DNA from: a virus
Reading direction: 5' to 3' (one strand)
Length of the DNA: 64,000 nt
Virus record (IMG/VR): IMGVR_UViG_3300032516_000014
Location: 12,396-76,395 of that record
Below are positions 1-64,000 of this stretch, one piece after another (positions within the stretch are counted from its first letter, which is position 1; each line of letters begins with the position of its first letter). The notes beneath the pieces are model-generated. The model was not told where the DNA came from. It saw only the letters and a list, made by a program, of their open reading frames with translations, and made no database searches. Made by a program: the position numbers and the translations under genes.

Positions 1-9
1 ATCAGAAAG

Positions 10-124
10 TGGTGCCGCGAGCGGGAGTCGAACCCGCAGGACTGTTTGACTTGTCAGCTCGTTCACTGAGTCTATCCCGGAAGTGAACCTTCCAGAAAAT
101 CAAAGAGCCCGCGCCGGCCGCAGC
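10..124 (-). ncRNA. tRNA-like structured RNA (acceptor stem, T-arm and CCA; no D-arm; extended arm in place of the anticodon arm)
   Basis: Minus strand reads GCTGCGG...T GCGGG TTCGACT CCCGC TCGCGGC A CCA. The 7-bp acceptor has two G.U pairs, the T-loop is canonical, there is a 13/14-bp internal helix, and a sigma70 promoter lies just upstream. Confidence 0.65.
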
Positions 125-142
125 ATTCAAAGAACTGCGGAC

Positions 143-171
143 AAGCTACACCTGCACGCGGAAATTGTCAA
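143..171 (-). promoter_or_regulatory. sigma70-type promoter for the tRNA-like RNA
   Basis: TTGACA (171-166), 17 nt, TAGCTT (148-143). Predicted start near 136, about 12 nt before the acceptor stem. Confidence 0.7.
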
Positions 172-1112
172 ACAACTATTTTTCGGATCAAGCTCTCGTA
201 AAACGGAAGAGCGTTGTCTTCCCAGCGCCGGGGGTAGTTGAATTTGAAGAAGTCCCATTCGTAGTGCGTCTCGGGCCAGGTAACCCCAAACTGAAAAGAC
301 CGCCAGGGAAGAGCGAAAAGATCTTCATCAGAGATTGCGGGACGCTGAAAGATTTGCGTGAAGAGGTCCGCGCCGATCCGGGATATGAGCAACATCGTCG
401 GGTGAGAAATCAACCAAAAGAGTTTCTCCCGTCGCAGGTGTGCCCGGACAAAAGGTTCAATGGGGGTGTCGCACTGGGCGTCTTTCTGCGCCATGCGGTT
501 CATCGCTTCGGCGTGCCGGGTGGTAAACTGCGGGTCGAATTGCCCCTCGCGGAGGGCGCGCGCGATCTGATCGTGCGTTTGCCCGGCGCGTAGCAGCCGG
601 CGGACGTTCTCCAGGTCTTTTGGGATGTCGGTAACGGGAAAGATGCTGCTGAGAGAAGGCGCGTGCATGCGCAAGCGGCGCCCTGGGATCTCTGCGGCTA
701 CTTGACTGCCGAACTGCTCTAGGAAAGGTTGGTGCGCCGGCCACGCATTCGAGACATAAAAGTCGGTGTGTTGAAAGAACGCATGCACGAGCGGCTGCGC
801 GAGCAGGGTGGGGATGCGTTCGGGAAACTTCCAGCTCACGATGCCCCAGCAATTCATCTCCGGCGGGTTAGGGTAGAGTTCCTTCCAGTAGCGGAGCAAC
901 TGCCGCCCGTGGCAGGCGGTGTAAAGTCCGAGCGTGGGCCAGTTCGGGCGCCAGGGCTCTGACCACACGATTGAACGTGGATACCATTCGTCCGCCTGTG
1001 CGGGGGCGGTGAAGAATCGTATTTCTTCGGGGGTAGGCGCGCGAGCCAGCAGGGCAACGAAGACCTGGGTCACGCTCTCCGGGGTGGGGTGCTCGAAGTT
1101 CCAGATGCTCAC
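168..1112 (-). CDS. WcbI-like polysaccharide biosynthesis/modification protein
   Basis: KLFWLISHPT resembles the WcbI LFxTxNHP motif. The GTG start overlaps the upstream stop (GTGA). Confidence 0.5.
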   Translation of the reverse strand: MSIWNFEHPTPESVTQVFVALLARAPTPEEIRFFTAPAQADEWYPRSIVWSEPWRPNWPTLGLYTACHGRQLLRYWKELYPNPPEMNCWGIVSWKFPERIPTLLAQPLVHAFFQHTDFYVSNAWPAHQPFLEQFGSQVAAEIPGRRLRMHAPSLSSIFPVTDIPKDLENVRRLLRAGQTHDQIARALREGQFDPQFTTRHAEAMNRMAQKDAQCDTPIEPFVRAHLRREKLFWLISHPTMLLISRIGADLFTQIFQRPAISDEDLFALPWRSFQFGVTWPETHYEWDFFKFNYPRRWEDNALPFYESLIRKIVV

Positions 1113-1414
1113 GGGATCTCTTCCCTCACCGGGACGGTAGCCAGGTTGTATTTGTGCGCTGCCCAAAGCCGGTGGTGCCCGTCGCTCACAATTCGCCTGC
1201 CGTGGCGCCAGGTGATCAGGACTGGCGTGCGCACCCCGTATTGGCGCACCGAGGAGAGAAAGTGCCGCCAGGCTTCCGGGCAGGCTTGAAAGTGGCGCTG
1301 CTCGATGTAGGCAAAAACTTCCCCCCAGTTACCCTCGTGGCATCCGCGGTAATCCACGGGGGAAGTGGACGCCAGGATCTCTGCAAGTGGGCGGGTTTCA
1401 AAAAGCGTTTGCAC
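1109..1414 (-). CDS. ParB/Srx N-terminal-like domain protein
   Basis: SVRQYGVRTPVLI...IVSDGHHRLWAA matches the ParB/Srx DGHHR motif. Confidence 0.7.
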   Translation of the reverse strand: MQTLFETRPLAEILASTSPVDYRGCHEGNWGEVFAYIEQRHFQACPEAWRHFLSSVRQYGVRTPVLITWRHGRRIVSDGHHRLWAAHKYNLATVPVREEIP

Positions 1415-1417
1415 AAC

Positions 1418-1460
1418 AAAAACGCGCCAGGCAGGGCACCACCCCTGTTGGCCTGGCGCG
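1418..1460 (-). terminator. intrinsic terminator at the end of the virion operon
   Basis: GC-rich hairpin CGCGCCAGG...CCTGGCGCG followed by TTTTTGTT on the minus strand. Confidence 0.6.
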
Positions 1461-1484
1461 GCTCAATACGAACCGGCGGACCTG

Positions 1485-2171
1485 TCAAACAGCCGGCTTG
1501 AGCAAAGAATTTACCAGATTCCCATACCCCGGCTTTGGTCGGGAGGTCGGGGAGGTCGGGGCCAGGTTCTTCAGCCGGCTTGCCAACAGCGCGTTTTGCG
1601 CCCCGGCGGGCACTGGGCGGCCCGGCATCGGGGAGGGGGACAACGAGGCACCCCCCGGGGTTGCGGCTTGTTCTTGGCCTGGTTGCGCTCCAATGGCGGG
1701 GGTTTCTTCGTCTCCTGCCGCGGCGCTATCGCCGAGCAGCGTGGAGATCGGAACAGCCACCTCGGTCAGTTTCCCGGCCTTGTCGGCGTCCTTGATTTGC
1801 TGGCCCGGGATTTTCTCCGGGTTGAAAAGCGCGTAAGTCGTTCCATCTAAGGCGCGATAGAGGTTCAAACCGATCGACATCACGTCGTGCATGCGGGCAC
1901 CGATCTCCTGCACCACTGGGTTTTTCTCGTCCTCCGGTGTCGAGTAGGCTGCCGGCGGGGTGCCCGCAAAGATTGCCCGGACCGGCGGAAGATCCAGCAC
2001 GTTCTCGGGATTCGCGGTCGGGTTCACCTGGGCAACCGTGTCCTCTCCGTAAATCGGGGCGCGCTGGGCCTGGCTATTGGTAGGCACGAGTGCCTGCACC
2101 GCGGCATCGTTGATCTTCGAGCTCGGGGCGGGGGCGGTTGGGTCGAACAGATTAGGGCTTCCGGTGGGCAT
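1485..2171 (-). CDS. hypothetical Pro/Ala-rich protein, possibly virion-associated
   Basis: Co-oriented ORF after the polyvalent protein; ATG at 2171 (MPTGSPNL). Confidence 0.65.
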   Translation of the reverse strand: MPTGSPNLFDPTAPAPSSKINDAAVQALVPTNSQAQRAPIYGEDTVAQVNPTANPENVLDLPPVRAIFAGTPPAAYSTPEDEKNPVVQEIGARMHDVMSIGLNLYRALDGTTYALFNPEKIPGQQIKDADKAGKLTEVAVPISTLLGDSAAAGDEETPAIGAQPGQEQAATPGGASLSPSPMPGRPVPAGAQNALLASRLKNLAPTSPTSRPKPGYGNLVNSLLKPAV

Positions 2172-2352
2172 GGGGGCTTTCTTTCTTGGGACGCTTGTGA
2201 TCATGCGCAAGCACATCTTCGAGTTGTTCGCCAGTGCCGAAGGTGGCGACGGCGTGCTCCCGGAACAGCGCGAGCTGTTGGGGGGTCATGGATTTCTGGA
2301 TGTCTTCCCAGGTGATCCGCTTCCAGGTGCCGCGTTTCATAGGTTCGGGCAT
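2152..2352 (-). CDS. small hypothetical protein
   Basis: Starts 1 nt after the stop of the 2808-aa gene and fills the gap in the operon. Confidence 0.6.
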   Translation of the reverse strand: MPEPMKRGTWKRITWEDIQKSMTPQQLALFREHAVATFGTGEQLEDVLAHDHKRPKKESPHAHRKP

Positions 2353-2353
2353 A

Positions 2354-5300
2354 TCATTTCGGGCGAATCTCTGCCTTCTCGGCGGATTGCGTAGCGGGTT
2401 TCACGGCGCCGGCTAAACGCTGACGCCGTTCCCACTCGTCCACCAGCACGCGATGCCAGTTTTTATCAACCCGGCGAAACCGATCATCGGTCACTAGACG
2501 CTGTAACTCGGCGTCGGGCATCCCCTGCGACATCATCTTCTCATTCTGGCTCGCGCGCTTTGGCATAAAATTCGCCGAGTTAATATCGCCCAGGTCGAGG
2601 CCCAAGTCAAGGGGCTGTTCTGTCGGCGCGGCCCGGATCTCCAGCCGGCCAGTTTCCTCGTTTCGTTGCAGCTTTTTCAACGGCTCCTCGAAAGACGCCA
2701 GCTCTTCGCCGGCCCCCCGAGTCCACCCGCGCTCGCCCCACAGCTTCTTTTCCTGAAACCACATCAGGGCTTGCAGGTCGTCCGGCTGCATGTGCAACTC
2801 TTTTGCCGCCTTTGCAAATGCTTCCTGCGCGAACAAGAAGGCGGGATCGGTAATGCCGCCCTCGCTGCGGGGCAGCAATCGCCACGGAGATTTCGTCAGC
2901 CCGTCCCAGCCCAGGCGTTTCATCGTCCGGGAAGCCCACACGTCGATGGTCGCGCCGTGATCGGTGCCCGCCAGGTTTTTCGCAAACTGCTGCGTCTTGA
3001 GCCCCTGCACTTCCTCGGCCCAGGTGCCGGACAGCACCCGCAAAACCTGATCCGAGTTCTGGCCAAATTGTTTTTCGTTCTCGCGAACTAAGGAGAGCTC
3101 GCGGCTTTCGATCCACCACTCCTTCAGCGCAGCGTCGGAGGGCACGATGGTTGAGTTGTTCTCGCGCTGCCATTGCCGCAACAACCCGCCCGTTTCCAGC
3201 TTGGCATAAGCCTTCTTGTATGAAGCGATCGCGTCGTCGAACTTGCCTTCCTTCCAGAGGTTATACGCTTCGAGAGCATACTTGAAGTTTTGGGCCACGT
3301 CAGTTCTCGCGCTGGTGGCCGCGAGCAACTGGGCGAAAGAAGTAACCTCGGCGTCAGTCTTGAAGTGCTCTTTGATCAGCCGGACGGTTTCTTGATACCA
3401 GGACTTGCCGGCGAGCACGTCTGGGTCAGCAATTGCGCGCGCTTCTTCGGCAATCTTCTTGGCGAATGCAGTCGTCTGGGCATCTTGACGCGCTGACTCT
3501 CCGCGGATTCCTTTGGCAGCTTGCCGGGACAAAGGCGAATCGTCGAACGTGTATTTCACCATGTTCACGAGGGGCTTGCCTTTGGCGTTGATAATGTATT
3601 CGCCTTCGGGGGTTCGCTTGAACAGGACGGGCACTGACTCCGGGTGGAATTCAACACGTTCCTGCGTTACGCGCCGAGCGTAATCCCGAGCAAAGGCTTG
3701 CGGGTCCGTCTCCGTTACCTCGGCCCCGAACTCTGCTTGCTCCGCGTCGCCTTTCTTCGGCTTGGGCATGAACGCGGCTCGTTGCGCGCCAGTGTCAGAA
3801 ATGAGGGGGAGGTGATCCAACTTGTCGATGCCCTCATACTCCACCAGGTTTGCGGCGCCTCCATCGACAATCTTCATTTTGCCGTTGAGGATGTTGACCC
3901 GCATGTGGTCGATGTCGTCGAGGTTCTCGCGCACCAACTGGAAAATCTTGTCCTTCGCATCCGTGGTCCAGGCGTTCTCGGAAGCCTCGATCGCTAGCGT
4001 TCCGGTGCGAGGTTCGTAGCGAACGCGAATGAAGCCTTCTCGAATGGCCTTCTCTCGTTCAGCAATGTCGGGCACGTTTGCAAAGTCCGTGCCGTATTCC
4101 GCGTTGAGCTTAGCGCTATTACGGGCCAGCCAGTCCTCGTGCATGCTGCCCTGGATGGAGCGGAACTTTCCGTCGGGGTCGATCCACCCGGAGGTTTCCA
4201 GCTTCTCAGGTTCCTCCCGCCGGCCGCGCTTAGCCATCATTGCTGCTTCGGGCGGTTTGGGCAGCTCGGCTGGGATCGCGTTCTCTCCCTTCAACAACGC
4301 TTGCACCGCCTTCGCAATCTGCGCGGGAGAGGTCAGAACGGTTTTCCCAGTGCCGCCCACCGGGATTGAGTGTCCGTAAGGGTCCTTCTCCGTGGGCACC
4401 GTGTCATAAATCGCCTGCTGCTGGTTGAACTTCCCAAAAGCGATCGTGTTGTCCCGATGCTTCTGATCAGGCAGCGCATTCACGTCGATGCTTGTCTGCG
4501 TCGGGTCGTCCATCTTGAACACCCCCATAGCCGTCCCCGGAATTGCAAGCACGTCCTCGTATCGGTCGGCTACTTTTTGCACCGCCGCCGGAGTGAGTGC
4601 CTTCGTCAGCACGTTCTCGCTGGCCACGGTGACGATGTCCACTTTCTGATCTTTTCGATCCCACACCTTGCCGGCGCCGGTGAACGTCTGCCCAGAGCTG
4701 GTGCCCTCGCGAACCTTTGCAAGTTCGTCGGCGACTTCCTTCGATTTCTCAAACGCTTGCGGCATGAAGGCGCCGTGAAACTGCGCAACCCTTGACGAAG
4801 TGCGACTGGGCAAGTGGCCGGCGCGATAAAACTCTTTGATGTCGTTGATAATTACCGTTGGATTCGTGACGGCCGGATAAACCCGGCTATCACGTGCGTA
4901 ACCGTTTTGATCAACTAAATCAACAGCCACCTCCCCCCACTCATTTTTCAAACTCGGATCAGCGAAGAAACTTTCCAGCTTGCGATATTGTGCCTCAGAA
5001 GGTTCTTTGTTTGAGGAGATCTCCGCACCGGGTAACTCCGGCATGATTCGGATCGCGCCGGAATTGACAAACGCTGTCAGCCCGGATGTTTCACCGGAGT
5101 AACCCAATTTCCCAGCACCGGCTTTCTTCGATGCCGCCGCTATGAACGGGGTAAGCATGTTTTCTCCCACCGCTTCAGCAATCGAAGAGTGGTCGATCGT
5201 GCGTTTGTAATCTCCAGGCGGGGCATCGGGACCTTTGCCGGTGAAATCAAGCTGCGTGCCGTCGGGTAGTAGATAGCCGGTCTCCTTCCACTTCTCCGTG

Positions 5301-8300
5301 TCTCCGTATTCCCGCCAGGCGGCGCGATGCAAGCGTCGAGCGTATGTAGTCAGTAACTTGTCTTCGGACTCCTTGCGCTTGGCCATGAACGCACCTTCGG
5401 CCTTGCCGGTGGGTTCATCAACAATTTTCCATCCGAGACGATTAAGAGCGCTCTCGAAAACATCAGTCCCGACAGGAAGTGTTCCGCGGGGAACGCCGGG
5501 TAGAGGCTCCCACACAGTCACAACTCTTGTCAGAGCTCCAGTAGCAGGAGAATACCGGGGCTTGCCAACCGATGCCCGCACAAGTTGGTTGTCGGGACCC
5601 TGCAACAAAACGCTCACGTCTCCGGGTGTCGATTTCGGTATGTTCTTAAAAGACCAGCCGGATTTGTTTCTCCAAGCAGAGCGTTCCATTACTTCTGCTC
5701 CCGTTTCTTTTTGCCCGGGGATGTCCTCGGGTAAAATAGGCAGATCAGCCATTCCAGCGACTCGACTTTTCGTCATGAACGCACCTTCGGCCTTGCCGGG
5801 CGTCTTGTCAAGTTGCTGCGAGGCCCAGTCGTAGATCTCGCGCGCGAAATTCTCGTGGATCGCCGGGTCGGTGTGGAACGACTTCGCGAGCACGTTCTCA
5901 TCCACGTCGGCGGCAGAGGTCGTCTTCAACTCCTTCGACAACTCGCTGCCCTCATACACGGCCAGGTTGTAGATGTTCGCGTGGCTGATCACGTCTGAAT
6001 TCTTCCGGAGGAAGTCCATCGTGTGCGCATAGGTCGCCGCGGTCTCCCCCGGCAACCCGATCACGATGTTCGGAATGAACGCGATGCCCAGCCGGCGCAT
6101 CTGCTCGGTGGCGGCGTCGATCAACTTCTCGTTCGCCGGTTTGCGCTGACCTTTCAGCACGCTGTCGTTGTAGGACTCGACGCCCAGCTCGATGAACTTG
6201 ATGCCGCTCTTGCGCAGGAATTCGTCGCTGAAGGACTTCATTTGCGCCGCCGTCGTCTGAATCACGAAGCCCCCGAAGTCGGGATTCGCAGCCTTCATCT
6301 TGGCATAGAGCTCGGGCAGTCGCAAGTAACTGTCGTGATGGCCGAAGGTTTTGTCGTTGAGATAAGCCAGCGGCGCATTCAGATCGCCGAAGGCGTCCAC
6401 TTGCTGAGTCACTACCTCGGGCGGCGTCCCAACGACCTTTTTCGTGGTCGTGCAGAACTTGCACGCGTGCCGGCACCCCTGCGAGAGATCCAGCCGAGGA
6501 ACAACGGAAGAACCCCGATACAAGCGGTAGTCAAAGCCGCGTTTGTATTCCAGCCCAAGAGATCGAACGTATTCATCGATGGATTCATACCGGGTTGCGC
6601 GAGGGTTGCGCGAGGTGATCTCGCTGGTGTCCGTGTAGCCGCCCAGGACCGTGTGGCCTGGATTTGCGTCCGCGAGCTCCGCGACCTTCGACTTGTTCAC
6701 GTCGAGCACCGAGAAGGCCACGTCCTGGTAGCCCGCTGTGGCGAGAAAGCTCTTGGCTTCCGCCATGTCGCGCACCACGTAGAGATCCGCCGCCTCGCCA
6801 AGCGCGTGTGTCAACACTGCGTGCCACTGCGGGACTTCCCAGAAGTCGGGCAGTCGAGCATACCCCTTGCGCTGCGCATACAGCTTGTCGTAATATGCGG
6901 ATGCAGCAACATCCAAGGGATTTGGAGGTTTGTTCACGTCGGTTGGGGCATACATCATGTCCTTCGTGAACTGCATCAGCAACACCCGGTTGGAGTTGTC
7001 CGACGCTCCCGACTGGCGAACCCATAGGTTGCCCTTGCCCCGCTCGACCGCGTGCCCATACGTATCCGCAGGCTCCGTAATCTCGCTGCCGCGCGCCTTG
7101 GGCATGAACGCCGCCGGGGTGAGGCCGGCGGATTCCCCCGGAAGAGCGGGCCGGTCGGGGTTTGTCTCAGAGCTTCCGACCATGCCATCAGGAATGTCGA
7201 TCGGTCGCTGCGGAGTCGGCCCGAGTGGTTCAGTTGTCGCAGGGGCATCTTCTACCGTCCAACCCTTCTTGTTTAGCGAGGGCTCGTATGTGGTGCTACG
7301 CGCGGTGAAAGCACCGGGGAAAGATTCCTTGGGTGTGATCTGTCGCACCATACCCAGGCCCAGCACGGAGGCATCCTGGTCCCCGTCGTGCGTGGCTGCG
7401 ACTCGTTCCCCGTTCGGCCCCACCAGGGTTACGTCACGCTTCGGCATGAAGCCGGCGCGAGCCAGGTCCGTCGAAGGCATGCGCAGCAAAGACTCAGGCC
7501 GCGGCGTGAGACCGCGGATCTGCTCCAGACTGAGCTCTTGCGTGACTTCGTGCAACTGCCCTTTCGCGTCGAAGCCGGCGTCCACCAGCTCCGCCCGCAG
7601 GGGGTTGGTCTCCATGACCGGCACGTCTTCCGGGACGATGATGCCCTTCTTGGCAAGAGCTTCCTTCTTGAAGACCGGCGCGCCTTTCGCGGGGGTAAGC
7701 GGGCGCCCATGCGCCTCTGCAAGTATCTGTGCCGCCATTCCCGCGGGCATCGGCATACCCGAAGGTCCGGTTCGCTGGGCAACTCGGCCAGTTTTCGGCG
7801 GAGCGAGGCCCATCGAGGCGTTGATGAATTGCGCTTTCCGCGGATCAAGAAGGGTCGGCTTCCAGTTTGGATCTGGCGCCGGGATTACCCCTTGCCAGCC
7901 TGCGGGTGGGTGCATCGCCGTGCCGTCGCCGCCGTAGCCGTGAGCGTGATTGCGCAGGTAAGAGGTTACATCAGCCGCAAAGTCCCTAAATCCAGGCTCC
8001 GTGAAATGCCCGTCCGACCCTGTTTCATACGGCACAAGACCTGGTGCCTTCTTGCGAGCGGAAAACTCTCCAATCCGTAGCGCATTCGCGAGCAGGATGT
8101 CGAGGTTCATCGACAGCAGGTTTACGTTGTCTCCGCGAACCTTAACGCCATAGAATATCGCTTGATGTCGGAGCGTCCGCAAGAGTTCAACCGGATAGGT
8201 CCCGTCCGCCTTGCGCTGCAATTCGACTTCAAGACGCTCCGCCCTGCGGATGTATCTTGCCACGTTTTCACCAACCGTTTCGGGCCGGGCATAGTCGAGC

Positions 8301-10780
8301 TCCACTGGAGTAACATCGCCATGTTCCCGTTGCAGCAATTCCCAAACCTGGTCCATCACTGCCTTGGCGTTGTCGTCGTATTTCGGGGAAGCTTGCGTGC
8401 GGCGGCGCGCTTCGGAAAGCCCTTCGATGTCTTTCGCCTGGGCGACGAATTCTTTGGTGCCTACGCCTGGCGGGCGCATGAGCGAAGCCTGCGCGCCTGT
8501 CGTTGCCGCTCGAATCGGCACCGCTCCAGGCACCCCGGGGGCTGGACGAAGAACGGGCTGGATCTCCAAAGCTTTCAACCTCTCCGCCAGCACGGGAGTT
8601 TCCAGAGAACGAAAAACAGGTTCGGCAAGCTGTCGCCCTGTAAAAGAGGGCGTCAAACCGCCGTGGCGGCCGGTGATAAAAGTTTTCGGATCGAGAGTTG
8701 GGCGAACTATGCCTGCCTTTTCAAATAGCGAGCCCAGAGCTGTAAACGCGGAGTTTAGCACTCCGGGTGGCGCGCCGTTCAAAGACCGCCCACGTAGAAT
8801 GGCGCCCAGGGTCTCCGCAGAAGCTTCGTCCAGAATGTTGCCGGTCGCACCTTTGCCCCCGTAAAGCTCTTCAAGCGCGGGGCGGATCGGGTTGACGTGC
8901 GTAGCCAGATCTGCCCGATACTTTTCCCAGGCAGGCCGATCTGTCTCCCGAAGCAGCCAGTCGAGCACGTGCCCGGGCTCATGATAAACTGCGGCGTCCC
9001 CACCATTCAACAACATGACTTTCCGTGGTCCCCGGCCTTCCGTCGGATCAAGCCGGACGGTGAAGCCACGCTGCCCCCGGGCTTCAGCAATCAGTTGCTC
9101 CGGCGTGAAGTCCGGGTGTTCGCGTTGAACTTCAGCCAACACCCGCGGATCTTGGGCAAACTGGTCCACAGGCAGCAAGTAAAGCTCAGCCTTGCCGCGG
9201 AAGTATTCCCGCACCCGATTGATCAAACCTGCTGTGGGGGAATCGTTCCTGCGCAACGCTTCAATCGCCTGCGTGTGGGCCTGATCGAGGTTGGGTTCGA
9301 TGTTGAAAGCCGGTGAACGCACCGGGTCACGCGCGACTTCCTGATACCGCGCCTGGTAAGCCCTTGCGACGCCTTCGTGCGCAGCAGAAACGGCTTGACG
9401 TGTTGCTCCCCCGAAGCCACCAAAGAAAGCCATCGTGCCGATGAGCTGCCCCGCCTCCATGTCAGTATGCGCCCCCAGGGCAAACGGCGCGCTCGCAAGA
9501 CCGCCTTCGATTGCGCCAGCCACCGCCGGGGTTGCAAGTTTTGCGATCGGCAACGCGTTCTCAGCCAGGGCTGCTCCGCCGCGCTTCAAACCCCACTCCG
9601 TCCCCTTTGTCACAGCATGCGCAACTTTGCCGGCGACCCAGCCCCCCGGACCCGCCGTGACTGCCCCGCCGAGCGGAGCTTCTTTTCCGACCCAACCCAC
9701 CACAGGAGCCGCCGCTTTTTCTGCGGCCCATCCCGCACCTTTGAAAAGCTTCGCCAGGGAAAATTCTGTTGCGATGCCGATGGTCTTTCCTCCAAGACCG
9801 ATCACCTCGAACAGCTTGCCTCCGCCCATCGGAATGAACGTCATCGGCCCGTTGAAGAGCGACTTGTCTGCGATCGCTTCTGGATCGAGGGTAACACCGG
9901 CGGCCTGCAATCGCTCCGGGGTAACGCCTGCCAAGGAAGATACGACCCCACCTCCCTGCGCAACGTTTGTGTGCCGACGAAAACTTTCTGCGTCGGCGTC
10001 GAGGTCCTCACGCAACCGCAGACGGCGAGCCTCGGGATTCTCCTCCACCTTCGCCCGTTGGCCAGTCACCTCACCGGGAACACCGGGCACCCCCGGCACC
10101 GGGGCCGCTCGATACACCCGGCCCGCCGTCCGGGAAACAAGAGTAGCCAGATCCCGAGCTTGCAGAATTCCTTCGTCGATTGACGCTACGCTTTCGCCCG
10201 CAATCTTCGCCGCTGCCGCCAGCGTTGAATCCCGCACTTCCATGTTGTTTTCCAACATGTCTTTCGCGAAGGCCCAGGCTAGTTTCGCTTCACCCGCGGC
10301 GGCCCCCGCGACCGCGCGCACCCCACTCTTGCCCGTTTCCCACAAGCCTCGGCCGATCGCTTTTGCGGTGCGCCCCACTTCCCACGGCCGCGCGTCTTGT
10401 GCATCGTAAATCTCGTAAAGCTTCTCGCGCAAATCAGGCGGCAAGTCTTTTCCGTATTGGCCCAGCATCGCCACTGGTGAAAACGCGTCATCCGCCGCTA
10501 GTTCTTGCGGCGTGCGCTCCATCAGTTTCCCGATGTCTGGATTTTGAGGAGCCTGGGAAAACTCCGCAGTGCTTGGTCCTATTGAAGGGATATGCACCGC
10601 CCTTGGGGCAGCCTGAAACTCGTCAAGGGTAGGCGCAGCCGGTGTCACCGGAGCGGCGGCTTGAAACTCGGCGAGATCCGGCACTGGCGCAGCGGCGTTG
10701 AATTCTTCCACCGAAGGCGGGAGAAAAATTCCCGAAGCCGTAGCCTTTTGAATCGGCGACTCTTTGAGTTCGACAGGCAT
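2354..10780 (-). CDS. large polyvalent ejection/internal virion protein (HExxH peptidase, B12-type radical SAM and other modules)
   Basis: 2808 aa at the position of the largest podovirus ejection protein. HEPGH at 8969-8983, CRHACKFC at 6452-6475, and eight AFMPK-like linkers. Confidence 0.85.
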   Translation of the reverse strand: MPVELKESPIQKATASGIFLPPSVEEFNAAAPVPDLAEFQAAAPVTPAAPTLDEFQAAPRAVHIPSIGPSTAEFSQAPQNPDIGKLMERTPQELAADDAFSPVAMLGQYGKDLPPDLREKLYEIYDAQDARPWEVGRTAKAIGRGLWETGKSGVRAVAGAAAGEAKLAWAFAKDMLENNMEVRDSTLAAAAKIAGESVASIDEGILQARDLATLVSRTAGRVYRAAPVPGVPGVPGEVTGQRAKVEENPEARRLRLREDLDADAESFRRHTNVAQGGGVVSSLAGVTPERLQAAGVTLDPEAIADKSLFNGPMTFIPMGGGKLFEVIGLGGKTIGIATEFSLAKLFKGAGWAAEKAAAPVVGWVGKEAPLGGAVTAGPGGWVAGKVAHAVTKGTEWGLKRGGAALAENALPIAKLATPAVAGAIEGGLASAPFALGAHTDMEAGQLIGTMAFFGGFGGATRQAVSAAHEGVARAYQARYQEVARDPVRSPAFNIEPNLDQAHTQAIEALRRNDSPTAGLINRVREYFRGKAELYLLPVDQFAQDPRVLAEVQREHPDFTPEQLIAEARGQRGFTVRLDPTEGRGPRKVMLLNGGDAAVYHEPGHVLDWLLRETDRPAWEKYRADLATHVNPIRPALEELYGGKGATGNILDEASAETLGAILRGRSLNGAPPGVLNSAFTALGSLFEKAGIVRPTLDPKTFITGRHGGLTPSFTGRQLAEPVFRSLETPVLAERLKALEIQPVLRPAPGVPGAVPIRAATTGAQASLMRPPGVGTKEFVAQAKDIEGLSEARRRTQASPKYDDNAKAVMDQVWELLQREHGDVTPVELDYARPETVGENVARYIRRAERLEVELQRKADGTYPVELLRTLRHQAIFYGVKVRGDNVNLLSMNLDILLANALRIGEFSARKKAPGLVPYETGSDGHFTEPGFRDFAADVTSYLRNHAHGYGGDGTAMHPPAGWQGVIPAPDPNWKPTLLDPRKAQFINASMGLAPPKTGRVAQRTGPSGMPMPAGMAAQILAEAHGRPLTPAKGAPVFKKEALAKKGIIVPEDVPVMETNPLRAELVDAGFDAKGQLHEVTQELSLEQIRGLTPRPESLLRMPSTDLARAGFMPKRDVTLVGPNGERVAATHDGDQDASVLGLGMVRQITPKESFPGAFTARSTTYEPSLNKKGWTVEDAPATTEPLGPTPQRPIDIPDGMVGSSETNPDRPALPGESAGLTPAAFMPKARGSEITEPADTYGHAVERGKGNLWVRQSGASDNSNRVLLMQFTKDMMYAPTDVNKPPNPLDVAASAYYDKLYAQRKGYARLPDFWEVPQWHAVLTHALGEAADLYVVRDMAEAKSFLATAGYQDVAFSVLDVNKSKVAELADANPGHTVLGGYTDTSEITSRNPRATRYESIDEYVRSLGLEYKRGFDYRLYRGSSVVPRLDLSQGCRHACKFCTTTKKVVGTPPEVVTQQVDAFGDLNAPLAYLNDKTFGHHDSYLRLPELYAKMKAANPDFGGFVIQTTAAQMKSFSDEFLRKSGIKFIELGVESYNDSVLKGQRKPANEKLIDAATEQMRRLGIAFIPNIVIGLPGETAATYAHTMDFLRKNSDVISHANIYNLAVYEGSELSKELKTTSAADVDENVLAKSFHTDPAIHENFAREIYDWASQQLDKTPGKAEGAFMTKSRVAGMADLPILPEDIPGQKETGAEVMERSAWRNKSGWSFKNIPKSTPGDVSVLLQGPDNQLVRASVGKPRYSPATGALTRVVTVWEPLPGVPRGTLPVGTDVFESALNRLGWKIVDEPTGKAEGAFMAKRKESEDKLLTTYARRLHRAAWREYGDTEKWKETGYLLPDGTQLDFTGKGPDAPPGDYKRTIDHSSIAEAVGENMLTPFIAAASKKAGAGKLGYSGETSGLTAFVNSGAIRIMPELPGAEISSNKEPSEAQYRKLESFFADPSLKNEWGEVAVDLVDQNGYARDSRVYPAVTNPTVIINDIKEFYRAGHLPSRTSSRVAQFHGAFMPQAFEKSKEVADELAKVREGTSSGQTFTGAGKVWDRKDQKVDIVTVASENVLTKALTPAAVQKVADRYEDVLAIPGTAMGVFKMDDPTQTSIDVNALPDQKHRDNTIAFGKFNQQQAIYDTVPTEKDPYGHSIPVGGTGKTVLTSPAQIAKAVQALLKGENAIPAELPKPPEAAMMAKRGRREEPEKLETSGWIDPDGKFRSIQGSMHEDWLARNSAKLNAEYGTDFANVPDIAEREKAIREGFIRVRYEPRTGTLAIEASENAWTTDAKDKIFQLVRENLDDIDHMRVNILNGKMKIVDGGAANLVEYEGIDKLDHLPLISDTGAQRAAFMPKPKKGDAEQAEFGAEVTETDPQAFARDYARRVTQERVEFHPESVPVLFKRTPEGEYIINAKGKPLVNMVKYTFDDSPLSRQAAKGIRGESARQDAQTTAFAKKIAEEARAIADPDVLAGKSWYQETVRLIKEHFKTDAEVTSFAQLLAATSARTDVAQNFKYALEAYNLWKEGKFDDAIASYKKAYAKLETGGLLRQWQRENNSTIVPSDAALKEWWIESRELSLVRENEKQFGQNSDQVLRVLSGTWAEEVQGLKTQQFAKNLAGTDHGATIDVWASRTMKRLGWDGLTKSPWRLLPRSEGGITDPAFLFAQEAFAKAAKELHMQPDDLQALMWFQEKKLWGERGWTRGAGEELASFEEPLKKLQRNEETGRLEIRAAPTEQPLDLGLDLGDINSANFMPKRASQNEKMMSQGMPDAELQRLVTDDRFRRVDKNWHRVLVDEWERRQRLAGAVKPATQSAEKAEIRPK
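5384..5799. repeat. 26-bp perfect direct repeat flanking one polyprotein module
   Basis: catgaacgcaccttcggccttgccgg at 5384-5409 and 5774-5799; encodes GKAEGAFM. Confidence 0.9.
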
Positions 10781-10781
10781 C

Positions 10782-12164
10782 TTAAAAAGTGGGTCGAATA
10801 ATCATCGGCGCTGGGGGCGCATTCTGAATAGGCGCCGGCCCGGCATAAGGAATCACTTTGGTCGGGTCAGCAGGATCAAGCATCCACCACCCTGCGCGGC
10901 CTGGGATCTGCCGGACATCCGCGCCCGTCGGCGGAGCTCCAGCCGGCGCAGCGGGCGTCTCCGATAGAGAAGTCGCAACGCTGCCTTTTTTGAGGTATTC
11001 CTTCAACCAACCCTGATACTTGTCGTTGGTGTAGTGCGCAACCTCTGCGTTCATTGCCCCGTATTGCAATCCGGGATTGCTCTCCAGCCGGGATTGCGCG
11101 GTCTTCAAAGCAGGCCCCGCACTTGCGAGTCCAATGTCACGAATGCGCCGGGCAACTCCAAGCACGTCGGTTCGTTGTGCAGGGGACAACTTCTTTTCCA
11201 AGCCGAATGCCTGATTGTAATACTGCTTCAACTTACCAGAAATGCTATTGATCTCTTCGGGATCGACCCCCTGCATCCGGCCCGCCATCTTCGCGGCCCA
11301 CATCGCACTGAGATCTTTCGAGAGGCCCTGGTCCCCGACCACGGAAGCGTCACCTTCTTTGTCCGGCACAGCCGCGTCGTGCACGTTGGCTTTCTGCACG
11401 TATTGAAAGATGCTCTTGAACTTGTCGTCGAGCACTTTGAATTCTTTGACTTCGTCTGCACTCTCAACGCTTGCGGCCACTTTGTCAGCTTGTTCCAGCG
11501 CAAACTTTCCCGCCTCCGGGTGCATGCGATAATAAAGGGCCATCGACGCATTGGCATTCTGAGACGGGTCCGACAATCCCATCGCCGCCAAGCCTCGAAT
11601 AAACTCCCGCTTACCCAGCGTAGTCATGCCCGACTTGTTCAGGAAGTCGTCCCACTGTTCAACTGTCTTTGGCAGCGGGGCCTGATACCCCTTCACGCCG
11701 TAAAACGATTGCTTCGTCTCCAGCTCGGCTTTCTTTTGCACCAGTTCTTCAGGCGTCAAATTCGCCAGGGGCAGCGCTTGATTCAACGCCGTTGCCGTGT
11801 TGACTTGGCTTTGAGCGATGCCTGTGTTCAACGCCTGGCGCTGGGCTTCCGTTGCCAAGGGCTGCAACTGGATTTGTGACGTAAGCTGGGCATTCTCCGC
11901 TTGCAATTTCTTGAACGCAGTGGCGCGTTCCGGGGCGGAAAGCTCGTTGATGTCTGCGACACGCTTATTCGCTTCAGCCGCCGCTTGCTTGCGCTGCGCC
12001 GGCTTCACCTGGATCTCGTCCAGCAAGTTGCTCATGTCGGCCACGCCTTTGGCGTGTGCCTGCATGGACGCCTGCATGACCTGGTTCAGCGCCGACATCG
12101 GATCGCGCGGCACAGCCAACTCTTCGAGGTTGGGCTGCAATGGAACATACACGTTGGCTGCCAT
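10782..12164 (-). CDS. putative DNA ejection (internal virion) protein
   Basis: 460 aa, Q/A-rich helical composition, between the pilot-like gene and the large ejection protein. Confidence 0.6.
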   Translation of the reverse strand: MAANVYVPLQPNLEELAVPRDPMSALNQVMQASMQAHAKGVADMSNLLDEIQVKPAQRKQAAAEANKRVADINELSAPERATAFKKLQAENAQLTSQIQLQPLATEAQRQALNTGIAQSQVNTATALNQALPLANLTPEELVQKKAELETKQSFYGVKGYQAPLPKTVEQWDDFLNKSGMTTLGKREFIRGLAAMGLSDPSQNANASMALYYRMHPEAGKFALEQADKVAASVESADEVKEFKVLDDKFKSIFQYVQKANVHDAAVPDKEGDASVVGDQGLSKDLSAMWAAKMAGRMQGVDPEEINSISGKLKQYYNQAFGLEKKLSPAQRTDVLGVARRIRDIGLASAGPALKTAQSRLESNPGLQYGAMNAEVAHYTNDKYQGWLKEYLKKGSVATSLSETPAAPAGAPPTGADVRQIPGRAGWWMLDPADPTKVIPYAGPAPIQNAPPAPMIIRPTF

Positions 12165-12167
12165 AAA

Positions 12168-13133
12168 TTACTGTCCTGGATTGCTGAATTGCGACTTGTA
12201 ATAAGTCAGGTCCGAATTGCTTAGGTTTGGCGTCCCTCCCGAGCCACCGCCGCCCATCCCGCCTATCGCGTTCCCCAGGAAATTCGTCGCTGCTCCGATT
12301 TCCTTGCCCGTGGTTTCGGCGTTCATGAGTTTGTTGCCCGCCGCGGCGTTTGCAAGATCCATCATCTGCTGATTCTTCATCTGAATCTGCTTCAGATGCA
12401 AGTTGACCACGTCGCCGCCGGCCAACCCGATGCCCGGCATCGCGGTTTCTCCGAGCCTAGAGGCCAGCCCTGCCCGGTCAGCCCGCGCATTCTGAACCTG
12501 CACGAGGGATGAAGTCAGATTGCCGAGAATCTGCGCTCGGGCGGAGTCCATGTTCGTCACCAGGCCCAGCTCGCTCTGCGCTGTCGCCTGGCGCTGCTGC
12601 TTCAAAGCTTCGCCCTGCACGCCGATCAATTCCCGCATGCGCACTCCGACCGGTCCCTCTGCCGTCGGCCGAACACCACTGCCCGTCGAAAGTCCCGCGC
12701 GCACAAGCTCCGCCTCGTATTCCGGGGACAACGTCGCGCCCAGGTCCAGGTTCTCCTTGGCCTTGTCCAGCAACAAGTCCCGAACTGCATTGCGCTTTGT
12801 ATCCGCCGGCACGTTCTCCTTGACCATCTGCGCCAGCACCGAGTCTTCTTGATTCTTGTGCAGGTCGTCCTGCAAGATGTCTGCCAAAGCACTGGCGCCC
12901 GTCTCCCGGAGCTGGGCCAGCAACGGATCGTATTTCTTCTGCGCCGCAATGCTCCCTTTGAAGCGATCGAGGTCCGCCTGTTTCGCTTCTGCTTTTGCCG
13001 TGCCGGTGTCAAGAGAGGTCTGTTTCTCGACCGATTGCTTGATGATCTTGTAGGCCTTGTTTTGGGCATGCCTGTTCATCTCGGACGACACTATCGTCCC
13101 CACCATGCCGATCATACTTCCTGCCATGCTCAT
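12168..13133 (-). CDS. putative DNA ejection/pilot protein
   Basis: Gly/Ala-rich hydrophobic N- and C-terminal segments around a Q/A coiled coil; follows the GNAT as in many podoviruses. Confidence 0.6.
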   Translation of the reverse strand: MSMAGSMIGMVGTIVSSEMNRHAQNKAYKIIKQSVEKQTSLDTGTAKAEAKQADLDRFKGSIAAQKKYDPLLAQLRETGASALADILQDDLHKNQEDSVLAQMVKENVPADTKRNAVRDLLLDKAKENLDLGATLSPEYEAELVRAGLSTGSGVRPTAEGPVGVRMRELIGVQGEALKQQRQATAQSELGLVTNMDSARAQILGNLTSSLVQVQNARADRAGLASRLGETAMPGIGLAGGDVVNLHLKQIQMKNQQMMDLANAAAGNKLMNAETTGKEIGAATNFLGNAIGGMGGGGSGGTPNLSNSDLTYYKSQFSNPGQ

Positions 13134-13573
13134 AAGGCTCCTGTCTGTTTTAGAAAGGTCAGTTCCGTCATCCGAAACCCCTTCTTCAAGTAAATCTGGG
13201 CGACGCTGCGGCCCGGCTGATTCATCATGCAGCCGGCGCTAATCAACTTCACGTCCCGACGCGCAGCTTCCGTAAACAACGCGTTCAACAACTCGGCGCC
13301 GTGCCCCCGGTATTTGGGCCGGACATACCAGTGCACCACCGTCAGGATTTGCTGGCCCGTCATGATCTCCCGAGTCGCGGTCGCGCACAGCATGCCCTCG
13401 ACAAAATCAATTTCCAGCAAGAACACTGCGGCGGCCAAGGAATCAAATGCCGCAGCCCACCACGAGCAGTAGTGCGCTGCGCTAAACTCCCCGGGGAAGC
13501 CTCCTTCGGGAAAAGCCTCCCCCGCCAGCACCGCCATCTGCGGTATGTCCGCCGTTGTCGCGCGTCTGATCAC
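13130..13573 (-). CDS. GNAT-family acetyltransferase
   Basis: MIRRATTADIP start, WYVRPKYRGHG motif A, and IYLKKGF near the C-terminus. Confidence 0.85.
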   Translation of the reverse strand: MIRRATTADIPQMAVLAGEAFPEGGFPGEFSAAHYCSWWAAAFDSLAAAVFLLEIDFVEGMLCATATREIMTGQQILTVVHWYVRPKYRGHGAELLNALFTEAARRDVKLISAGCMMNQPGRSVAQIYLKKGFRMTELTFLKQTGAL

Positions 13574-13579
13574 ACCTTT

Positions 13580-13607
13580 ATATTGCCTCTTTCCACGATT
13601 TAGTCCA
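13580..13607 (-). promoter_or_regulatory. putative late promoter (leaderless) for the GNAT/ejection genes
   Basis: TGGACT-N14-GG-CAATAT-N6-GTG; same geometry as the copies at 33.3, 40.8 and 44.9 kb. Confidence 0.5.
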
Positions 13608-13608
13608 G

Positions 13609-14814
13609 TTACAACAACGTAATCTGAACCGCCATTAGGAGTGCCTCACCAGCCGGCCCGAGGTTATCAAGCGCCGACAGATTCGCAAGATGATAGTATT
13701 GAGTAATCGCCTGCACTTCGTAAGTGGTATCATCTACGGCGTGCAGCACTCCCGACGCCGATACCAATCCGATTCCGGCGTTATCCGGGACGGCACTCCC
13801 ACAAGGAAACCCAGCCGATCCAACTACATCCCCCGAATCCGATCCGTTTTCTACCGCACGGCTGTTCGACACGTCGTAAAGCCGCAACCGCGGCTGCGCA
13901 AACGAGGACCCCGCAAAAATCTGTATCCGGTACTCTCCCGCCGGCAACGTAAACTGATCTCCAGAAAAATCAAGACTCAACGCATCCGGGTCAATGATCG
14001 AAGTAAGCGGCACTCGCGTCCAAATATCGGAAACAGCCCAGCTAGTTAGTTGCCAAGGAGGCCCGGCTTGAGTGAACGCAATGGTCGCCACTTTACGAGT
14101 CTGCGCCGGCACGACGATCGCAGGCATGAAGTTTATCACCTGCCAGCCTGTGCCGTCGAAAGCCAATTGATAAATGCGATTCGGTTGCAGTTCGTTCGCC
14201 CCTACCGCCACCGTCGCGTCGCGGCGAATCGGGTAGGCCGGCCCGCCGTTCAGCGCCAGGGTGGCGCCGGCTGCGTTCACGTATTGAAACTTCGCCAGCA
14301 GCCCGCAACTGGTATTCACGCCGTCCCCCAGCGCCGGTGTCGCAATCGAGCCGTCGGAATTCCGCAAGGCCGCGGTGTAAGTCGTGGCCCCCGCCGCGAA
14401 CACGTAAAAACACGAATTCCAGTGCAGCTTCGGCTGAGTCACGATTCGGTCGGCAAGACATTCGGTGCGCCAAACGACTCCATCCCGCAGCTTCCCGTTG
14501 CTGTCAAAGACCAAAGCGACCAGCGCATTAAGGGCGTCCACCTTGCGGCCCGTGGGGGTGTCGGAAACGTCAAGCGGAACGTAACGCCGCGTCACGGAGT
14601 CCCACACCCGCCACGACAGTCCGCCTTTAAGCCAGGGGCCGACGTTCTGCCGAGGCTCCACGTCTCCTACCACAAACGTCAGGAACCCGAAGGGGGACAC
14701 AATCCGAATCTGTTGCAGCCACTTGTCCGCAAACTTCTGCGGCGTCCCCGCGAAGGTCGGATCGAGGGGGGCCATCTCGATTAACAACTGCGAAGGAATC
14801 GGGATTGAACTCAT
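13609..14814 (-). CDS. tail fibre/receptor-binding-like protein (paralog 2)
   Basis: Paralog of 14811-15986 (shared VWRTECLADRIVTQPKLHWNSCFYV) with a divergent beta-rich C-terminus. Confidence 0.65.
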   Translation of the reverse strand: MSSIPIPSQLLIEMAPLDPTFAGTPQKFADKWLQQIRIVSPFGFLTFVVGDVEPRQNVGPWLKGGLSWRVWDSVTRRYVPLDVSDTPTGRKVDALNALVALVFDSNGKLRDGVVWRTECLADRIVTQPKLHWNSCFYVFAAGATTYTAALRNSDGSIATPALGDGVNTSCGLLAKFQYVNAAGATLALNGGPAYPIRRDATVAVGANELQPNRIYQLAFDGTGWQVINFMPAIVVPAQTRKVATIAFTQAGPPWQLTSWAVSDIWTRVPLTSIIDPDALSLDFSGDQFTLPAGEYRIQIFAGSSFAQPRLRLYDVSNSRAVENGSDSGDVVGSAGFPCGSAVPDNAGIGLVSASGVLHAVDDTTYEVQAITQYYHLANLSALDNLGPAGEALLMAVQITLL

Positions 14815-15986
14815 AGCTTGGTTATCTGAAGCCGGGCAAGAGAACCGACCCCGGTGTCTGAACACGTGTCGGTCAAGTATCTCGCACCGAGCGCGATCAT
14901 CTGCAACGAAATCGTGGTAGTGCCCGCCAATCGCGCCTGGCCAATCAAGAAAATCTCATCCCAGGTAGCACCCCAAACAAAAGACGTGTTACTCAAACAA
15001 GTCGGGTTTCCTCCACCATCGACAACTTCGGTGCCCGCCGTTACGTTATAGAGTCGCAGCCGGGCCGCGCCGTTTGCCGCGCCTGCACACTTCGCATGCG
15101 CAAAGATTTCGTATGAACCTGCTGGCAGGGTAATCTGATACCCGGCAAAACCAGTCGTCATCGAGTTAGGATCGCACAGATCCGTCAGAGGAACGTCAGA
15201 CCAGGCCGCGGGAATCAATTGCTGAAACAAGTTCCAAGGAACGCTCGTAACCTTGAAATACGCCAGGGCGCTCGGGTGCACCACGGATGCGCCTCCCGTC
15301 GCTGGGTCGAATCCCATGATCTGCCAGGAGGTGCCGTCAAACACGATCTGGTAAATCCGGCCCACCTCGATGTTGCCCCCCACAAGCGGAGTGCCGGTGC
15401 CCACCACGATCGGATATGCGGTGCCCCCGTTCAGAGAGAAGGTCGAGGCGCCGGTGTTAGCGTTCTGAAACTTCACGAAGATGGCCAAGCTATCCGTGAT
15501 GCCGTCTCCAAAAGTCGGTGTTGCAACACTTCCATCCGAGTTCAACAAGTTGGCGGAGTAGCCATTCACTCCAGTTGCCAGCACGTAGAAACACGAGTTC
15601 CAATGCAGCTTCGGCTGGGTCACGATTCGGTCAGCAAGGCACTCGGTTCGCCAGACGGTCCCGTCGCGCAACCGCCCGTTGTTGTCAAACACCGCATTGA
15701 AAAGCGCGGTGAGCCGGTCCACCTCTGCCGCTAGAGTGCTGTCAGAAATGTCGAGGGGAACGTAAGTCTTCAGCACCTCGTCCCAAACCCACCACGCGGT
15801 GCCGTTCTTGAGCCAGGGACCGGCGTTGAAAAGCGGCTGCGTGTCGCCTACGACGAAGGTAACAATTCCCGACGGGGAAGAGATCCGCACCCGCTGAATC
15901 AAATGCGTCGCGAAATCTTGCAGGTTGCCCTTGAACGCTGGATCGAGAGGGGCCAGCTCGACCACCAATTGAGTTGGATTCACCAT
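14811..15986 (-). CDS. tail fibre/receptor-binding-like protein (paralog 1)
   Basis: KFQNANTGASTFSLNG...YQIVFDGTSWQI fibre-type domain; C-terminal ITLPAGSYEI beta-sandwich. Confidence 0.65.
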   Translation of the reverse strand: MVNPTQLVVELAPLDPAFKGNLQDFATHLIQRVRISSPSGIVTFVVGDTQPLFNAGPWLKNGTAWWVWDEVLKTYVPLDISDSTLAAEVDRLTALFNAVFDNNGRLRDGTVWRTECLADRIVTQPKLHWNSCFYVLATGVNGYSANLLNSDGSVATPTFGDGITDSLAIFVKFQNANTGASTFSLNGGTAYPIVVGTGTPLVGGNIEVGRIYQIVFDGTSWQIMGFDPATGGASVVHPSALAYFKVTSVPWNLFQQLIPAAWSDVPLTDLCDPNSMTTGFAGYQITLPAGSYEIFAHAKCAGAANGAARLRLYNVTAGTEVVDGGGNPTCLSNTSFVWGATWDEIFLIGQARLAGTTTISLQMIALGARYLTDTCSDTGVGSLARLQITKL

Positions 15987-15990
15987 AATC

Positions 15991-16134
15991 TTACAGGGTC
16001 ATGAACACCGTTGCGCCCGAGCCGGACACCGGGGCCGACGAGGGCAGCCCGGTCGGTTCGCCGAAGAACGCAGGGCTCTCGTAATCGTCCGGGATTTCCC
16101 GGCGGGTGATCGGTCTGGAAACTTCGTCGTTCAT
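15991..16134 (-). CDS. small hypothetical protein (47 aa)
   Basis: ATGA overlap with the nozzle gene stop. Confidence 0.5.
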   Translation of the reverse strand: MNDEVSRPITRREIPDDYESPAFFGEPTGLPSSAPVSGSGATVFMTL

Positions 16135-18911
16135 TTTGTCATTGTGTGCACGTCCACGAGCACCCCGCCCTTGGTGATGCACGTCAGCGTAAACGTCACC
16201 GGGGTTGCCCAGATTCGCATCGCAAAGTTGTCCGTGCTGGTTTCCGAATACCGGACCACACTACCCGGATACACCAGCGCCGGGTTGAACAGTCGCATCG
16301 TATTCTGGCCGCCGCCCCCGCCCGCAATGAAGTCGCAGCCACCAATCACCAAGCGTTCATAAACGTGCGAATGCCCCGACAACACCAAATCCGCGCCCCA
16401 CGCATGGAACGGCCAGCGCAGCCGAAGCTGGCCTGGATAATAGTTGTTGGTCGTGGTGCCCGAGACATACGGCGCCTGGTGCATGACGACAATCTTCCAC
16501 GGCGCCGTCGAACTGGCCATAGCCGCCTGAAGCCAGAGCGCCTGCACCGAGGTCTCATCGTTACCGTCGGGCTCGCACACCGGCAACCCCGTGCCCGAGC
16601 TGGCGGTGTTGATGCCCGTGCTGAGGACGAACACCTCGATGTTGCCCACGCGCCGGGAGAAATACCTCGCCTGGCCCAGGAACCCAAACAGGAACGCGCC
16701 ACACCCAAGATCGAAGTCGTGATTTCCCGCCGCGGCGATCAGCGTGCCATTCGTCACAAAAGACGAGTAAGCCGCCAGCGCCGGGGTGTAATTCGCCGGA
16801 TTTGCCGAGTCGTTGATGTCCCCGCCCATGACCACGAGGTCGGGATTCCAGCTCAACACTTCGGCAGCGACCGAGTTATGATTCGCGCTCGGAAGCCCGG
16901 TGTCCGAGACGAAAGCAATCACCGTTTGGCCAGCCACAGGGACCAACGGCGCCGCCGGCTGCCCCACGAACAACCCAATAGAATAATCCGGCGGACAAAT
17001 CGCCTGCAAGTGCTGCACAGCGCGCTGCGTCGCAATTTGTAGCGCCACTTTGTCCGCCGTCTCCTGGCTAATGTGGGACCGGGCCACGGCCGTTTGCGTG
17101 GTAGTCCGACCTTTGAGGGCCAAGGTAATCGACTGCATCGAATCGTAAACGTCCGCGCTTGCGTTAAGCGGCGTGAGATCCCCCGCCGCCGCCGCACCGT
17201 CAAATCGCACCGCTCGAACAGTAGATTCATCAGCCTCGCAAACACCCTCAGCCTGCTCCGCCTTCATGTCCGCGAAAGCCCGGCACTCCAGGATCGCCGC
17301 CTGGCCACACCACGTGACCAACAACTGAAACGCATAGTCCCGCTGCTCCTGATCTGCGCTTTCCACTCCGGCGGAGGAATCGAGCAGCTCATACGTCGCC
17401 CGAATGTCCGCGGTCCGGGTCCACCGGGACTGCTTCTTGTAGGCGAACACTTGCGAGGCCATCGTCAATTGCGCCTGCGCATCTAAATCTCCTGTCGGCG
17501 CCTCCACCCGCTTCAGCAACGCGGTCTTGTATTTCCCCCGCTCCGCCCCGGCCCACTGGACCTTCATGTCCACCACGCCGCTTAGCTCCCCCCAGTGAAT
17601 GTCCGCGTAGCGGAGGTGCTTCTTGCCCCTGGTGCCGAATTGCAGCGCGCGCATCTCCACCCAAGCGGTAATGTCAACGCCATGATCCTGCCGCTCAGAC
17701 TGGAAGGCCTCCCACAACCGGTTGGTGCCGTCGTAGTCCACCGAAATGTGGAAACAACGCTCCTGCCCGTTCACGTCTCCGCTGGCCCACTCCACCGGCC
17801 GGGTGCCAGTCCAGAACGCATTCCACACCGCCGGAGACTTCTCCGTCAGCGTGGTGAGCACGTTGTGATCGAGAACCCACGTATGGTGGTTGTAGGCATC
17901 GTGCACCGGAACACTCACCAAGAGGTAATTCTCGAACCGAGAGCACGCAATAAACTCCTGGCGATTCCACATCCTCGACTTGCTGTCTGCCATTTCGTTG
18001 TCAAGAATGAAAAACTCGCTCGTCTGCTGCACGGACCGCGCGGCGTCGTAGGAGGTCAGCCCGTATTGCGAGAACCAATAAAGGCGGCCGTGCAAAGAAA
18101 TCACTGACCGCTGCGATTTGCAACCGATGGTCGGAAAAAGAGTGGTCTGGAAATCCTGGATGCTGGTCCACAAGTTCCGCTGCAACACCTGCGACTGAAA
18201 CATCGTGGTGTCCTTCTCCGAAAACACCAACAGGTTTTGAGGAGCGCCCGATCCCCCCACGTTCGCCATCGCCGTAACCTCGTGCTCCAACATGAACGCA
18301 TCCGTGCCGCCCAGGTAAAGGTTCTCGGTATAGTGAAACGGGTCCCAGATGTCAGAGGCGTAGATTAAATTCCGCTGCGCCACCCACAACCGATTGCCGC
18401 TCCAGCACATCGCAGTGCCCTGGGGCACGCCGTCGGGGTCTGTGGTATGCCCGCACGCGCTGCCGTCATACCAAGCCGGCGGCGCGTAGCCGTCCTGCAT
18501 GAACAGAATCAACCGGGGCCGAACGAAAGACAGCGATCCGTCCGGGTTCAGCGTAACCGCCTGCTGTGCGTCAGCCCAAAATATCTGGTCCGCATAAGGG
18601 CAGAAGGTAATCTCCGACAACCAGGTAAAGGTCGTGAAGGGCGGCTCCGAAACATACACCTTGCCTTCTACCACTACCACAAGCTGGGGCGTGGCTTTCA
18701 GCGGGCGGAACAGATGCAACCCTTGCAACTTACCTTCGGGCAGGTTACACATCCACCGATACCCAGGCCGGGTCTGCACGACGCCACCGCGGTTCACCAC
18801 GTTCATGCCGCGGCAATACGTGCCTTGCGCAAGCTTCAGCGAGTCAGACTGCGAGTCTTGACCGAGCAAGAAGTTGAGCTCGCCGTCGGATTGGAAGGTA
18901 GGAAGCGGCAT
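16131..18911 (-). CDS. tail nozzle/tubular protein B-like protein fused to a C-terminal calcineurin-like metallophosphoesterase
   Basis: N-terminal NVVNRGGVVQTRPG and beta-propeller-like repeats at the nozzle position. C-terminal SDTG, GGD, GNHD, MHQAPY and SGHSHVYER motifs. Confidence 0.75.
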   Translation of the reverse strand: MPLPTFQSDGELNFLLGQDSQSDSLKLAQGTYCRGMNVVNRGGVVQTRPGYRWMCNLPEGKLQGLHLFRPLKATPQLVVVVEGKVYVSEPPFTTFTWLSEITFCPYADQIFWADAQQAVTLNPDGSLSFVRPRLILFMQDGYAPPAWYDGSACGHTTDPDGVPQGTAMCWSGNRLWVAQRNLIYASDIWDPFHYTENLYLGGTDAFMLEHEVTAMANVGGSGAPQNLLVFSEKDTTMFQSQVLQRNLWTSIQDFQTTLFPTIGCKSQRSVISLHGRLYWFSQYGLTSYDAARSVQQTSEFFILDNEMADSKSRMWNRQEFIACSRFENYLLVSVPVHDAYNHHTWVLDHNVLTTLTEKSPAVWNAFWTGTRPVEWASGDVNGQERCFHISVDYDGTNRLWEAFQSERQDHGVDITAWVEMRALQFGTRGKKHLRYADIHWGELSGVVDMKVQWAGAERGKYKTALLKRVEAPTGDLDAQAQLTMASQVFAYKKQSRWTRTADIRATYELLDSSAGVESADQEQRDYAFQLLVTWCGQAAILECRAFADMKAEQAEGVCEADESTVRAVRFDGAAAAGDLTPLNASADVYDSMQSITLALKGRTTTQTAVARSHISQETADKVALQIATQRAVQHLQAICPPDYSIGLFVGQPAAPLVPVAGQTVIAFVSDTGLPSANHNSVAAEVLSWNPDLVVMGGDINDSANPANYTPALAAYSSFVTNGTLIAAAGNHDFDLGCGAFLFGFLGQARYFSRRVGNIEVFVLSTGINTASSGTGLPVCEPDGNDETSVQALWLQAAMASSTAPWKIVVMHQAPYVSGTTTNNYYPGQLRLRWPFHAWGADLVLSGHSHVYERLVIGGCDFIAGGGGGQNTMRLFNPALVYPGSVVRYSETSTDNFAMRIWATPVTFTLTCITKGGVLVDVHTMTK

Positions 18912-18923
18912 GGTTCGTTTAGG

Positions 18924-19088
18924 TTATGGTGCCGGCGGCGGAGATTGAGCCGGATGCAACGCTTGCACAATCGTCTGCACCGCTTGCGCGATTTGTTGAT
19001 GCTCGTCCGCCGTCGCACGAACTTGACGAAGCACGGTGATAACAAGCTGGACAGCTTGCTCCAATTGAGAGTTGACAGGGTTAGTCAT
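18924..19088 (-). CDS. small helical protein, possibly a fibre chaperone
   Basis: ATGA-coupled to the upstream fibre gene; MTNPVNSQLEQAVQ... Confidence 0.55.
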   Translation of the reverse strand: MTNPVNSQLEQAVQLVITVLRQVRATADEHQQIAQAVQTIVQALHPAQSPPPAP

Positions 19089-19875
19089 AAATAATATCCA
19101 CCGTTCGCAGCAACACCCGCCACATTTCCCGGAAAATAGTTTGCTCCGCCGCCCGAGTAAAGCACCGAGTTGTATTCCGTAAGATACCGCCGCGCCGTCA
19201 CGTTCAATGGATTCACAAACGTAAGACCCCAAGCCGTCGCCCAAGAAATATACTGCGCCACCGCAAACTCGGTAAACGTGACGGCTGCGGAAATCGTCAA
19301 CGTCTGGCCAGTCGCAGATAACCAGCCCAACTGGGCCGAGCGGAAATGTGCATACCCGCCCCCAGAAATCGTGTAGCCCCCCGTGCACACACTCTTGCCG
19401 TCCCCCACTGCATAGACGTGCGTGCCGTTATTCGCGGTGGCAGACCCGAAATTCAAATTTTGATGAGACAAAATGCCCTGGTTGACAAACAGCAAATTCG
19501 ACCCCGCGCCAGTCGTCGAAAGCTGGAAGTCTTTTACCACAAAAGAACCAGGAACCGAAAGCGTAACCACCGAGTCGCTGTTACTCACTACCGACACATT
19601 CGCCGGGGTGCCCGCGTTGCCTTGAATCGTCAACGTTCCTGCACCCGTCATTTGCTTCAACACCAGCCCGGCCGCTGTGTAAGTTCCGTCAGCGATCTGA
19701 ATCGTCACACCGTAGATCGCCGTGTCCACGGAGGCAACCGTGTCGATCGCCTTCTGGATAGTCAAAAACGGCGTCCCAACTGCGAGACCATCATTAGCGT
19801 CGTTTCCAGTGGTCGCGACGTAATACGTGCGCGCCGCCGTCAACAGCTCGCGCGCCGGCAATCGTTTCAGATAGC

Positions 19876-19879
<4 letters not shown>
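19085..19879 (-). CDS. tail fibre/spike-associated beta-helix protein
   Basis: TYYVATTGNDANDGL...PFLTIQKAID...IQIADGTY is a typical beta-helix cap. Confidence 0.75.
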
Positions 19880-22613
<2,734 letters not shown>

Positions 22614-22617
<4 letters not shown>

Positions 22618-23585
22618 CGAATGTCTTCATCCCAGCGAGTCGATGCAACCGCTCCACGGTCCATGATCTGCGGCGGCATGAAGGTCTGCGGCGTGCGGGC
22701 TTGCTGCTCTTCCATCAGCCAGCGCAACGCGTGCACCTCGAAGGTGGCCCCGTTGGTCACGTCAGAGTCCACGTCGTAAAACTTCATCGCCTTGAGCATC
22801 ATGAGAATGGCCCACGGCGAATTGAGGGGAATGAGGTCGGTCAGCGTCGCAAACTGAATCGACCGGCGCCGGAAGCACAGCCGGACCCAAGTGCTCTCGC
22901 GAGAGATCTCAATCCGCCGATACATCGGCTCGGTCTCGTTCCACTGGAACACCCCAAGCAAAGTGCCAGTATCACAAGCAGTATTCGGCCGGTGCGAGAA
23001 ATCGAAACTGGACAGCCGCACCCGATCCGTGGTAACGGCTTTGCGCACGCGAGCGACCCGACCCACAACAGGATCATCCACCGAAGGCAACGCATACCGA
23101 TAAAGCGTCGGCACCCGGTAGCCATCCACCCACCCGATGGTGTCCTGGGAACGAATCCACTTGCCCGTGCTGTCGTAGCCGTAAACCCACAGCTCGCAAT
23201 TCTCGTCCGCCTGGTTCTCCACAAACGCAACCAGCCGGCTCGGCGCCTTGAGGTCTTTGTGCGTCGGCCACTCGCCGTTGTCCTTCCAGGACCAATCACA
23301 GGGGATCTTGCAGTCGCCCACTCCATTCAAGTGGAAAGAAAACAACTGATCATGCGCCAAGGTAGGCTTGCCCCCGATATTCACCGCAAGCACCGTCTCC
23401 ACTTCCCGGGGCAGGGTAATGCACTTCTCAGTTGCGCAAATGTCAACGAACCCGATCAGGGGGTCCCAATCCCCCTTGTTGGCCAGCAACTCAACCGCCA
23501 ACGTCATCCGACGCAACAGAGTTGCCTGATCACAAATACCGGTGATCCGCTTCGCATCGTCCCAAATCTCGCCGACCGTGATCAT
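22614..23585 (-). CDS. head-tail adaptor/tail tubular protein A-like protein
   Basis: MITVGEIWDDAKR...ITLPREVETVL...; size and position of a podovirus adaptor. Confidence 0.55.
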
Positions 23586-23588
23586 AGG

Positions 23589-23939
23589 TTACTCGCCTTC
23601 GTCGTCGTCGTCGTCGTCTTCGTCGCCCCGAACCTCCGCCGCAACTTCCTCGAACCGCTCTTCGGCAGTCGGCGTGTGCTTGTCCTCCGGCGTCACGTCG
23701 AGAATTTCCTTCACGTCGATCTCAAGATTCCGCGTGCCCCGCTTGACGTTCCGGTTGTCCTGCTTCACTTCGTATTTCACCGTGAGCGTGCCCTCCGACG
23801 GGAAGTCTTTCAACGCCTGCCCCTCGTCGAGAATGAGGTAAAGCGTCGGATACTCCACGCGCTTTTCACCAGTCGAAGACGGCGCCTCGCACGGACAACA
23901 AGGCCCTCCACCTTCACGACCAAGATCGATTGATTTCAT
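23589..23939 (-). CDS. acidic hypothetical protein
   Basis: ATG at 23939 (MKSIDLG); poly-Asp/Glu tail. Confidence 0.65.
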   Translation of the reverse strand: MKSIDLGREGGGPCCPCEAPSSTGEKRVEYPTLYLILDEGQALKDFPSEGTLTVKYEVKQDNRNVKRGTRNLEIDVKEILDVTPEDKHTPTAEERFEEVAAEVRGDEDDDDDDEGE

Positions 23940-23940
23940 A

Positions 23941-25083
23941 TCAGTAATAGTAAACCACCAGGAAAGCTTTCCGGTTGCCCGTTGTGTCCGTAGTCGCACC
24001 AGTGCCCTGCCGCGCATAAAGATTCACCAGCAACGGATCATCCGAAGAAAACGAAGCCAGAGATCCCTCGAACGAAACCGCGACTGCGAGCTGGTTGTCC
24101 GCCACGGCGGGAGAGACAAAGTTCGCGAGGTCCGTGCCGCCCCAGAGCGTTCCCGTCGGATAAACCTCTGTGTCAAATGTCGGTAAACCGCCGGCTTTCA
24201 CTTTGAAAGTGCCAATGCCTTGCGCGGCCCCGGCACCGTTCGATACTAAAACGTCCTGGAACAAGATCCGGCAAAGGCCCCAAGACTTACTTGGGAGAGC
24301 CACGATACTCCACGACCAAAGCGCGGTATCCGTAGCCCCGAGGGCAGTGCCGGAAGCAGTGCCCCGATCCACGATCATGTTCGTCGCACCACCAAGCCCC
24401 GTCCCGGCTGGACCTGTGGCACCGGTTGTGCCAGGAGGCCCCGCCACTCCCGTCGATCCCCCCGGCCCCGCCACTCCAGTCGCACCAGTCAAACCCGTAG
24501 GCCCGGTTGCGCCAGGAGGCCCAGCACCAACCACCAAAGATGAAATCGGAACCGTGACCAGATGCCCAGATAACTCCTGCACCAACTGCAACACAATCAT
24601 GTTGGCGCCGACCACAGAAACCTGGTAATACCCCGAGCCCGCAATCACCAGCCAAGCCCCAGGAACAATCCAGGCCGTCGAAGTCACCGGAATCGTCACT
24701 GTTGCCCCCACAACAGGGTGCAAAAACGCAGCCGACGTGAAAGACCACGGCGGAGCCCCATCCACTCCCGCCGGACCCTGTGGACCTTGCGGGCCAACCA
24801 AGCCCACAATACCGTTGAGGAACAGCCGCAAGAAATAGCACGCAAGACCTTCGCCCGCCGTGCGCGGATTCGAGGGCAGCCCGATGTCCAGGTTGCACGG
24901 GAGCACCCACACGACTTCGCCGTTCACCACCGTCTTAGTAACGGTGCCGAAAAACGACTCGATGAAATTGTCCAGAGCAGACTCCAACGGCTCATTGTCC
25001 GCCGTGACTACCGTCGGGCACGAGCACGGGTTGATGCACCCGCAATTGGTAACGCAATCACCGCCACAACTTTCGCAAGACAT
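23941..25083 (-). CDS. collagen-like virion protein with Cys-rich N-terminus
   Basis: GPQGPQGPAG and GATGPTGLTG tracts; starts MSCESCGGDCVTNCGC. Confidence 0.75.
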   Translation of the reverse strand: MSCESCGGDCVTNCGCINPCSCPTVVTADNEPLESALDNFIESFFGTVTKTVVNGEVVWVLPCNLDIGLPSNPRTAGEGLACYFLRLFLNGIVGLVGPQGPQGPAGVDGAPPWSFTSAAFLHPVVGATVTIPVTSTAWIVPGAWLVIAGSGYYQVSVVGANMIVLQLVQELSGHLVTVPISSLVVGAGPPGATGPTGLTGATGVAGPGGSTGVAGPPGTTGATGPAGTGLGGATNMIVDRGTASGTALGATDTALWSWSIVALPSKSWGLCRILFQDVLVSNGAGAAQGIGTFKVKAGGLPTFDTEVYPTGTLWGGTDLANFVSPAVADNQLAVAVSFEGSLASFSSDDPLLVNLYARQGTGATTDTTGNRKAFLVVYYY

Positions 25084-25098
25084 AGTCGTTTCCTTTCC

Positions 25099-25329
25099 TC
25101 AGAGCGAGAGGTTTGCTACTTCCAACCAAATTCGGAGAATCTTCAGTTCCACAAGCGCCGGCCCGTCCCCCGCGTGATACGTGTTCTCCGCCTGCGCCAC
25201 CGCGGGGATCTGCGAGAACGCAAACGTTGCAGCCGCGTGCTGCAACACCTGGATGTTCCTCGCCACCCGCACCGGATCAACCGGGATAGGAGGCTGCACC
25301 TGTCGAACTACATCGCTTGAAAAAGACAT
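25099..25329 (-). CDS. small anchor-motif protein (paralog of 27055-27300)
   Basis: ENTYHAGDGPALVELKILR motif. Confidence 0.7.
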   Translation of the reverse strand: MSFSSDVVRQVQPPIPVDPVRVARNIQVLQHAAATFAFSQIPAVAQAENTYHAGDGPALVELKILRIWLEVANLSL

Positions 25330-25338
25330 ATCGTGTCC

Positions 25339-26835
25339 TTAGATGGGATACCTACTGATCGTCAACGAAGCCGAAGCCACGCCTTCATCCGCCGTTGTGG
25401 CGGGATACATTTTCCCCACCGAGTTAATGGCGGCGTCGATGGCGCTTGTCAACGGCGTCAGAGTTCCCGAGGGACCGAGCACGCCTGTCACCGAGCCCTT
25501 AAACGTTCCGCCTTGGGTCATCGACAAACTCAACTGCGCATCCAGCGCTGGGTCAACTCCTGTCAGCAGAGGCATGCCCACCAATCCAGAGTAGCCAAAG
25601 ATCACCATCGTAACCCCCCACGTATGCGATTCCCCGCCCCAATCGTCATAGCCGGGACACGGAGGCCCGCTCTTAGGATTCGGCGGCGAGTCCCAATATG
25701 AAGCGGACGACCAAAACGTGCGACTGCCTCCCATGAGCACGTAAATCGGGTTAGCCAGGGCCGAAGCGAGCGAAGCCGCCCAGGTCATCGAGTAACAATT
25801 TCCGAGGCTACCGCACAAAACTATGCAACTGTCCCCATGCTCAGATGCCGTGGTCATGCAATTGACGGGAGCCGGCACTGGGAACTGGTGGTAAAACGTG
25901 CTAGAACATCCGCTCGCAACGAACCCGCCATGCCCGAAAACCCTCAGATGACCGCCGCCTCCGCCCGGCTCGATAAGCACCGCCTTATCTACCACGATCG
26001 CTGTCACCGGAGAAGCCACTCCCCCGCCGTCAATGTGCACCACCTTATACACGCCCCCGAAACTCGCCAACTTAGCGTTGCTCGCGGTCGTCGGCGACGC
26101 AATCGTCGGCGTCGAACCGTCCGAGGTAATGTGCGTCGAGGTTCCAGGAACCGGGTCAAACGTGGGCACCACCGGGAGACCTGAATCGATGTCGTAAAGC
26201 ACCCGGGTATTCGGATAAACAACCCCGCCGTCGATCACCGGAGGCGACGAAGGTGCAGGCGTCGTGCCGAAGACCTGCGTGATCTGGGGCACCTCTACGA
26301 ACGGAGCACAGAACACCGTGTTGAGCGTGCGCCAACCCGATACAAAACCTCCCGCGTGCACCGCTCGAATCCGCAGCACCCGCCCTCCGCACATATTCTG
26401 GATCAACAACTGCCCGCCGACCAAGTCCGCAGGAGTGCACGAGAACCAATCAGCAAAGTCGGAGCCACCCGGCGTGGCAGACAACTGCACTTCGTAGGAC
26501 TCGATCGTTCCGGGCGCACCGAAGGTCAGATCGAGAGTGGCCCCGTCCGGCCCACACGCGATAGTCACGTCCGGTACCGAGGCCGCGGAGCCGCTGCCCC
26601 ACTGATTCAGCAGCTCCAACCGGGTGCGTTCCGTCTTCAGATCGATAGCCGCAGGAGAATCTCCAATACGATAGAGATTCTCGAATTGAGCATCCGGGGG
26701 CAACAGCGAGTAGCGCAGCGAGCTGTTGAACTTCTGCAACAACTGGCACGCGCGCGACAAGCAGCAAGAAGCGTCTTGCTGATACGCCGCCCACTCGGGC
26801 TTAGGCAACCCGATAATGTCGCCGGCAAAGCTCAT
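25339..26835 (-). CDS. putative virion decoration protein (anchor domain, FN3-like and Cys-rich regions)
   Basis: N-terminus homologous to the 25099 and 27055 ORFs; SYEVQLS...LRIRAV resembles FN3 strands. Confidence 0.6.
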   Translation of the reverse strand: MSFAGDIIGLPKPEWAAYQQDASCCLSRACQLLQKFNSSLRYSLLPPDAQFENLYRIGDSPAAIDLKTERTRLELLNQWGSGSAASVPDVTIACGPDGATLDLTFGAPGTIESYEVQLSATPGGSDFADWFSCTPADLVGGQLLIQNMCGGRVLRIRAVHAGGFVSGWRTLNTVFCAPFVEVPQITQVFGTTPAPSSPPVIDGGVVYPNTRVLYDIDSGLPVVPTFDPVPGTSTHITSDGSTPTIASPTTASNAKLASFGGVYKVVHIDGGGVASPVTAIVVDKAVLIEPGGGGGHLRVFGHGGFVASGCSSTFYHQFPVPAPVNCMTTASEHGDSCIVLCGSLGNCYSMTWAASLASALANPIYVLMGGSRTFWSSASYWDSPPNPKSGPPCPGYDDWGGESHTWGVTMVIFGYSGLVGMPLLTGVDPALDAQLSLSMTQGGTFKGSVTGVLGPSGTLTPLTSAIDAAINSVGKMYPATTADEGVASASLTISRYPI

Positions 26836-26839
26836 GCGA

Positions 26840-27028
26840 TCAGTTAGCCGGACCAGAACGCAGATACGTAGAGGCCCAGCTCAAAAAGGCCTCGCGATTA
26901 CCGGGCGGAACTTGATGCAACGCAGCCCGAGCCGCGGCAAGATCCGCAGCAACACCGACGGGAAGCGGCTGCCCGGCATTCGCCAAGGCAATCAACTGTG
27001 AGAGAGATGGTCGAGGAGGTGAAGGCAT
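26840..27028 (-). CDS. small hypothetical protein
   Basis: GAAAGGA SD-like sequence upstream; fills the operon. Confidence 0.55.
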   Translation of the reverse strand: MPSPPRPSLSQLIALANAGQPLPVGVAADLAAARAALHQVPPGNREAFLSWASTYLRSGPAN

Positions 27029-27054
27029 ATTAGAATCCTTTCAAGGTTTCGGAA

Positions 27055-27300
27055 TTATGGCCACATGATGTAGAGCCACGCGAAGGTCATCTCCACGAGA
27101 AACCGCTGAATCTTCAGCGCCACCGTGGCCGGAGAGTCGCCCTCGACGTAGTGGTTCTCGGCGTAAATGTCCGGCATGAAGAACCAGAAAATCGGATTCG
27201 CCTCCAGGTGTTTCAGCACGTTGATGTCTTGCCGAACCTTCGTCGGGTCCAGGGGGAGCGGCGGGTTTGCCAGCTCCGTGATGTCGCTTGTGTATGCCAT
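27055..27300 (-). CDS. small anchor-motif protein
   Basis: ENHYVEGDSPATVALKIQR motif. Confidence 0.7.
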   Translation of the reverse strand: MAYTSDITELANPPLPLDPTKVRQDINVLKHLEANPIFWFFMPDIYAENHYVEGDSPATVALKIQRFLVEMTFAWLYIMWP

Positions 27301-27325
27301 AATCTTACTGATTGAGTTACCGAGT

Positions 27326-28072
27326 TTACGTCAACGGCTTGATCAACACTTTCACATTCGCGTCCTGCGCGCCGTCCTGCGCAGATTCAAACATCGTCTT
27401 CACCCTCGCCACGACCGAGGCTTCCAGGCCCGATTGATCAAGCGCCTTCGTAAACGCTTTGCCGCCCGCAACCACTTGACCCACCGCTTTAGAAAGCACT
27501 GCGCCGCTCGCCCGGCCCGCACTCGCAACCAAACAGGCCCCGGCACCCACTGGTGGATAAGCGACCCCGAGAATCTTGATTCCCGTCCACACCACCAGCC
27601 CCAGCACGAACATCCCGCCGACCCAAACCAGATACGGCACCTGCAACCAGCCCGTGCCCTCGATCGTCTTGCCGACCATCGGCTCGATCTTGCGCCGATA
27701 CTCCTCCACCCGGCGGTCCAGGCGGCCCGAGATCGCGTCCAGCCGGGCCGATAACGCATCTGCGGTAGCTTTCCACTGCGCCTCCGGCGGTCCGACACTC
27801 AGCGCTACCGATCGCGTCAACCCTGCGGTTTCCTTCGCCGGCACCAACACTGTCGAAGACGACCCTTCCAGCGTCGCAGCCAAGACTGTTTGCTCCGCTT
27901 TCCTGGAGGCGAGATCGGCGGCCTGTTTGAACACTTCCTGGTCTGCCACCGAGGCTTCAGGCACCGGCTTCACCTTTTTCGCCCCAAGCTCTACGGGCTT
28001 AGGGAGTAAACTGCACCCCGCGCACAGCAGTATTGTCAGAAAAACATACCACTTTTTGTGACAATACTTCAC
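27326..28072 (-). CDS. lipoprotein with a C-proximal transmembrane helix (unimolecular spanin-like)
   Basis: Basic N-terminus, hydrophobic stretch and LCAGC lipobox; coiled coil; TM YLVWVGGMFVLGLVVWTGI. Confidence 0.55.
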   Translation of the reverse strand: MKYCHKKWYVFLTILLCAGCSLLPKPVELGAKKVKPVPEASVADQEVFKQAADLASRKAEQTVLAATLEGSSSTVLVPAKETAGLTRSVALSVGPPEAQWKATADALSARLDAISGRLDRRVEEYRRKIEPMVGKTIEGTGWLQVPYLVWVGGMFVLGLVVWTGIKILGVAYPPVGAGACLVASAGRASGAVLSKAVGQVVAGGKAFTKALDQSGLEASVVARVKTMFESAQDGAQDANVKVLIKPLT

Positions 28073-28461
28073 GCCTCGATTTCCTTGGAAAACTTCACGA
28101 TTCGCGCCAGCTCAGCCTCGGACATCTTGCTAATCGGGCACTCTTCAAGCAAAGCGCGCTTACCGTTATCTTCTTTCGACAACTTCTCCAAGATCTCCGC
28201 CGGCTCCAGCCGGTTTAGCGGGCACAACTGGATCAGCCGCTCCTTGCGGTATCGCTCGCGCGCCTGGCCAAGTTTCACCGCCACGTAAAGCGCGGTCACA
28301 ATCGCCGCAATGATCTGGAACAGCACCAGCGTATCGTGCAACAAGAAGTTCGTTCCTGGCACTGCGGTAATCGCAGCCCGGCTAGTCACTTCGCCGCCGA
28401 CATTCACCGCCACCAGCCCGAAAACCTTAATCATTTCTGGAGTCAAAATATCAACCTTCAC
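28069..28461 (-). CDS. holin-like membrane protein
   Basis: TM LVLFQIIAAIVTALYVAV and a charged C-terminus, next to the spanin-like gene. Confidence 0.45.
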   Translation of the reverse strand: MKVDILTPEMIKVFGLVAVNVGGEVTSRAAITAVPGTNFLLHDTLVLFQIIAAIVTALYVAVKLGQARERYRKERLIQLCPLNRLEPAEILEKLSKEDNGKRALLEECPISKMSEAELARIVKFSKEIEA

Positions 28462-28495
28462 GCCTTCGCACCCTCACGTCGTTATTGATCCTAAG

Positions 28496-29572
28496 TTATC
28501 CACCATTACCCCCCGGCAAAGCCGAGTAACGGGGCCGCAAATACTGATAGAAAATCTGCCGATACGCTTCCGCCGAAAAATCCGTGGTCCACACGATCAA
28601 CTCGGCCAGATCCATGTCCGTCGTCGAAGGTCCGCCCGCCCCCGTGTAGCCGATCCGTTGAAACGTCTCCACCTTGCCCACATTCGCGACATAGCCCCGG
28701 TTAAGGCCGGGACCTTCAAACTGAACCAGAGAACCCGCCGAAGTCTCCTCCGCGGTCTGGGACAATATACACGCCGCCCAAACATTCTGGCGGCCTTCAA
28801 AAGCTCCCCCCGGAGCACGCGCGTTGTTGTTGATCTTGCCGTCAAAGCAATAGTTGTCGTAGGTGCCAGCATTCAAAAACTTCAACGTCATGTAGAAATT
28901 CGTCGCGCCCGTTTCCCCCAGCACCACGCTAACCGCGGCACACCGCACCACAGCAAGAGCAGTCCAGTAAATCGGTGTGGTGCCTGCCGTGCCGTTCCTC
29001 AGAATTATCGGATTCGGTCCATCGAGATACTTCTGGTTGCCACCGGCATTCCGGAAACGCACCGCGGAAGCCGTGCCCAGCGCATTAGCAACATAAACCG
29101 GCTGGTTAGCCGCCGTCGCTTGCACCCAATTGCCCCCCAGAGATCCTTCATTTGTCCACGAGGCAACAGGATCGGTATCGGCTAACACAAGCGAACTAGC
29201 CCGAAGCCAAACCACTGGCAGCGGCAACATGCTCGCAACATCAGTAATCAAACCAGGAACCGTCAACCCCGCCGCACCGTTGGCACCAGCAGCGCCGTTA
29301 GTACCGTTAGCACCAGGCGCACCGTTCGTGCCGTTGGTGCCGTTAGTGCCGGCTGCCCCAGGCAGACCGTTAGTGCCGTTGGTGCCGTTTGCACCGGGCG
29401 CCCCGTTCGCGCCGTTGGCGCCGTCAGCGCCGTCAGGACCAGCCGCACCATCAGGACCGGGAGCCCCGTCGGGCGCGCCAAGCTTCGAGAACGAACCCCC
29501 CGAGATCTCTCGCAAAATCTTCGCCAAAAGAGCGTTCTTACCGTCCCCGGTCTGGTAAACCTCGCGACTCAT
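28496..29572 (-). CDS. collagen-like fibre with C-terminal LamG/ConA-like domain (paralog 3)
   Basis: Anchor motif, GANGTNG repeats, then WLRASSL...VASWTNEG...WVQAT. Confidence 0.8.
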   Translation of the reverse strand: MSREVYQTGDGKNALLAKILREISGGSFSKLGAPDGAPGPDGAAGPDGADGANGANGAPGANGTNGTNGLPGAAGTNGTNGTNGAPGANGTNGAAGANGAAGLTVPGLITDVASMLPLPVVWLRASSLVLADTDPVASWTNEGSLGGNWVQATAANQPVYVANALGTASAVRFRNAGGNQKYLDGPNPIILRNGTAGTTPIYWTALAVVRCAAVSVVLGETGATNFYMTLKFLNAGTYDNYCFDGKINNNARAPGGAFEGRQNVWAACILSQTAEETSAGSLVQFEGPGLNRGYVANVGKVETFQRIGYTGAGGPSTTDMDLAELIVWTTDFSAEAYRQIFYQYLRPRYSALPGGNGG

Positions 29573-30645
29573 AAACCATTACCTCCAGGCAACGCCGGGT
29601 AACGCGTCCGAAAATACCCGAAGAAAAGCTGGCGCAGAATATCGGTAGGCACGTCCGTCGTCCAGGCTATCAACTCCGCCAGGTGCATGTTCTCCAAAAT
29701 CGCTTCCGTGCCGCCCCAACCCAGCCGGCCTACGTTCGCAAAACCACCGCCCCCCGAACCAAAACATCGCAGCAAGCCTGGTCCTTCGTAACTCGTCTCG
29801 TCTTTGGAAGAAGACGAAATGAATCCCGCGCGCTGATAAGTCAACATCGTCCACTCCCCGGCAGCGGCGTCATGATACTGATTTGCAAAACTAGGACCAC
29901 TCGTCAAATAAGTCGATAACGCGACTCTGTTTGACGCCGTGACATTCGTCACAAACCCGATTCGATTCGTGCTAGTCGTCCCCGTCTGTTGTCCAAGCAA
30001 AATGGTCGCATTCGACGCTTTCATTATCGCGATCACCGTGCAATACAAAGGCGATTGCCCCGACCCGGACCCCAGTAACGTCAAAGTCGCCGGAGCGTCC
30101 AGATACCGATGCACCGTATTGCCCGCATCATACAAAAACTTCACCGCCGGCTTCGTGCCAATGGCATTCGTTACGTATTCGGGTTGCTTGCCAGCGGTAG
30201 CCTGCACCCAATTTCCTCCAGCAGAACCTTCATTTGTCCACGAAGCAACCAGGTCCCCGTTATTCAAAACCAAAGAATCGGCTTTGAACCAAATCAAAGG
30301 AAGAGGCAAAAAGTCAGCGATGGCGATAACCGATCCCGTCGCCTGATTACCGTTGCTGCCGTTAGCGCCGGGCAAACCGTTCGAGCCGGCTGCGCCATTC
30401 GTGCCGTTGGTGCCGTTAGTGCCGTTTGCCCCAGGCGCACCGTTCGAGCCGTTAGTGCCATTGGTGCCGTTTGCACCGGGCGCCCCGTTCGCGCCGTTGG
30501 CGCCGTCAGCGCCGTCAGGACCAGCCGCACCATCAGGACCGGGAGCCCCAGAGATTCCAGAAAAAGACCCCGCGAGAACGGAATTCAAAATCTTCCGCAA
30601 CAGCGGATTGTTCGCGTCTCCGGTCTTGTAGGTCTGATCGCTCAC
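29569..30645 (-). CDS. collagen-like fibre with C-terminal LamG/ConA-like domain (paralog 2)
   Basis: Same architecture as its neighbours; overlapping start and stop codons. Confidence 0.8.
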   Translation of the reverse strand: MSDQTYKTGDANNPLLRKILNSVLAGSFSGISGAPGPDGAAGPDGADGANGANGAPGANGTNGTNGSNGAPGANGTNGTNGTNGAAGSNGLPGANGSNGNQATGSVIAIADFLPLPLIWFKADSLVLNNGDLVASWTNEGSAGGNWVQATAGKQPEYVTNAIGTKPAVKFLYDAGNTVHRYLDAPATLTLLGSGSGQSPLYCTVIAIMKASNATILLGQQTGTTSTNRIGFVTNVTASNRVALSTYLTSGPSFANQYHDAAAGEWTMLTYQRAGFISSSSKDETSYEGPGLLRCFGSGGGGFANVGRLGWGGTEAILENMHLAELIAWTTDVPTDILRQLFFGYFRTRYPALPGGNGL

Positions 30646-31688
30646 ACGCCGTTTCCTCCCTTGACTGACGGAAACTTCCCCCGGATATATCCATAGAAAA
30701 TCTGGCGCATCGCACTTTCATCAAGATCAAGCGACCACGCCATCAACTCGCACAAATCAAAATTCTCATTGATGCTCACCGCGCCGGAATACCCCATCCG
30801 CTGAGGCAAGAATCCAAACGCATCTCCTACGCGCCCTCGCACAAGCCCCGGCCCTTCATACACCACGTCTTGAAACGCTTTGCGCGTTATTCCGATCATC
30901 GCAAAGTCGCCAAACCGAGTTTCACACCACGACGGGGCCGAATAAGCACTCGTCTGGAGGTAATAGTTCAACGAGTAATTGTTTAAGGCACCCACGCCGT
31001 TAATCGTCAACCGATCCGCAACACCACTTGCCCCCGCCAATCCTAACACCTGGCTTTGCGCCAAGGCGCAGATAACCAAAATTATGGTTGCATTCTTCGG
31101 CAAGGTCCCGGTCGTATTGTGAAGCAACGTCACGGCTGCTCCCGCGTCCAGATATTTGTGGTTCGGATTCGCGTATCGAAATCGAACCGCGGATTGAATG
31201 CCTAGTGCATTCGTGATATACGTCGGCTTGTTATTCGCCGTAGCCTGCACCCAGTTTCCCCCGACCGAGCCCTCGTTGGTCCACGAAGCAACGGGGTCAT
31301 TATTGTTCAACACAAGCGAACTCGCCTTGAACCAAATCAACGGAGTGGGCAACACGTCCGTCAACGTCTCAATTCTTCCAGGAGCCGGAGCTCCCGCCGC
31401 ACCGTCAGAACCAGGAGCCCCGTTCGAGCCGGCTGCCCCGTCAGTGCCATTGGTGCCATTGGTGCCGTTTGCCCCAGGCGCACCGTTCGTGCCATTGGTA
31501 CCGTTGGTGCCGTTTGCACCGGGCGCCCCGTTCGTGCCATTCGAGCCGTCAGAACCAGCGCTGCCGTCAGGACCCGGCGCACCGTCAGGACCCGCCACAC
31601 CCGCAAAAGAACCTTCGTTCAACGCTGTTGCCACTTTTCGCAGCAACCTGTTGTCGGAATCACCAGTCTTTGGGACGTTATCGCTCAT
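30642..31688 (-). CDS. collagen-like fibre with C-terminal LamG/ConA-like domain (paralog 1)
   Basis: Same architecture as its neighbours. Confidence 0.8.
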   Translation of the reverse strand: MSDNVPKTGDSDNRLLRKVATALNEGSFAGVAGPDGAPGPDGSAGSDGSNGTNGAPGANGTNGTNGTNGAPGANGTNGTNGTDGAAGSNGAPGSDGAAGAPAPGRIETLTDVLPTPLIWFKASSLVLNNNDPVASWTNEGSVGGNWVQATANNKPTYITNALGIQSAVRFRYANPNHKYLDAGAAVTLLHNTTGTLPKNATIILVICALAQSQVLGLAGASGVADRLTINGVGALNNYSLNYYLQTSAYSAPSWCETRFGDFAMIGITRKAFQDVVYEGPGLVRGRVGDAFGFLPQRMGYSGAVSINENFDLCELMAWSLDLDESAMRQIFYGYIRGKFPSVKGGNGV

Positions 31689-31855
31689 TCTGCGTCACCT
31701 AAAAGCTGCAACCACTTCCGCAAAAGCACGTTTTCGCCATCGCTATCAAACGCCTGCCGGCTCACCGGAGCGCTGGGAATCACGGCCCTCAATCGCTCGA
31801 CAATCTTCCGGAGCAACTGCTGGTCTGAATCGCCTGTTTTTACCTGCGTGTCCAT
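31685..31855 (-). CDS. 56-aa protein made of two anchor motifs (below the ORF-track cutoff)
   Basis: MDTQVKTGDSDQQLLRKIVERLRAVIPSAPVSRQAFDSDGENVLLRKWLQLLGDAE; ATGA overlap with the next gene. Confidence 0.75.
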   Translation of the reverse strand: MDTQVKTGDSDQQLLRKIVERLRAVIPSAPVSRQAFDSDGENVLLRKWLQLLGDAE

Positions 31856-31860
31856 TCGAG

Positions 31861-31944
31861 AAAGGCCGCCAGAGTTGACTCTAAAGTCTTCTCCGGCGGC
31901 CAGTGAAGCGGCGCGCAGGAATCAACACCAGGGGAGCGCGCCGC
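31861..31944 (-). terminator. two hairpins after the capsid gene (terminator/attenuator-like)
   Basis: GCGGCGCGC/GCGCGCCGC and GGCCGCC/GGCGGCC stems; the second is followed by TTTCT. Confidence 0.5.
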
Positions 31945-31950
31945 GTTAGC

Positions 31951-33216
31951 TTAGAGCTGGCTAACGTGCCCGCCTTGGCCCGTCAGCGGGAGCGAGGAAG
32001 TCACGGTGCAGGGTTCGAGGCCGAGATCCGCCGTGCAGCGCTGATACAGGATCGGGATCTCGTGCTGCGGCCGAATGGGCCGATACGCACGGGTGATCTG
32101 ATACTTGTGCCAGCCGAAGTCACCGAACGGATTGCAATCGTTATCGATCACATAGTGCCAATCGAGCTCGCCCATGTGCAACTGGGGCGCGAACTTGAAC
32201 GTGCCTTCGCCCACATACTTCTCGGGCACCTGGCGCTCGTAACTGCCATCGGCGAAGAGGAAGCCCACTTCCCACGCACCGCGCAACCACGAAGGATTGT
32301 GCTTGCTGTAGGCAGTGTTCTTCGCCGCGTTGATGATGGTGATCACGGGGTCGATCAAGTTCAGTGTGCCGTCTGGCAGGAAGCCAGAAGCGCGCAAAGA
32401 ACGCTGGTCAATGCCGAACGCGATGCCGCGGTAAGCCGGGGCAGTCTCGAACGAGTAACCCTGGAGGCCCTCGCCCCCAACCTCGTAACGACCCGCTTCG
32501 GCCCACAGGAGGACTTCCTTGACACCGAGCTCCTGGCGGAACAGTTCAATTGCGGCATCGCTGCCGATGAACTTGAAGTGCGGCTGGCCTTTGTCGCTGG
32601 CAGGGAACATCTCCGCGAACAGCGCTTCTTTCAAGAAGCGAGCCACGGTATGCAGAGCCTTGAACGACAACGGACCCGTCGGCGCGACCGGCGCGAACAG
32701 AATACCGACATCGGGCTCATACCCACCAGTGAAAAGATCCTCGAACGCGTAACCCGCAGCCGCCACGAACTTGCTGGCGCTGTTCAGGTAGAGCTGGGCG
32801 CGCACATCGGAGTTGATGTATTGCGTGATCAGCTTCGCCAGAGCATCTTCAGCAGTCAGGTAAGACTGTTTGAACGCGGCGTAGCCTTGCTTGACGCACA
32901 CCCGAGGACCGAAACCACGCTTGGATTTCAGTCGGTAGGTGAATTCCACGGTGCCTGTCTTGTCCTGCAAGCCAGTCGTGCCGCAAATCTGCGTGTCGTT
33001 GACAAACGTCGGAATGGCGAGGGAATCGCCAGGAGCCGCCGGCATCTGGACCGCAGACCGAACTTCATCAGACACCCCGCTCGGGAACGTGCCGCCCCGG
33101 AGAATGTTGATGTAAGGAGAGTTGACCGCAAGTGCCTTTGCCACGGTGCCGACAAGACGTTGAGTGTCCTTCAGCGCGATGTCACTGGCCTGTGCTGGAG
33201 AGATGCAATCGCCCAT
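31951..33216 (-). CDS. major capsid protein
   Basis: 421 aa, downstream of portal and scaffold, with its own promoter, a GAAAGG SD and downstream hairpins. ATG at 33216. Confidence 0.75.
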   Translation of the reverse strand: MGDCISPAQASDIALKDTQRLVGTVAKALAVNSPYINILRGGTFPSGVSDEVRSAVQMPAAPGDSLAIPTFVNDTQICGTTGLQDKTGTVEFTYRLKSKRGFGPRVCVKQGYAAFKQSYLTAEDALAKLITQYINSDVRAQLYLNSASKFVAAAGYAFEDLFTGGYEPDVGILFAPVAPTGPLSFKALHTVARFLKEALFAEMFPASDKGQPHFKFIGSDAAIELFRQELGVKEVLLWAEAGRYEVGGEGLQGYSFETAPAYRGIAFGIDQRSLRASGFLPDGTLNLIDPVITIINAAKNTAYSKHNPSWLRGAWEVGFLFADGSYERQVPEKYVGEGTFKFAPQLHMGELDWHYVIDNDCNPFGDFGWHKYQITRAYRPIRPQHEIPILYQRCTADLGLEPCTVTSSLPLTGQGGHVSQL

Positions 33217-33342
33217 AATGGAACTGCCTTTCTTCGGGACTAACCCGAATACCGAGGGTTGCTTCAACTCCAGGCCAGCGGAGCTTAGGCCGATAGCCGC
33301 GAGGAACAAACGCGGCCGAAAATTGAGTTCCGTTCTACCCCT

Positions 33343-33370
33343 ACATTGCCGTTTTTCAGAAAATGGTCAA
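33343..33370 (-). promoter_or_regulatory. putative late promoter for the capsid gene
   Basis: TTGACC-N14-GG-CAATGT. Confidence 0.6.
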
Positions 33371-34110
33371 GCAACGTTGTCGAGTTGCCGTATCGGCACT
33401 TTGAAATACCGCTCTTGAATCGTGCGCACCCCGGCGCCCGTTTTGCTCCCGTGATAGAACACCGCGCCTCCTTGCAACAACACGTCGAGCAACCCGTGAG
33501 TGAACACTGGACCGCGCCAAAAGCTACGTATGCGCACCGAGTCGGCCTGACCCCACTTCTGGAACGTCTTCGCCATCGCCACGTCCCAGCCGCACCGCGC
33601 ATCGCAACCCCCAATCTTCACGATCTCGCGCATGAACGGCTCCGAACACGAGAACATCGCGTTGCCGTTGATGTGATGCACCACATACTGCGTGGTCAAA
33701 TGGCCCAGCACGCAAACTCCCTTCCGGTCCCACTCCTCCAACAGCTTATCCGTCCAACCGGGACAGAGCGGTATCGAGTCTCCCTCCGTCGTCAGCACCG
33801 CATCGTATTTCGGCCACAATCCGGCCACCAAACGCTCGTAAATGAAGCTCATGGTGTCAAACCAGAGCTCGTTGGGTCCGAAAGGCCAGCCCTGCGCCCG
33901 GCGCCGGCCAATAAACTCATGCACGCCGAACTTGCGCGACACGTAAGCCACCACCTTCGGGTCCGGCTTGCAGTCAAACCGAGCCGCAAACAAGACATCG
34001 ACGTTTTTGTTCAACTTCGGCTCCAGGTCCGCCCACAGCTTCGCAACCTGCATCGACAAAGGTTTGTCACCCTCGAAGAATTGCAACGCCAACAACAGCC
34101 GCGGGGTCAT
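33367..34110 (-). CDS. glycosyltransferase-like protein (GT-A, ExD motif)
   Basis: VLTTEGDSIPL, HINGNA, GWDV and FYHGSK; paralog of 34107-34844. Confidence 0.55.
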   Translation of the reverse strand: MTPRLLLALQFFEGDKPLSMQVAKLWADLEPKLNKNVDVLFAARFDCKPDPKVVAYVSRKFGVHEFIGRRRAQGWPFGPNELWFDTMSFIYERLVAGLWPKYDAVLTTEGDSIPLCPGWTDKLLEEWDRKGVCVLGHLTTQYVVHHINGNAMFSCSEPFMREIVKIGGCDARCGWDVAMAKTFQKWGQADSVRIRSFWRGPVFTHGLLDVLLQGGAVFYHGSKTGAGVRTIQERYFKVPIRQLDNVA

Positions 34111-34844
34111 GCCGCCCCCAGTCCGTAAAACGCGCGCACCGTCTGAAACCCAGCGTCCGACTTGATCCCGTGATACCACACCGCACCCCGGCCAACCAAA
34201 GACACCAACAAATCCCGATCAAAAGTCGGGTGCCTCCAGTAGCTTCGGATCAGCTCCGTGTTCGCCCAGCCCCACGCCTCGAAGAACGGGGCCAGGGTAA
34301 TGTCGAACCCCGCAAACTGCCACTTCGACCGATCCGCCAACCGCTCCAAGACTGCGCGCAAAAAGGGCTCCTCGCAACTCAGCATCGCGCTTCCGTTTAT
34401 GTGCCGAGGATTCTCAATCAAGTGCCCCAACACGAAAACCCTCTTGCGCTCCCACTCTTCCAGCAGACGATCCGTCCACCCGCGCACCAAAGGAATGCTA
34501 TCGGCCTCCGCCGGAAACACCGCCGCGTAGTCGCGCCTCTTGGGGCCTGACACCTGATAAATATGCGCGTAGGTCCACTGCAATACCGCCAACCAAACCC
34601 CCGTGCATCCACCAGGCCACCCTACCGCGCGCTGCCAGCCCCGCACGCTCGCCGTCCGAAACTTCCGCGACACGTAAGCTACCGTCGCTGGATCTGCCTC
34701 ACAATCGAACCGGGAGGCAAACAAAACCTCCGTGTTCTCGTTGAACAGCGGCTCCAGATCCGCCATGCACCGGGCCAGCTTCATCGCATGCTCCCGGTCG
34801 TCCGGGCAAAACTGCACTGCGACAAGCAGACGAGGAGCGCTCAT
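34107..34844 (-). CDS. glycosyltransferase-like protein (GT-A, ExD motif)
   Basis: PAEADSIPL, HINGSA and WYHGIK. Confidence 0.55.
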   Translation of the reverse strand: MSAPRLLVAVQFCPDDREHAMKLARCMADLEPLFNENTEVLFASRFDCEADPATVAYVSRKFRTASVRGWQRAVGWPGGCTGVWLAVLQWTYAHIYQVSGPKRRDYAAVFPAEADSIPLVRGWTDRLLEEWERKRVFVLGHLIENPRHINGSAMLSCEEPFLRAVLERLADRSKWQFAGFDITLAPFFEAWGWANTELIRSYWRHPTFDRDLLVSLVGRGAVWYHGIKSDAGFQTVRAFYGLGAA

Positions 34845-35863
34845 AACGACTTCGGCCCAAAACAATACGTGCCCAGGTGCCCGAGCACCAAGCCCATGTC
34901 GATAAACGGCTGGTGCCCCGCCTGGGCGGCGCGAATACAGAAAGTCACATCCTCGCCTTGCCCCAGGTAATTCGAGGCCCGCGACTGCTTCTTCCCTCTC
35001 TCCAACAATGCCAGCGCCTCAGCCACTCGCACTAGCGGGTCTTTCCTGTCGTCCTCCAGCACCCCCTTCGCCGCTGCGGCCGCTTGAACGAGGTCATGCT
35101 CTGACGGTGTAAAGAAGTTCCACGCCTCGTCGCCCCCTCGCGGCGCAAGCTCTGGAAACTTCGCCTGGATGTCCTCATAAACCGACCGGTGCACCAACAG
35201 GCAGCCGGTCGCGATCCAGCGAGTCGGTTTCACCGTGTCATGCGGTCCCGACCGCGCAAAGGCCTCCTCCGACTGGTTCGCGATCCCCTCGCAATACATC
35301 GGCTTGCCTCCAACGTGCCGCCCAAAATACAATCCGCCCACCACGGTTTTGTTGTGTTTCTTCAAACGGTTGATCGCGTGCAACCCGGCAAACTGCTCCG
35401 GGAAATTGAAACCCGTCACACTGTTGAACCAGGTAGCATTCCCCCACGGCAACACCATGTCGTCGTCGATCCAAAGGCTCCAATCAAAGCCGGATTCAAG
35501 AAACTGCGTGGCCAGCGTGTTCCGAGAATGGATGATGAACGCATCGCCGAAATTCAGCATGACCGACATCTTGGCCCGGTCCAACAGCGCTGCGATCGAA
35601 AAAGAAGTCAACGGATTCGTGGCCTTGTAAAAAGGCAACAGCAGGGCGACATCCTTGCTGTCCCAGTTAGCCCGCTCGTTCTGCACGAGCTCAGCCATCA
35701 GCGGCGCTTTCACCACCCGCTCAATCGCAGACAACGAAATCGGCTTGGAGCCATTCTTCCACTGCCGCAAGAGCAGCTCTGAAACGCCGAAGAACGCCGC
35801 CGCTTCAGCAGCGTCCGCCATCCCGTCAATCTTGCGAATGACGCAATCCGTGAGGTAAGACAT
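34841..35863 (-). CDS. HTH domain fused to a GT2-like glycosyltransferase
   Basis: AAEAAAFFGVSELLLRQWKNG HTH; SRNTLA, LWIDDD, ATGCLLVHRSV and GEDVTFC GT2 motifs. Confidence 0.75.
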   Translation of the reverse strand: MSYLTDCVIRKIDGMADAAEAAAFFGVSELLLRQWKNGSKPISLSAIERVVKAPLMAELVQNERANWDSKDVALLLPFYKATNPLTSFSIAALLDRAKMSVMLNFGDAFIIHSRNTLATQFLESGFDWSLWIDDDMVLPWGNATWFNSVTGFNFPEQFAGLHAINRLKKHNKTVVGGLYFGRHVGGKPMYCEGIANQSEEAFARSGPHDTVKPTRWIATGCLLVHRSVYEDIQAKFPELAPRGGDEAWNFFTPSEHDLVQAAAAAKGVLEDDRKDPLVRVAEALALLERGKKQSRASNYLGQGEDVTFCIRAAQAGHQPFIDMGLVLGHLGTYCFGPKSL

Positions 35864-35867
35864 AGAC

Positions 35868-37148
35868 TTAGCTCCCGGTTTGCGACGCTCGCAGTGCGTC
35901 CAGGGCCGCATCCCCCCGCATCAGGATGCTCTGCCGAGGCGCGGGCGACTGCCCCGCTGGAGGAGCGTGCCCGGTTCGAGCCACCGAGGAAGACTTTTTG
36001 ATCTTCTCCAGCTCCGTCTCCGCCTTGGTCGCACGCGCTTCCACTTCCTTGTAAGCCGCCGAAACGGCCTCCAGCTCCATCTTTCTGCGAAAGGCCTGCA
36101 CAGTGCCCAGGATCAACAGCGCCTTCGTCTGCGGCGTGTTGTCGGTCAAGAAATCCTTGACCGCTCCCTGCATTTCGACGACGAACTTATTATGCTGCTC
36201 CGCAGAAACGCGCTCCTCCGGCTTTGCCGCTGCCGCTACCGCACGTGGCTTGAGCCATTCGAGCTGGGACAAATGCGCCTCCGTCGCCTTCTGCACGTCC
36301 GTCGCCCAGTGCGTGCGCTCCTGCTCCTGCACGTCCCTGCGCTGCTTCAGAAACACGTCGGCGTTCTGCTTCGCTTCTTCGAGCGCGCGCGCCTTCGCAA
36401 TCCCCACGCTCTCGATCTCGACCAACTTCGAGTCGATAAACCGTCGAGCTGCCGTTGGCAAGTGCTCCTGTAACGGGTCCCAATCCACCTTCGCCGGGCC
36501 GCCAAGATTCTTGATCTTGTCGATGTTCTCTTTCGACATCCCCACTTGCTCCAACTTCGTGTAAACCGCCTGCTCGGCGTCCACAACCTTCGTGTCAAAG
36601 TTAGTCTTGAAATAGTCGTCGGTTTGAACCAAGATAGTTTTCTCCAGCTTCGCCAGCCGGTCAAACTCCGCCTTCTGCTCCGGCGTCATGGCCTGGGAAG
36701 CCTTCGACTTCGCGTCCTCCAACGACTTCTGCGCCTCCGCGAGAGCTGCCTCCCGCTCTTGCAGCTTGGTCCGCGCAGCACTCTTCAGAGCCGCGAAACT
36801 TTCAGCAGTCTTGGGCTTGGTGTGCTGGGGCAATTGATACTCGTCCATCCAGTCAGGCGGTGATGCAGGAGGCGAACCCGGTGTAGGTGGGACAGGGGGA
36901 ACGACAGGAACGGGCGCCGTCGGAGGTTCGAGCGGAACGGGGGGCGCCGGAGGCGAGACTGGAACAACGGGCACTGGAGGTTCGGCCGGCTCGGGGAGTT
37001 CCACAGGCTCGACGGAAGGAGCGCCGCCGGCAGGGTCCGGCGTAACTTCGGCAAACAGCTTATCCAGCGCGTCGCCGCCACGACCGCTCTTGATGGAGGC
37101 CAGCGGAGTCGCAGTATTCGGATCAGGGGTTTTGACAGGATCAGGCAT
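35868..37148 (-). CDS. putative capsid scaffolding protein
   Basis: Pro-rich N-terminus and long coiled coil, between portal and capsid. Confidence 0.6.
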   Translation of the reverse strand: MPDPVKTPDPNTATPLASIKSGRGGDALDKLFAEVTPDPAGGAPSVEPVELPEPAEPPVPVVPVSPPAPPVPLEPPTAPVPVVPPVPPTPGSPPASPPDWMDEYQLPQHTKPKTAESFAALKSAARTKLQEREAALAEAQKSLEDAKSKASQAMTPEQKAEFDRLAKLEKTILVQTDDYFKTNFDTKVVDAEQAVYTKLEQVGMSKENIDKIKNLGGPAKVDWDPLQEHLPTAARRFIDSKLVEIESVGIAKARALEEAKQNADVFLKQRRDVQEQERTHWATDVQKATEAHLSQLEWLKPRAVAAAAKPEERVSAEQHNKFVVEMQGAVKDFLTDNTPQTKALLILGTVQAFRRKMELEAVSAAYKEVEARATKAETELEKIKKSSSVARTGHAPPAGQSPAPRQSILMRGDAALDALRASQTGS

Positions 37149-37166
37149 AGGCTTGACAGGTTAGAA

Positions 37167-37532
37167 TTAACTGGTCGGATTATCCGGGTGAGTAACAGCA
37201 ACATCGGCTTCATCAGGCGATTGAGGCAACGTCGGCACTGGAGGAGGAGAAGGCCATTTCGAGTCGTCGTCGAGCGAAGCATACTGGATCGAGGTCTCCG
37301 GGGCCTTCGACTCTTCGACGGTGAGCGAAACCAGGTTCTCCAGGAAAAGCTCGTATCCCGCCACCACACCCGCGTTGGTGAGCCGGGAAGCGATCGAGCC
37401 CTGGCGCGTGAGGTCGGGCCGCATCGCGTGCGTATGCAACAGGGCTTCCTGAAGGACGGAGTTCTCAAGCAGCTCGCGTAACGCGATCGCTTTGTCGGAA
37501 GTCCAGAGCCCTAGTTTCTTGAAGACGATCAT
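37167..37532 (-). CDS. hypothetical head-associated protein
   Basis: ATGA-coupled to the portal stop. Confidence 0.65.
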   Translation of the reverse strand: MIVFKKLGLWTSDKAIALRELLENSVLQEALLHTHAMRPDLTRQGSIASRLTNAGVVAGYELFLENLVSLTVEESKAPETSIQYASLDDDSKWPSPPPVPTLPQSPDEADVAVTHPDNPTS

Positions 37533-39670
37533 ACCTGCGCGGGAGCCAGAGGAACAGGTGGAACAGGCTGTCCCGGATTCATAGGTGAAGCAGGCTCCGG
37601 CGGCGCAAACGCTTCCGGTGTGCCAACCCCGGGCTCCTGGCCGGCTTGCTCCTGGGCTGCCATTGCTTTGATCTTCTGCACCGCCGCTTTCGCTTGCTGC
37701 ACAGCCTGAATGTCCTCAGCAAACACGTTTTTGTCCGCGCCCTGAGACAAAGCAAACCCTAGATGCTGCTCCGCATGCGACAACAAAATTTCCAGCAGCG
37801 CAACCGCGTCAGGTTGTGTCATCGCTGCCGACACTGTCGCCGTAATCGCCTGCAACTGCACGTCCAGATGAATGCGATGATTATCCCGAGGAGACACCGG
37901 CACTTCCTGCCCGTGCACCATCAGGAAATTCTCAAGCTGCTGCATGCGCGCTTGCTCTGCCAACTCCGTCGGGTCTTCGTCCGGCAGCAAAATCTGGTCC
38001 GCAAAATCCCCGCTAATCAAGGCCGAAACCTTCTCGCGTTCCAGTATCTTCTGATTGTAGAGCGGATTCGAGCGGCCCTCCTGGGCGATCACCACAATCT
38101 TCTGCCGCTGCAACTCCGTGAAGTCGGACACCGTGTTGATCGTCGGCTGATTCGCCAACATTTGCAACTCCTCCGGCGACATAACCTTCAACAACCGCTG
38201 CTGCATCTGCTTCGCCGGCTCGTCATCCACTTGCTCCGAGCAAATCCGTTTCTGCATGATGCTCACCAGATCCGACATCTGGGTGAGAAACCGACCGATG
38301 ATCGCGTCGGCCTTTTCGTCATCCCGGGCCGCGTAGAAGTCCACAGCAGCCTTCGTCACGCGCTCTCCCTGAAACACTTTAGGCGTGGTGCTGCCAGCAA
38401 TCTGATCGAGCAACCCCGTCAACCACGAGTCCATCGCGATGTAGGGGTCCACCGCGCCGTCAATCCTCTGCTGCGACACCTCGAAATTGTTCGACACAAG
38501 AATCGCATTGCCAAACACGTTCATGCGGAACTTGCGGAAATGCTTCTCGTCGCCGCGCAACACAAGCTTGCCCGCAAGCTGCAACCGATCGACGATCTCG
38601 TTGCGCGCACGGTCAAGGACGTTAGCCATCGCATAGACTTCGCGACCAATCCCCTTGCTGCCATGCAGGGTCCCATTGGCCTGCTGGAAACTGAAAAACG
38701 CCGCAACGTCCGCCATCGACTCAAACCGGTCCGCCCGCCCAAACACCGGGTAGAACGCATTCGTTGCGTAAACCGAGTGACTCACCTTGCCCGTAACTTC
38801 CACCGCGAGCACATGCCAAAGCTCGATCACCGAAGCCCCCTGCATAAAACTTCCGAACAGCGACAGTTGCCGTTGCAAGTCCTCATATACGCGCGCCCAG
38901 TCCGCATACTTGCTACGGATAGTCTGCGGAGAGGCCTCGTTGACCGCCTTCACGGCGTTCGGGATGTTCCAGCCTGCGTCATTCGCCGACTCGTGGTCCC
39001 TAATCCGGGCAAACAAATCATGAGGCAAAATCGTCTCTTTCAGCACCACAAGCTGCGCATACTCCGGGTTTTGCTTGGTCCCGATCGGGACGAAAAACTC
39101 ATCTTGCCGAAACGCTTTCGGCCACCAGTCATACTCATCGAGACACGCGACTCCAGCAAACCCAAACAACGCGTTCTCCTGCGCAATCTCGGACACGAGG
39201 TTCTTCCACCCCTTGCGCCCCCGGATCAACTTCGTGATCTCCTCGCGAAAACGACGCGTTTTCTCCGTCGAGCCCTGGACATAGTCGGGCAACTGCGAAC
39301 TGGTGAGAAACTTCACTTTGTCAAGCGCGTCGGCGAACCGCGGCGCCACCTTGTCGATCAACGTCGGCAGTGGCTTGGTCGAGAAATTCGCCTTCCACGA
39401 GAGGCCCTCCTGTTCCAGCAGTTCATCCTTCCACGGCTTCTCCGCGTCATACTTGCTCATGATCCGAGCCGCGATGATGTTACGCTGCCGGTTATCCTGC
39501 ACGAGCTTGACGATGATCTGCGCCGCGACCGCTTGCGAGGGAACAGAGCGCTGCCGCGGCTGCATCGTCGCAGGATCGACCGCGGGACTCCTGATCATGC
39601 CCGCCTGGGCCGCATACTCGGAAATGTAGCTCTGCTCCAGACCTGTCGAATACGTGCTATCAGTTGCCAT
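37529..39670 (-). CDS. portal protein
   Basis: 713 aa after the terminase; helical, with a Q/P-rich C-terminus and a DNHRIH motif seen in large podovirus-type portals. Confidence 0.75.
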   Translation of the reverse strand: MATDSTYSTGLEQSYISEYAAQAGMIRSPAVDPATMQPRQRSVPSQAVAAQIIVKLVQDNRQRNIIAARIMSKYDAEKPWKDELLEQEGLSWKANFSTKPLPTLIDKVAPRFADALDKVKFLTSSQLPDYVQGSTEKTRRFREEITKLIRGRKGWKNLVSEIAQENALFGFAGVACLDEYDWWPKAFRQDEFFVPIGTKQNPEYAQLVVLKETILPHDLFARIRDHESANDAGWNIPNAVKAVNEASPQTIRSKYADWARVYEDLQRQLSLFGSFMQGASVIELWHVLAVEVTGKVSHSVYATNAFYPVFGRADRFESMADVAAFFSFQQANGTLHGSKGIGREVYAMANVLDRARNEIVDRLQLAGKLVLRGDEKHFRKFRMNVFGNAILVSNNFEVSQQRIDGAVDPYIAMDSWLTGLLDQIAGSTTPKVFQGERVTKAAVDFYAARDDEKADAIIGRFLTQMSDLVSIMQKRICSEQVDDEPAKQMQQRLLKVMSPEELQMLANQPTINTVSDFTELQRQKIVVIAQEGRSNPLYNQKILEREKVSALISGDFADQILLPDEDPTELAEQARMQQLENFLMVHGQEVPVSPRDNHRIHLDVQLQAITATVSAAMTQPDAVALLEILLSHAEQHLGFALSQGADKNVFAEDIQAVQQAKAAVQKIKAMAAQEQAGQEPGVGTPEAFAPPEPASPMNPGQPVPPVPLAPAQV

Positions 39671-39676
39671 AGAATC

Positions 39677-39964
39677 TCACTTCTTCTTGCGAAAGCGCGC
39701 CCAGGTCCACTTCGCGCGCTCCCAGTAACCGCGAGGACACCGCTCCGCCGAAAACAAAACCTTCACCGGCAACATGCACAAGCATACCTGGCATTGGGTG
39801 GTCTCCCACAAAAACTCGGAACACCGCACGCACCGCGCCGTTCGAGCCGATGAAACGTCATTCGGAACCGTGGTGTGCCCGTTGAAAATCCACCACAGGA
39901 AATTCAACATCCCGGCCTTCGCCGCATACCAAAACATGCGTGGCGCGACTTTCATCGAGTCCAA
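39677..39964 (-). CDS. small Cys-rich (Zn-binding) protein
   Basis: RCVRC...CQVCLC...RCPRGYW; an alternative ATG lies at 39955. Confidence 0.65.
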   Translation of the reverse strand: MDSMKVAPRMFWYAAKAGMLNFLWWIFNGHTTVPNDVSSARTARCVRCSEFLWETTQCQVCLCMLPVKVLFSAERCPRGYWERAKWTWARFRKKK

Positions 39965-40536
39965 CAGTTCGCCGGCAAGAACGGGTATCCCATCGGGCGC
40001 CGTTCAAGCAACACCGAAACCCGCGTATCAGTGCCCAGTGCCCGGCAAGCCCGCAACGACTCCTGGCCGAGCTTCTTTCCCCGCTGCAAAATTCCCGAGA
40101 TATTGTCGATCACCGAAGAGCACGTCGCACAGCTCTTGCCCAGGTCGGCTTGCTGCGGACACTTGGCGCACACCTCCACTCGCGCCCGAACTTCTTCGTC
40201 GCGAATATAACTCAATCCGCCTTCGCCACTCTTTCGGAACGTAAACGCGAGCCATCCCGTCACCTTTCCATCCAGCGACGCATTCTCGGAAATCTTCGGC
40301 TGTTCGGCCGGCATCCCCTGTCCACAAAGCCCCGGATTGTTCGCACATAAGAAATCCGTCAACTGGTGTTCCAACGCAGTAAGTGCCTTGGGAGAAGTAT
40401 CAAGCCGGCGCTGCACCCGATACTCAACCAGCTTGTTGAGCAGCCCGTCAAAGTCCCCGGCCGTAAACCGCACACCTTCAGCGTCGATGAAGAAATACCC
40501 ATTGCAGGGGTAGATGTTCGGATTGATCCTGGCCAT
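39952..40536 (-). CDS. Cys-rich hypothetical protein
   Basis: RVEVCAKCP, CATC, ACRA and PANCW. Confidence 0.7.
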   Translation of the reverse strand: MARINPNIYPCNGYFFIDAEGVRFTAGDFDGLLNKLVEYRVQRRLDTSPKALTALEHQLTDFLCANNPGLCGQGMPAEQPKISENASLDGKVTGWLAFTFRKSGEGGLSYIRDEEVRARVEVCAKCPQQADLGKSCATCSSVIDNISGILQRGKKLGQESLRACRALGTDTRVSVLLERRPMGYPFLPANCWTR

Positions 40537-40631
40537 GAAAAAGAAGGAGCGGCGGAGTCGATCAAGTCATGCACGCCGGACTTACCGGCTGCTGATTGAG
40601 AACTTTTGGCTGCGCGCCGCTCATAAGTGAC

Positions 40632-40835
40632 TTAAAAGCGGCCCGAGGTGCACGTGCCCGTGCCCGACTTATGCGCGGACGACACCGGAAGTTGCTTCGG
40701 AAGTCGCAACGGCAAATTATGGACCGTGTTCGGAGGTCGCAACGGCAAAATGTGAATCGTGCCTTGACCAGACTTCGGAGAGGATGTGCTCATAATGGAT
40801 TGGAACTGTAAACCAAGTAAACTGTGCTTCGTCAC
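40632..40835 (-). CDS. small hypothetical protein (possibly only a leader)
   Basis: GTG lies exactly 6 nt after the late-promoter -10 box. Confidence 0.35.
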   Translation of the reverse strand: MTKHSLLGLQFQSIMSTSSPKSGQGTIHILPLRPPNTVHNLPLRLPKQLPVSSAHKSGTGTCTSGRF

Positions 40836-40841
40836 GATACT

Positions 40842-40869
40842 CAATTGCCTTTTTCTGCGTTTTGGTCAA
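40842..40869 (-). promoter_or_regulatory. putative late promoter upstream of the portal cluster
   Basis: TTGACC-N14-GG-CAATTG-N6-GTG. Confidence 0.6.
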
Positions 40870-42755
40870 GCAATCCCCCAGTCCTCGCGCTCCAAACGGT
40901 TCGTGCAGTCGCATACCACGACCGGCTCTCCGTCGTCCAAACCCGGACCCGATTCCGTCGCCGGAAGCAGTTCGCCCTTCATGCTCAGACTCACCCCCGC
41001 CGCCATTCGGATGCCGTGAACCAACAGCGTCACCGCGTCTGCTTCATTGGGGGAGGAGGCCATTTCCCGACTGCGGTAATCGTCCTTTTCCTCCACTTTG
41101 GCCAGCTTCCCCGGAGCGTATCTCCGCTTGCCAAGCTGCCGATACAACTCCGCCGTATCAATAGCCGGCGCCAACTTCACGAAATCAAACTCGATCCACT
41201 TTTTCAACGCAAACCAAAGCTCCGAGACAAGCTTCTGGTAAACCTCCTTCGGAGTCTGCTCGTCCTCCTCGAAAATCTTCTTCTCCGTCGCCGCCTCCGA
41301 GTAGTTGACGGCCATGATCTCTGGGCTCCAAATCTCCCGCAGCAAATCAACGACCCCCGCCCCGTGCCCCGTCTTGTCCAGCATGATGTGCCCCGGCTGC
41401 ACGCCAAGCTGCAAAGAAAATTCCCGAACCTTCCGGGTCATGGCAACCGTCTCACCCTTCGGCAACTCGAAAATCGCCTCCACCTGCAACCCGTAGCGGG
41501 GCCTGGATCTACCCAAAGAATCCTGGAACATGGTCGTCGTGCCCTTGGGATGCTGAATTGAGGGAGGCAACTCGACGCCGACCGCGATACCGAACAGCCC
41601 GTGCGCATAGACCGCTGCATCGCCCCCGGTCAGCGCCAGATCCACCCCCGCGTAACCCGAAGGCCGCTCCGAGAAGATCAGCTTCCCCTTGAACCGATCA
41701 AGTATCCCCTGCGGAATGACCGCGAAGTTCACGCCTTCGGGCGGATAACACCCCCGAGCCATCGTGAAATAGCCCGGCGTTCCGATCCCGCCCGCATTCG
41801 AGATCACGTTTTGCAGCCCCTCAGCAGTCTGCAAGCCGGGGTAAATCACCTTTTTCTGCACCACGTTCGGGCATCGGTAGGCATCGAGCCGAACCACGTC
41901 CCAGCCGCGTTTACTCCGCCACTGCTCCGACTTCTCGATGTCGAAGCCAAGCTGCCAGCCTTGCTGAGGCTCCGCACGCTGGCCCGTGTTGCCGTTCATG
42001 TCGCGCGGGTTATAGGCACCGATGATCTTGAAGTTTTCCACCCCGTTCACGTTCGACACGGAGTTGTCGATGTCTTTCCACACCGCTAACGGCACCTCTT
42101 CGAGTTCATCCAGGAAGATAAACAGCCGAGACAGCGTCCCAAAAATAGGATGCTTGTGCTTCCGCGGTCGGTTGTGGAATCCCTGCAACCTGCCGGCGGC
42201 TTTGGTCTTACCGATCGGAATCACCACCCCCGAGATCGAGGAAAACCGCTGCCTGGTGTTGAGCCCGATGAAGAGCTGCTGGATCGTGCCGGGCAACGGC
42301 AAAGACGATTCCCGATGCAAATCCACCAGATGAGAAAACAAGTTGTCTTCAAGATGCTGCTCGGAGGGACCGATCAGCTTCACCGAGGTATTCTCCGGGT
42401 CCCGCACCCACTCCAACAACAGCCGGCCCCCGATTGAATACGACTTCCCCAGGGAAGCCGCGCCCATGATCAGCATCAGCGCCGACCGGTCGAACGTGCG
42501 CCAAAGCAACTTCGTGCCCGGGGCGTCCGTGGTGAACTTCGCCTCATCCCACAACAAGCGCGCAGCTTGATCAGTCCGCTCGTGGTCCAGGCACCACTGC
42601 AAGAGCGAGTAAAGCAACGGCATCGCCTCTTCGGCAACCCGCGGAAGACGATCCAGCTTAGAAAACGCCGCGATATGCTGGCCAGCTTTGACATAGCTCT
42701 TCGTGCGCAACTCGTGCGCAACTTCCGCAATCAATGTATCCCGGGCGTCACTCAT
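40866..42755 (-). CDS. terL: terminase large subunit
   Basis: Walker A GAASLGKS, Walker B LFIFLDE, IGAYNP coupling motif, and nuclease motifs GVDLA, DKTGHGAGVVD and SPNEADA. Confidence 0.92.
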   Translation of the reverse strand: MSDARDTLIAEVAHELRTKSYVKAGQHIAAFSKLDRLPRVAEEAMPLLYSLLQWCLDHERTDQAARLLWDEAKFTTDAPGTKLLWRTFDRSALMLIMGAASLGKSYSIGGRLLLEWVRDPENTSVKLIGPSEQHLEDNLFSHLVDLHRESSLPLPGTIQQLFIGLNTRQRFSSISGVVIPIGKTKAAGRLQGFHNRPRKHKHPIFGTLSRLFIFLDELEEVPLAVWKDIDNSVSNVNGVENFKIIGAYNPRDMNGNTGQRAEPQQGWQLGFDIEKSEQWRSKRGWDVVRLDAYRCPNVVQKKVIYPGLQTAEGLQNVISNAGGIGTPGYFTMARGCYPPEGVNFAVIPQGILDRFKGKLIFSERPSGYAGVDLALTGGDAAVYAHGLFGIAVGVELPPSIQHPKGTTTMFQDSLGRSRPRYGLQVEAIFELPKGETVAMTRKVREFSLQLGVQPGHIMLDKTGHGAGVVDLLREIWSPEIMAVNYSEAATEKKIFEEDEQTPKEVYQKLVSELWFALKKWIEFDFVKLAPAIDTAELYRQLGKRRYAPGKLAKVEEKDDYRSREMASSPNEADAVTLLVHGIRMAAGVSLSMKGELLPATESGPGLDDGEPVVVCDCTNRLEREDWGIA

Positions 42756-43590
42756 ACAACGGAGCCGCGTCACGCACATTAACGTCATTCCCGCAAACCC
42801 TCAACTGCCGGGCGACTTCCGCAAAACCGCTATGCAAATCTGCGACCATCACCCGAGCCCGCCTCAAAATTTCCATGTCGAGAAAACAGTTCAAGTACAT
42901 CTCCCGCAACTTCAAATCGCCCCGCTGCAACTGCGGAGCCACTGTCACGTCCGCTTTCTGCCACTCATCGGGAGGCCGATAGTGCGGCGCTTGCGACACC
43001 TCAAAATCGAGTTTAGACGCCAACTCGACAAACTGCCCAAACGCGTCCGACGTATCCGAACAAATCACTACCTTGTTTAGTCCGAAGTTACCCCGAAGCG
43101 TTTTACACGCCGCAAGGTAGCAAGACAGGTCGATCGCATTCGATTCTGCAATCGGTCCCGCCACTTTGTCCCCGCGCCGAATGTGCACCCCGATGTAAGA
43201 CTTTCGCTCCAACTTCTGTAAAAATGCATCCGCAGCCAGAAAGTCGCACACGTGTTTCGCCGGGCGATAAAGCTGCTGCATCAGGGCAGAATGGTAGCCA
43301 AACGCGGTGTGGTGTCCCTTCGGAAACCACTCACGCTGCTCCGCTCGATCCTGCTGCGCGAGCCCCAGGTTACTTAGCTCGACAATTTCCGCGCCAGTCA
43401 GCGCGTCAAACGAAACAGTGGACATACTTTCAAACCAATCCTGCACCCTCCCCGTATGAAAAATGGGATAATTGTTTTCCTCGTAGAAAAACTCCCACCC
43501 CCGCACTTCCGCGAAAGTGCGCCCCCACCGCGCGTGCAGCAAGTGCGCCCCAAAAGGCCACCACAAATCTGACATTTTGAGAATCGTCAT
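42748..43590 (-). CDS. alpha-fucosyltransferase-like (GT23/NodZ/GT11-type) glycosyltransferase
   Basis: YIGVHIRRGDK GDP-sugar motif; VVICSD; DMEIL...SGF. Confidence 0.75.
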   Translation of the reverse strand: MTILKMSDLWWPFGAHLLHARWGRTFAEVRGWEFFYEENNYPIFHTGRVQDWFESMSTVSFDALTGAEIVELSNLGLAQQDRAEQREWFPKGHHTAFGYHSALMQQLYRPAKHVCDFLAADAFLQKLERKSYIGVHIRRGDKVAGPIAESNAIDLSCYLAACKTLRGNFGLNKVVICSDTSDAFGQFVELASKLDFEVSQAPHYRPPDEWQKADVTVAPQLQRGDLKLREMYLNCFLDMEILRRARVMVADLHSGFAEVARQLRVCGNDVNVRDAAPLYE

Positions 43591-44255
43591 ACCGCTCGCA
43601 AACTCTGAAGCGTTCCGACCCAGTTTCGTTCGTTTCCCGACACCAGTCCCGCGGTCCCGCGCGGATAGTGTACTACCGGCGAAGTTTGCCAGTCTGTCCG
43701 TTGAGCACGCCCACCCCAAACGTCTGCACCACGCACCGGAAATTCTACAAGCACCCCCGGCACAAGCGTCGCTTCCTTGCAACCATGCCAACAATACTGC
43801 GTCAAACAGTGCATGTCCTGGGATTCTTCGGCCCGGGGCCACGTTTGCACAAAATCGACGATCACGTTTGCAAGCTTCGCCGACCACAGCCGATCCGCAA
43901 AGATCATCGGAGAAGTCGTGCCGTTGAAATACTTCAACCCGGTCCAGTCTGCTACGGGCGACTGCAATCCGTAATTCATCACGCTGTAATTCGTCAGCAG
44001 TCCGCCGCCGCACGCGGCCAGAGCCAGCCACCGCGCAAAGCACCGCTTATCGTAATCGATCCCACACAGCGACGGAAATGAACGCCGATCCACGGCCTGC
44101 ACCAACTCCTGGAATCGAGCGTGCGCCCGCGCTTCCGCAAGAGAAAGCACCTGCGTCTGCCAGCCGCGTTTTCGCCAACTATTCGCCCAAAGCTCCGTCA
44201 AAGGCCAAAAATTCGGATGCCCCGGCAACGGGTCGTAAAACGTAAACACTTTCAT
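43587..44255 (-). CDS. glycosyltransferase-like protein with degenerate DxD
   Basis: Paralog of 44252-44884; LLTNYSVMNY replaces IIVDADVINY. Confidence 0.55.
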   Translation of the reverse strand: MKVFTFYDPLPGHPNFWPLTELWANSWRKRGWQTQVLSLAEARAHARFQELVQAVDRRSFPSLCGIDYDKRCFARWLALAACGGGLLTNYSVMNYGLQSPVADWTGLKYFNGTTSPMIFADRLWSAKLANVIVDFVQTWPRAEESQDMHCLTQYCWHGCKEATLVPGVLVEFPVRGADVWGGRAQRTDWQTSPVVHYPRGTAGLVSGNERNWVGTLQSLRAV

Positions 44256-44884
44256 AATTCTCGAAGGCAACGAATGCTCGGGGCTTTGTGCGGCCAGTCT
44301 TGCGGGAAGTCCCGCCACAAAGTTGCATTTGCATAATGCACGCATGGGCACTCAAACCAACGAGGCCAAGAATATACCCGGCAACATTGGCACCCCGAAG
44401 GAGGCACGTATTTCGCAACCACAAACATATCGCTAATATGGGGTCGCCCTGCCCTCGACACCACGCAGTCCCCCTCCGGAAGCGTCAAAATCCGAGTGAC
44501 GAGACTCCGCGCGCCCTCCGCCGACGCTGACACAAATCCACTTGATCCCGAGGCGTCGTGAGAAGCGCAAACTTCGACCACGAAATCTTCAGGCCGCAAA
44601 GAGTAGTTGATCACGTCGGCGTCCACAATAATCCCGCCGCCGACCTGCTCGAAGGCCAGCCATCGGAGCCAGCACACGTCTTCATAGTCTCGTGTGTTCA
44701 CCGTGGGGAAACTTGCGATTCGATCTCGAAAAACAGAGAAGCGCGGATTGTCTTGTGCGTGCTCGCGACCGAGCACTTCAGGACGCCATCCGCGCTTCGA
44801 CCAAGACTCTTTCCAGAGTTCGATCAGTGCTTTTTGCTCGTCTTCATTTCCAGGCAAGTTTTCCGAATACGTGAATACGGTCAC
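44252..44884 (-). CDS. glycosyltransferase-like protein (GT32-like DxD)
   Basis: RWLAFEQVGGGIIVDADV motif. Confidence 0.65.
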   Translation of the reverse strand: MTVFTYSENLPGNEDEQKALIELWKESWSKRGWRPEVLGREHAQDNPRFSVFRDRIASFPTVNTRDYEDVCWLRWLAFEQVGGGIIVDADVINYSLRPEDFVVEVCASHDASGSSGFVSASAEGARSLVTRILTLPEGDCVVSRAGRPHISDMFVVAKYVPPSGCQCCRVYSWPRWFECPCVHYANATLWRDFPQDWPHKAPSIRCLREL

Positions 44885-44890
44885 GTATTC

Positions 44891-44918
44891 ATATTGCCTA
44901 ACAGGCCGGTCCGGTCAA
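44891..44918 (-). promoter_or_regulatory. putative late promoter (leaderless) at the head of the GT-terminase operon
   Basis: TTGACC-N14-GG-CAATAT-N6-GTG. Confidence 0.65.
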
Positions 44919-45224
44919 GTCACTCGACTTGATCGGGTGCTCCTCCGGCCGGTCAATAACGTCGTCGCTGATCCGCTGGTGCGCGCCTGGAGGCACCTGG
45001 CACCAAGGCCCGCCAGTGCGCGGCCAGTTCGGAGTCGGAGGATACGTCGAAGGAAAGATCTCCGACGGCGGCGGAAAGACAGGCGGCGACACTATCGGCG
45101 ACGGCCGCATCGCATTCGCACGCTCCGTCGCTGTCGCAATCCGCTCCAACGCCGCCGCAATCCGCTCCAAATACTCCCGCTTCCACTCTTTCAATGCGTG
45201 TCCATTACATCCCGCGTTCGACAT
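44898..45224 (-). CDS. hypothetical protein (LERIAAALERIA repeat, Pro-rich)
   Basis: ATG 2 nt after the upstream stop. Confidence 0.55.
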   Translation of the reverse strand: MSNAGCNGHALKEWKREYLERIAAALERIATATERANAMRPSPIVSPPVFPPPSEIFPSTYPPTPNWPRTGGPWCQVPPGAHQRISDDVIDRPEEHPIKSSDLTGPAC

Positions 45225-45226
45225 AA

Positions 45227-45547
45227 CTATCCTCTCAGTTTGCCGGCAGCGTAGTTCAACACCAGCGCGTCCAGCGTTTTCTTCCCGCCATTGTGCACCG
45301 CGCACGACTTGACCACGAGGTCGAAGACGTGGCGATCCAAAGCATCGAGAAACTCCCGCCCCGCCCGATGCCCGTGTTCCCTGGCCTTCCGGCGGACTTC
45401 GCTGACCCGAATGTAATGCCGCGCCAGCAGCGGAGGCCCCGAAAGGACTCCCTCACCAGCAAACACTTCCACCAGCGTCTTACCCAGACACGGCGCCGGC
45501 AATTCGGCCGGCGTCCGACCCCCGCATGCTCCGTCTCCAATGCTCAT
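45227..45547 (-). CDS. putative histone-fold protein
   Basis: YIRVSEVRRKAREHGHRAGREFLDALDRHVFDLVVKSCAVHNGGKKTLDA follows the prokaryotic histone pattern (helix 1, long helix 2, KT loop). Confidence 0.6.
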   Translation of the reverse strand: MSIGDGACGGRTPAELPAPCLGKTLVEVFAGEGVLSGPPLLARHYIRVSEVRRKAREHGHRAGREFLDALDRHVFDLVVKSCAVHNGGKKTLDALVLNYAAGKLRG

Positions 45548-45954
45548 AGCAACCCTTTCTCGTGATACCGCTTCCCTTGCTCAATTAACGCAACCGCCTG
45601 CGGGTGCGTCCGCCTGGCCGCCAACAGCGCGACCGGCACCCGGGCCGCCGCTTTGCTGTCGAAACAGCGGTCGCAGAATATCATCGACTGGAGTATCTGG
45701 CCCCCGGAAACACCGAAGATGTCAACCCCCGTGGCACTGCGACAATCGAGAATGCCCCGGCACATCGGGCAAAAGCAAGTCATGCCGACGAAACCTTTGA
45801 ACGCCGACGCCCGGATTGCAGCATCGGGGAACTTGTCCGCATCGACCAGCGAGATCCCCGAGACTTGCAGCACCGGCGGCGATGCGCACGAAGGCCGATG
45901 CGACTTGCGGACGTTCCGCCGCACATCATCCAGCAACAGTTCGCTCTGAATCAT
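45544..45954 (-). CDS. Zn-finger hypothetical protein
   Basis: FCPMC...FCDRC. Confidence 0.55.
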   Translation of the reverse strand: MIQSELLLDDVRRNVRKSHRPSCASPPVLQVSGISLVDADKFPDAAIRASAFKGFVGMTCFCPMCRGILDCRSATGVDIFGVSGGQILQSMIFCDRCFDSKAAARVPVALLAARRTHPQAVALIEQGKRYHEKGLL

Positions 45955-45961
45955 ACGCCTC

Positions 45962-46123
45962 CTATCCCGCTCGCTCTTTCCACTTTTCCGCCAAGTCATC
46001 CATCCGTTTCAGGAGGGCCAACAGGTCGAGGTAGTATTGCTGCCTCGAACCTTGCTCCGCGGCCTGGTCTCGCAACCAGCGAACCAGGCGGTCTTCATCG
46101 CAATTTGTGTTTTGTAACTTCAT
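45962..46123 (-). CDS. small hypothetical protein
   Basis: ATGA-coupled; MKLQNTNC... Confidence 0.5.
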   Translation of the reverse strand: MKLQNTNCDEDRLVRWLRDQAAEQGSRQQYYLDLLALLKRMDDLAEKWKERAG

Positions 46124-46443
46124 ACGCATTCCTTGTGAAACCACCAGCCACACTGGCGGCAATTGTAGTGAGTGAGCTTGCCCAGGCTCCCGCCGGCAAA
46201 AGCCTCGCCGCCGCACATCGGGCACTGCTCGTGTTCGGGGGCCTCGAAGTCGCAACCGACCTCCTCCGCCGGCTTCGTGGCCTCTGTGATCGCCCTCAAA
46301 CACGCCAGGCAGGTGATCGTCGCATCGACTTGGAAGAAACTACCCCGGCTCCCTGGAGTCTGCCCGCACAACGCGCCTTCCTGCTCCGCCGCATGAACGC
46401 GCTTACCGCACTCACTCCGACACGCTTCAAAAGTTCTGTTCAT
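46120..46443 (-). CDS. Zn-ribbon hypothetical protein
   Basis: Leaderless ATG at 46443; HAA...LCG...TCLAC and CPMC...CRQC. Confidence 0.65.
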   Translation of the reverse strand: MNRTFEACRSECGKRVHAAEQEGALCGQTPGSRGSFFQVDATITCLACLRAITEATKPAEEVGCDFEAPEHEQCPMCGGEAFAGGSLGKLTHYNCRQCGWWFHKECV

Positions 46444-46449
46444 GCGCTC

Positions 46450-46507
46450 ACTTTCGCACACCCAGCACCGGAGCGCAATCCCGCAAAACACGATTACAGG
46501 TGCGCTT
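46450..46507 (-). promoter_or_regulatory. boxed leaderless promoter (leftward)
   Basis: AAGCGCACCTGTAATCG-N12-TTGCGC-N17-GAAAGT-N6-ATG. Confidence 0.7.
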
Positions 46508-46518
46508 ATAGTTTGAAA

Positions 46519-46576
46519 AAGCGCACCTGTAATCGTCCAAAGGGCTGTTGCAATCGCCAGGAAGCGGGATTACCGT
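46519..46576 (+). promoter_or_regulatory. boxed leaderless promoter (rightward)
   Basis: AAGCGCACCTGTAATCG-N12-TTGCAA-N17-TACCGT-N6-ATG. Confidence 0.75.
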
Positions 46577-46582
46577 CCCACC

Positions 46583-46888
46583 ATGAAACGAAACAGAATC
46601 AGCAAGAACCAAGCAGCCCGAGCAATCGCCCACGCCGTGCGCAACGGCTGGAATCGCCGGGTTGACGTTTCCCGAACCCTACAGAATCAACCGCGGTGCA
46701 TTATTGTGCAACTCGGCAAAGCAAAGGGCTCAGAATGGGCTCAACTCTTCGTCAACTTCGTCAAGCACGTCAGTTCCGAACGCTGGAGCGTGCAGCTCCA
46801 CTCGCAGTGCAACTACCATCACAAACTGGTCCAAGGCCGGTCGGAATTCGGTTATCAACTCAGCCGGATGAACTCGGAGGCAGCCTAA
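46583..46888 (+). CDS. early hypothetical protein
   Basis: Starts at the leaderless promoter. Confidence 0.7.
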   Translation: MKRNRISKNQAARAIAHAVRNGWNRRVDVSRTLQNQPRCIIVQLGKAKGSEWAQLFVNFVKHVSSERWSVQLHSQCNYHHKLVQGRSEFGYQLSRMNSEAA

Positions 46889-46909
46889 CCTTCAACCCTT
46901 CCTAGTGAT

Positions 46910-47050
46910 ATGAACGGAAAAATCTACTTCGCAAATCTCCACGAGCTCGCAATGTTCTTGCGCGCCTTCACCGGCTCCACTGCCACTTTCGAGGTGCAAT
47001 ACAATCCCCGGGCCGCCCGCTGGGTGCTCGAATTCCTGGAGGGATTCTAA
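46910..47050 (+). CDS. small hypothetical protein (46 aa)
   Basis: MNGKIYFANLHELAMFLRAF...; 1-nt gap to the next ATG. Confidence 0.55.
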   Translation: MNGKIYFANLHELAMFLRAFTGSTATFEVQYNPRAARWVLEFLEGF

Positions 47051-47051
47051 T

Positions 47052-47306
47052 ATGAACGGAACAATTTGCATCCGCAAAGGCTGCCGGGAATACTGCGTCT
47101 CGCAGCAATCCCGGGGCTTCCTCGCCACCTTCCGCAACGTGTCCTCCTGGGACAACAAAGCGCACGGATGCGACTACTATGTCACGCCCAGTAGTGCCGA
47201 AGAAGCGCCGGGCACCTGGCGGCAGTTCGCCGAGCTGTCTGCGGCACTTCGAGCAATCTGCAACCACCCCGACCTCGACCCGCGCCCGTATGCCCCTAAA
47301 AACTGA
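47052..47306 (+). CDS. hypothetical protein
   Basis: Operon packing. Confidence 0.6.
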   Translation: MNGTICIRKGCREYCVSQQSRGFLATFRNVSSWDNKAHGCDYYVTPSSAEEAPGTWRQFAELSAALRAICNHPDLDPRPYAPKN

Positions 47307-47490
47307 AACCCTCTGGACCGTGTTCTTCCCCGGCGGCTGCTACTGGCGCCGCACCAAACATTACCTGTTCTACCCCGTCAAGCAACTTTGGGGCCTGCGC
47401 GAGCACCGCGAACGCCGGCACTGCGACCCCTGCACGGACCTGGCCTATGCCCTCAGCCGAGGAGGCTATCAACTCCCCCCACGCGCATGA
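47290..47490 (+). CDS. hypothetical protein
   Basis: ATG at 47290; stop overlaps the next ATG. Confidence 0.5.
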   Translation: MPLKTETLWTVFFPGGCYWRRTKHYLFYPVKQLWGLREHRERRHCDPCTDLAYALSRGGYQLPPRA

Positions 47491-47996
47491 AAGGCGCTCC
47501 CCGCTTCTCCCGGAAGGTGCACGGCTTGCGATACGCGCAAATCGACCGCTTCCGCCCCCACCGGGGATACCTGGTCGTGTGGGCCTACGGTCCCGGGGCA
47601 GTCCGGTTCGAGATACGACCCGTGTGCCGCGAACGGCTTCGACTGCCCCGCAAGGCCGCTGAACTTGAACGCCTGTCCGCCCTGCTGCCCAATTGCCGGG
47701 AAGCACAGCTCGAAGGGCTGGTGCAACGGAAACGACTCGTGATCGACTATGAAGTCACCTGCCCCCTCCCGCTGCCCCCCGTGATCTCGCGGCGCGAATT
47801 GAGGGCGCTGGTCGCAGTGATAGAGCTGGTCCGGGAGATTAGCCACTGGCTGCGAAAGCGGTTTCTGAACTTCGACCTGGAACGCGACGACAACTCCCTG
47901 TCCGAGCGCGTTCTTTACCACTGTTCCTTCTGCGGAGTCGTCTGCGCCTCCGGCCGAAGGTTATGTTCAAACTGCGCAGGCGAATTGTTAGATTAA
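47487..47996 (+). CDS. hypothetical protein with C-terminal Zn finger
   Basis: CSFC...LCSNC. Confidence 0.55.
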   Translation: MKGAPRFSRKVHGLRYAQIDRFRPHRGYLVVWAYGPGAVRFEIRPVCRERLRLPRKAAELERLSALLPNCREAQLEGLVQRKRLVIDYEVTCPLPLPPVISRRELRALVAVIELVREISHWLRKRFLNFDLERDDNSLSERVLYHCSFCGVVCASGRRLCSNCAGELLD

Positions 47997-48014
47997 CTCA
48001 ACCACGTATCAACT

Positions 48015-48239
48015 ATGCTACTAACTCTCATCGGGCTGCTCAGCGCCTACATCCGCCGCCCCACCCCCGACAACCGATCCGAAGTAATCGAGTTCGCCAA
48101 GAAAACCGGGCTCTCGCTTTCCTGGGACCCGCAAACCCAAAGCTTCCTCGGAACTGTCGCGGGCACAAAACGCACGGCCTTTCTCTACGACGTGCAAGTC
48201 GAGAATAAGCATTATGCCACCCTCGTTATCGAATCGTAA
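48015..48239 (+). CDS. hypothetical protein
   Basis: Operon packing. Confidence 0.55.
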   Translation: MLLTLIGLLSAYIRRPTPDNRSEVIEFAKKTGLSLSWDPQTQSFLGTVAGTKRTAFLYDVQVENKHYATLVIES

Positions 48240-48825
48240 AGGCCTGTGCGCTCGCGCCGACCGGACTCACCTGTGCCCCGGGGGGACCCTCGAACCTTAC
48301 GCCATCCGCACCACGGAGGAAACCGGCGCCCTCCTGGGGATCTCCAAGCAAGCGGTGCAGCAGATCGAAGCACGGGCCTGGAACAAGATCCGCCGGAAGC
48401 TCCTGCCGCTCTACCAGGAATACTTCGGCCGCCCTCTGGCCCGGCTGCCCTCAATGGCGGAACACATCGACAACCTCCACCTGCGCGGACGGCTGCACTA
48501 CGCCCCCGCCGCTCGCCACTGGTATGCGCTCCCGGGGACGCGCTGCAACCGCTGCCGGGGACCTCTCGAAGCGCTCTGCCGAGGAGACACAGTGACCGCG
48601 CGCTACAGCAACGACGATGCAGTCCTCTGCAAACGCTGCGGACAGCCGGGCTGGTTGCTGAGCAACCCTGCGTGGAAGAACTGGCACGTTTGCTGGCACA
48701 CGCCAGGATGCTGTTGTTACTGGTGCCTGCTGCATCCGCACCCCTGCACCCCCCGGCAACAAGCCGACCCGCTACTCCAACGAAATACCAAGTTCACTCA
48801 AATCGGGGTTTTCACCACGCGGTGA
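48214..48825 (+). CDS. sigma70 region-4-like HTH protein with Cys-rich C-terminal domain
   Basis: RTTEETGALLGISKQAVQQIEARAWNKIR matches the sigma region 4.2 pattern; CNRC, CKRC and CCCYWC follow. Confidence 0.7.
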   Translation: MPPSLSNRKGLCARADRTHLCPGGTLEPYAIRTTEETGALLGISKQAVQQIEARAWNKIRRKLLPLYQEYFGRPLARLPSMAEHIDNLHLRGRLHYAPAARHWYALPGTRCNRCRGPLEALCRGDTVTARYSNDDAVLCKRCGQPGWLLSNPAWKNWHVCWHTPGCCCYWCLLHPHPCTPRQQADPLLQRNTKFTQIGVFTTR

Positions 48826-48909
48826 ACTCCGCCGTTTCAGTGAACTCACGCCACGATATGAAACAAAAACGTTATGAAACTCAACGTGCCGCAAACTAAT
48901 ACAGAGAAG

Positions 48910-48967
48910 TAGCGCCGCTGTAATCGTATCGCCCGCCCTTGCATCTTCGCCTGGGCGGGCTTACTGT
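48910..48967 (+). promoter_or_regulatory. boxed leaderless promoter
   Basis: TAGCGCCGCTGTAATCG-N12-TTGCAT-N17-TACTGT-N6-ATG. Confidence 0.75.
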
Positions 48968-48973
48968 TGCGCC

Positions 48974-49363
48974 ATGATGAATATCAAGTGGAACAGCAAC
49001 GGAATCCCTCACGAGGAGACTGTCTCCTTGCAACAAGCCGCCGCACGGTTCGGCGAGCTCTGGCTGGACTCGATGGGCACGCACTTCCGCTACTTTGCGG
49101 AGTTGCGCGCCTTTAGCGAGGCACTACACGTCGCATACGCGGAGGGTGTCGGCAGCGAGGACATCCGAATCCACTTTGCAAACAGCCACACCATCCGCAT
49201 GTGCCGGCACGCTTTCCGTAACGGAAGCTGGATCGACGCAGGCCGGCGGGAAGTGCGAGCTACCGATGTGCGGCTGATAAACGCGATTCACGGCCTGCCG
49301 AATATGCCATCCGATCACGATGCCGGCGAAGCGCTCAACCCCGCGTATCGCAAGGTTTACTGA
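48974..49363 (+). CDS. early hypothetical protein
   Basis: Starts at the leaderless promoter. Confidence 0.7.
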   Translation: MMNIKWNSNGIPHEETVSLQQAAARFGELWLDSMGTHFRYFAELRAFSEALHVAYAEGVGSEDIRIHFANSHTIRMCRHAFRNGSWIDAGRREVRATDVRLINAIHGLPNMPSDHDAGEALNPAYRKVY

Positions 49364-49452
49364 GAAAATCACCGCCCGGCCGCCGGCCGGTGTCGAGCGC
49401 TCCCCAGGGCACAAAGCGCTTGGCGAACCGGCGGCCGGCGGGCAGAGCCGAC

Positions 49453-49689
49453 ATGAAACCGACCACTCCAAACTGGCAAAACGAACAGCCCGCGACCGTC
49501 CATTTCGCCGACGCGACCGAAGCGATGGACTACCTGCGCTCCCGCGGCTGGACCTGGGCGCGCGCGATCCCCGCGGGCTCAGTATGGGCTCACCCCCGCG
49601 TAAACTCGCACAATTACTGGCTCCGCTCCGGGAGTGTTGCGGAAGCTGGCCCAGACACCTGGACAATCACCGCAATTTCCCGTTGCTAA
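49453..49689 (+). CDS. hypothetical protein
   Basis: ATG at 49453 (MKPTTPNW). Confidence 0.55.
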   Translation: MKPTTPNWQNEQPATVHFADATEAMDYLRSRGWTWARAIPAGSVWAHPRVNSHNYWLRSGSVAEAGPDTWTITAISRC

Positions 49690-49699
49690 CCTACGCGAT

Positions 49700-49972
49700 A
49701 TGAAGATGATACCTGGCTTCCTGTTGACCCCGGCCGATGTGCGCCGGGCAAAGTCGTTGTTTTGCTACCGCCACACTCGCGACCACAAGCCTCGCTGGTC
49801 CGTCGCGGTGCGGAAGAACGGGCGCCCCTACCCCGTGCAGTTCGCGTCAGACCAAGAGTGGTTGGACAACACCACCTTCGCCGTGAATGCCGACGGGCGG
49901 CTCTCGCTGACCGCGCGCGCCTGCGAGTCGAAACCCACCTGGCCCGACAACCCGGAGCTCCGAAAAATATGA
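49700..49972 (+). CDS. hypothetical protein
   Basis: ATG at 49700; ATGA coupling to the next gene. Confidence 0.6.
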   Translation: MKMIPGFLLTPADVRRAKSLFCYRHTRDHKPRWSVAVRKNGRPYPVQFASDQEWLDNTTFAVNADGRLSLTARACESKPTWPDNPELRKI

Positions 49973-50436
49973 ACTTGGACAAGTGGCTGATATGCCAGCC
50001 GAAACACACCGCACAAAGCGAGCGGGCCTGGAAACGCGCGCAATCTCTGCGCTACCCGCCGCCGGTCATCTGGACGCCGGAGGCAATCGAGTGGCGCAAA
50101 GCCGCCTATCGACTGGCCGCGCACGCACACGGAATTCTCACTCCTGAAGAGCGGGCCTTCGCATTCTCTCCACCGGCCCCGCCGCCCCCTCCTCCGCCCC
50201 CGGATGCGTTCGACCGCGTGGCAAAGCCGGTATGCGAAGCAATCGGCACGGGCATCGGCTACCTGCTGCTGTGGGGCATTGGGACGACAGTAATCGCCGG
50301 GATGGGCTTCGCAGGTTGCGTGCTTGCGGTCGCAGTCTTCCCTCAATTCGCGCTGCCGCTCGTGCTACTGAGCATGTTCTGGACCGTCTGCAAGTGGATG
50401 TCGTTTATATACAGCACGATAGGCTGTCACTTATGA
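49969..50436 (+). CDS. membrane protein (two C-terminal TM helices)
   Basis: Poly-Pro linker followed by a long hydrophobic hairpin. Confidence 0.6.
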   Translation: MNLDKWLICQPKHTAQSERAWKRAQSLRYPPPVIWTPEAIEWRKAAYRLAAHAHGILTPEERAFAFSPPAPPPPPPPPDAFDRVAKPVCEAIGTGIGYLLLWGIGTTVIAGMGFAGCVLAVAVFPQFALPLVLLSMFWTVCKWMSFIYSTIGCHL

Positions 50437-50633
50437 AACCACCAGCAACTCCCTCGCGCACCTTCCCACTGCCCACCGTTGCGAGCGCGGTCTTGATGGG
50501 ATTCACGTGCTGCGCTCTGTCGGCGCCAATCGCAATCGCAGATTGCTGCGGGCACGGTGCGATTTGCCTGGCGGCGCTGTTGATCACTTGCACCCTCGCC
50601 TGGATCTGCGGAGGACTGCAAGCATGCAAATGA
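50433..50633 (+). CDS. small two-TM membrane protein
   Basis: ATGA-coupled on both sides; hydrophobic and Cys-rich. Confidence 0.55.
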   Translation: MKPPATPSRTFPLPTVASAVLMGFTCCALSAPIAIADCCGHGAICLAALLITCTLAWICGGLQACK

Positions 50634-51382
50634 GGGACCTAACTCTAATCTGCGGGCTCAGCTTCGACAACGGACTTTTCCCGAGGTTCGTCCGGTTTTA
50701 CACTCTCCGCGGTGTTACCCGGATCGCGGTCGTGCTGCATACGCCGGAGCTGCACGAACACGTGCGCCAGGTTATCGCCGCCGCGGGCGCAAAACCGGAA
50801 ATTTGGTGCGTGCCGCCCGGAGATCCAGACAGCCTGCGAGACGCAGCACTGCAAAATCAGCTCCGGGAGGAGTTGATAACGGAAGGTTGGTATGTGTGTG
50901 CAGACGTGGACGAGTTCGCCTTGCACCCATATTTCGGCAACCTGCGGGACCTGCGGCAAGCAGCGGAGGGCTTCGAGGCGGACTACGTCGGAGGCACCTT
51001 GATCGACCGCGTCGCACGAGACGGGCGAATCTCCGCCGGTCTCAACCCCGCGCTCACCCTGGACGAACAATTTCCCGTGCAGGCAGAAATCACCAAAAAC
51101 GTGTGCAAAGGCCAGATTGCGAAGGTGATACTCGCCAGGAGCCACGTCCCGATTACCGCGGGGCACCACTTCGCAAACGGTCGTCAAGCACCAATCAACC
51201 TGCAAGTGCACCACTTCAAGTGGATCGGCGACGTATTGCAGCGAATTGCGAACCGCGGCGCCCGGCAGCAACGAAACGGATACTCCTGGTATAAAGAAAG
51301 TTACGATCTGATTGATGCCTACTCCCAAACGCACTGCTTCGCCCCGGCGTGCGTGCCGGCAAAAATGCACGTCGGCGTCTGA
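50630..51382 (+). CDS. glycosyltransferase (GT2/GT92-like)
   Basis: FVRFYTLRGV, WYVCADVDEF, GHH and HHFKW motifs. Confidence 0.75.
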   Translation: MRDLTLICGLSFDNGLFPRFVRFYTLRGVTRIAVVLHTPELHEHVRQVIAAAGAKPEIWCVPPGDPDSLRDAALQNQLREELITEGWYVCADVDEFALHPYFGNLRDLRQAAEGFEADYVGGTLIDRVARDGRISAGLNPALTLDEQFPVQAEITKNVCKGQIAKVILARSHVPITAGHHFANGRQAPINLQVHHFKWIGDVLQRIANRGARQQRNGYSWYKESYDLIDAYSQTHCFAPACVPAKMHVGV

Positions 51383-51426
51383 TTTGCGATCGGGCATTCT
51401 CACTGCGTAGCGTCGGACGATACTCT

Positions 51427-51936
51427 ATGCAAACGACATCTCCATCACATGCGCACTACAAAAGTGCGCCCTGCGAGATCTGCGAGTGTTTGCGCCGCTG
51501 GCGGTTATACCGATACCCCTTCTCGAACGGGATAGTGAATTACGGCTGGATTTGCGAGACGTGCCGCAACGAGGAAAGCCGAGGCCGCTACATAACCAAC
51601 GACGCATGCAGGGCAATGATGAGCCCCGAACAGCAGGCCGGGCTTCCGATCGCGCCGGGCTTCCACGCGGTGCCGCCGGCTATCTGCGCGCACTGCAACA
51701 AGGTCGGCGGCTGGGAAGAACACCACTGGGCGCCCTACAGTGCGTTCGGCGAGGAGGCCGGATACTGGCCGACATCACCTCTCTGTCCGAAGTGCCACAA
51801 ACACTGGTGGGCAACGATTTGCAGCTACTTCGCGTGTGGGTGTTGCGCCGTGCTCACGCCGGAGCAAACCGAGGCCGCCCGCGCCCGCGAATGGGAACGC
51901 AAGCACGGCCGCACAATCGGCCCAGGCAGGCATTAA
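51427..51936 (+). CDS. HNH-like Zn-binding protein
   Basis: CAHC...EEHHWAP...LCPKCHKHW. Confidence 0.55.
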   Translation: MQTTSPSHAHYKSAPCEICECLRRWRLYRYPFSNGIVNYGWICETCRNEESRGRYITNDACRAMMSPEQQAGLPIAPGFHAVPPAICAHCNKVGGWEEHHWAPYSAFGEEAGYWPTSPLCPKCHKHWWATICSYFACGCCAVLTPEQTEAARAREWERKHGRTIGPGRH

Positions 51937-53009
51937 GACGCTCCGACTGTCCGCCGGCCAGCTTCCATCCTTCGCCCGATTCCGGCTTCCTGGGCACCCC
52001 ATAGCGCTCGAAAGACCTAGTCTCCAGTGCCCCCTCGTCTAGCAAAAATCCCTCACGGGACTATTTTTCAGCCCCGGAGCGCTAGACTGAGCCAACGCGA
52101 CGGCTAGGACGACCCCCCGTGCCCCTCAAGTCCCTCTGCCGCAACGTCTTAGCGTCGGCTAACCTAGCCGCGCCACCTGCGCCCTGGCGCTGCCCAGGTC
52201 GAGCTCGTGCTGCGCTGCGCCTCGCTGACCATGCGACCATGAGCTGCAAGTGAGACAAAATGACACACGCTAAGTGCTTGACTATCAACAAAACTGCCCT
52301 TGCTTTCGCACAATGTTAGTTATGTTCACATGTAAAGGATACTTTACATCGCCTGATTACCAACATGTTGCATAGGTTAGCTAACCTTAGCTAATCACGA
52401 CCGTTTTGGTCGTATATTTCGCTGTATTACAAGAAATACACGGCTCGGCTCAGTGGATAACTCATTCTGCGCCAATAGCTTGGGCATACTACTACCGAGG
52501 TAGTTTTCACGTAAACATTGACGATTTCGAGGGTAGTCATGAGGCTTGCTTTGGCTAACGGTCTGCGTAAGTGGTTGATACAGTAGATGACTACGCCAGC
52601 CAATGAAGGGCGAAAACGTGACAAAACGCACACACTTGTCGAGAAGTGGCGACGTTTCGTAACAGCGCGCTCTGCAATAGCTTGGACTGCACACACTTCG
52701 GCATGGCTAACCTAGACAAGCCCTCACATCTTCACTCGGGGGCTACGGCGAGGTTGCAGCCGTCTATGTGATTAGGCATCCACACAAACTCGACCACTCG
52801 ATCGAAAGGCCTGCGATCGAGGCACTTCCTATTTGACTGGAATCCGGCGGGATCGGCACGCACATCGGCAAACCGAGATCTTCGGGCGGATCCACGGTTG
52901 CTAGTTATCACGTCCGAACCGCGCAGTATAACTAGCCTCCACGGCGTTTCACTGAACCCTTAAAACAGGCTGAAGACTTGAAACAAAGCACCGCCGAAGC
53001 ACCGCCGGG

Positions 53010-53221
53010 CGCCAAAGGGGCAGGAAAGGGGCCTGGCTTGCCCTGGGACGCCTCCAAAGTTCCCAAAAGGGTGTCATGGCGTCATGCTAGGACGCTTAGG
53101 ACGCCTCCAAAGTTCCCAAAAGGGTGTCATGGCGTCATGCTAGGACACTTAGGACGCCTATTTCAAGGTCCCGCGCGCACGCCAAAGGGGCAGGAAAGGG
53201 GCCTGGCTTGCCCTGGGACGC
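53010..53221. repeat. nested direct repeats A-B-B-A
   Basis: 42-bp A at 53010-53051 and 53180-53221; 53-bp tandem B at 53046-53098 and 53099-53151 (one mismatch). Confidence 0.9.
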
Positions 53222-53561
53222 ATAGATCAAGCGTGCCTTGAACAACGGAGCCACGACCAAGCACGGGACTATCCTGCCAAGTATCCTGCCATTTTGGCAA
53301 GATACTCTAGCCGGCGGCGGGACAGTTCAGCCAGGCGGAACTATCTACGCCTTCAGTATGCCGAACGGCGCCAGGCCGGCGGCGGGCCGGCGGCGGGCGG
53401 ACACAAAAGGTCCACTTCTGCACAGATCCTCGCCAACCTTGAGGAATCATGGGCCGGTCATGGGCCTGGCGGCGGAAAGTCGGACTGTCTGCACGTCGAA
53501 AGCCAGCCTTGCTGGGCAGGAAAAGGAAGGCGAAGCAAAGGAACTGGTGGGGGTGCGTGCA

Positions 53562-53683
53562 ATTCCCGAGGCCTCGGGAATGAGCCGCCTGCGCGAAACT
53601 GGTCGGGATCCCGACCATTTTTCGAGCACTTCCCGAGGCCTCGGGAATGCGAAAGTCGCTCCAGGCACTTGCCGAGGCCTCGG
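53562..53683. repeat. cluster of four perfect palindromes
   Basis: attcccgaggcctcgggaat (53562-53581), tggtcgggatcccgacca (53600-53617), ttcccgaggcctcgggaa (53630-53647), ccgaggcctcgg (53672-53683). Confidence 0.9.
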
Positions 53684-54099
53684 GGATGCACTCGGGTTTG
53701 ACGAAGACAGATGGAGGCAGATGCTAAAAACTCCATTCGTCGTCCTTAACCTCTTCTCTGATATACTGTTGTCAGATAGACAGATGAAATCTCTCTAAAA
53801 GAGTTTTAGTACATGTATGTGTATCTTTGTAGGAGGAGAGGGGGGGACGTATAGGAGAAAGGCTGGACCCCTGTTTTCATCCTCCGATCCGCTTTTTCTG
53901 CTCTAACTACCTGTTGTGCTATTGGTTGCGTCGCAAAATCCATCCCGCACCATCCGCCATTCTCGCTATTCCCGCCACTCCGTCTTCGACCGCGGTCTCC
54001 CGCCGCAGTCTTCGACCGCAACCGCAACCCGGGGGCTGCACCACCACCGCCGTAAACTTCGAGCTTGTTACTGGCGCAGGCCAAGTGCACATTGCGCTC

Positions 54100-54474
54100 A
54101 TGAATACCACCACCTCCCTTTCTACCCCGCGAGCGGTCGCAATCTCTTACAACTGGGAAACCGGGGAGATCCAGTCGATAAACTTCGACGGTGAGGGTTG
54201 CGTCGAGCAAGCGAGAAAATGGGTGGAAGGAGATGGGCCTGATTCTGCGCGGTCTTTTCTCGTGGACCGCGGCTGGGAACACTTCTGGCGCGCGAATAGG
54301 GCGGCTCTTGCTCGCGGTGCGCTTGCGTGCCCTGCCGCATACGACCCGCAGTATTTCGAGCGCCATTGCCACTCCAGCACGCCTTCGCCCCGGTGTGAAA
54401 CTGACCGCAACGCTCTTACCCCTGTGTCCAATCCAGTGCTGCCCGCAACTCCGCCCATAATCGTGTGCCACTAA
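54100..54474 (+). CDS. hypothetical protein
   Basis: Leaderless geometry TTGTTA-N17-CACATT-N6-ATG. Confidence 0.55.
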   Translation: MNTTTSLSTPRAVAISYNWETGEIQSINFDGEGCVEQARKWVEGDGPDSARSFLVDRGWEHFWRANRAALARGALACPAAYDPQYFERHCHSSTPSPRCETDRNALTPVSNPVLPATPPIIVCH

Positions 54475-54502
54475 CCCCACTAACCATCCTCATTTGCAGA
54501 AT

Positions 54503-54559
54503 AAGCGCACCTGTAATCGCGTTTCTGCGGTTGACGGTGCGCCGTTCGACGGGTAGATT
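54503..54559 (+). promoter_or_regulatory. boxed leaderless promoter
   Basis: AAGCGCACCTGTAATCG-N11-TTGACG-N17-TAGATT-N6-ATG. Confidence 0.8.
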
Positions 54560-54565
54560 AGCGCC

Positions 54566-54763
54566 ATGATGCACATCAGTCCGAACTGTTTCGAGTGTGT
54601 TCACGGGCACGTCCCGCATTTTCTGCCGGCGCGCCACCCCGACGCTTCCAAGATCCGCTGCGATCACCCGCTCATCGCGCGCCTGCCGATGGCGTGCGAA
54701 TCGAGGCTCAACGTGCCGCAGGAGCTCGATCTCTGCACCATGTTTCAACCGCTGCGTTCTTGA
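54566..54763 (+). CDS. small Cys-rich protein
   Basis: CFECVH...C...LC; starts at the promoter. Confidence 0.6.
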   Translation: MMHISPNCFECVHGHVPHFLPARHPDASKIRCDHPLIARLPMACESRLNVPQELDLCTMFQPLRS

Positions 54764-54773
54764 TTTAATTGAT

Positions 54774-54986
54774 ATGACCACGCCACACACGCATCCTCAC
54801 GGGCAAGCCTTCCCCGATCCGAGGGGATCTAACCAAGCATCCGGGCTGACCAAGCGGGAGTTGTTTGCCGCGTTCGCCTTGGCTGGGTTTTGCGCGCACC
54901 CCGAGATAGGCAACCGATCGCCGGAGGTGATCGCATCTCTCGCCTCCGATCAAGCGGACGAGCTAATCACCTACCTGAACCTATGA
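54774..54986 (+). CDS. conserved small phage protein (AFP...GLTKRELFAA..L.G type)
   Basis: Motif common in phage early genes. Confidence 0.7.
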   Translation: MTTPHTHPHGQAFPDPRGSNQASGLTKRELFAAFALAGFCAHPEIGNRSPEVIASLASDQADELITYLNL

Positions 54987-55171
54987 ACGCAGCCCACAAG
55001 CAGAACAGAATTGACTCCGCCAAACGCAGGCGCGCTCGCAAGGCCGCATTCTTGCGAGAGCAAATACTCCGTGAGCAGCAGCGCGCGGAGAGTCTGCACG
55101 TCGATCCGAATGCTGCGCAAATGAGCAACTGGTCGCTGCAACTGCGGCACCTGGCGGATCTGGCCACTTGA
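54983..55171 (+). CDS. small basic protein
   Basis: ATGA-coupled. Confidence 0.55.
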   Translation: MNAAHKQNRIDSAKRRRARKAAFLREQILREQQRAESLHVDPNAAQMSNWSLQLRHLADLAT

Positions 55172-55201
55172 CCAAAACCGCACAAACACCCAATCTAGGG
55201 T

Positions 55202-55381
55202 ATGACATTGTTTCCCAACAAACGCGGGTTTGCTCGGCCGGACCCGGAAGATACGCTGTTCGAGTCCATGCCCGTGGATTTAGCACAGAGGTATCGTGAA
55301 ACCCGATCGATGAGACAACAGCAGCAGCGCCAGGCCGACCGGGCAGACTTTGCCAACCGCGTGTTGAAAATGGCTAATTGA
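55202..55381 (+). CDS. small hypothetical protein (59 aa)
   Basis: TTGACC-N17-CAATCT-N5-ATG; MTLFPNKRGF... Confidence 0.5.
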   Translation: MTLFPNKRGFARPDPEDTLFESMPVDLAQRYRETRSMRQQQQRQADRADFANRVLKMAN

Positions 55382-55506
55382 ACGCTTGCGTATGATCTAC
55401 GATCTCGACAACTTCGCCGTGTGTTGCGGCGTTTTGTTGCTGTGCCTGCTCGTTGCAAATTTACTGTGGACCCTGTTGTGCCGGCGCAAATGAACCGAAA
55501 CCAAAA

Positions 55507-56247
55507 GTGAGCAAACCCAAACCTGTCTCGGTGCCGGTGCCGGCGTCTGTCTCCAACCTTCCCGCCTTCAGCGGGTATTCGCCGGCTCTGGAAGATCTCG
55601 ACCAGAGCGCGATCTTTCTGGCCTACCTCACGTTCCTGGGGGACCTGGGGCAAACAGCGCTGGCGACGAACACCCCGCAGCACTTGGTCGCGCAGCTCGA
55701 AGCGCGAGAGGACTGGCGCGCCAAGCTGGTCAACCTGCACACGTTTAAGGAGAAAGGAGATCAGGGAGGCTTCGAGCAAGCGATTAACCGCACCGTCAAC
55801 TTCGTGCAGGCAGTCCGCCTCCGAAGGCTAATCGACCTGGCCCTCCGCCGCATGCTGCAAGATCCAAGCCCCGAGGCAGTGTTCGGCTACTTCGAGGGCT
55901 ACGACAAGCACGGCAACAAGATCACCAATATCCGACCGCTCATGGACCTGGTGAAAGCTGCGGAGACGGCGCAGCACATGACGTATCGCGCGCTGGGCGA
56001 CCGCGCGGAGGAGCCGGTTGCGCAAATGGCCGGGCACAGTCCGCAGAGCCAGGTAATGAGCATGCAGCGCGCGCTGGCTGCGTTGAACGCGATACCAGGC
56101 GAGAGCGCAGTCAACGCAGTGAAGGAGGAAATTCGCACGCTCAGCGAACCTCCGAAAGAAGAATTTGACCCGCGCGGGCGGTCTTTGGAGCAGGCGATGA
56201 AGTTGACTCAACCAAACGAAGAACCCCCTGGAAAGGCATCCCTATGA
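55507..56247 (+). CDS. candidate terminase small subunit / HTH protein
   Basis: HTH-like LGQTALATNTPQHLVAQL..REDW followed by a helical hairpin ending YRALGD. Confidence 0.4.
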   Translation: MSKPKPVSVPVPASVSNLPAFSGYSPALEDLDQSAIFLAYLTFLGDLGQTALATNTPQHLVAQLEAREDWRAKLVNLHTFKEKGDQGGFEQAINRTVNFVQAVRLRRLIDLALRRMLQDPSPEAVFGYFEGYDKHGNKITNIRPLMDLVKAAETAQHMTYRALGDRAEEPVAQMAGHSPQSQVMSMQRALAALNAIPGESAVNAVKEEIRTLSEPPKEEFDPRGRSLEQAMKLTQPNEEPPGKASL

Positions 56248-56849
56248 ATGAGACGCTGTTCGACGATCCCCAGTATGACATCAGGCTCGCGGAGTTTGCA
56301 GGCATGCCGAAGATTGCCCGGTTGACGCGGATCATGTGCGTGACCGAGAAAATCGATGGAACAAACGCGCAGGTGGCGGTGTTCAAGAGCGGCGAAGTTC
56401 GGGCGGGCAGCAAGAATCGCTGGGTGACTCCCGCGCAAGACAACTTTTGCTTTGCGTCCTGGGTGATGGAGCATGAGGAGCAACTGCGACGGTTAGGTCC
56501 CGGTCGGCACTTCGGCGAATGGTGGGGCCACGGGATTCAGCGTGGATATGGCTGCAAGACCGGCGAGCGGTATTTCTCGCTTTTCAACGTAGTCCGTTAC
56601 ACGCTAGGCACCCCCAACAAACCCGCCGAGACTCCGCCTGCGTGCTGCCTCGTGGTGCCGATACTTTACCTGGGCCTTTTCCAGACTTCGCAAATTGAAT
56701 GCGTTCTTGACGAGCTGGGGAAGAGCGGCAGCAAAGCAAAGCCCGGCTATGCGAATCCCGAGGGGATAGTGGTCTGCCACTTGCCCAGCCGGGCGTTGTT
56801 CAAGAAAACATTCGAGGGAGACTTCGCAGGAAAAGGAGTTGACGCATGA
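56244..56849 (+). CDS. RNA ligase (Rnl2-like adenylyltransferase domain)
   Basis: Motif I TEKIDGTNA; FGEW; FSLFN; PEGIVV; terminal FKK. Confidence 0.85.
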   Translation: MNETLFDDPQYDIRLAEFAGMPKIARLTRIMCVTEKIDGTNAQVAVFKSGEVRAGSKNRWVTPAQDNFCFASWVMEHEEQLRRLGPGRHFGEWWGHGIQRGYGCKTGERYFSLFNVVRYTLGTPNKPAETPPACCLVVPILYLGLFQTSQIECVLDELGKSGSKAKPGYANPEGIVVCHLPSRALFKKTFEGDFAGKGVDA

Positions 56850-57028
56850 GTTCAGAACAAGAAACCCTGTGGGCAATTAAGGGCGTGGTCTCTGAACTGC
56901 CGCTGGCGCAGCAAGAGGCTTGCAAAGAGTTGGCCGAACACTTTCGCGAGTCGATCAAGAGAGCCGGCTTTCCGGTGGGAGAACTGGCTCTGTCGCTGGT
57001 CGGCGCCGAGTTTGCGGCCAAAGAGTGA
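56846..57028 (+). CDS. small hypothetical protein
   Basis: AAGGAG SD and ATGA coupling. Confidence 0.65.
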   Translation: MSSEQETLWAIKGVVSELPLAQQEACKELAEHFRESIKRAGFPVGELALSLVGAEFAAKE

Positions 57029-57035
57029 GCCTCGC

Positions 57036-57770
57036 GTGAGCACGGGATTTCTATCCTACGCTGACGCCACATACCGCCCCCTGGCGCAGGTGTTGCTGGA
57101 CAGCATGCAAGTGTTTTCGGAACACCCAATCGAGTTGATGCGGTGGGAAGACCTGCGTTCATCGGGGTGGGAGAAGCTTAATTGTTTCTCGAAGTTTCGG
57201 GCCTACTTGCGCAGTCCGTTTGACCACACCGTGTGGGTGGACGCAGACTGCGTAGCCAATCGACACGTGGACGCGCTGATCGAATTCGCCCGCCGCTACG
57301 ACGCGCCTGTTCCGTTGCTGTGTTATCACGGCGAGCCGCAGTCTCTTTACGCAGAGCGGGCTTATCTCGGAGTGGAGTCCCCGAGCATGCCTTACGGGCA
57401 TGCCTGCGTGGTCGTATTCAACCGCAAGTGCAGCGACTTTTTCAAAGAGTGCCTGGATACGTTTCCGGCCGATCCCGAGGAGATCGAGGAAGGCATGCCG
57501 CCGCTCAATGACGAGTCGGTTACGAACGTGATGCTGTGGAAATACGATTGCGGCGCTCAACTGAACTGCGTCGCCACTCCCCGATGGTTGTTCCCGTATT
57601 ACGCCGGACTCGCAAAGGTGCCGAAGGGCGGGCGTCGGTGGCTGGTTGATGGACGGGCCTCTCACCACCTGTTTCACGGCGAGAAAGATCCGGCGGCTGC
57701 ACGGGGAATGCTCAGCAAACTTCTGGATATGTCTTTTCCACCGAATTTGTTTTGCATGAGGTATCTGTGA
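57036..57770 (+). CDS. glycosyltransferase (GT8-like)
   Basis: SPFDHTVWVDAD, NDESVTN and FHGEK. Confidence 0.7.
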   Translation: MSTGFLSYADATYRPLAQVLLDSMQVFSEHPIELMRWEDLRSSGWEKLNCFSKFRAYLRSPFDHTVWVDADCVANRHVDALIEFARRYDAPVPLLCYHGEPQSLYAERAYLGVESPSMPYGHACVVVFNRKCSDFFKECLDTFPADPEEIEEGMPPLNDESVTNVMLWKYDCGAQLNCVATPRWLFPYYAGLAKVPKGGRRWLVDGRASHHLFHGEKDPAAARGMLSKLLDMSFPPNLFCMRYL

Positions 57771-58465
57771 AGCCTGTCATTTGCTTTTTCTACCACGAGC
57801 CTTCAGCGGTCGCACAGTTTCATTTGCGCTGCGTGCGGAAGACCAACCGGCTGCCCATCGTGTTGATTTGTCCTCACGACGGCGTGCCGTTTCCCGGGGA
57901 ATCGGTTGTTGCAGACACGGGTTTGCTGGGCTTCGAGAAGCATCGGAACTCAGCTACCGTGCGAGGCTTTCTGAATTGGTGGAGGACGACAGGGGGGTTG
58001 AGTTACGATTCCTTTATCTGGGTCGAGTATGACACGCTTGTCCGCCGGCCTTTGCTGGAGCTGTTCGGCCCGATACCGGACGTTCCTTCTGCGCTATTCG
58101 CGGCTGAAACGTTGAAGTGGCCCGATCCTTGGGGCTGGTGGGACAAGCTCGAATACATGGACGTGAACGCGGAAGGCGGCAGGCTGAAACCCTATCTGAG
58201 GGGAATCAAACCGTTGACCGGGGTGTTTGTGGGCCGGAAGGTTGTTGAAGATTCTCTGGCGCTGATTGTGCAGGATCGCTGGTTGAGGAATTTGCATAGC
58301 GAGATGTGTTTGGCTACCGCGGCTTGCACGGCGGGGTATGAGGCCGCTGCGTATGGGAATAGGTGGATTACTTGCGGCGATCTTACCGACTACGCGCGCT
58401 GGGTTGTTCAAATGCCTCCCTTTGCTCACGCGGTCAAGTCGATCATTCCCCGAGGAGCGGTATGA
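57767..58465 (+). CDS. glycosyltransferase-like protein
   Basis: YDSFIWVEYD, HSE and HAVK. Confidence 0.55.
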   Translation: MKPVICFFYHEPSAVAQFHLRCVRKTNRLPIVLICPHDGVPFPGESVVADTGLLGFEKHRNSATVRGFLNWWRTTGGLSYDSFIWVEYDTLVRRPLLELFGPIPDVPSALFAAETLKWPDPWGWWDKLEYMDVNAEGGRLKPYLRGIKPLTGVFVGRKVVEDSLALIVQDRWLRNLHSEMCLATAACTAGYEAAAYGNRWITCGDLTDYARWVVQMPPFAHAVKSIIPRGAV

Positions 58466-58872
58466 GTGCCGAGGAGTTCATTCTCTACCGCCGGCAGGAG
58501 CTCGCCTTGTATTTCCACAACATGTGGGGCAAGCAGTGGATTGCGATGGCCCGTAAACAATTCGGGGTGGCTCCAGTCGCATGCTACCGTTTGGCCAACA
58601 CGCGCTTTGGCCGGGCGGGCGTGGAAGATACCCCCTCGGGGTATCAGGTATGCCGAAAGTGGGAGAGCTGGGCCAGGCAGATGGGATTTGTCTCCCCGCT
58701 GGACACCTGGATTGCGCGCGGGCTGAGCGAGGAGCAGCGGCGGATCTTCGAGCTTGCGCGGGCGAAAGCGGTATTGCACGACAAACAGGACATAAAGGGG
58801 ACATTAAGTCCGCTAAAGCGGACGATAACTGCAAATCCAGCCGACGTTGTTAGCGCCGCGCTGGGAAAGTGA
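58462..58872 (+). CDS. hypothetical protein
   Basis: GAGGAG SD and ATGA coupling. Confidence 0.6.
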   Translation: MSAEEFILYRRQELALYFHNMWGKQWIAMARKQFGVAPVACYRLANTRFGRAGVEDTPSGYQVCRKWESWARQMGFVSPLDTWIARGLSEEQRRIFELARAKAVLHDKQDIKGTLSPLKRTITANPADVVSAALGK

Positions 58873-58882
58873 AAATAAGCCG

Positions 58883-59215
58883 ATGGCTAATTATCGCGTG
58901 ATCATCAGGGGTGCCCACGGGCGCCAGGTGTATGTCAAGAACGCCGGCAGCCGTGAGGAGGCGGCAGTCAAGGCGGAAGCACAAGCCGGCGTCGGCATCG
59001 AAGATATGGAAGCCGTCGAGAAGACGACTTGTGATCCCGATTACATCGACAGCGGACACAAAGACGGGCACGCTGGCCCGCGGGTGTTGATGCCGGCGAT
59101 TCCCTGGCATTTTTGCACGACCTGCCAGCGCCCCGGGCACCAGGCTAACCGGTGTCCTTGCCGAGGACTCATTCATGGCCGGCCCAGTTCCGGCGTTGCA
59201 GCACCAATTATATGA
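58883..59215 (+). CDS. hypothetical protein with CCHC zinc knuckle
   Basis: CTTCQRPGHQANRC. Confidence 0.6.
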   Translation: MANYRVIIRGAHGRQVYVKNAGSREEAAVKAEAQAGVGIEDMEAVEKTTCDPDYIDSGHKDGHAGPRVLMPAIPWHFCTTCQRPGHQANRCPCRGLIHGRPSSGVAAPII

Positions 59216-59691
59216 ACGACCGAATCCGATACCAAATCGAAGTCGCGAAATCCGGGATAAGTCTCTTCAGCGTCATTCCGGGAGACGCGTTCGCGGAAGA
59301 TGAGCGCGCGGTGGAGGCGATTCTGAACGACCTGCGCGCGCGGTTTCCTGCCAAGCAAGGCTGGGAAGTGCGCCAGATTGCTTTTGAAGTTCCTCCGAGG
59401 GAGCCGGAGAAGCCTTCGTTGGATTCTCTGGTGGAGGCGGCTACCCGGCAGCAAGTGTCTGAGGCGTCGGACCCGTTGAACAAACTGATCGCAAAGCAGG
59501 CAAAGCGGCCCGATGCGATGCAGCCGCCGGTGCCGGTCGTGGATATTCCTCCACCAACGGGTAAGCCGCCGAAGCATCGCGCTATCATCGCGAGCCCGGT
59601 GCCCGATAGCGCGCTGGGCCTGGAGACTGCAAACGAGAACCGGCCGTCCGATATGGTTCGGCATGCCCCGAGCCCGTCGAGCCGTCTATGA
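59212..59691 (+). CDS. hypothetical protein
   Basis: ATGA coupling. Confidence 0.6.
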   Translation: MNDRIRYQIEVAKSGISLFSVIPGDAFAEDERAVEAILNDLRARFPAKQGWEVRQIAFEVPPREPEKPSLDSLVEAATRQQVSEASDPLNKLIAKQAKRPDAMQPPVPVVDIPPPTGKPPKHRAIIASPVPDSALGLETANENRPSDMVRHAPSPSSRL

Positions 59692-59803
59692 AACGCCTGG
59701 TCGATTGTCTGAAGGTGGCGCGCATGTTCGCGGTTATCGGTTTGATTGCACTTTTTGAAATGTTGGCGTGGGTGTGTTACTCCGTTTTCCGAAGGCATCG
59801 TTG

Positions 59804-60076
59804 ATGTGGCGGCCGATCGCTTATCGTATTCACGAGCTGCCCCCGACTATGTGCAAGGGGAAACTCTGTCCGACGCTTGGATATGCTTGGCGGGGGCGGG
59901 GCGATCGGCGAGGCGTCGAGTTGAGCCCGCGGCAATTCCCACGAGAGTTCCTCGACACGACAATTCACGAGGCGCTGCACGTGTTGTTTCCGCTTCTTCG
60001 CCATTCGCGTGTTATCTTTTGTGCCTGGGCGATCAGCAGCCTGCTTTGGCGACTTGGCTACCGCCGGAAGAAATAA
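59804..60076 (+). CDS. minimal HExxH (zincin-like) protein
   Basis: FLDTTIHEALH. Confidence 0.65.
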   Translation: MWRPIAYRIHELPPTMCKGKLCPTLGYAWRGRGDRRGVELSPRQFPREFLDTTIHEALHVLFPLLRHSRVIFCAWAISSLLWRLGYRRKK

Positions 60077-60080
60077 GTGG

Positions 60081-60109
60081 TTGACAAGGGACGCGGGGTG
60101 TGGCAAATT
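60081..60109 (+). promoter_or_regulatory. sigma70-like promoter
   Basis: TTGACA-N17-CAAATT, with GG just before the -10 box as in the late class. Confidence 0.5.
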
Positions 60110-60267
60110 CTTGCGCGTGACGAAGACCGGAGCTTGGTGTAGAGAGTTTGTTACTAGCGTGAGCACGCTGGCGCGTAGTGCCAGAGGGATCAGATCCTCG
60201 ACCTGGTAGCTCCGACCAAATCGAAACTCAGCTAAACGCAATCGTATGAAACCAATCAAACGCTAAC

Positions 60268-60663
60268 ATGAACACGAACGTAATCATACCGAACCGGTTT
60301 CAAGGGCAAGTCAAACCTAGCCGTCCGAGGCTTGTCCCCGCCCGCGTGCCGCAGCAATTCAAGCAGTGGAATCGCTGGGACGACGCTCCGCTCGCGAAGT
60401 TGAGGCAAGAGCAGCGCCGGGCCAGCCGGCTGCTGAGCTACCTGCCGAAGAAGATCGAGCGTGCGCGCAAGCTGGAGTTGTCGCATTTGGCCGCGGATCT
60501 CGAATCGCGCCTCGCGAGAGCGAAGATCAACTACGAGGTTCTGACCAACAAGATCGATCTGCGCACGGGCGCGCCGGTCGTGGCGCCGGAGAAGTTCCTT
60601 GGCCGGGGCGCCCGCGAGCGGCTGGCGGCGGCGAAGTTACTGAAAGACAAGGAGGCTGCATGA
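60268..60663 (+). CDS. basic coiled-coil hypothetical protein
   Basis: 131-aa ORF, coupled to the next gene. Confidence 0.65.
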   Translation: MNTNVIIPNRFQGQVKPSRPRLVPARVPQQFKQWNRWDDAPLAKLRQEQRRASRLLSYLPKKIERARKLELSHLAADLESRLARAKINYEVLTNKIDLRTGAPVVAPEKFLGRGARERLAAAKLLKDKEAA

Positions 60664-61571
60664 GCGAAGACAAGATTCCCTACGTCACGAAGACCCCTCC
60701 CCGAACCTCTGAAGAGACTCGGCTCAAAGATCCGGTTACGGGGGCCGAGAAGGGCAGCAAGGAAGCACGCTTCGACTTGATTCCCGCCGGCCCGCTGTTC
60801 ACCCTGGCGCGCGTATTTGGCCGCGGGGCCAAGAAGTATGCAGAGCGCAATTGGGAGCGCGGCTACCCCTGGAGCTGGTCGTTTGCGGCGCTTATGCGGC
60901 ACGCCTGGGCGTTCTGGCGGGGCGAGGAGCTCGACCAGGAAAGCGGCCTTCCGCACCTGGCGCACGCGGCCTGGCATTGCTTCGTGTTGCAGGAATTCAC
61001 GAACTGCTACCCGGACAAGGATGATCGCAGCAAGATGCGCAGAGACGAGGTTGCGTCGCCGGCTACTTCTCTCAACAAGGGGAAGCAAGCCTGGACGGTT
61101 GATGATTGGCGCGCCTCGATGCAGGAGGTCGCGAAGGAAAAGGGGATCACGGGACTGGGAGGACGGCTCTGCTCCAGGACCGATGAATCGGAATTACAAC
61201 GGCGGTTCGACAACTTGCAAAACGTGATCGCTGGGATAACTGAACAGCGGTCGGTGATAAAGGCTGAGCTTGCGCAAGCTCGTGAAAAGCAGAGCCGGTT
61301 GGAAAACAATATCCTCTGTCTGGAAACCACCAACGCGAGCCTAATGAACGAATCCGCCAAGCTGCGTGAGTCCCTCGCAAGTTCACAGTGTGAAGCCGCC
61401 AGGCTGGTAAAGACGGTAGAACACTGGAAGGCGTGCTTGACTTCTGCGCGGTCTGCGTTATCGACGGCGGAAGCTGAAGTCGCCGAGTTGCGCGATCACC
61501 TCTCGCCGAAACCGCAGGCTTGCTTCGTGGTCGCCTCGCCGAAACCGCAGGCTTTTTGGAGGACACTATGA
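60660..61571 (+). CDS. dATP/dGTP diphosphohydrolase-like (DUF5664) domain with C-terminal coiled coil
   Basis: GAKKYAERNWERG...ALMRH...DQESGLPHLAHAAW; AAGGAGG SD. Confidence 0.8.
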   Translation: MSEDKIPYVTKTPPRTSEETRLKDPVTGAEKGSKEARFDLIPAGPLFTLARVFGRGAKKYAERNWERGYPWSWSFAALMRHAWAFWRGEELDQESGLPHLAHAAWHCFVLQEFTNCYPDKDDRSKMRRDEVASPATSLNKGKQAWTVDDWRASMQEVAKEKGITGLGGRLCSRTDESELQRRFDNLQNVIAGITEQRSVIKAELAQAREKQSRLENNILCLETTNASLMNESAKLRESLASSQCEAARLVKTVEHWKACLTSARSALSTAEAEVAELRDHLSPKPQACFVVASPKPQAFWRTL

Positions 61572-61975
61572 GCGCACGTAAACTCAGCACCGGGGGGACC
61601 GAAAATGCGTATCGCGGACGCCGCATTATCTACATCGCCGGACCTTTTAGGGGACCGAGCAACTGGGCCATTGTGCAGAATATCCGGCGCGCCGAGCGGC
61701 TGGCGTTGGAGGTCTGGGCAATGGGACACGTTGCGCTTTGCCCACATTTGAACACCCGGAATTTCCAGGACGCGCTGCCCGATTGGGTTTGGCTGCTTGG
61801 CGACCTGTCTCTCGTGATCCGATGCGACGGCGTGTTGCTAGCGCACAACTGGGAGAAGTCGAAGGGTTCTGTCGGTGAAATGAAGCATGCGATGCTGCAC
61901 GGAATCCCGGTCTTTCGGAGCTTGTCCGAATTGCGCCGGTCGTTCGGGTCGCAGCAGATGCCAGTCGTTGAATGA
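61568..61975 (+). CDS. nucleoside 2-deoxyribosyltransferase-like (DUF4406-type) protein
   Basis: IYIAGPF...CDGVLL..NWEKSKGSVGE...GIPVF. Confidence 0.8.
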   Translation: MSARKLSTGGTENAYRGRRIIYIAGPFRGPSNWAIVQNIRRAERLALEVWAMGHVALCPHLNTRNFQDALPDWVWLLGDLSLVIRCDGVLLAHNWEKSKGSVGEMKHAMLHGIPVFRSLSELRRSFGSQQMPVVE

Positions 61976-62673
61976 GTCAAAACCGAGTCATTTCGTTTTC
62001 GCTCTACGGCACCGCGCCGAAGTATTTGGTCGGCGCGGTGTGCAACGTTGCGGACGCAGCCCGTTTCTATCCCGGTTGGATCTGTCGTTTCTACGTGCGA
62101 GAAGACGTGCCCCGAGACGTTTGCCGGCGCCTGGAGGCGCTCGGGGCGACCATCGTGCCGAGATCCGCACTATGGTTTGGCGAGGAAATGTTCTGGCGGT
62201 TTGAAGCAATCGATGATCCCTCCGCAGACGTAGTGTTGATTCGTGACGCGGACAGCCGGTTTAGTTTCCGGGAACAGCTCGCGGTGTTTTGCTGGCTGCG
62301 ATCGAATTCGCCTGTCCACGTCATGAGGGATCATCCGGCGCATAATATGCCCATCCCCGGGGGCATGTGGGGCGCGCGTTTTGGGGCGATCCAAAACCTG
62401 CGGGACTTGATCGAGGAATGGCGGCGCACTTCTCGTCGATACGCGGCAATGGCGGAGCAAGGCACGACTTACGGCATGGACCAGGTTTTTCTGACGGAGA
62501 TAATCTGGCCGCTCGTGAAGTCTGGCGTGTATCAACACGATGAGTTCTATCGCGGGAAGTGGAGCGCTTTTGCCTGGCCTTCTCCAGTGCTTTCCGACGG
62601 GCACTTTGTCGGTGAAGTTTATGATGAGAATAACCAACCCCGGATGATGGACCGAATCTCGCGACACTTATGA
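61972..62673 (+). CDS. glycosyltransferase-like protein
   Basis: ISFSLYG, MFWRF, IRDADSR, MRDHPAH, GGMWG and DQVFL. Confidence 0.65.
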   Translation: MSQNRVISFSLYGTAPKYLVGAVCNVADAARFYPGWICRFYVREDVPRDVCRRLEALGATIVPRSALWFGEEMFWRFEAIDDPSADVVLIRDADSRFSFREQLAVFCWLRSNSPVHVMRDHPAHNMPIPGGMWGARFGAIQNLRDLIEEWRRTSRRYAAMAEQGTTYGMDQVFLTEIIWPLVKSGVYQHDEFYRGKWSAFAWPSPVLSDGHFVGEVYDENNQPRMMDRISRHL

Positions 62674-63053
62674 AATCCGAAACCCTTACCATTGTCACTT
62701 ATCAATACGCTGAGTTGAATCCAGGCGCGCAGCAAGTTGCTGACCGCAACATTGCCAGCATCATCCAATACCTCTGGTCTAACGAGCCGGCGGTGCAGCA
62801 GTTGGTGGGTTTGCGACCGAATTCGACGGAGGCGGAAGCAAAGGCCGCAGAGCCAAACGTGCGCGGGTGGATCGCGAGCCAGGTGGCGCACCAGCGAAAC
62901 ACCATGACGTTTTTGGAGAGTGGCGAGGCCTTCGAGCTGGACGCATTCAAGAAAGCGATTAGCCGGCCTCCGCCGGAAGCGAAAGCGGCTCCACACGTTC
63001 TCACGGTGCCGGCCAACAGGCTAGTCGATCCGCAAGGGAGGTTGATCCAGTGA
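62670..63053 (+). CDS. hypothetical protein
   Basis: Coupled on both sides. Confidence 0.65.
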   Translation: MKSETLTIVTYQYAELNPGAQQVADRNIASIIQYLWSNEPAVQQLVGLRPNSTEAEAKAAEPNVRGWIASQVAHQRNTMTFLESGEAFELDAFKKAISRPPPEAKAAPHVLTVPANRLVDPQGRLIQ

Positions 63054-63838
63054 GAATTACCCAGGTCTTTCTGTCGGTAAACGACAATTCGGTTTACACG
63101 GAGTTCGTCGAGCCGGTGGTCGCGCAGTGGCATCGCGTTATCCCGGGTGTGCGAGTGACGTTGTTGTGGTGCGATCACCGTTTGCCGCCGCATTCATGGG
63201 AGTCGATTCCGGGTTTGGACGATGTTCACGTTGTCGTGAACGTGCCGGATTTGGTGAACATTCCGACCGCAATCACGGCGCTCTGGGCACGCTACTTCTT
63301 CGCTTCGCTGATCTCTGCTCCTGGCGACGTGTCGATTATCTCAGATGTCGATATGTTCCCGCTGAGCCGGGATTATTTTGTGCACCAGTTGGAGGCAGTG
63401 CCTTCAGATACCTACGCTCATTTGCACGCTAACGTCCCTGCGTATGGGCGCATTCCGAGTTGCTATCACGTGGCTTCGGCGGCGAATTTCCGCGCGGTGT
63501 TGGGCCTGGAGAAAGGCTCCTGGACCGAGTCCATGCTGAAAGTCTGGGCGTCGCGAAAGCACGCAGACGGCTGGTTCTGTGACGAAGACTTTGCCACTTG
63601 CCAGATGCAGGCGTCTCGGCACACTTTTTACATGCCTTCGCGGCGCCACCAGTTCGATCGTATCGACCGGGATCTCTACTACGACGTGGAAATGTTGAGC
63701 CTGGGAGCCTATTATGATTTGCACGCTCCGAGGCCTTACCACGAGCACGCAGCTAAGATTCAGTCCATTTTACAGGCGGTTCCTGGTGAGACCAGGCCGG
63801 CTTTGGGGCACGACATCCTCGCGTATCGAGTGCTGTGA
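63050..63838 (+). CDS. glycosyltransferase-like protein
   Basis: IISDVDMFPL (DxD), WFCDE and RIDR. Confidence 0.6.
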   Translation: MRITQVFLSVNDNSVYTEFVEPVVAQWHRVIPGVRVTLLWCDHRLPPHSWESIPGLDDVHVVVNVPDLVNIPTAITALWARYFFASLISAPGDVSIISDVDMFPLSRDYFVHQLEAVPSDTYAHLHANVPAYGRIPSCYHVASAANFRAVLGLEKGSWTESMLKVWASRKHADGWFCDEDFATCQMQASRHTFYMPSRRHQFDRIDRDLYYDVEMLSLGAYYDLHAPRPYHEHAAKIQSILQAVPGETRPALGHDILAYRVL

Positions 63839-63842
63839 ATTT

Positions 63843-64000
63843 ATGCCAGTCACGATTCGGAAAGCAAATAAAAGCGGCTCCAGGGTGTCCGTGAGGACGC
63901 CCGGTGGAGTGAAATCCAAGTCAACAACCCCCGCAAAAGCGGCAGCGCAAGAGCGGCTGCTGAACGCGGTCGAACATTCGGATTGGCGGCCTGCTGGAAA
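63843..64000 (+). CDS. small basic phage protein (runs off the window)
   Basis: MPVTIRK...TPGGVKSKSTTPAKAAAQERLLNAVEH. Confidence 0.6.
   Translation, partial: MPVTIRKANKSGSRVSVRTPGGVKSKSTTPAKAAAQERLLNAVEHSDWRPAG

Follow-up and report, generated by a model that had tools for sequence, protein, structure and literature searches.

Phage genomes are known to encode tRNAs and tmRNAs as well as a few tRNA mimics, and tRNAs are a frequent target of host defences. The C4 RNA of P1 and P7 and the CI RNA of P4 are small phage RNAs that are matured by RNase P, have paired ends and a CCA-like 3' end, and act by loop pairing with defined targets in their own phage. Rfam includes a C4 family, and YrlA has an Rfam family as well. 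The YrlA and bacterial Y RNAs have been described by Chen et al. (2014, PMC4201824). For mycobacteriophage DS6A, an RNA that consists of the tRNA-like domain only has been published (Hudson, Lau and Williams 2014, PMC4131195), and molecules of this type, chargeable and non-chargeable alike, act as inhibitors of tmRNA, perhaps via titration of SmpB (PMC4131195). The locus described here provides a candidate that is like a tRNA mimic, yet falls into none of the classes tmRNA, YrlA or tRNA.

The stretch of DNA that was analysed, referred to as the window, is 64,000 nucleotides long and corresponds to bases 12396-76395 of a complete virus record of 76,395 bp with 127-bp direct terminal repeats and a G+C content of 58.8%. 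Early-type genes are located on the plus strand (among them those for a helicase, a family A DNA polymerase, a metallophosphoesterase, hereafter PDE, and a sigma-70 region-4 protein), and a long block of structural genes, including one for a 2808-aa protein, occupies the minus strand. The candidate RNA is positioned where the two blocks converge, directly 3' of the stop codon of a gene for a weakly WcbI-like protein and in the same orientation as that gene. The RNA ligase that an earlier note on this DNA had ascribed to the phage is encoded by it (PF09414, E = 2.4e-12; phrog_548, E = 6.7e-27), and no other RNA-handling gene was found among the ~35 phage proteins scanned with Pfam or PHROGs. 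The features of the locus are collected in Table 1, where position p of the RNA equals 125 minus the window coordinate.

Table 1. Features of the tRNA-shaped RNA locus, in window coordinates.
Feature	Coordinates	Strand	Basis or remark
tRNA-shaped RNA, 115 nt, G1 at 124 to the A of CCA at 10	10..124	minus	MFE fold tRNA-like
Acceptor 5' strand GCUGCGG, nt 1-7	118..124	minus	pairs with 14-20
Stemless linker CCGGCGC, nt 8-14, in the place of the D arm, contains GG	111..117	minus	sequence and fold
Long helix, 5' strand, nt 15-28	97..110	minus	13 pairs with 39-52 plus one C/C mismatch
Long helix, 3' strand, nt 73-86	39..52	minus	pairs with nt 15-28
Hairpin 1 or predicted pseudoknot stem S1, nt 28-35 with 43-50, loop nt 36-42	75..97	minus	fold
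GUGAAC, nt 59-64, predicted pseudoknot stem S2 with GUUCAC, nt 37-42	61..66	minus	six Watson-Crick pairs
Segment UAGACUCAGUGAACGAGC, nt 51-68, contains hairpin 2, D-arm-like (UAG-CUCAGU...GAGC)	57..74	minus	by eye
T arm GCGGG-UUCGACU-CCCGC, nt 88-104	21..37	minus	canonical
Acceptor 3' strand UCGCGGC, discriminator A73 and genome-encoded CCA	10..20	minus	sequence
Upstream co-oriented gene, 332 aa, weakly WcbI-like	168..1166	minus	lineage-specific cargo, as is the RNA
-35-like hexamer TTGACA	166..171	minus	overlaps TGA stop (170-168) of the WcbI-like gene
-10-like hexamer TAGCTT	143..148	minus	3/6 consensus bases; 17-nt spacer from TTGACA
Putative 5' leader, ~12 nt, for removal by RNase P	125..136	minus	inferred from position of the -10-like hexamer
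Start of 3' trailer	1..9	minus	terminator hairpin beyond, outside the window

The top half of a canonical tRNA is present in the RNA, with a 7-bp acceptor stem, a 5-bp T stem, a UUCRANY loop, a discriminator base and CCA. The acceptor stem, GCUGCGG/UCGCGGC (nt 1-7/105-111), is formed by five Watson-Crick pairs together with U3.G70 and G7.U66. This stem, the terminal ACCA and the canonical T arm had been recognized in the earlier note, and all of them lie on the minus strand; its statement that a mere seven nucleotides stand where a D arm should be is likewise borne out (CCGGCGC). By analogy with the tRNA-like domain of tmRNA, the GG of this linker may contact the T loop.

The 3' 25 nt of the tRNA-like portion (T arm, acceptor 3' strand and A73) are matched exactly in 12 bacterial stretches. 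All nine of the matching stretches that were scanned with ARAGORN contain short (74-76 nt) tRNA-Leu genes, with the anticodons CAG, CAA and GAG, in tRNA arrays of Myxococcus, Corallococcus, Pyxidicoccus, Dactylosporangium and Actinoplanes. The acceptor 5' strand reads GCCGCGG in the array tRNA-Leu genes versus GCUGCGG in the phage, a single transition that gives rise to U3.G70. In the phage, this 5' strand is located 97 nt upstream and restores all seven acceptor pairs, and the CCA is encoded, whereas it is not encoded in the matching array tRNAs. The array genes possess normal D and anticodon arms; in the phage RNA, by contrast, 80 unrelated nucleotides replace positions 8-48, and a comparison of these inner 80 nt with the bodies of the matching tRNAs revealed no significant similarity. 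A BLASTN search with the 200-nt region against 50,697 phage records returned only T-arm matches to phage tRNAs, mostly tRNA-Leu. Judged by its sequence, the RNA has as its outer half the parts of a leucine-type tRNA from acceptor stem and T arm to A73 and CCA.

ARAGORN in its default mode found no tRNA or tmRNA gene, either within the window or elsewhere in the genome, and Rfam at gathering scores gave no match to the RNA. With the Rfam threshold relaxed to E values of up to 10, only chance-level matches and the T arm were returned, the best match in the tRNA clan being tRNA-Sec (16 bits, E = 1.9). A canonical tRNA was rejected on the basis of these negative results, the 7 nt in place of a D arm and the lack of an anticodon arm. 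The tmRNA covariance models, at E values of up to 10, aligned with nothing besides the 17-nt T arm (13.8 bits), which is like the tmRNA consensus T arm at 16 of its 17 positions. The U3.G70 pair is unchanged in all sister contigs, and by eye only one in-frame stop follows the putative pseudoknot, giving a frame of two codons. A true tmRNA was discarded, given U3.G70 rather than G3.U70, the absence of the tmRNA D-loop/linker sequence and the lack of a tag frame. The earlier note had proposed runs of ARAGORN and Rfam and had held the RNA to be neither an ordinary tRNA nor a tmRNA; neither program calls it as either, and that view stands, also in light of U3.G70 and the missing tag frame. A Y RNA was dismissed as well, given the absence of an Rfam match and of a TROVE gene and the fact that the ends of the RNA form an acceptor stem rather than a Ro helix. 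A tail-anchored protein search of the phage identified neither an SmpB gene nor a Ro/TROVE gene. The idea of an SmpB- or Ro-binding RNA, as put forward in the earlier note, gains no support from this search, and the sequence hallmarks of tmRNA are absent from the RNA.

The minimum free energy (MFE) structure of the 115-mer is the tRNA-like fold, with an energy of -47.6 kcal/mol and a z-score of -2.56; two of 200 shuffled sequences were as good. Upon folding from the inferred start through the terminator, both the tRNA-like fold and the terminator were kept (z = -2.91, with 0/200 shuffles as good). The predicted structure of the RNA exceeds chance by these measures. The predicted fold contains a stemless D-loop substitute, a long P2-like helix and a candidate pseudoknot adjacent to it. 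The long helix had been described earlier as a 13/14-bp helix; its 13 pairs and one C/C mismatch hold, and U28 had been counted in both the helix and hairpin 1. Of the two hairpins that had been described beyond it, both are present, with hairpin 1 spanning 9 bp (nt 28-36 with nt 42-50), but hairpin 2 (CUC/GAG) consists of just 3 bp, and the MFE structure prefers a 5-bp helix of nt 56-60 with nt 67-71.

The loops of these hairpins had been interpreted as a possible kissing pair. Their complementarity is real: loop nt 37-42 (GUUCAC) and nt 59-64 (GUGAAC) can form six Watson-Crick pairs, for which shuffling, carried out post hoc, yielded P values of ~0.012-0.03. An H-type pseudoknot, or two competing helices, would nevertheless suit this pairing better than kissing loops. 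In the pseudoknot model, S1 is formed by nt 28-35/43-50, L1 by nt 36, S2 by nt 37-42/59-64 and L3 by nt 51-58. A classical H-type pseudoknot is preferred because hairpin 2 has only 3 bp. The nested alternatives containing either S1 or S2 are of about equal stability, namely -40.9 versus -39.2 kcal/mol for the whole RNA. The sole substitution found in the RNA in the sister contigs changes G36 to U and falls on L1; as a single data point, a change in this one-nucleotide loop is compatible with the modelled pseudoknot. Between the pseudoknot strands and beyond, nt 51-68 (UAGACUCAGU...GAGC) gave a marginal local alignment with the textbook D-arm consensus (P ~0.03-0.06), and the likeness of this segment to a D arm is a lead rather than a finding.

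The motif TTGACA-N16-18-TANNNT occurs once in the 64-kb window, versus 0.3 occurrences expected, and this sole occurrence lies upstream of the RNA, ~18-20 nt 5' of its start and on the matching strand. A TTGACA-17-TAGCTT promoter had been proposed in the earlier note, and its two hexamers are present at that spacing, but the site is weaker than had been claimed: the consensus promoter scanner did not accept it because the -10 hexamer matches only three of six consensus bases, and the -35 hexamer overlaps a stop codon. A sigma-70-like promoter upstream of the RNA is plausible but unproven. Given the weak -10 hexamer and the overlap of the -35 hexamer with the stop codon, co-transcription with the WcbI-like gene followed by processing is equally possible. 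Within the putative leader, by eye, CCGCAG can pair with acceptor nt 2-7. An intrinsic terminator, which was absent from the description in the earlier note, is located ~25 nt past the CCA, just outside the window at genome positions 12343-12382. Its hairpin is composed of ~10 G+C-rich pairs with an 8-nt loop and is followed by UUGCGUUUUU. The terminator could also serve the convergent plus-strand gene.

Homologues of the WcbI-like protein amount to two protein clusters only, among 5.8 billion. A homologue of the neighbouring protein (P0002, 54% identical) resides on a 2.5-kb contig. The contigs retrieved through the WcbI-like protein from IMG/VR and the JGI metagenomes are 98-99% identical in DNA over the region, and no more divergent copies, of the kind that a covariation test requires, were found. 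The one difference in the 115 nt of the RNA equals the local background of the flanks, with no excess conservation. The PDE gene, in contrast, has hundreds of homologues on contigs of ~70 kb, and 79 related IMG/VR loci from among these were examined. In the related phages, p731, orf216 and PDE follow one another in a conserved order, and orf243 and the gene for the giant protein come next, in convergent orientation. Between PDE and orf243 lies a gap that ranges from 18 nt to 2.1 kb among these phages and harbours different small genes. The RNA and the WcbI-like gene both occupy this gap, a site of variable cargo in a conserved group of ~70-kb phages.

Copies of the RNA in other genomes were sought with exact or degenerate patterns in the large databases and with covariance models on fetched loci and genomes, model R1 covering the whole RNA and model R2 the inner 80 nt. 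The 79 loci contained no copy that either model could detect, and the same held for 50 whole records of related phages, of which 23 have a completeness of 90% or more; in the runs that included four bacterial genomes, the models identified ordinary tRNAs only. The exact and degenerate pattern scans of IMG/VR recovered the sister contig alone, plus unrelated tRNAs and tRNA look-alikes. The RNA is an orphan of one phage lineage, absent from the 50 related records.

On the basis of these results, the reading we favour, with a probability of roughly 40%, is that of a lineage-specific, tRNA-derived, non-decoding RNA gene whose product would be matured like a tRNA and would act as a mimic or decoy. 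In place of the D and anticodon arms the RNA would have the 7-nt linker, the 13-bp helix and the small pseudoknot, and as modelled it cannot read codons. Transcription would proceed from its own sigma-70-like promoter, or the RNA would be excised from the upstream mRNA, and the transcript would end at the intrinsic terminator. RNase P would then trim the RNA at G1, and 3' exonucleases would trim it to the encoded CCA, to leave a stable RNA of 115 nt. Host proteins that grip the acceptor/T-arm minihelix and the CCA end would see a tRNA, and decoding by the ribosome would be impossible. The most likely job of such an RNA would be to occupy a host factor of this kind during infection as a mimic or decoy, and the candidate targets are a defence enzyme directed at tRNA ends, SmpB, EF-Tu or a tRNA-processing enzyme. 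The earlier note's stand-alone, non-decoding tRNA mimic survives as a candidate, with an encoded CCA. Lacking an anticodon loop to present, the RNA is unlikely to be the anticodon-nuclease decoy suggested there; enzymes acting at the acceptor end, SmpB or EF-Tu are more plausible targets.

This reading draws on a tRNA-like MFE fold that beats shuffled sequences, the 25-nt identity with tRNA genes and the encoded CCA, along with the flanking promoter-like site and terminator, the loop pairing, the position of G36 on L1 and the location in the cargo gap. It also has a precedent in the published phage RNAs of the tRNA-like domain only (PMC4131195). Counting against it are the orphan status, with absence from 50 related records and no sign of purifying selection, the weak -10 hexamer and the overlap between the -35 hexamer and the stop codon. 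The more specific proposition, that a D-armless, CCA-ended and pseudoknot-armed mimic derived from a leucine-type top half serves as a decoy in anti-defence or translation control, is an unlikely one as it stands. If it were true, the decoy could, for instance, sequester a host enzyme by which the 3' ends or acceptor stems of tRNAs are attacked or modified, or could alternatively block ribosome rescue, and phage tRNA mimics would gain a structurally new class, one carried as mobile cargo.

The main rival to the mimic or decoy is a non-functional relic, left by the rearrangement or partial duplication of a tRNA gene in a region of rapidly changing cargo. Such an origin would be in keeping with the confinement to one phage lineage and the absence from 50 relatives, with the lack of excess conservation in the RNA and with the weak promoter. 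An internal rearrangement is hinted at by the resemblance of nt 51-68 to a displaced D arm (P 0.03-0.06), and by eye nt 44-50 match five of the seven bases of the expected old acceptor strand. A relic would not, however, be expected to acquire an encoded CCA and a fresh 5' acceptor strand that pairs along its whole length, nor a 13-bp helix that exactly bridges the acceptor and T arms or a flanking promoter-like site and terminator; the inner 80 nt, moreover, bear no significant resemblance to the bodies of the tRNAs that match. We regard the relic as doubtful, though a serious competitor. A tag-less analogue of a mini-tmRNA, which would bind SmpB uncharged and block trans-translation in the host, is improbable. 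The architecture is suggestive of it, with a GG-containing, stemless D-loop substitute, a long helix in the place of the anticodon stem, a predicted pseudoknot that comes right after the 5' strand of the helix, as PK1 comes after P2 in tmRNA, and a T arm that matches the tmRNA consensus at 16/17 positions; the DS6A RNA, moreover, comprises the tRNA-like domain only, and molecules of that type inhibit tmRNA, chargeable or not. Against these likenesses stand the U3.G70 pair where G3.U70 would be called for, the absence of the typical tmRNA D-loop/linker, an Rfam tmRNA match that ends at the T arm, acceptor and T arms of the tRNA-Leu type, and a phage without an SmpB gene.

The position of the RNA directly behind the stop codon of a co-oriented gene would also befit a regulatory or processing element, either an antisense RNA matured by RNase P, of the kind of P1 C4 and P4 CI, or a cleavage signal of tRNA-like form within the 3' UTR of the WcbI-like mRNA. 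The pairing potential between the leader and acceptor nt 2-7 points the same way, as does the perfect 12-nt complementarity of nt 8-19 to the 5' arm of the RNA's own terminator, by virtue of which alternative precursor folds are possible. Roughly one 12-nt match genome-wide is expected by chance, though, no other complementary site of at least 12 nt exists in the phage genome, in the precursor MFE the terminator persists together with the tRNA-like fold, and the RNA has no Rfam match whatever; an element of this kind is improbable. When run in intron mode, ARAGORN models the RNA as a tRNA-Cys(ACA) with a 43-nt intron, and the model ends exactly at the RNA's ends. The intron would sit at 27/28 rather than at the canonical 37/38, the D stem would have two of three pairs, the ACA anticodon is unusual, and the model breaks the far stronger 13-bp helix; the default mode of ARAGORN and Rfam, in addition, reject the RNA as a tRNA. 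An intron of 43 nt is far too short for self-splicing, and to our knowledge bacteria have no tRNA splicing endonuclease. An intron-bearing tRNA, very improbable on these grounds, was rejected for the 27/28 site, the 2/3-pair D stem and the lack of a normal cloverleaf, and the earlier note's own caveat of an ordinary or intron-containing tRNA is countered by the same non-canonical site and incomplete D stem. The other caveat raised there was an attP core, in which a host tRNA 3' end is retained for the purpose of integration. The identity of the 3' 25 nt to bacterial tRNA genes is what one would look for in such a core, but searches of the complete genome, with its direct terminal repeats, for tyrosine or serine recombinases (PF00589 and PF00239) gave no match. 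The 5' acceptor strand of the RNA is likewise present and matches, the CCA is encoded, and the matching tRNAs are from high-G+C bacteria, as opposed to 58.8% G+C in the phage. With no integrase in the phage, the 5' acceptor strand present and the CCA encoded, an attP remnant was rejected and can be given next to no credence.

The mimic or decoy that we favour would retain of a tRNA only the portion gripped by enzymes and would reside in a swappable cargo slot, and as such it would be a candidate RNA-based tool for counter-defence or translation control. With a tRNA-Leu-type acceptor and T arm joined to a tmRNA-like architecture lacking the alanine identity pair, it would also test which features mimics need. 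Compared with the small RNAs of P1/P7 and P4, the phage RNA has similarly paired ends and a CCA-like 3' end that would suit RNase P; it differs from C4 and CI in that the antisense search yielded no convincing target and in that it has no Rfam match. YrlA shares with it the character of a non-decoding tRNA mimic that can be phage-encoded and that combines a long helix with a T-arm-like module. In YrlA, however, it is the Ro-binding helix that the two ends build, and a loop caps the acceptor-like stem, whereas in the phage RNA the ends pair as the acceptor stem and leave the CCA free; no Rfam match was obtained for the phage RNA, and its phage has no Ro/TROVE gene. The tRNA-like domain of tmRNA differs in its alanine identity pair, G3.U70 versus U3.G70 here, and in the conserved D-loop and linker sequences, which are absent from the phage RNA, the Rfam match being confined to the T arm; the acceptor and T arms of the phage RNA are, in addition, of the tRNA-Leu type. 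The likeness to this domain and to the DS6A RNA lies in the acceptor stem, the A73-CCA end, the T arm and a GG linker without a D stem. In its predicted fold the RNA would further share with the tmRNA domain a long helix in place of the anticodon stem and a pseudoknot behind the 5' strand of that helix; with the DS6A RNA it shares its encoding by a phage and the lack of a tag reading frame. Against this background, the RNA stands as a well-formed candidate, albeit an orphan, for a phage tRNA mimic of a new variety.

The point at which the metallophosphoesterase gene (PDE) and orf243, the convergent gene across the gap from it, face one another is a variable cargo slot of the ∼70-kb phage group. 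Across this phage and the loci compared (L027-L056), the gap measures between 18 nt and 2.1 kb, and the small open reading frames within it differ from phage to phage. The PDE itself is very widespread, with at least 727 homologues at 50-77% identity, many of them on contigs of 60-78 kb. Its Pfam matches are weak. Together with the Rnl2-like RNA ligase of the phage, it might form a candidate RNA-repair pair. Coordinates are provided in the following table.

Features of the phage that encodes the 115-nt tRNA-shaped RNA (L004; genome coordinates refer to the whole record) and tRNA-like elements of other virus records
Feature	Position	Strand	Record or remark
Calcineurin-like phosphoesterase (PDE), 343 aa	L004:10732-11763 (genome)	+	adjoins cargo slot
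Variable cargo slot, PDE/orf243 convergence point	genome 11764-13879 (window about -630 to 1484)		
Protein with sigma-70 region 4, 212 aa	L004:8986-9624 (genome)	+	PF04545, E 1.3e-7
Protein with dATP/dGTP diphosphohydrolase N-terminal domain	window 60366-61571	+	PF18909, E 1.7e-33
DUF4406/DUF7768 protein	window 61520-61975	+	next after PF18909 protein
Class-II-shaped tRNA look-alike, 99 nt	L055:7543-7641	+	IMGVR_UViG_3300046791_000324
Element, 98 nt	L022:12919-13016	-	IMGVR_UViG_3300037755_000581
tRNA-like element, 93 nt	L025:6282-6374	-	IMGVR_UViG_3300022562_000333

Two other regions of the phage genome bear on nucleotides and transcription. The DUF4406/DUF7768 protein belongs to a nucleoside deoxyribosyltransferase-like family, and in combination with the PF18909 protein it hints that this phage uses modified nucleotides in its DNA. 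Since a protein with sigma-70 region 4 is also encoded, part of the phage transcription may use a promoter type of its own.

Within the precursor of the 115-nt RNA, nucleotides 8-19 (CCGGCGCGGGCU; window 106-117) form a perfect 12-nt complement to the 5' arm (genome 12372-12383) of the terminator that follows this RNA and are nearly identical to the terminator's 3' arm. Additionally, a CCGCAG motif in the 5' leader can, as judged by eye, pair with acceptor nucleotides 2-7. These complementarities could give rise to alternative folds of the precursor, or they may reflect a G+C-rich coincidence.

Bacterial tRNA-Leu is normally of class II, with a long arm. The tRNA gene arrays on genome contigs of Myxococcaceae and Micromonosporaceae (L010-L021) hold tRNAs of 74-76 nt that carry the Leu anticodons CAG, CAA, and GAG and a short variable loop, and a single 25-nt T-arm plus acceptor sequence is common to all of them across two phyla.

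The three tRNA-like elements of other virus records listed in the table received no ARAGORN call. That of L055, which also belongs to the PDE-bearing phage group, lies downstream of the PDE gene at a distance of ∼2.7 kb and displays a GGGAGGG acceptor, a GG-containing D arm, a T arm, and a long extra arm, with its "anticodon" region folding into a 7-bp stem and a 5-nt loop; no further copy was found by BLAST among the other loci compared. The L022 element combines the acceptor GCGGCGA/UCGCCGC with a canonical T arm in the absence of a cloverleaf. Its fold z-score is only -1.4, and it may be a chance resemblance. The L025 element is flanked by two tRNA-Leu genes in the tRNA cluster of an unrelated 83-kb phage contig. 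Its T arm is identical to that of the 115-nt RNA, it lacks an anticodon arm, and its ends (5' GGGGCUG and 3' CAGCUCC-A) place a G3.U70 pair in the acceptor. It appears to be a tag-less mini-tmRNA of the type published for mycobacteriophage DS6A, whose "tmRNA" consists of the tRNA-like domain only (PMC4131195).

Follow-up and report, generated by a model that had tools for sequence, protein, structure and literature searches.

The giant gene P0001 of an uncultured phage encodes a phage-type polyvalent protein, in which a zincin-type domain, a radical SAM domain, an HhH-GPD-like DUF7178 domain, and five further modules are joined in one ORF, and the short junction peptides that recur along this protein mark true module boundaries. 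Family-wide the junction has the form F-x-P, and the residue x switches in concert along the whole protein, a change that has occurred many times independently on the tree of the conserved core. We propose that the junctions are self-cleavage sites of the core metallopeptidase, a reading to which we assign a probability of about 0.5; the cutting, the enzyme, the exact site, and the timing, whether in the capsid or after entry, are all things that we infer.

The gene and its genomic context

All coordinates refer to the window, which is the whole stretch of 64,000 nucleotides that was analysed (positions 12,396 to 76,395 of the virus record IMGVR_UViG_3300032516_000014). The phage genome comprises 76,395 bp and has direct terminal repeats. 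P0001 (2354..10780, minus strand) is a single stop-free ORF, and its uninterrupted translation into 2808 residues bears out the reading of an earlier note on this DNA. It is the last gene on the late structural strand and is translationally coupled to an upstream 460-aa ORF, the stop of which its ATG follows by 1 nt. Encoded nearby are a tail protein and a protein of 926 aa that is similar to an internal virion protein. From this genomic context we infer that P0001 is packaged in the virion and injected together with the DNA. A scan for promoters and terminators gave signals no higher than in shuffles, and tblastn searches of the INPHARED phage collection with the whole of P0001 and with its module M7 found no match.

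The junction peptide

The pattern [AGN][AGN][FM]M[PTA][KQ] matches P0001 eight times, while 2000 shuffles of the protein gave 0.003 matches per shuffle. All seven FM dipeptides of P0001 are located inside these matches. On the minus strand, the junctions are J1 (AGFMPK, residues 1109-1114, 7439..7456), J2 (AAFMPK, 1223-1228, 7097..7114), J3 (GAFMTK, 1666-1671, 5768..5785), J4 (GAFMAK, 1796-1801, 5378..5395), J5 (GAFMPQ, 2003-2008, 4757..4774), J6 (AAMMAK, 2179-2184, 4229..4246), J7 (AAFMPK, 2335-2340, 3761..3778), and J8 (ANFMPK, 2736-2741, 2558..2575). All are identified by the motif match; in J1 the G and F are in addition invariant or nearly so across the family. The Met codons end at 7447, 7105, 5776, 5386, 4765, 4237, 3769, and 2566, which reproduces exactly the eight positions that had been read from the sequence before. 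A crude profile of composition and hydropathy did not distinguish the junction flanks from the rest of P0001, and no analogous junction motifs were found in the literature.

Junctions as module borders

The BLAST blocks that P0001 shares with 52 homologs begin and stop at the junctions, and the order of the modules is shuffled among these homologs. Further evidence comes from two relatives that are about 98-99% identical to P0001. P0002 carries an extra 128-aa module that sits exactly between two GAFMAK copies, the insertion point being J4, and P0003/L002 (about 99% identical) does not have the 130-aa module M3, with the gap exactly at a junction. The gain and loss of modules precisely at the junction peptide and the ends of the BLAST blocks thus substantiate the claim of the earlier note that the junctions are module boundaries. 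The same note had proposed to test whether the linkers are disordered and fall between folds, and in the AlphaFold model this holds for three junctions: J6 is found in coil before the M6 fold, J7 at the start of the linker between M6 and M7, and J8 in coil past the M7 fold, all with pLDDT below 50 and beside two folds with pLDDT above 90. M3 to M5, the region of J3 to J5, are poorly modelled, and the model puts J4 where a low-confidence helix begins. Being in flexible linkers and in frame, the junctions would allow modules to be gained, lost, or reshuffled without breaking the reading frame.

The cargo modules

The modules had been estimated at about 70-440 aa, and the measured lengths agree with this. 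M1 (114 aa, 7106..7447, all modules on the minus strand) is a paralog of M3 (130 aa, 5387..5776; E 5e-5). M4 (207 aa, 4766..5386) has homologs in other polyvalent proteins. M5 (176 aa, 4238..4765) is defined by homology blocks and is placed after M6 in several homologs, so that the order is swapped. M6 (156 aa, 3770..4237) has a confident alpha/beta fold at residues 2193-2335 and is paralogous to the extra module of P0002. A search of the ESM Atlas with M6 gave no usable match, and a gelsolin-like domain was considered for it; the matches reached Z 4.4-5.4 and the assignment was not made. M8 (70 aa, 2357..2566) is predicted by AlphaFold to be a helical C-terminal tail. Two of the cargo modules are identified, namely M2 as a class-B-like radical SAM enzyme and M7 as DUF7178.

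M2 (443 aa, 5777..7105) belongs by its sequence to the radical SAM superfamily, is class-B-like, and has a predicted activity of this kind. It contains the CxxxCxxC motif (C1436-x3-C-x2-C1443, 6452-6475) and scores 35.4-40 bits against Pfam PF04055, for which the cut-off is 29.5. Matches to NCBIfam models (PhpK, HpnJ, B12-rSAM) are partial and all subfamily models stay below their cut-offs; AprD4 (6fd2) was also matched. A radical SAM enzyme with its [4Fe-4S] cluster would be awkward to store in a virion and to pass through a tail, which speaks against the proposed processing and delivery, and such a cargo would need re-metallation in the host.

M7 (401 aa, 2567..3769) matches Pfam PF23802, and its predicted structure (residues 2378-2718) shows that DUF7178 has the HhH-GPD DNA-glycosylase fold, an assignment made here. 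The closest match in VIA is the Ogg protein Tm1821 (3n0u_A, Z 9.2 over 184/209 residues), and ranks 1-19 all belong to the HhH-GPD superfamily (17 DNA glycosylases and two queuine-salvage DUF2419 entries). Foldseek gives probabilities of 0.85-0.98 to this fold, with a local pLDDT of 85-98. K2595 and D2613, candidates for the catalytic residues, hardly vary and are separated by 18 residues, as are the catalytic Lys and Asp of E. coli EndoIII. M7 thus shares the fold of the HhH-GPD glycosylases (Ogg, EndoIII/Nth, MutY, AlkA, MagIII) but has no match at the sequence level, neither to solved glycosylases in a PDB sequence search nor to the Pfam HhH-GPD models. Because the DUF2419 queuine-salvage hydrolase also matches M7 (Z 6.8), the substrate may be a nucleoside instead of DNA.

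The core and its metallopeptidase domain

In general, P0001 follows a conserved plan of a variable N-terminal region, a core with a zincin-like domain of putative LF/PPEP type and a second domain, and swappable cargo, in which each module from the end of the core onward is preceded by a small-small-Phe-Met-Pro-(Lys) junction. The N-terminal region contains tandem short repeats (residues 22-80, 10541..10717, minus strand; four copies of E-F-[NQS]-A-A-(A)-P), and the N-termini of relatives carry repeats of their own. The zincin-like metallopeptidase (MPTase) domain covers residues 488-690 (8711..9319, minus strand). The HEPGH motif and the downstream E-A-S-A-E of the earlier note are found again at residues 600-604 (8969-8983) and at a segment that includes E652 and E656, of which E652 (8825-8827) is the candidate third ligand. 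Among 12 homologs, H600, E601, H604, and E652 never vary, and the conservation of E656 is at least 90%. From these residues the active site looks intact. The second conserved core domain (residues 789-1108, 7457..8416, minus strand) is recognized by its conservation and ends in the family-invariant J1.

A β-strand is predicted to precede the HExxH helix. The whole MPTase domain matches the catalytic domain of anthrax LF (Z 6.8, rmsd 4.0, 159 aligned residues), the Pro-Pro endopeptidases PPEP-2 (Z 5.8) and PPEP-3 (Z 5.5), and LF-N-like domains; these are middling matches, all below Z 8 and made with a model of mean pLDDT 65. The top Foldseek matches of the domain to LF/PPEP zincins are weak (E 0.3). 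A BFVD fold search with the core also gave weak matches, the best of which (E 0.015) was a 'large polyvalent protein associated domain' protein. Residues 481-1111 match no peptidase profile in Pfam at E<=5 and none in NCBIfam at E<=0.01, and the MPTase domain is therefore outside every curated peptidase family. A predicted complex of the MPTase domain, Zn, and a 41-aa J2 peptide scored 0.00, which counts neither way on binding. Whole-protein homologs carry ART-PolyVal (10/15), LPD22/23/37/38, Kinase-PolyVal, PBECR3, and Zeta toxin domains, none of which is present in P0001 itself. The PolyVal domains of the homologs, the invariant ligands, and the LF/PPEP fold matches uphold the earlier classification as a polyvalent protein with a zincin-type HExxH...E peptidase.

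Concerted change of the junctions across the family

The family forms no fewer than 144 clusters at 50% identity and is present on more than 500 viral contigs. The core is common to these 144 clusters and its sequences are down to about 30% identical. Phe and Pro of the junction are kept, whereas the residue between them is M, L, Q, or K. The sequence logo of the junction contains information only at position -1, F, L/M, P, and position +3, and none in the flanks. Of the F-x-P copies of a protein's own type, 3 of 447 fall inside conserved fold envelopes where 111 would be expected; this count rests on three domain families and is less independent than the figures suggest. In 80 of 96 proteins the first junction has the same middle residue as most of the junctions after it, and on the core tree this residue has switched at least 22 times. 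Seven independent contrasts between L and M are available; the downstream junctions change with the first in five to six of them and oppose it in none (p about 0.03 from seven pairs). We prefer these tree-controlled contrasts to a permutation test over the whole family, which ignores relatedness. The junction motif also tracks the conserved core, being strong in 86 of 153 proteins with the core compared to 9 of 59 DUF7178-bearing giants without it. A concerted change of junctions could also arise via homogenisation during cassette exchange.

What the junction peptide may do

If the metallopeptidase of P0001 recognised and cut the junctions, the modules would be freed as separate proteins. The S1' pocket of zincins accommodates a large hydrophobic residue, and anthrax LF prefers a hydrophobic or aromatic residue at P1'. 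By analogy, a cut before Phe is more likely than one after it, supposing that the junction is cut. The position before Phe also fits better because Met is replaced by L, Q, or K in the family while Phe and Pro are conserved. This weakens the suggestion of the earlier note that a cut between Phe and Met releases modules with native-looking M-P-K ends. Zincins of the LF/PPEP type are site-specific endopeptidases that read several residues on both sides of the cut and tolerate a proline close by; the active site of PPEPs reads six substrate residues, from P3 to P3', and cuts proline-containing sites (PMC12828418). The MPTase domain shares the HExxH motif and the downstream Glu with these enzymes (MEROPS M34-like). 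However, there is no detectable sequence homology and the Z range allows at most to claim a common fold. In addition, the LF/PPEP enzymes are secreted toxins or release adhesins and act in trans, and are not domains of phage polyproteins.

The peptide might instead stay uncut on a single chain, as a short linear motif or hinge that a partner reads, for example when the protein docks in the capsid, unfolds in order and is threaded through the tail, or is bound by a chaperone. We regard this as unlikely, although it is in line with the MPTase-bearing N4 vRNAP and the plasmid polyvalent proteins ArdC and TraC1, which are transferred uncut (Iyer, Burroughs, Anand, de Souza, Aravind 2017, PMC5512222), and although the aromatic-containing tandem repeats at the N-terminus of P0001 resemble docking motifs. 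The concerted change of the junctions would be compatible with any single reader. A docking motif, however, need not delimit each module, while in P0001 there is strictly one copy per junction, even ahead of the 70-aa tail, and an intact zincin is conserved on the same chain.

It is improbable that the junctions are cut by another protease, of the phage head-maturation type or from the host, and that the HExxH domain acts on host proteins or peptidoglycan. Head proteases of other phages, namely T4 and the phiKZ/SPN3US group, do cut packaged proteins at short motifs. But a head protease normally cuts capsid and scaffold proteins too, whereas a six-frame scan of the whole genome found the strict junction motif nowhere outside the P0001 ORF. 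Pfam and PHROGs detect no protease family in the structural module, a negative result of little weight. Cleavage by a host protease would leave unexplained why the repeated lineage-specific M/L/Q/K switches track the phage core. A role at the cell wall has been suggested for the metallopeptidase of gp47 from phi24B, a polyvalent protein of 2811 aa that is abundant in purified virions according to proteomics and was proposed to be an ejection protein (bioRxiv 10.64898/2026.04.10.717836). P0001 is of similar size; gp47 has LPD and metallopeptidase domains, and neither a junction motif nor processing of gp47 is described in that study. The tblastn search with P0001 gave no match in a collection expected to include the phi24B genome.

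The motif might also be mainly a recombination joint at the level of DNA, where microhomology would drive in-frame exchange and homogenise the junctions while the peptide itself had no function. The indels of the near-identical relatives indeed fall within junction-coding DNA, and M3 is flanked by an identical 24-nt junction-coding repeat that differs at six positions from the single junction of L002. Apart from this pair, synonymous positions vary among the eight copies, and the other six junctions have synonymous differences and no long shared DNA identity. Because synonymous sites vary, it is the peptide that is under selection rather than the DNA. Phe and Pro are moreover kept across cores of about 30% identity, where the DNA has long diverged and the flanks are uninformative. 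A functionless peptide is thus very improbable. From the earlier view of the junction as a recombination joint, the gain and loss of cassettes within junction-coding DNA stands, but a conserved DNA site does not. We reject the idea that the in-frame ATG of F-M-P-K is an internal translation start from which modules are also made separately, since Leu, Gln, or Lys replaces Met at all junctions in most relatives and the junctions have no consistent Shine-Dalgarno sequence, even though every junction of this lineage has a Met codon directly after Phe and some copies have GA-rich codons upstream.

Comparison with known systems

P0001 can be compared with two known kinds of proteins. Autoprocessing of polyvalent proteins by their MPTase domains was proposed in 2017, citing the processing of P1 DdrB, as was their delivery together with the DNA (Iyer et al. 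2017, PMC5512222). P0001 shares with the proteins described there the giant phage chain in which unrelated enzymes are joined to an HExxH...E metallopeptidase. It differs in the F-x-P peptide, which sets off every module and varies in concert along a protein; the 2017 study names no cleavage site or junction motif and contains neither 'linker' nor 'radical SAM'. With the polyproteins of RNA viruses and retroviruses P0001 has in common the single chain, the embedded protease, and the short conserved linker peptides, and in those viruses site and protease specificity also vary by lineage. In contrast, P0001 is from a dsDNA phage, the protease that would process it is a metallopeptidase and not a Cys, Ser, or Asp protease, and the modules are accessory and swappable and not a fixed replication set. 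Tentatively, we extend the proposal to the clade of dsDNA phages of about 72-76 kb, which may encode self-processing polyproteins with an LF/PPEP-like zincin, whose F-x-P code would have been re-set repeatedly together with all its sites.

Conclusions

Few phage proteins are as large, or as poorly understood, as the polyvalent proteins. That embedded metallopeptidases process them has been hypothesised since 2017, with no cut sites known. The junction peptide defined here supplies the exact residues to mutate and the peptides to assay, and the concerted M/L/Q/K variants across the family offer natural specificity-swap experiments. The junction peptide is also a simple rule for parsing cargo modules from giant phage ORFs, by which DUF7178 with its HhH-GPD fold and a candidate radical SAM enzyme, the latter presumably associated with the virion, have been isolated here. 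Should processing prove real, the junctions could serve for loading chosen proteins into phage particles. If self-processing is true, any module inserted in frame between junctions would be delivered as a separate enzyme, and the family would represent a phage counterpart of the polyprotein processing of RNA viruses and a natural plug-in system for injected effectors.

Junction peptides and module borders

The giant polyvalent protein of this phage is encoded by an uninterrupted ORF of 2808 codons (window 2354-10780, minus strand) and contains the peptide [AGN][AGN][FM]M[PTA][KQ] at residues 1109, 1223, 1666, 1796, 2003, 2179, 2335, and 2736 (junctions J1 to J8, followed by the cargo modules M1 to M8), compared to 0.003 copies expected from shuffled sequence. 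All FM dipeptides of the protein lie inside these eight copies, and the motif does not appear in any other reading frame of the genome. The earlier note had claimed eight linkers, and all were found with their Met codons exactly where it had placed them.

Four lines of evidence identify the junction peptides as module borders. First, BLAST blocks against 52 non-trivial homologs start and stop at junctions (M2 from 1225, 1228, or 1231 to 1659-1667, M4 1799-2002, M5 2005-2175, M6 2177-2340, and M7 2337-2733), and the block order varies among proteins, M5 and M6 being swapped in P0006, P0007, and P0017. Second, whole modules differ between the window protein and relatives that are otherwise 99-100% identical, and the proposed gain and loss of modules is seen exactly at the junctions: an insertion of 128 residues in P0002 is bounded directly by two G-A-F-M-A-K copies, and M3 (130 aa) is missing from P0003, where the breakpoint falls in junction-coding DNA. 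The copies on either side of M3 are identical to each other and differ by 6 nt from the single junction of the P0003 locus (L002). This pattern looks less like a simple deletion than like the arrival of M3 along with a junction. Third, Pfam domains are situated within modules (radical SAM at 1433-1591 in M2, DUF7178 at 2432-2675 in M7). Fourth, an AlphaFold2 model of residues 1609-2808, built from a 30-row alignment, contains well-predicted folds for M6 (2193-2335) and M7 (2378-2718; pLDDT mostly >90 in both), and J6, J7, and J8 lie just outside these folds with pLDDT <50 and devoid of secondary structure. The expected disorder of linkers between folds thus holds for J6-J8, while M3-M5 were modelled poorly, so that J3-J5 give no reading.

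Cargo modules

M2 belongs to the radical SAM enzymes, has an intact CxxxCxxC at 1436-1443, and shows partial similarity to class-B/B12-type enzymes (PhpK, HpnJ, B12-rSAM, and AprD4, all below the subfamily cut-offs). M1 is paralogous to M3 (E 5e-5), and the extra module of P0002 is a relative of M6 (E 8e-4). The most widespread module is M7 (DUF7178), which is predicted to have the HhH-GPD DNA-glycosylase fold. It matches Tm1821 Ogg with Z 9.2 over 184 of 209 residues, and its structural ranks 1-19 all belong to the HhH-GPD superfamily, comprising 17 DNA glycosylases (ROS1, OGG1, EndoIII, NTHL1, MagIII, MutY, AlkA-type, and others) and two entries of the queuine-salvage hydrolase DUF2419; Foldseek probabilities reach 0.98. 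Two nearly invariant residues, K2595 and D2613, stand 18 positions from each other, the same distance as between the catalytic Lys and Asp in EndoIII. A search of solved structures gave no sequence-level match to glycosylases.

The family and its N-terminal region

A whole-protein search retrieved 55 giant proteins of 1.7-4.9 thousand residues, and a Pfam scan of 15 of these found ART-PolyVal, LPD22/23/37/38, Kinase-PolyVal, PBECR3, Zeta toxin, His phosphatase, and GNAT domains, a repertoire that is the signature of polyvalent proteins (Iyer et al. 2017, PMC5512222). HMMER with the core (residues 470-1111) collected 144 clusters at 50% identity, in nearly all of which the core is located at residues ~480-1150 of proteins of 1.3-3.5 thousand residues. 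In IMG/VR, at least 541 viral stretches encode relatives according to a scan with the DUF7178 module, many of them on 70-75-kb contigs.

Close to the N-terminus, residues 22-80 (window 10541-10717, minus strand) form four tandem E-F-[NQS]-A-A-(A)-P repeats. Relatives have other aromatic repeats there (four F-R-P in P0004, four D-F-K-P-V in P0015, and F-D-P, P-G-F-E-G-L, or D-P-F-A-G elsewhere), and such repeats are present in 41 of 104 family members. They are junction-like in form, and their middle residue differs from that of the junctions of the same protein. Compared to P0004, the window protein is 14-36% identical per 50-residue block in residues 1 to ~470 (window 9371-10780, minus strand), ~76-96% in 470-770, and ~100% beyond 770. 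The protein is thus a sharp mosaic whose Gly/Ala-rich N-terminal part has been replaced.

Junctions across the family

The core ends in ...A-G-F-x-P, of which G and F are invariant or nearly so, and every lineage carries its own repeated junction. F-M-P is found in the window protein, P0005, P0012, and many others (up to 10 copies), F-L-P in P0070, P0084, P0098, and P0135 (up to 9), Q-F-[QS]-P in P0007 (about 9), K-F-Q-A-P in P0011 (7), Q-[YF]-Q-P in P0010 (7), and F-K-P in P0006 (5). In distant homologs, 13 of 41 projected module borders have [FY][MQKTS]P at most 15 residues away (2.9 expected). The 81 strong-motif proteins contain 447 copies downstream of the core, only three of which fall inside the envelopes of three conserved folds versus 111 expected under uniform placement; the nearest copy lies at a median of 26 residues after and 41 before a fold. 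In a logo of 561 copies, the informative positions are limited to -1 (Q/G/R/K/S), Phe, L/M, Pro, and +3 (A/K/S), with flanks rich in A/G/P/E/K/S/T.

In L-type lineages, the first junction is preceded at ~12 residues by a conserved F-[KR]-A-P, which lies just upstream of ...V-T-D-x-I-R-G-G-F-L-P (e.g. P0014 1168-1182), and the window counterpart of this region is L-R-M-P-S-T-D-L-A-R-A-G-F-M-P. The conserved context of the first junction is therefore longer than that of the others, a feature that would fit a cis site.

In 80 of 96 proteins, the first junction has the middle residue that is commonest among the downstream junctions. The state of this residue has changed at least 22 times on a core tree built without the junction, and seven L-versus-M contrasts that are phylogenetically independent show the downstream junctions following in five to six cases, opposing in none, and unchanged in one to two (sign test about 0.03). 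The strong motif is present in 86 of 153 proteins with this core and in 9 of 59 DUF7178 giants on other cores (counts that ignore relatedness), and thus seems to go with the core rather than with the cargo. Concerted switching and core association together imply something specific to the core lineage that either reads every site of a chain or is the target towards which these sites are homogenised.

The zincin-like domain of the core

AlphaFold2 models residues 470-1111 as two domains, 488-690 and 789-1111, with a mean pLDDT of 65. HEPGH is located at 600-604, and in a 12-sequence alignment H600, E601, H604, and E652 are invariant and E656 nearly so. Whole-domain matches of 488-690 are limited to the catalytic domain of anthrax lethal factor (LF; Z 6.8, rmsd 4.0, 159 aligned residues), the LF-N-like domains of LF, edema factor, and Certhrax, and the Pro-Pro endopeptidases PPEP-2 (Z 5.8) and PPEP-3 (Z 5.5), Z values at which nothing beyond a shared fold can be claimed. 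Foldseek also ranks LF at the top, if weakly. This likeness agrees with the HHpred link between polyvalent metallopeptidases (MPTases) and LF (Iyer et al. 2017, PMC5512222). Peptidase models of Pfam and NCBIfam do not match the core domain, and 488-690 is filed here, by motif and predicted fold, as a zincin-like MPTase outside the curated peptidase families.

What the junctions may do

The simplest reader of the junctions would be the zincin of the same chain, which would cut at a short site in each inter-module linker. This would resemble viral polyproteins, with one short site per linker, an embedded protease, and a site specificity shifting between lineages. Autoprocessing of polyvalent proteins has been proposed from their architecture and from P1 DdrB (Iyer et al. 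2017, PMC5512222), but that proposal describes no cleavage site, whereas the present family has a defined F-x-P junction. Of the two cuts suggested in the earlier note, the one between Phe and Met, which would leave M-P-K, becomes less likely, as most relatives have Leu, Gln, or Lys in place of Met. A cut before Phe would be favoured, since Phe and Pro are fixed and thermolysin- and LF-type zincins accommodate a large hydrophobic side chain in S1'.

A serious rival to cleavage by the zincin is that the junctions stay uncut and serve as docking or threading motifs, as N4 vRNAP, ArdC, and TraC1 reach the host uncut (Iyer et al. 2017, PMC5512222). A role purely at the DNA level is unlikely. The indels do fall in junction-coding DNA, as expected of a recombination joint, but the eight sites vary synonymously (e.g. 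GCC GGC TTC, GCG GCG TTC, GCA GCA ATG, and GCG AAT TTT, and CCG, CCC, or CCA for Pro), so that selection acts on the peptide, and an identical 24-nt stretch is common only to J3 and J4, the pair bracketing M3. A consistent ribosome-binding sequence was not found at the eight junctions, and internal translation initiation is excluded as a general explanation.

Genome setting and possible injection

The phage record, of which the window is a part, is complete (76,395 bp, direct terminal repeats; IMG/VR). The start ATG of the giant ORF lies one base past the stop of a 460-aa ORF upstream, and the gene closes a long minus-strand late block. Other products of this block are the large terminase and collagen-like tail fibres and, encoded next to the giant gene at the end of the structural operon, a tail protein and a 926-aa protein that is similar to an internal virion protein. 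This place, the protein class, and phi24B gp47, an unrelated polyvalent protein of similar length (2811 aa) that is abundant in virions (bioRxiv 10.64898/2026.04.10.717836), form the context in which packaging and injection may be proposed. An oxygen-sensitive Fe-S enzyme such as M2 is an odd cargo for virion storage. The protein might also act late inside the cell.

The 926-aa protein (window 16131-18911, minus strand) combines the internal-virion-protein-like region (phrog_511) with a calcineurin-like metallophosphoesterase (PF00149, E 5e-15) and is a second candidate for a packaged enzyme. Three collagen-like tail-fibre paralogs of ~350 aa lie in a row (window 28496-31688, minus strand), with a fourth at 23941-25083 (minus strand). 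The interval from the tail protein to the 460-aa ORF (window 12168-14865, minus strand) contains three genes, for products of 418 aa, 147 aa (a GNAT acetyltransferase), and 321 aa, whereas the matching interval of the 98% identical L002 (4250-5790) has a single 351-aa ORF, which marks a replaceable accessory slot beside the giant gene. A 401-aa ORF (window 60366-61571, plus strand) strongly matches phage dATP/dGTP pyrophosphohydrolase (MazG-like) families (phrog_801, E 3e-48).

Conclusions

Polyvalent proteins and the idea of their autoprocessing are already known, and in the literature that could be searched we found no account that describes a junction or cleavage motif, mentions DUF7178, or reports how such a protein is processed. 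The present analysis adds the predicted assignment of DUF7178 to HhH-GPD, the exact cassette indels between near-identical relatives, the F-x-P rule across the family, and a tree-controlled case for repeated concerted switching of the junctions.
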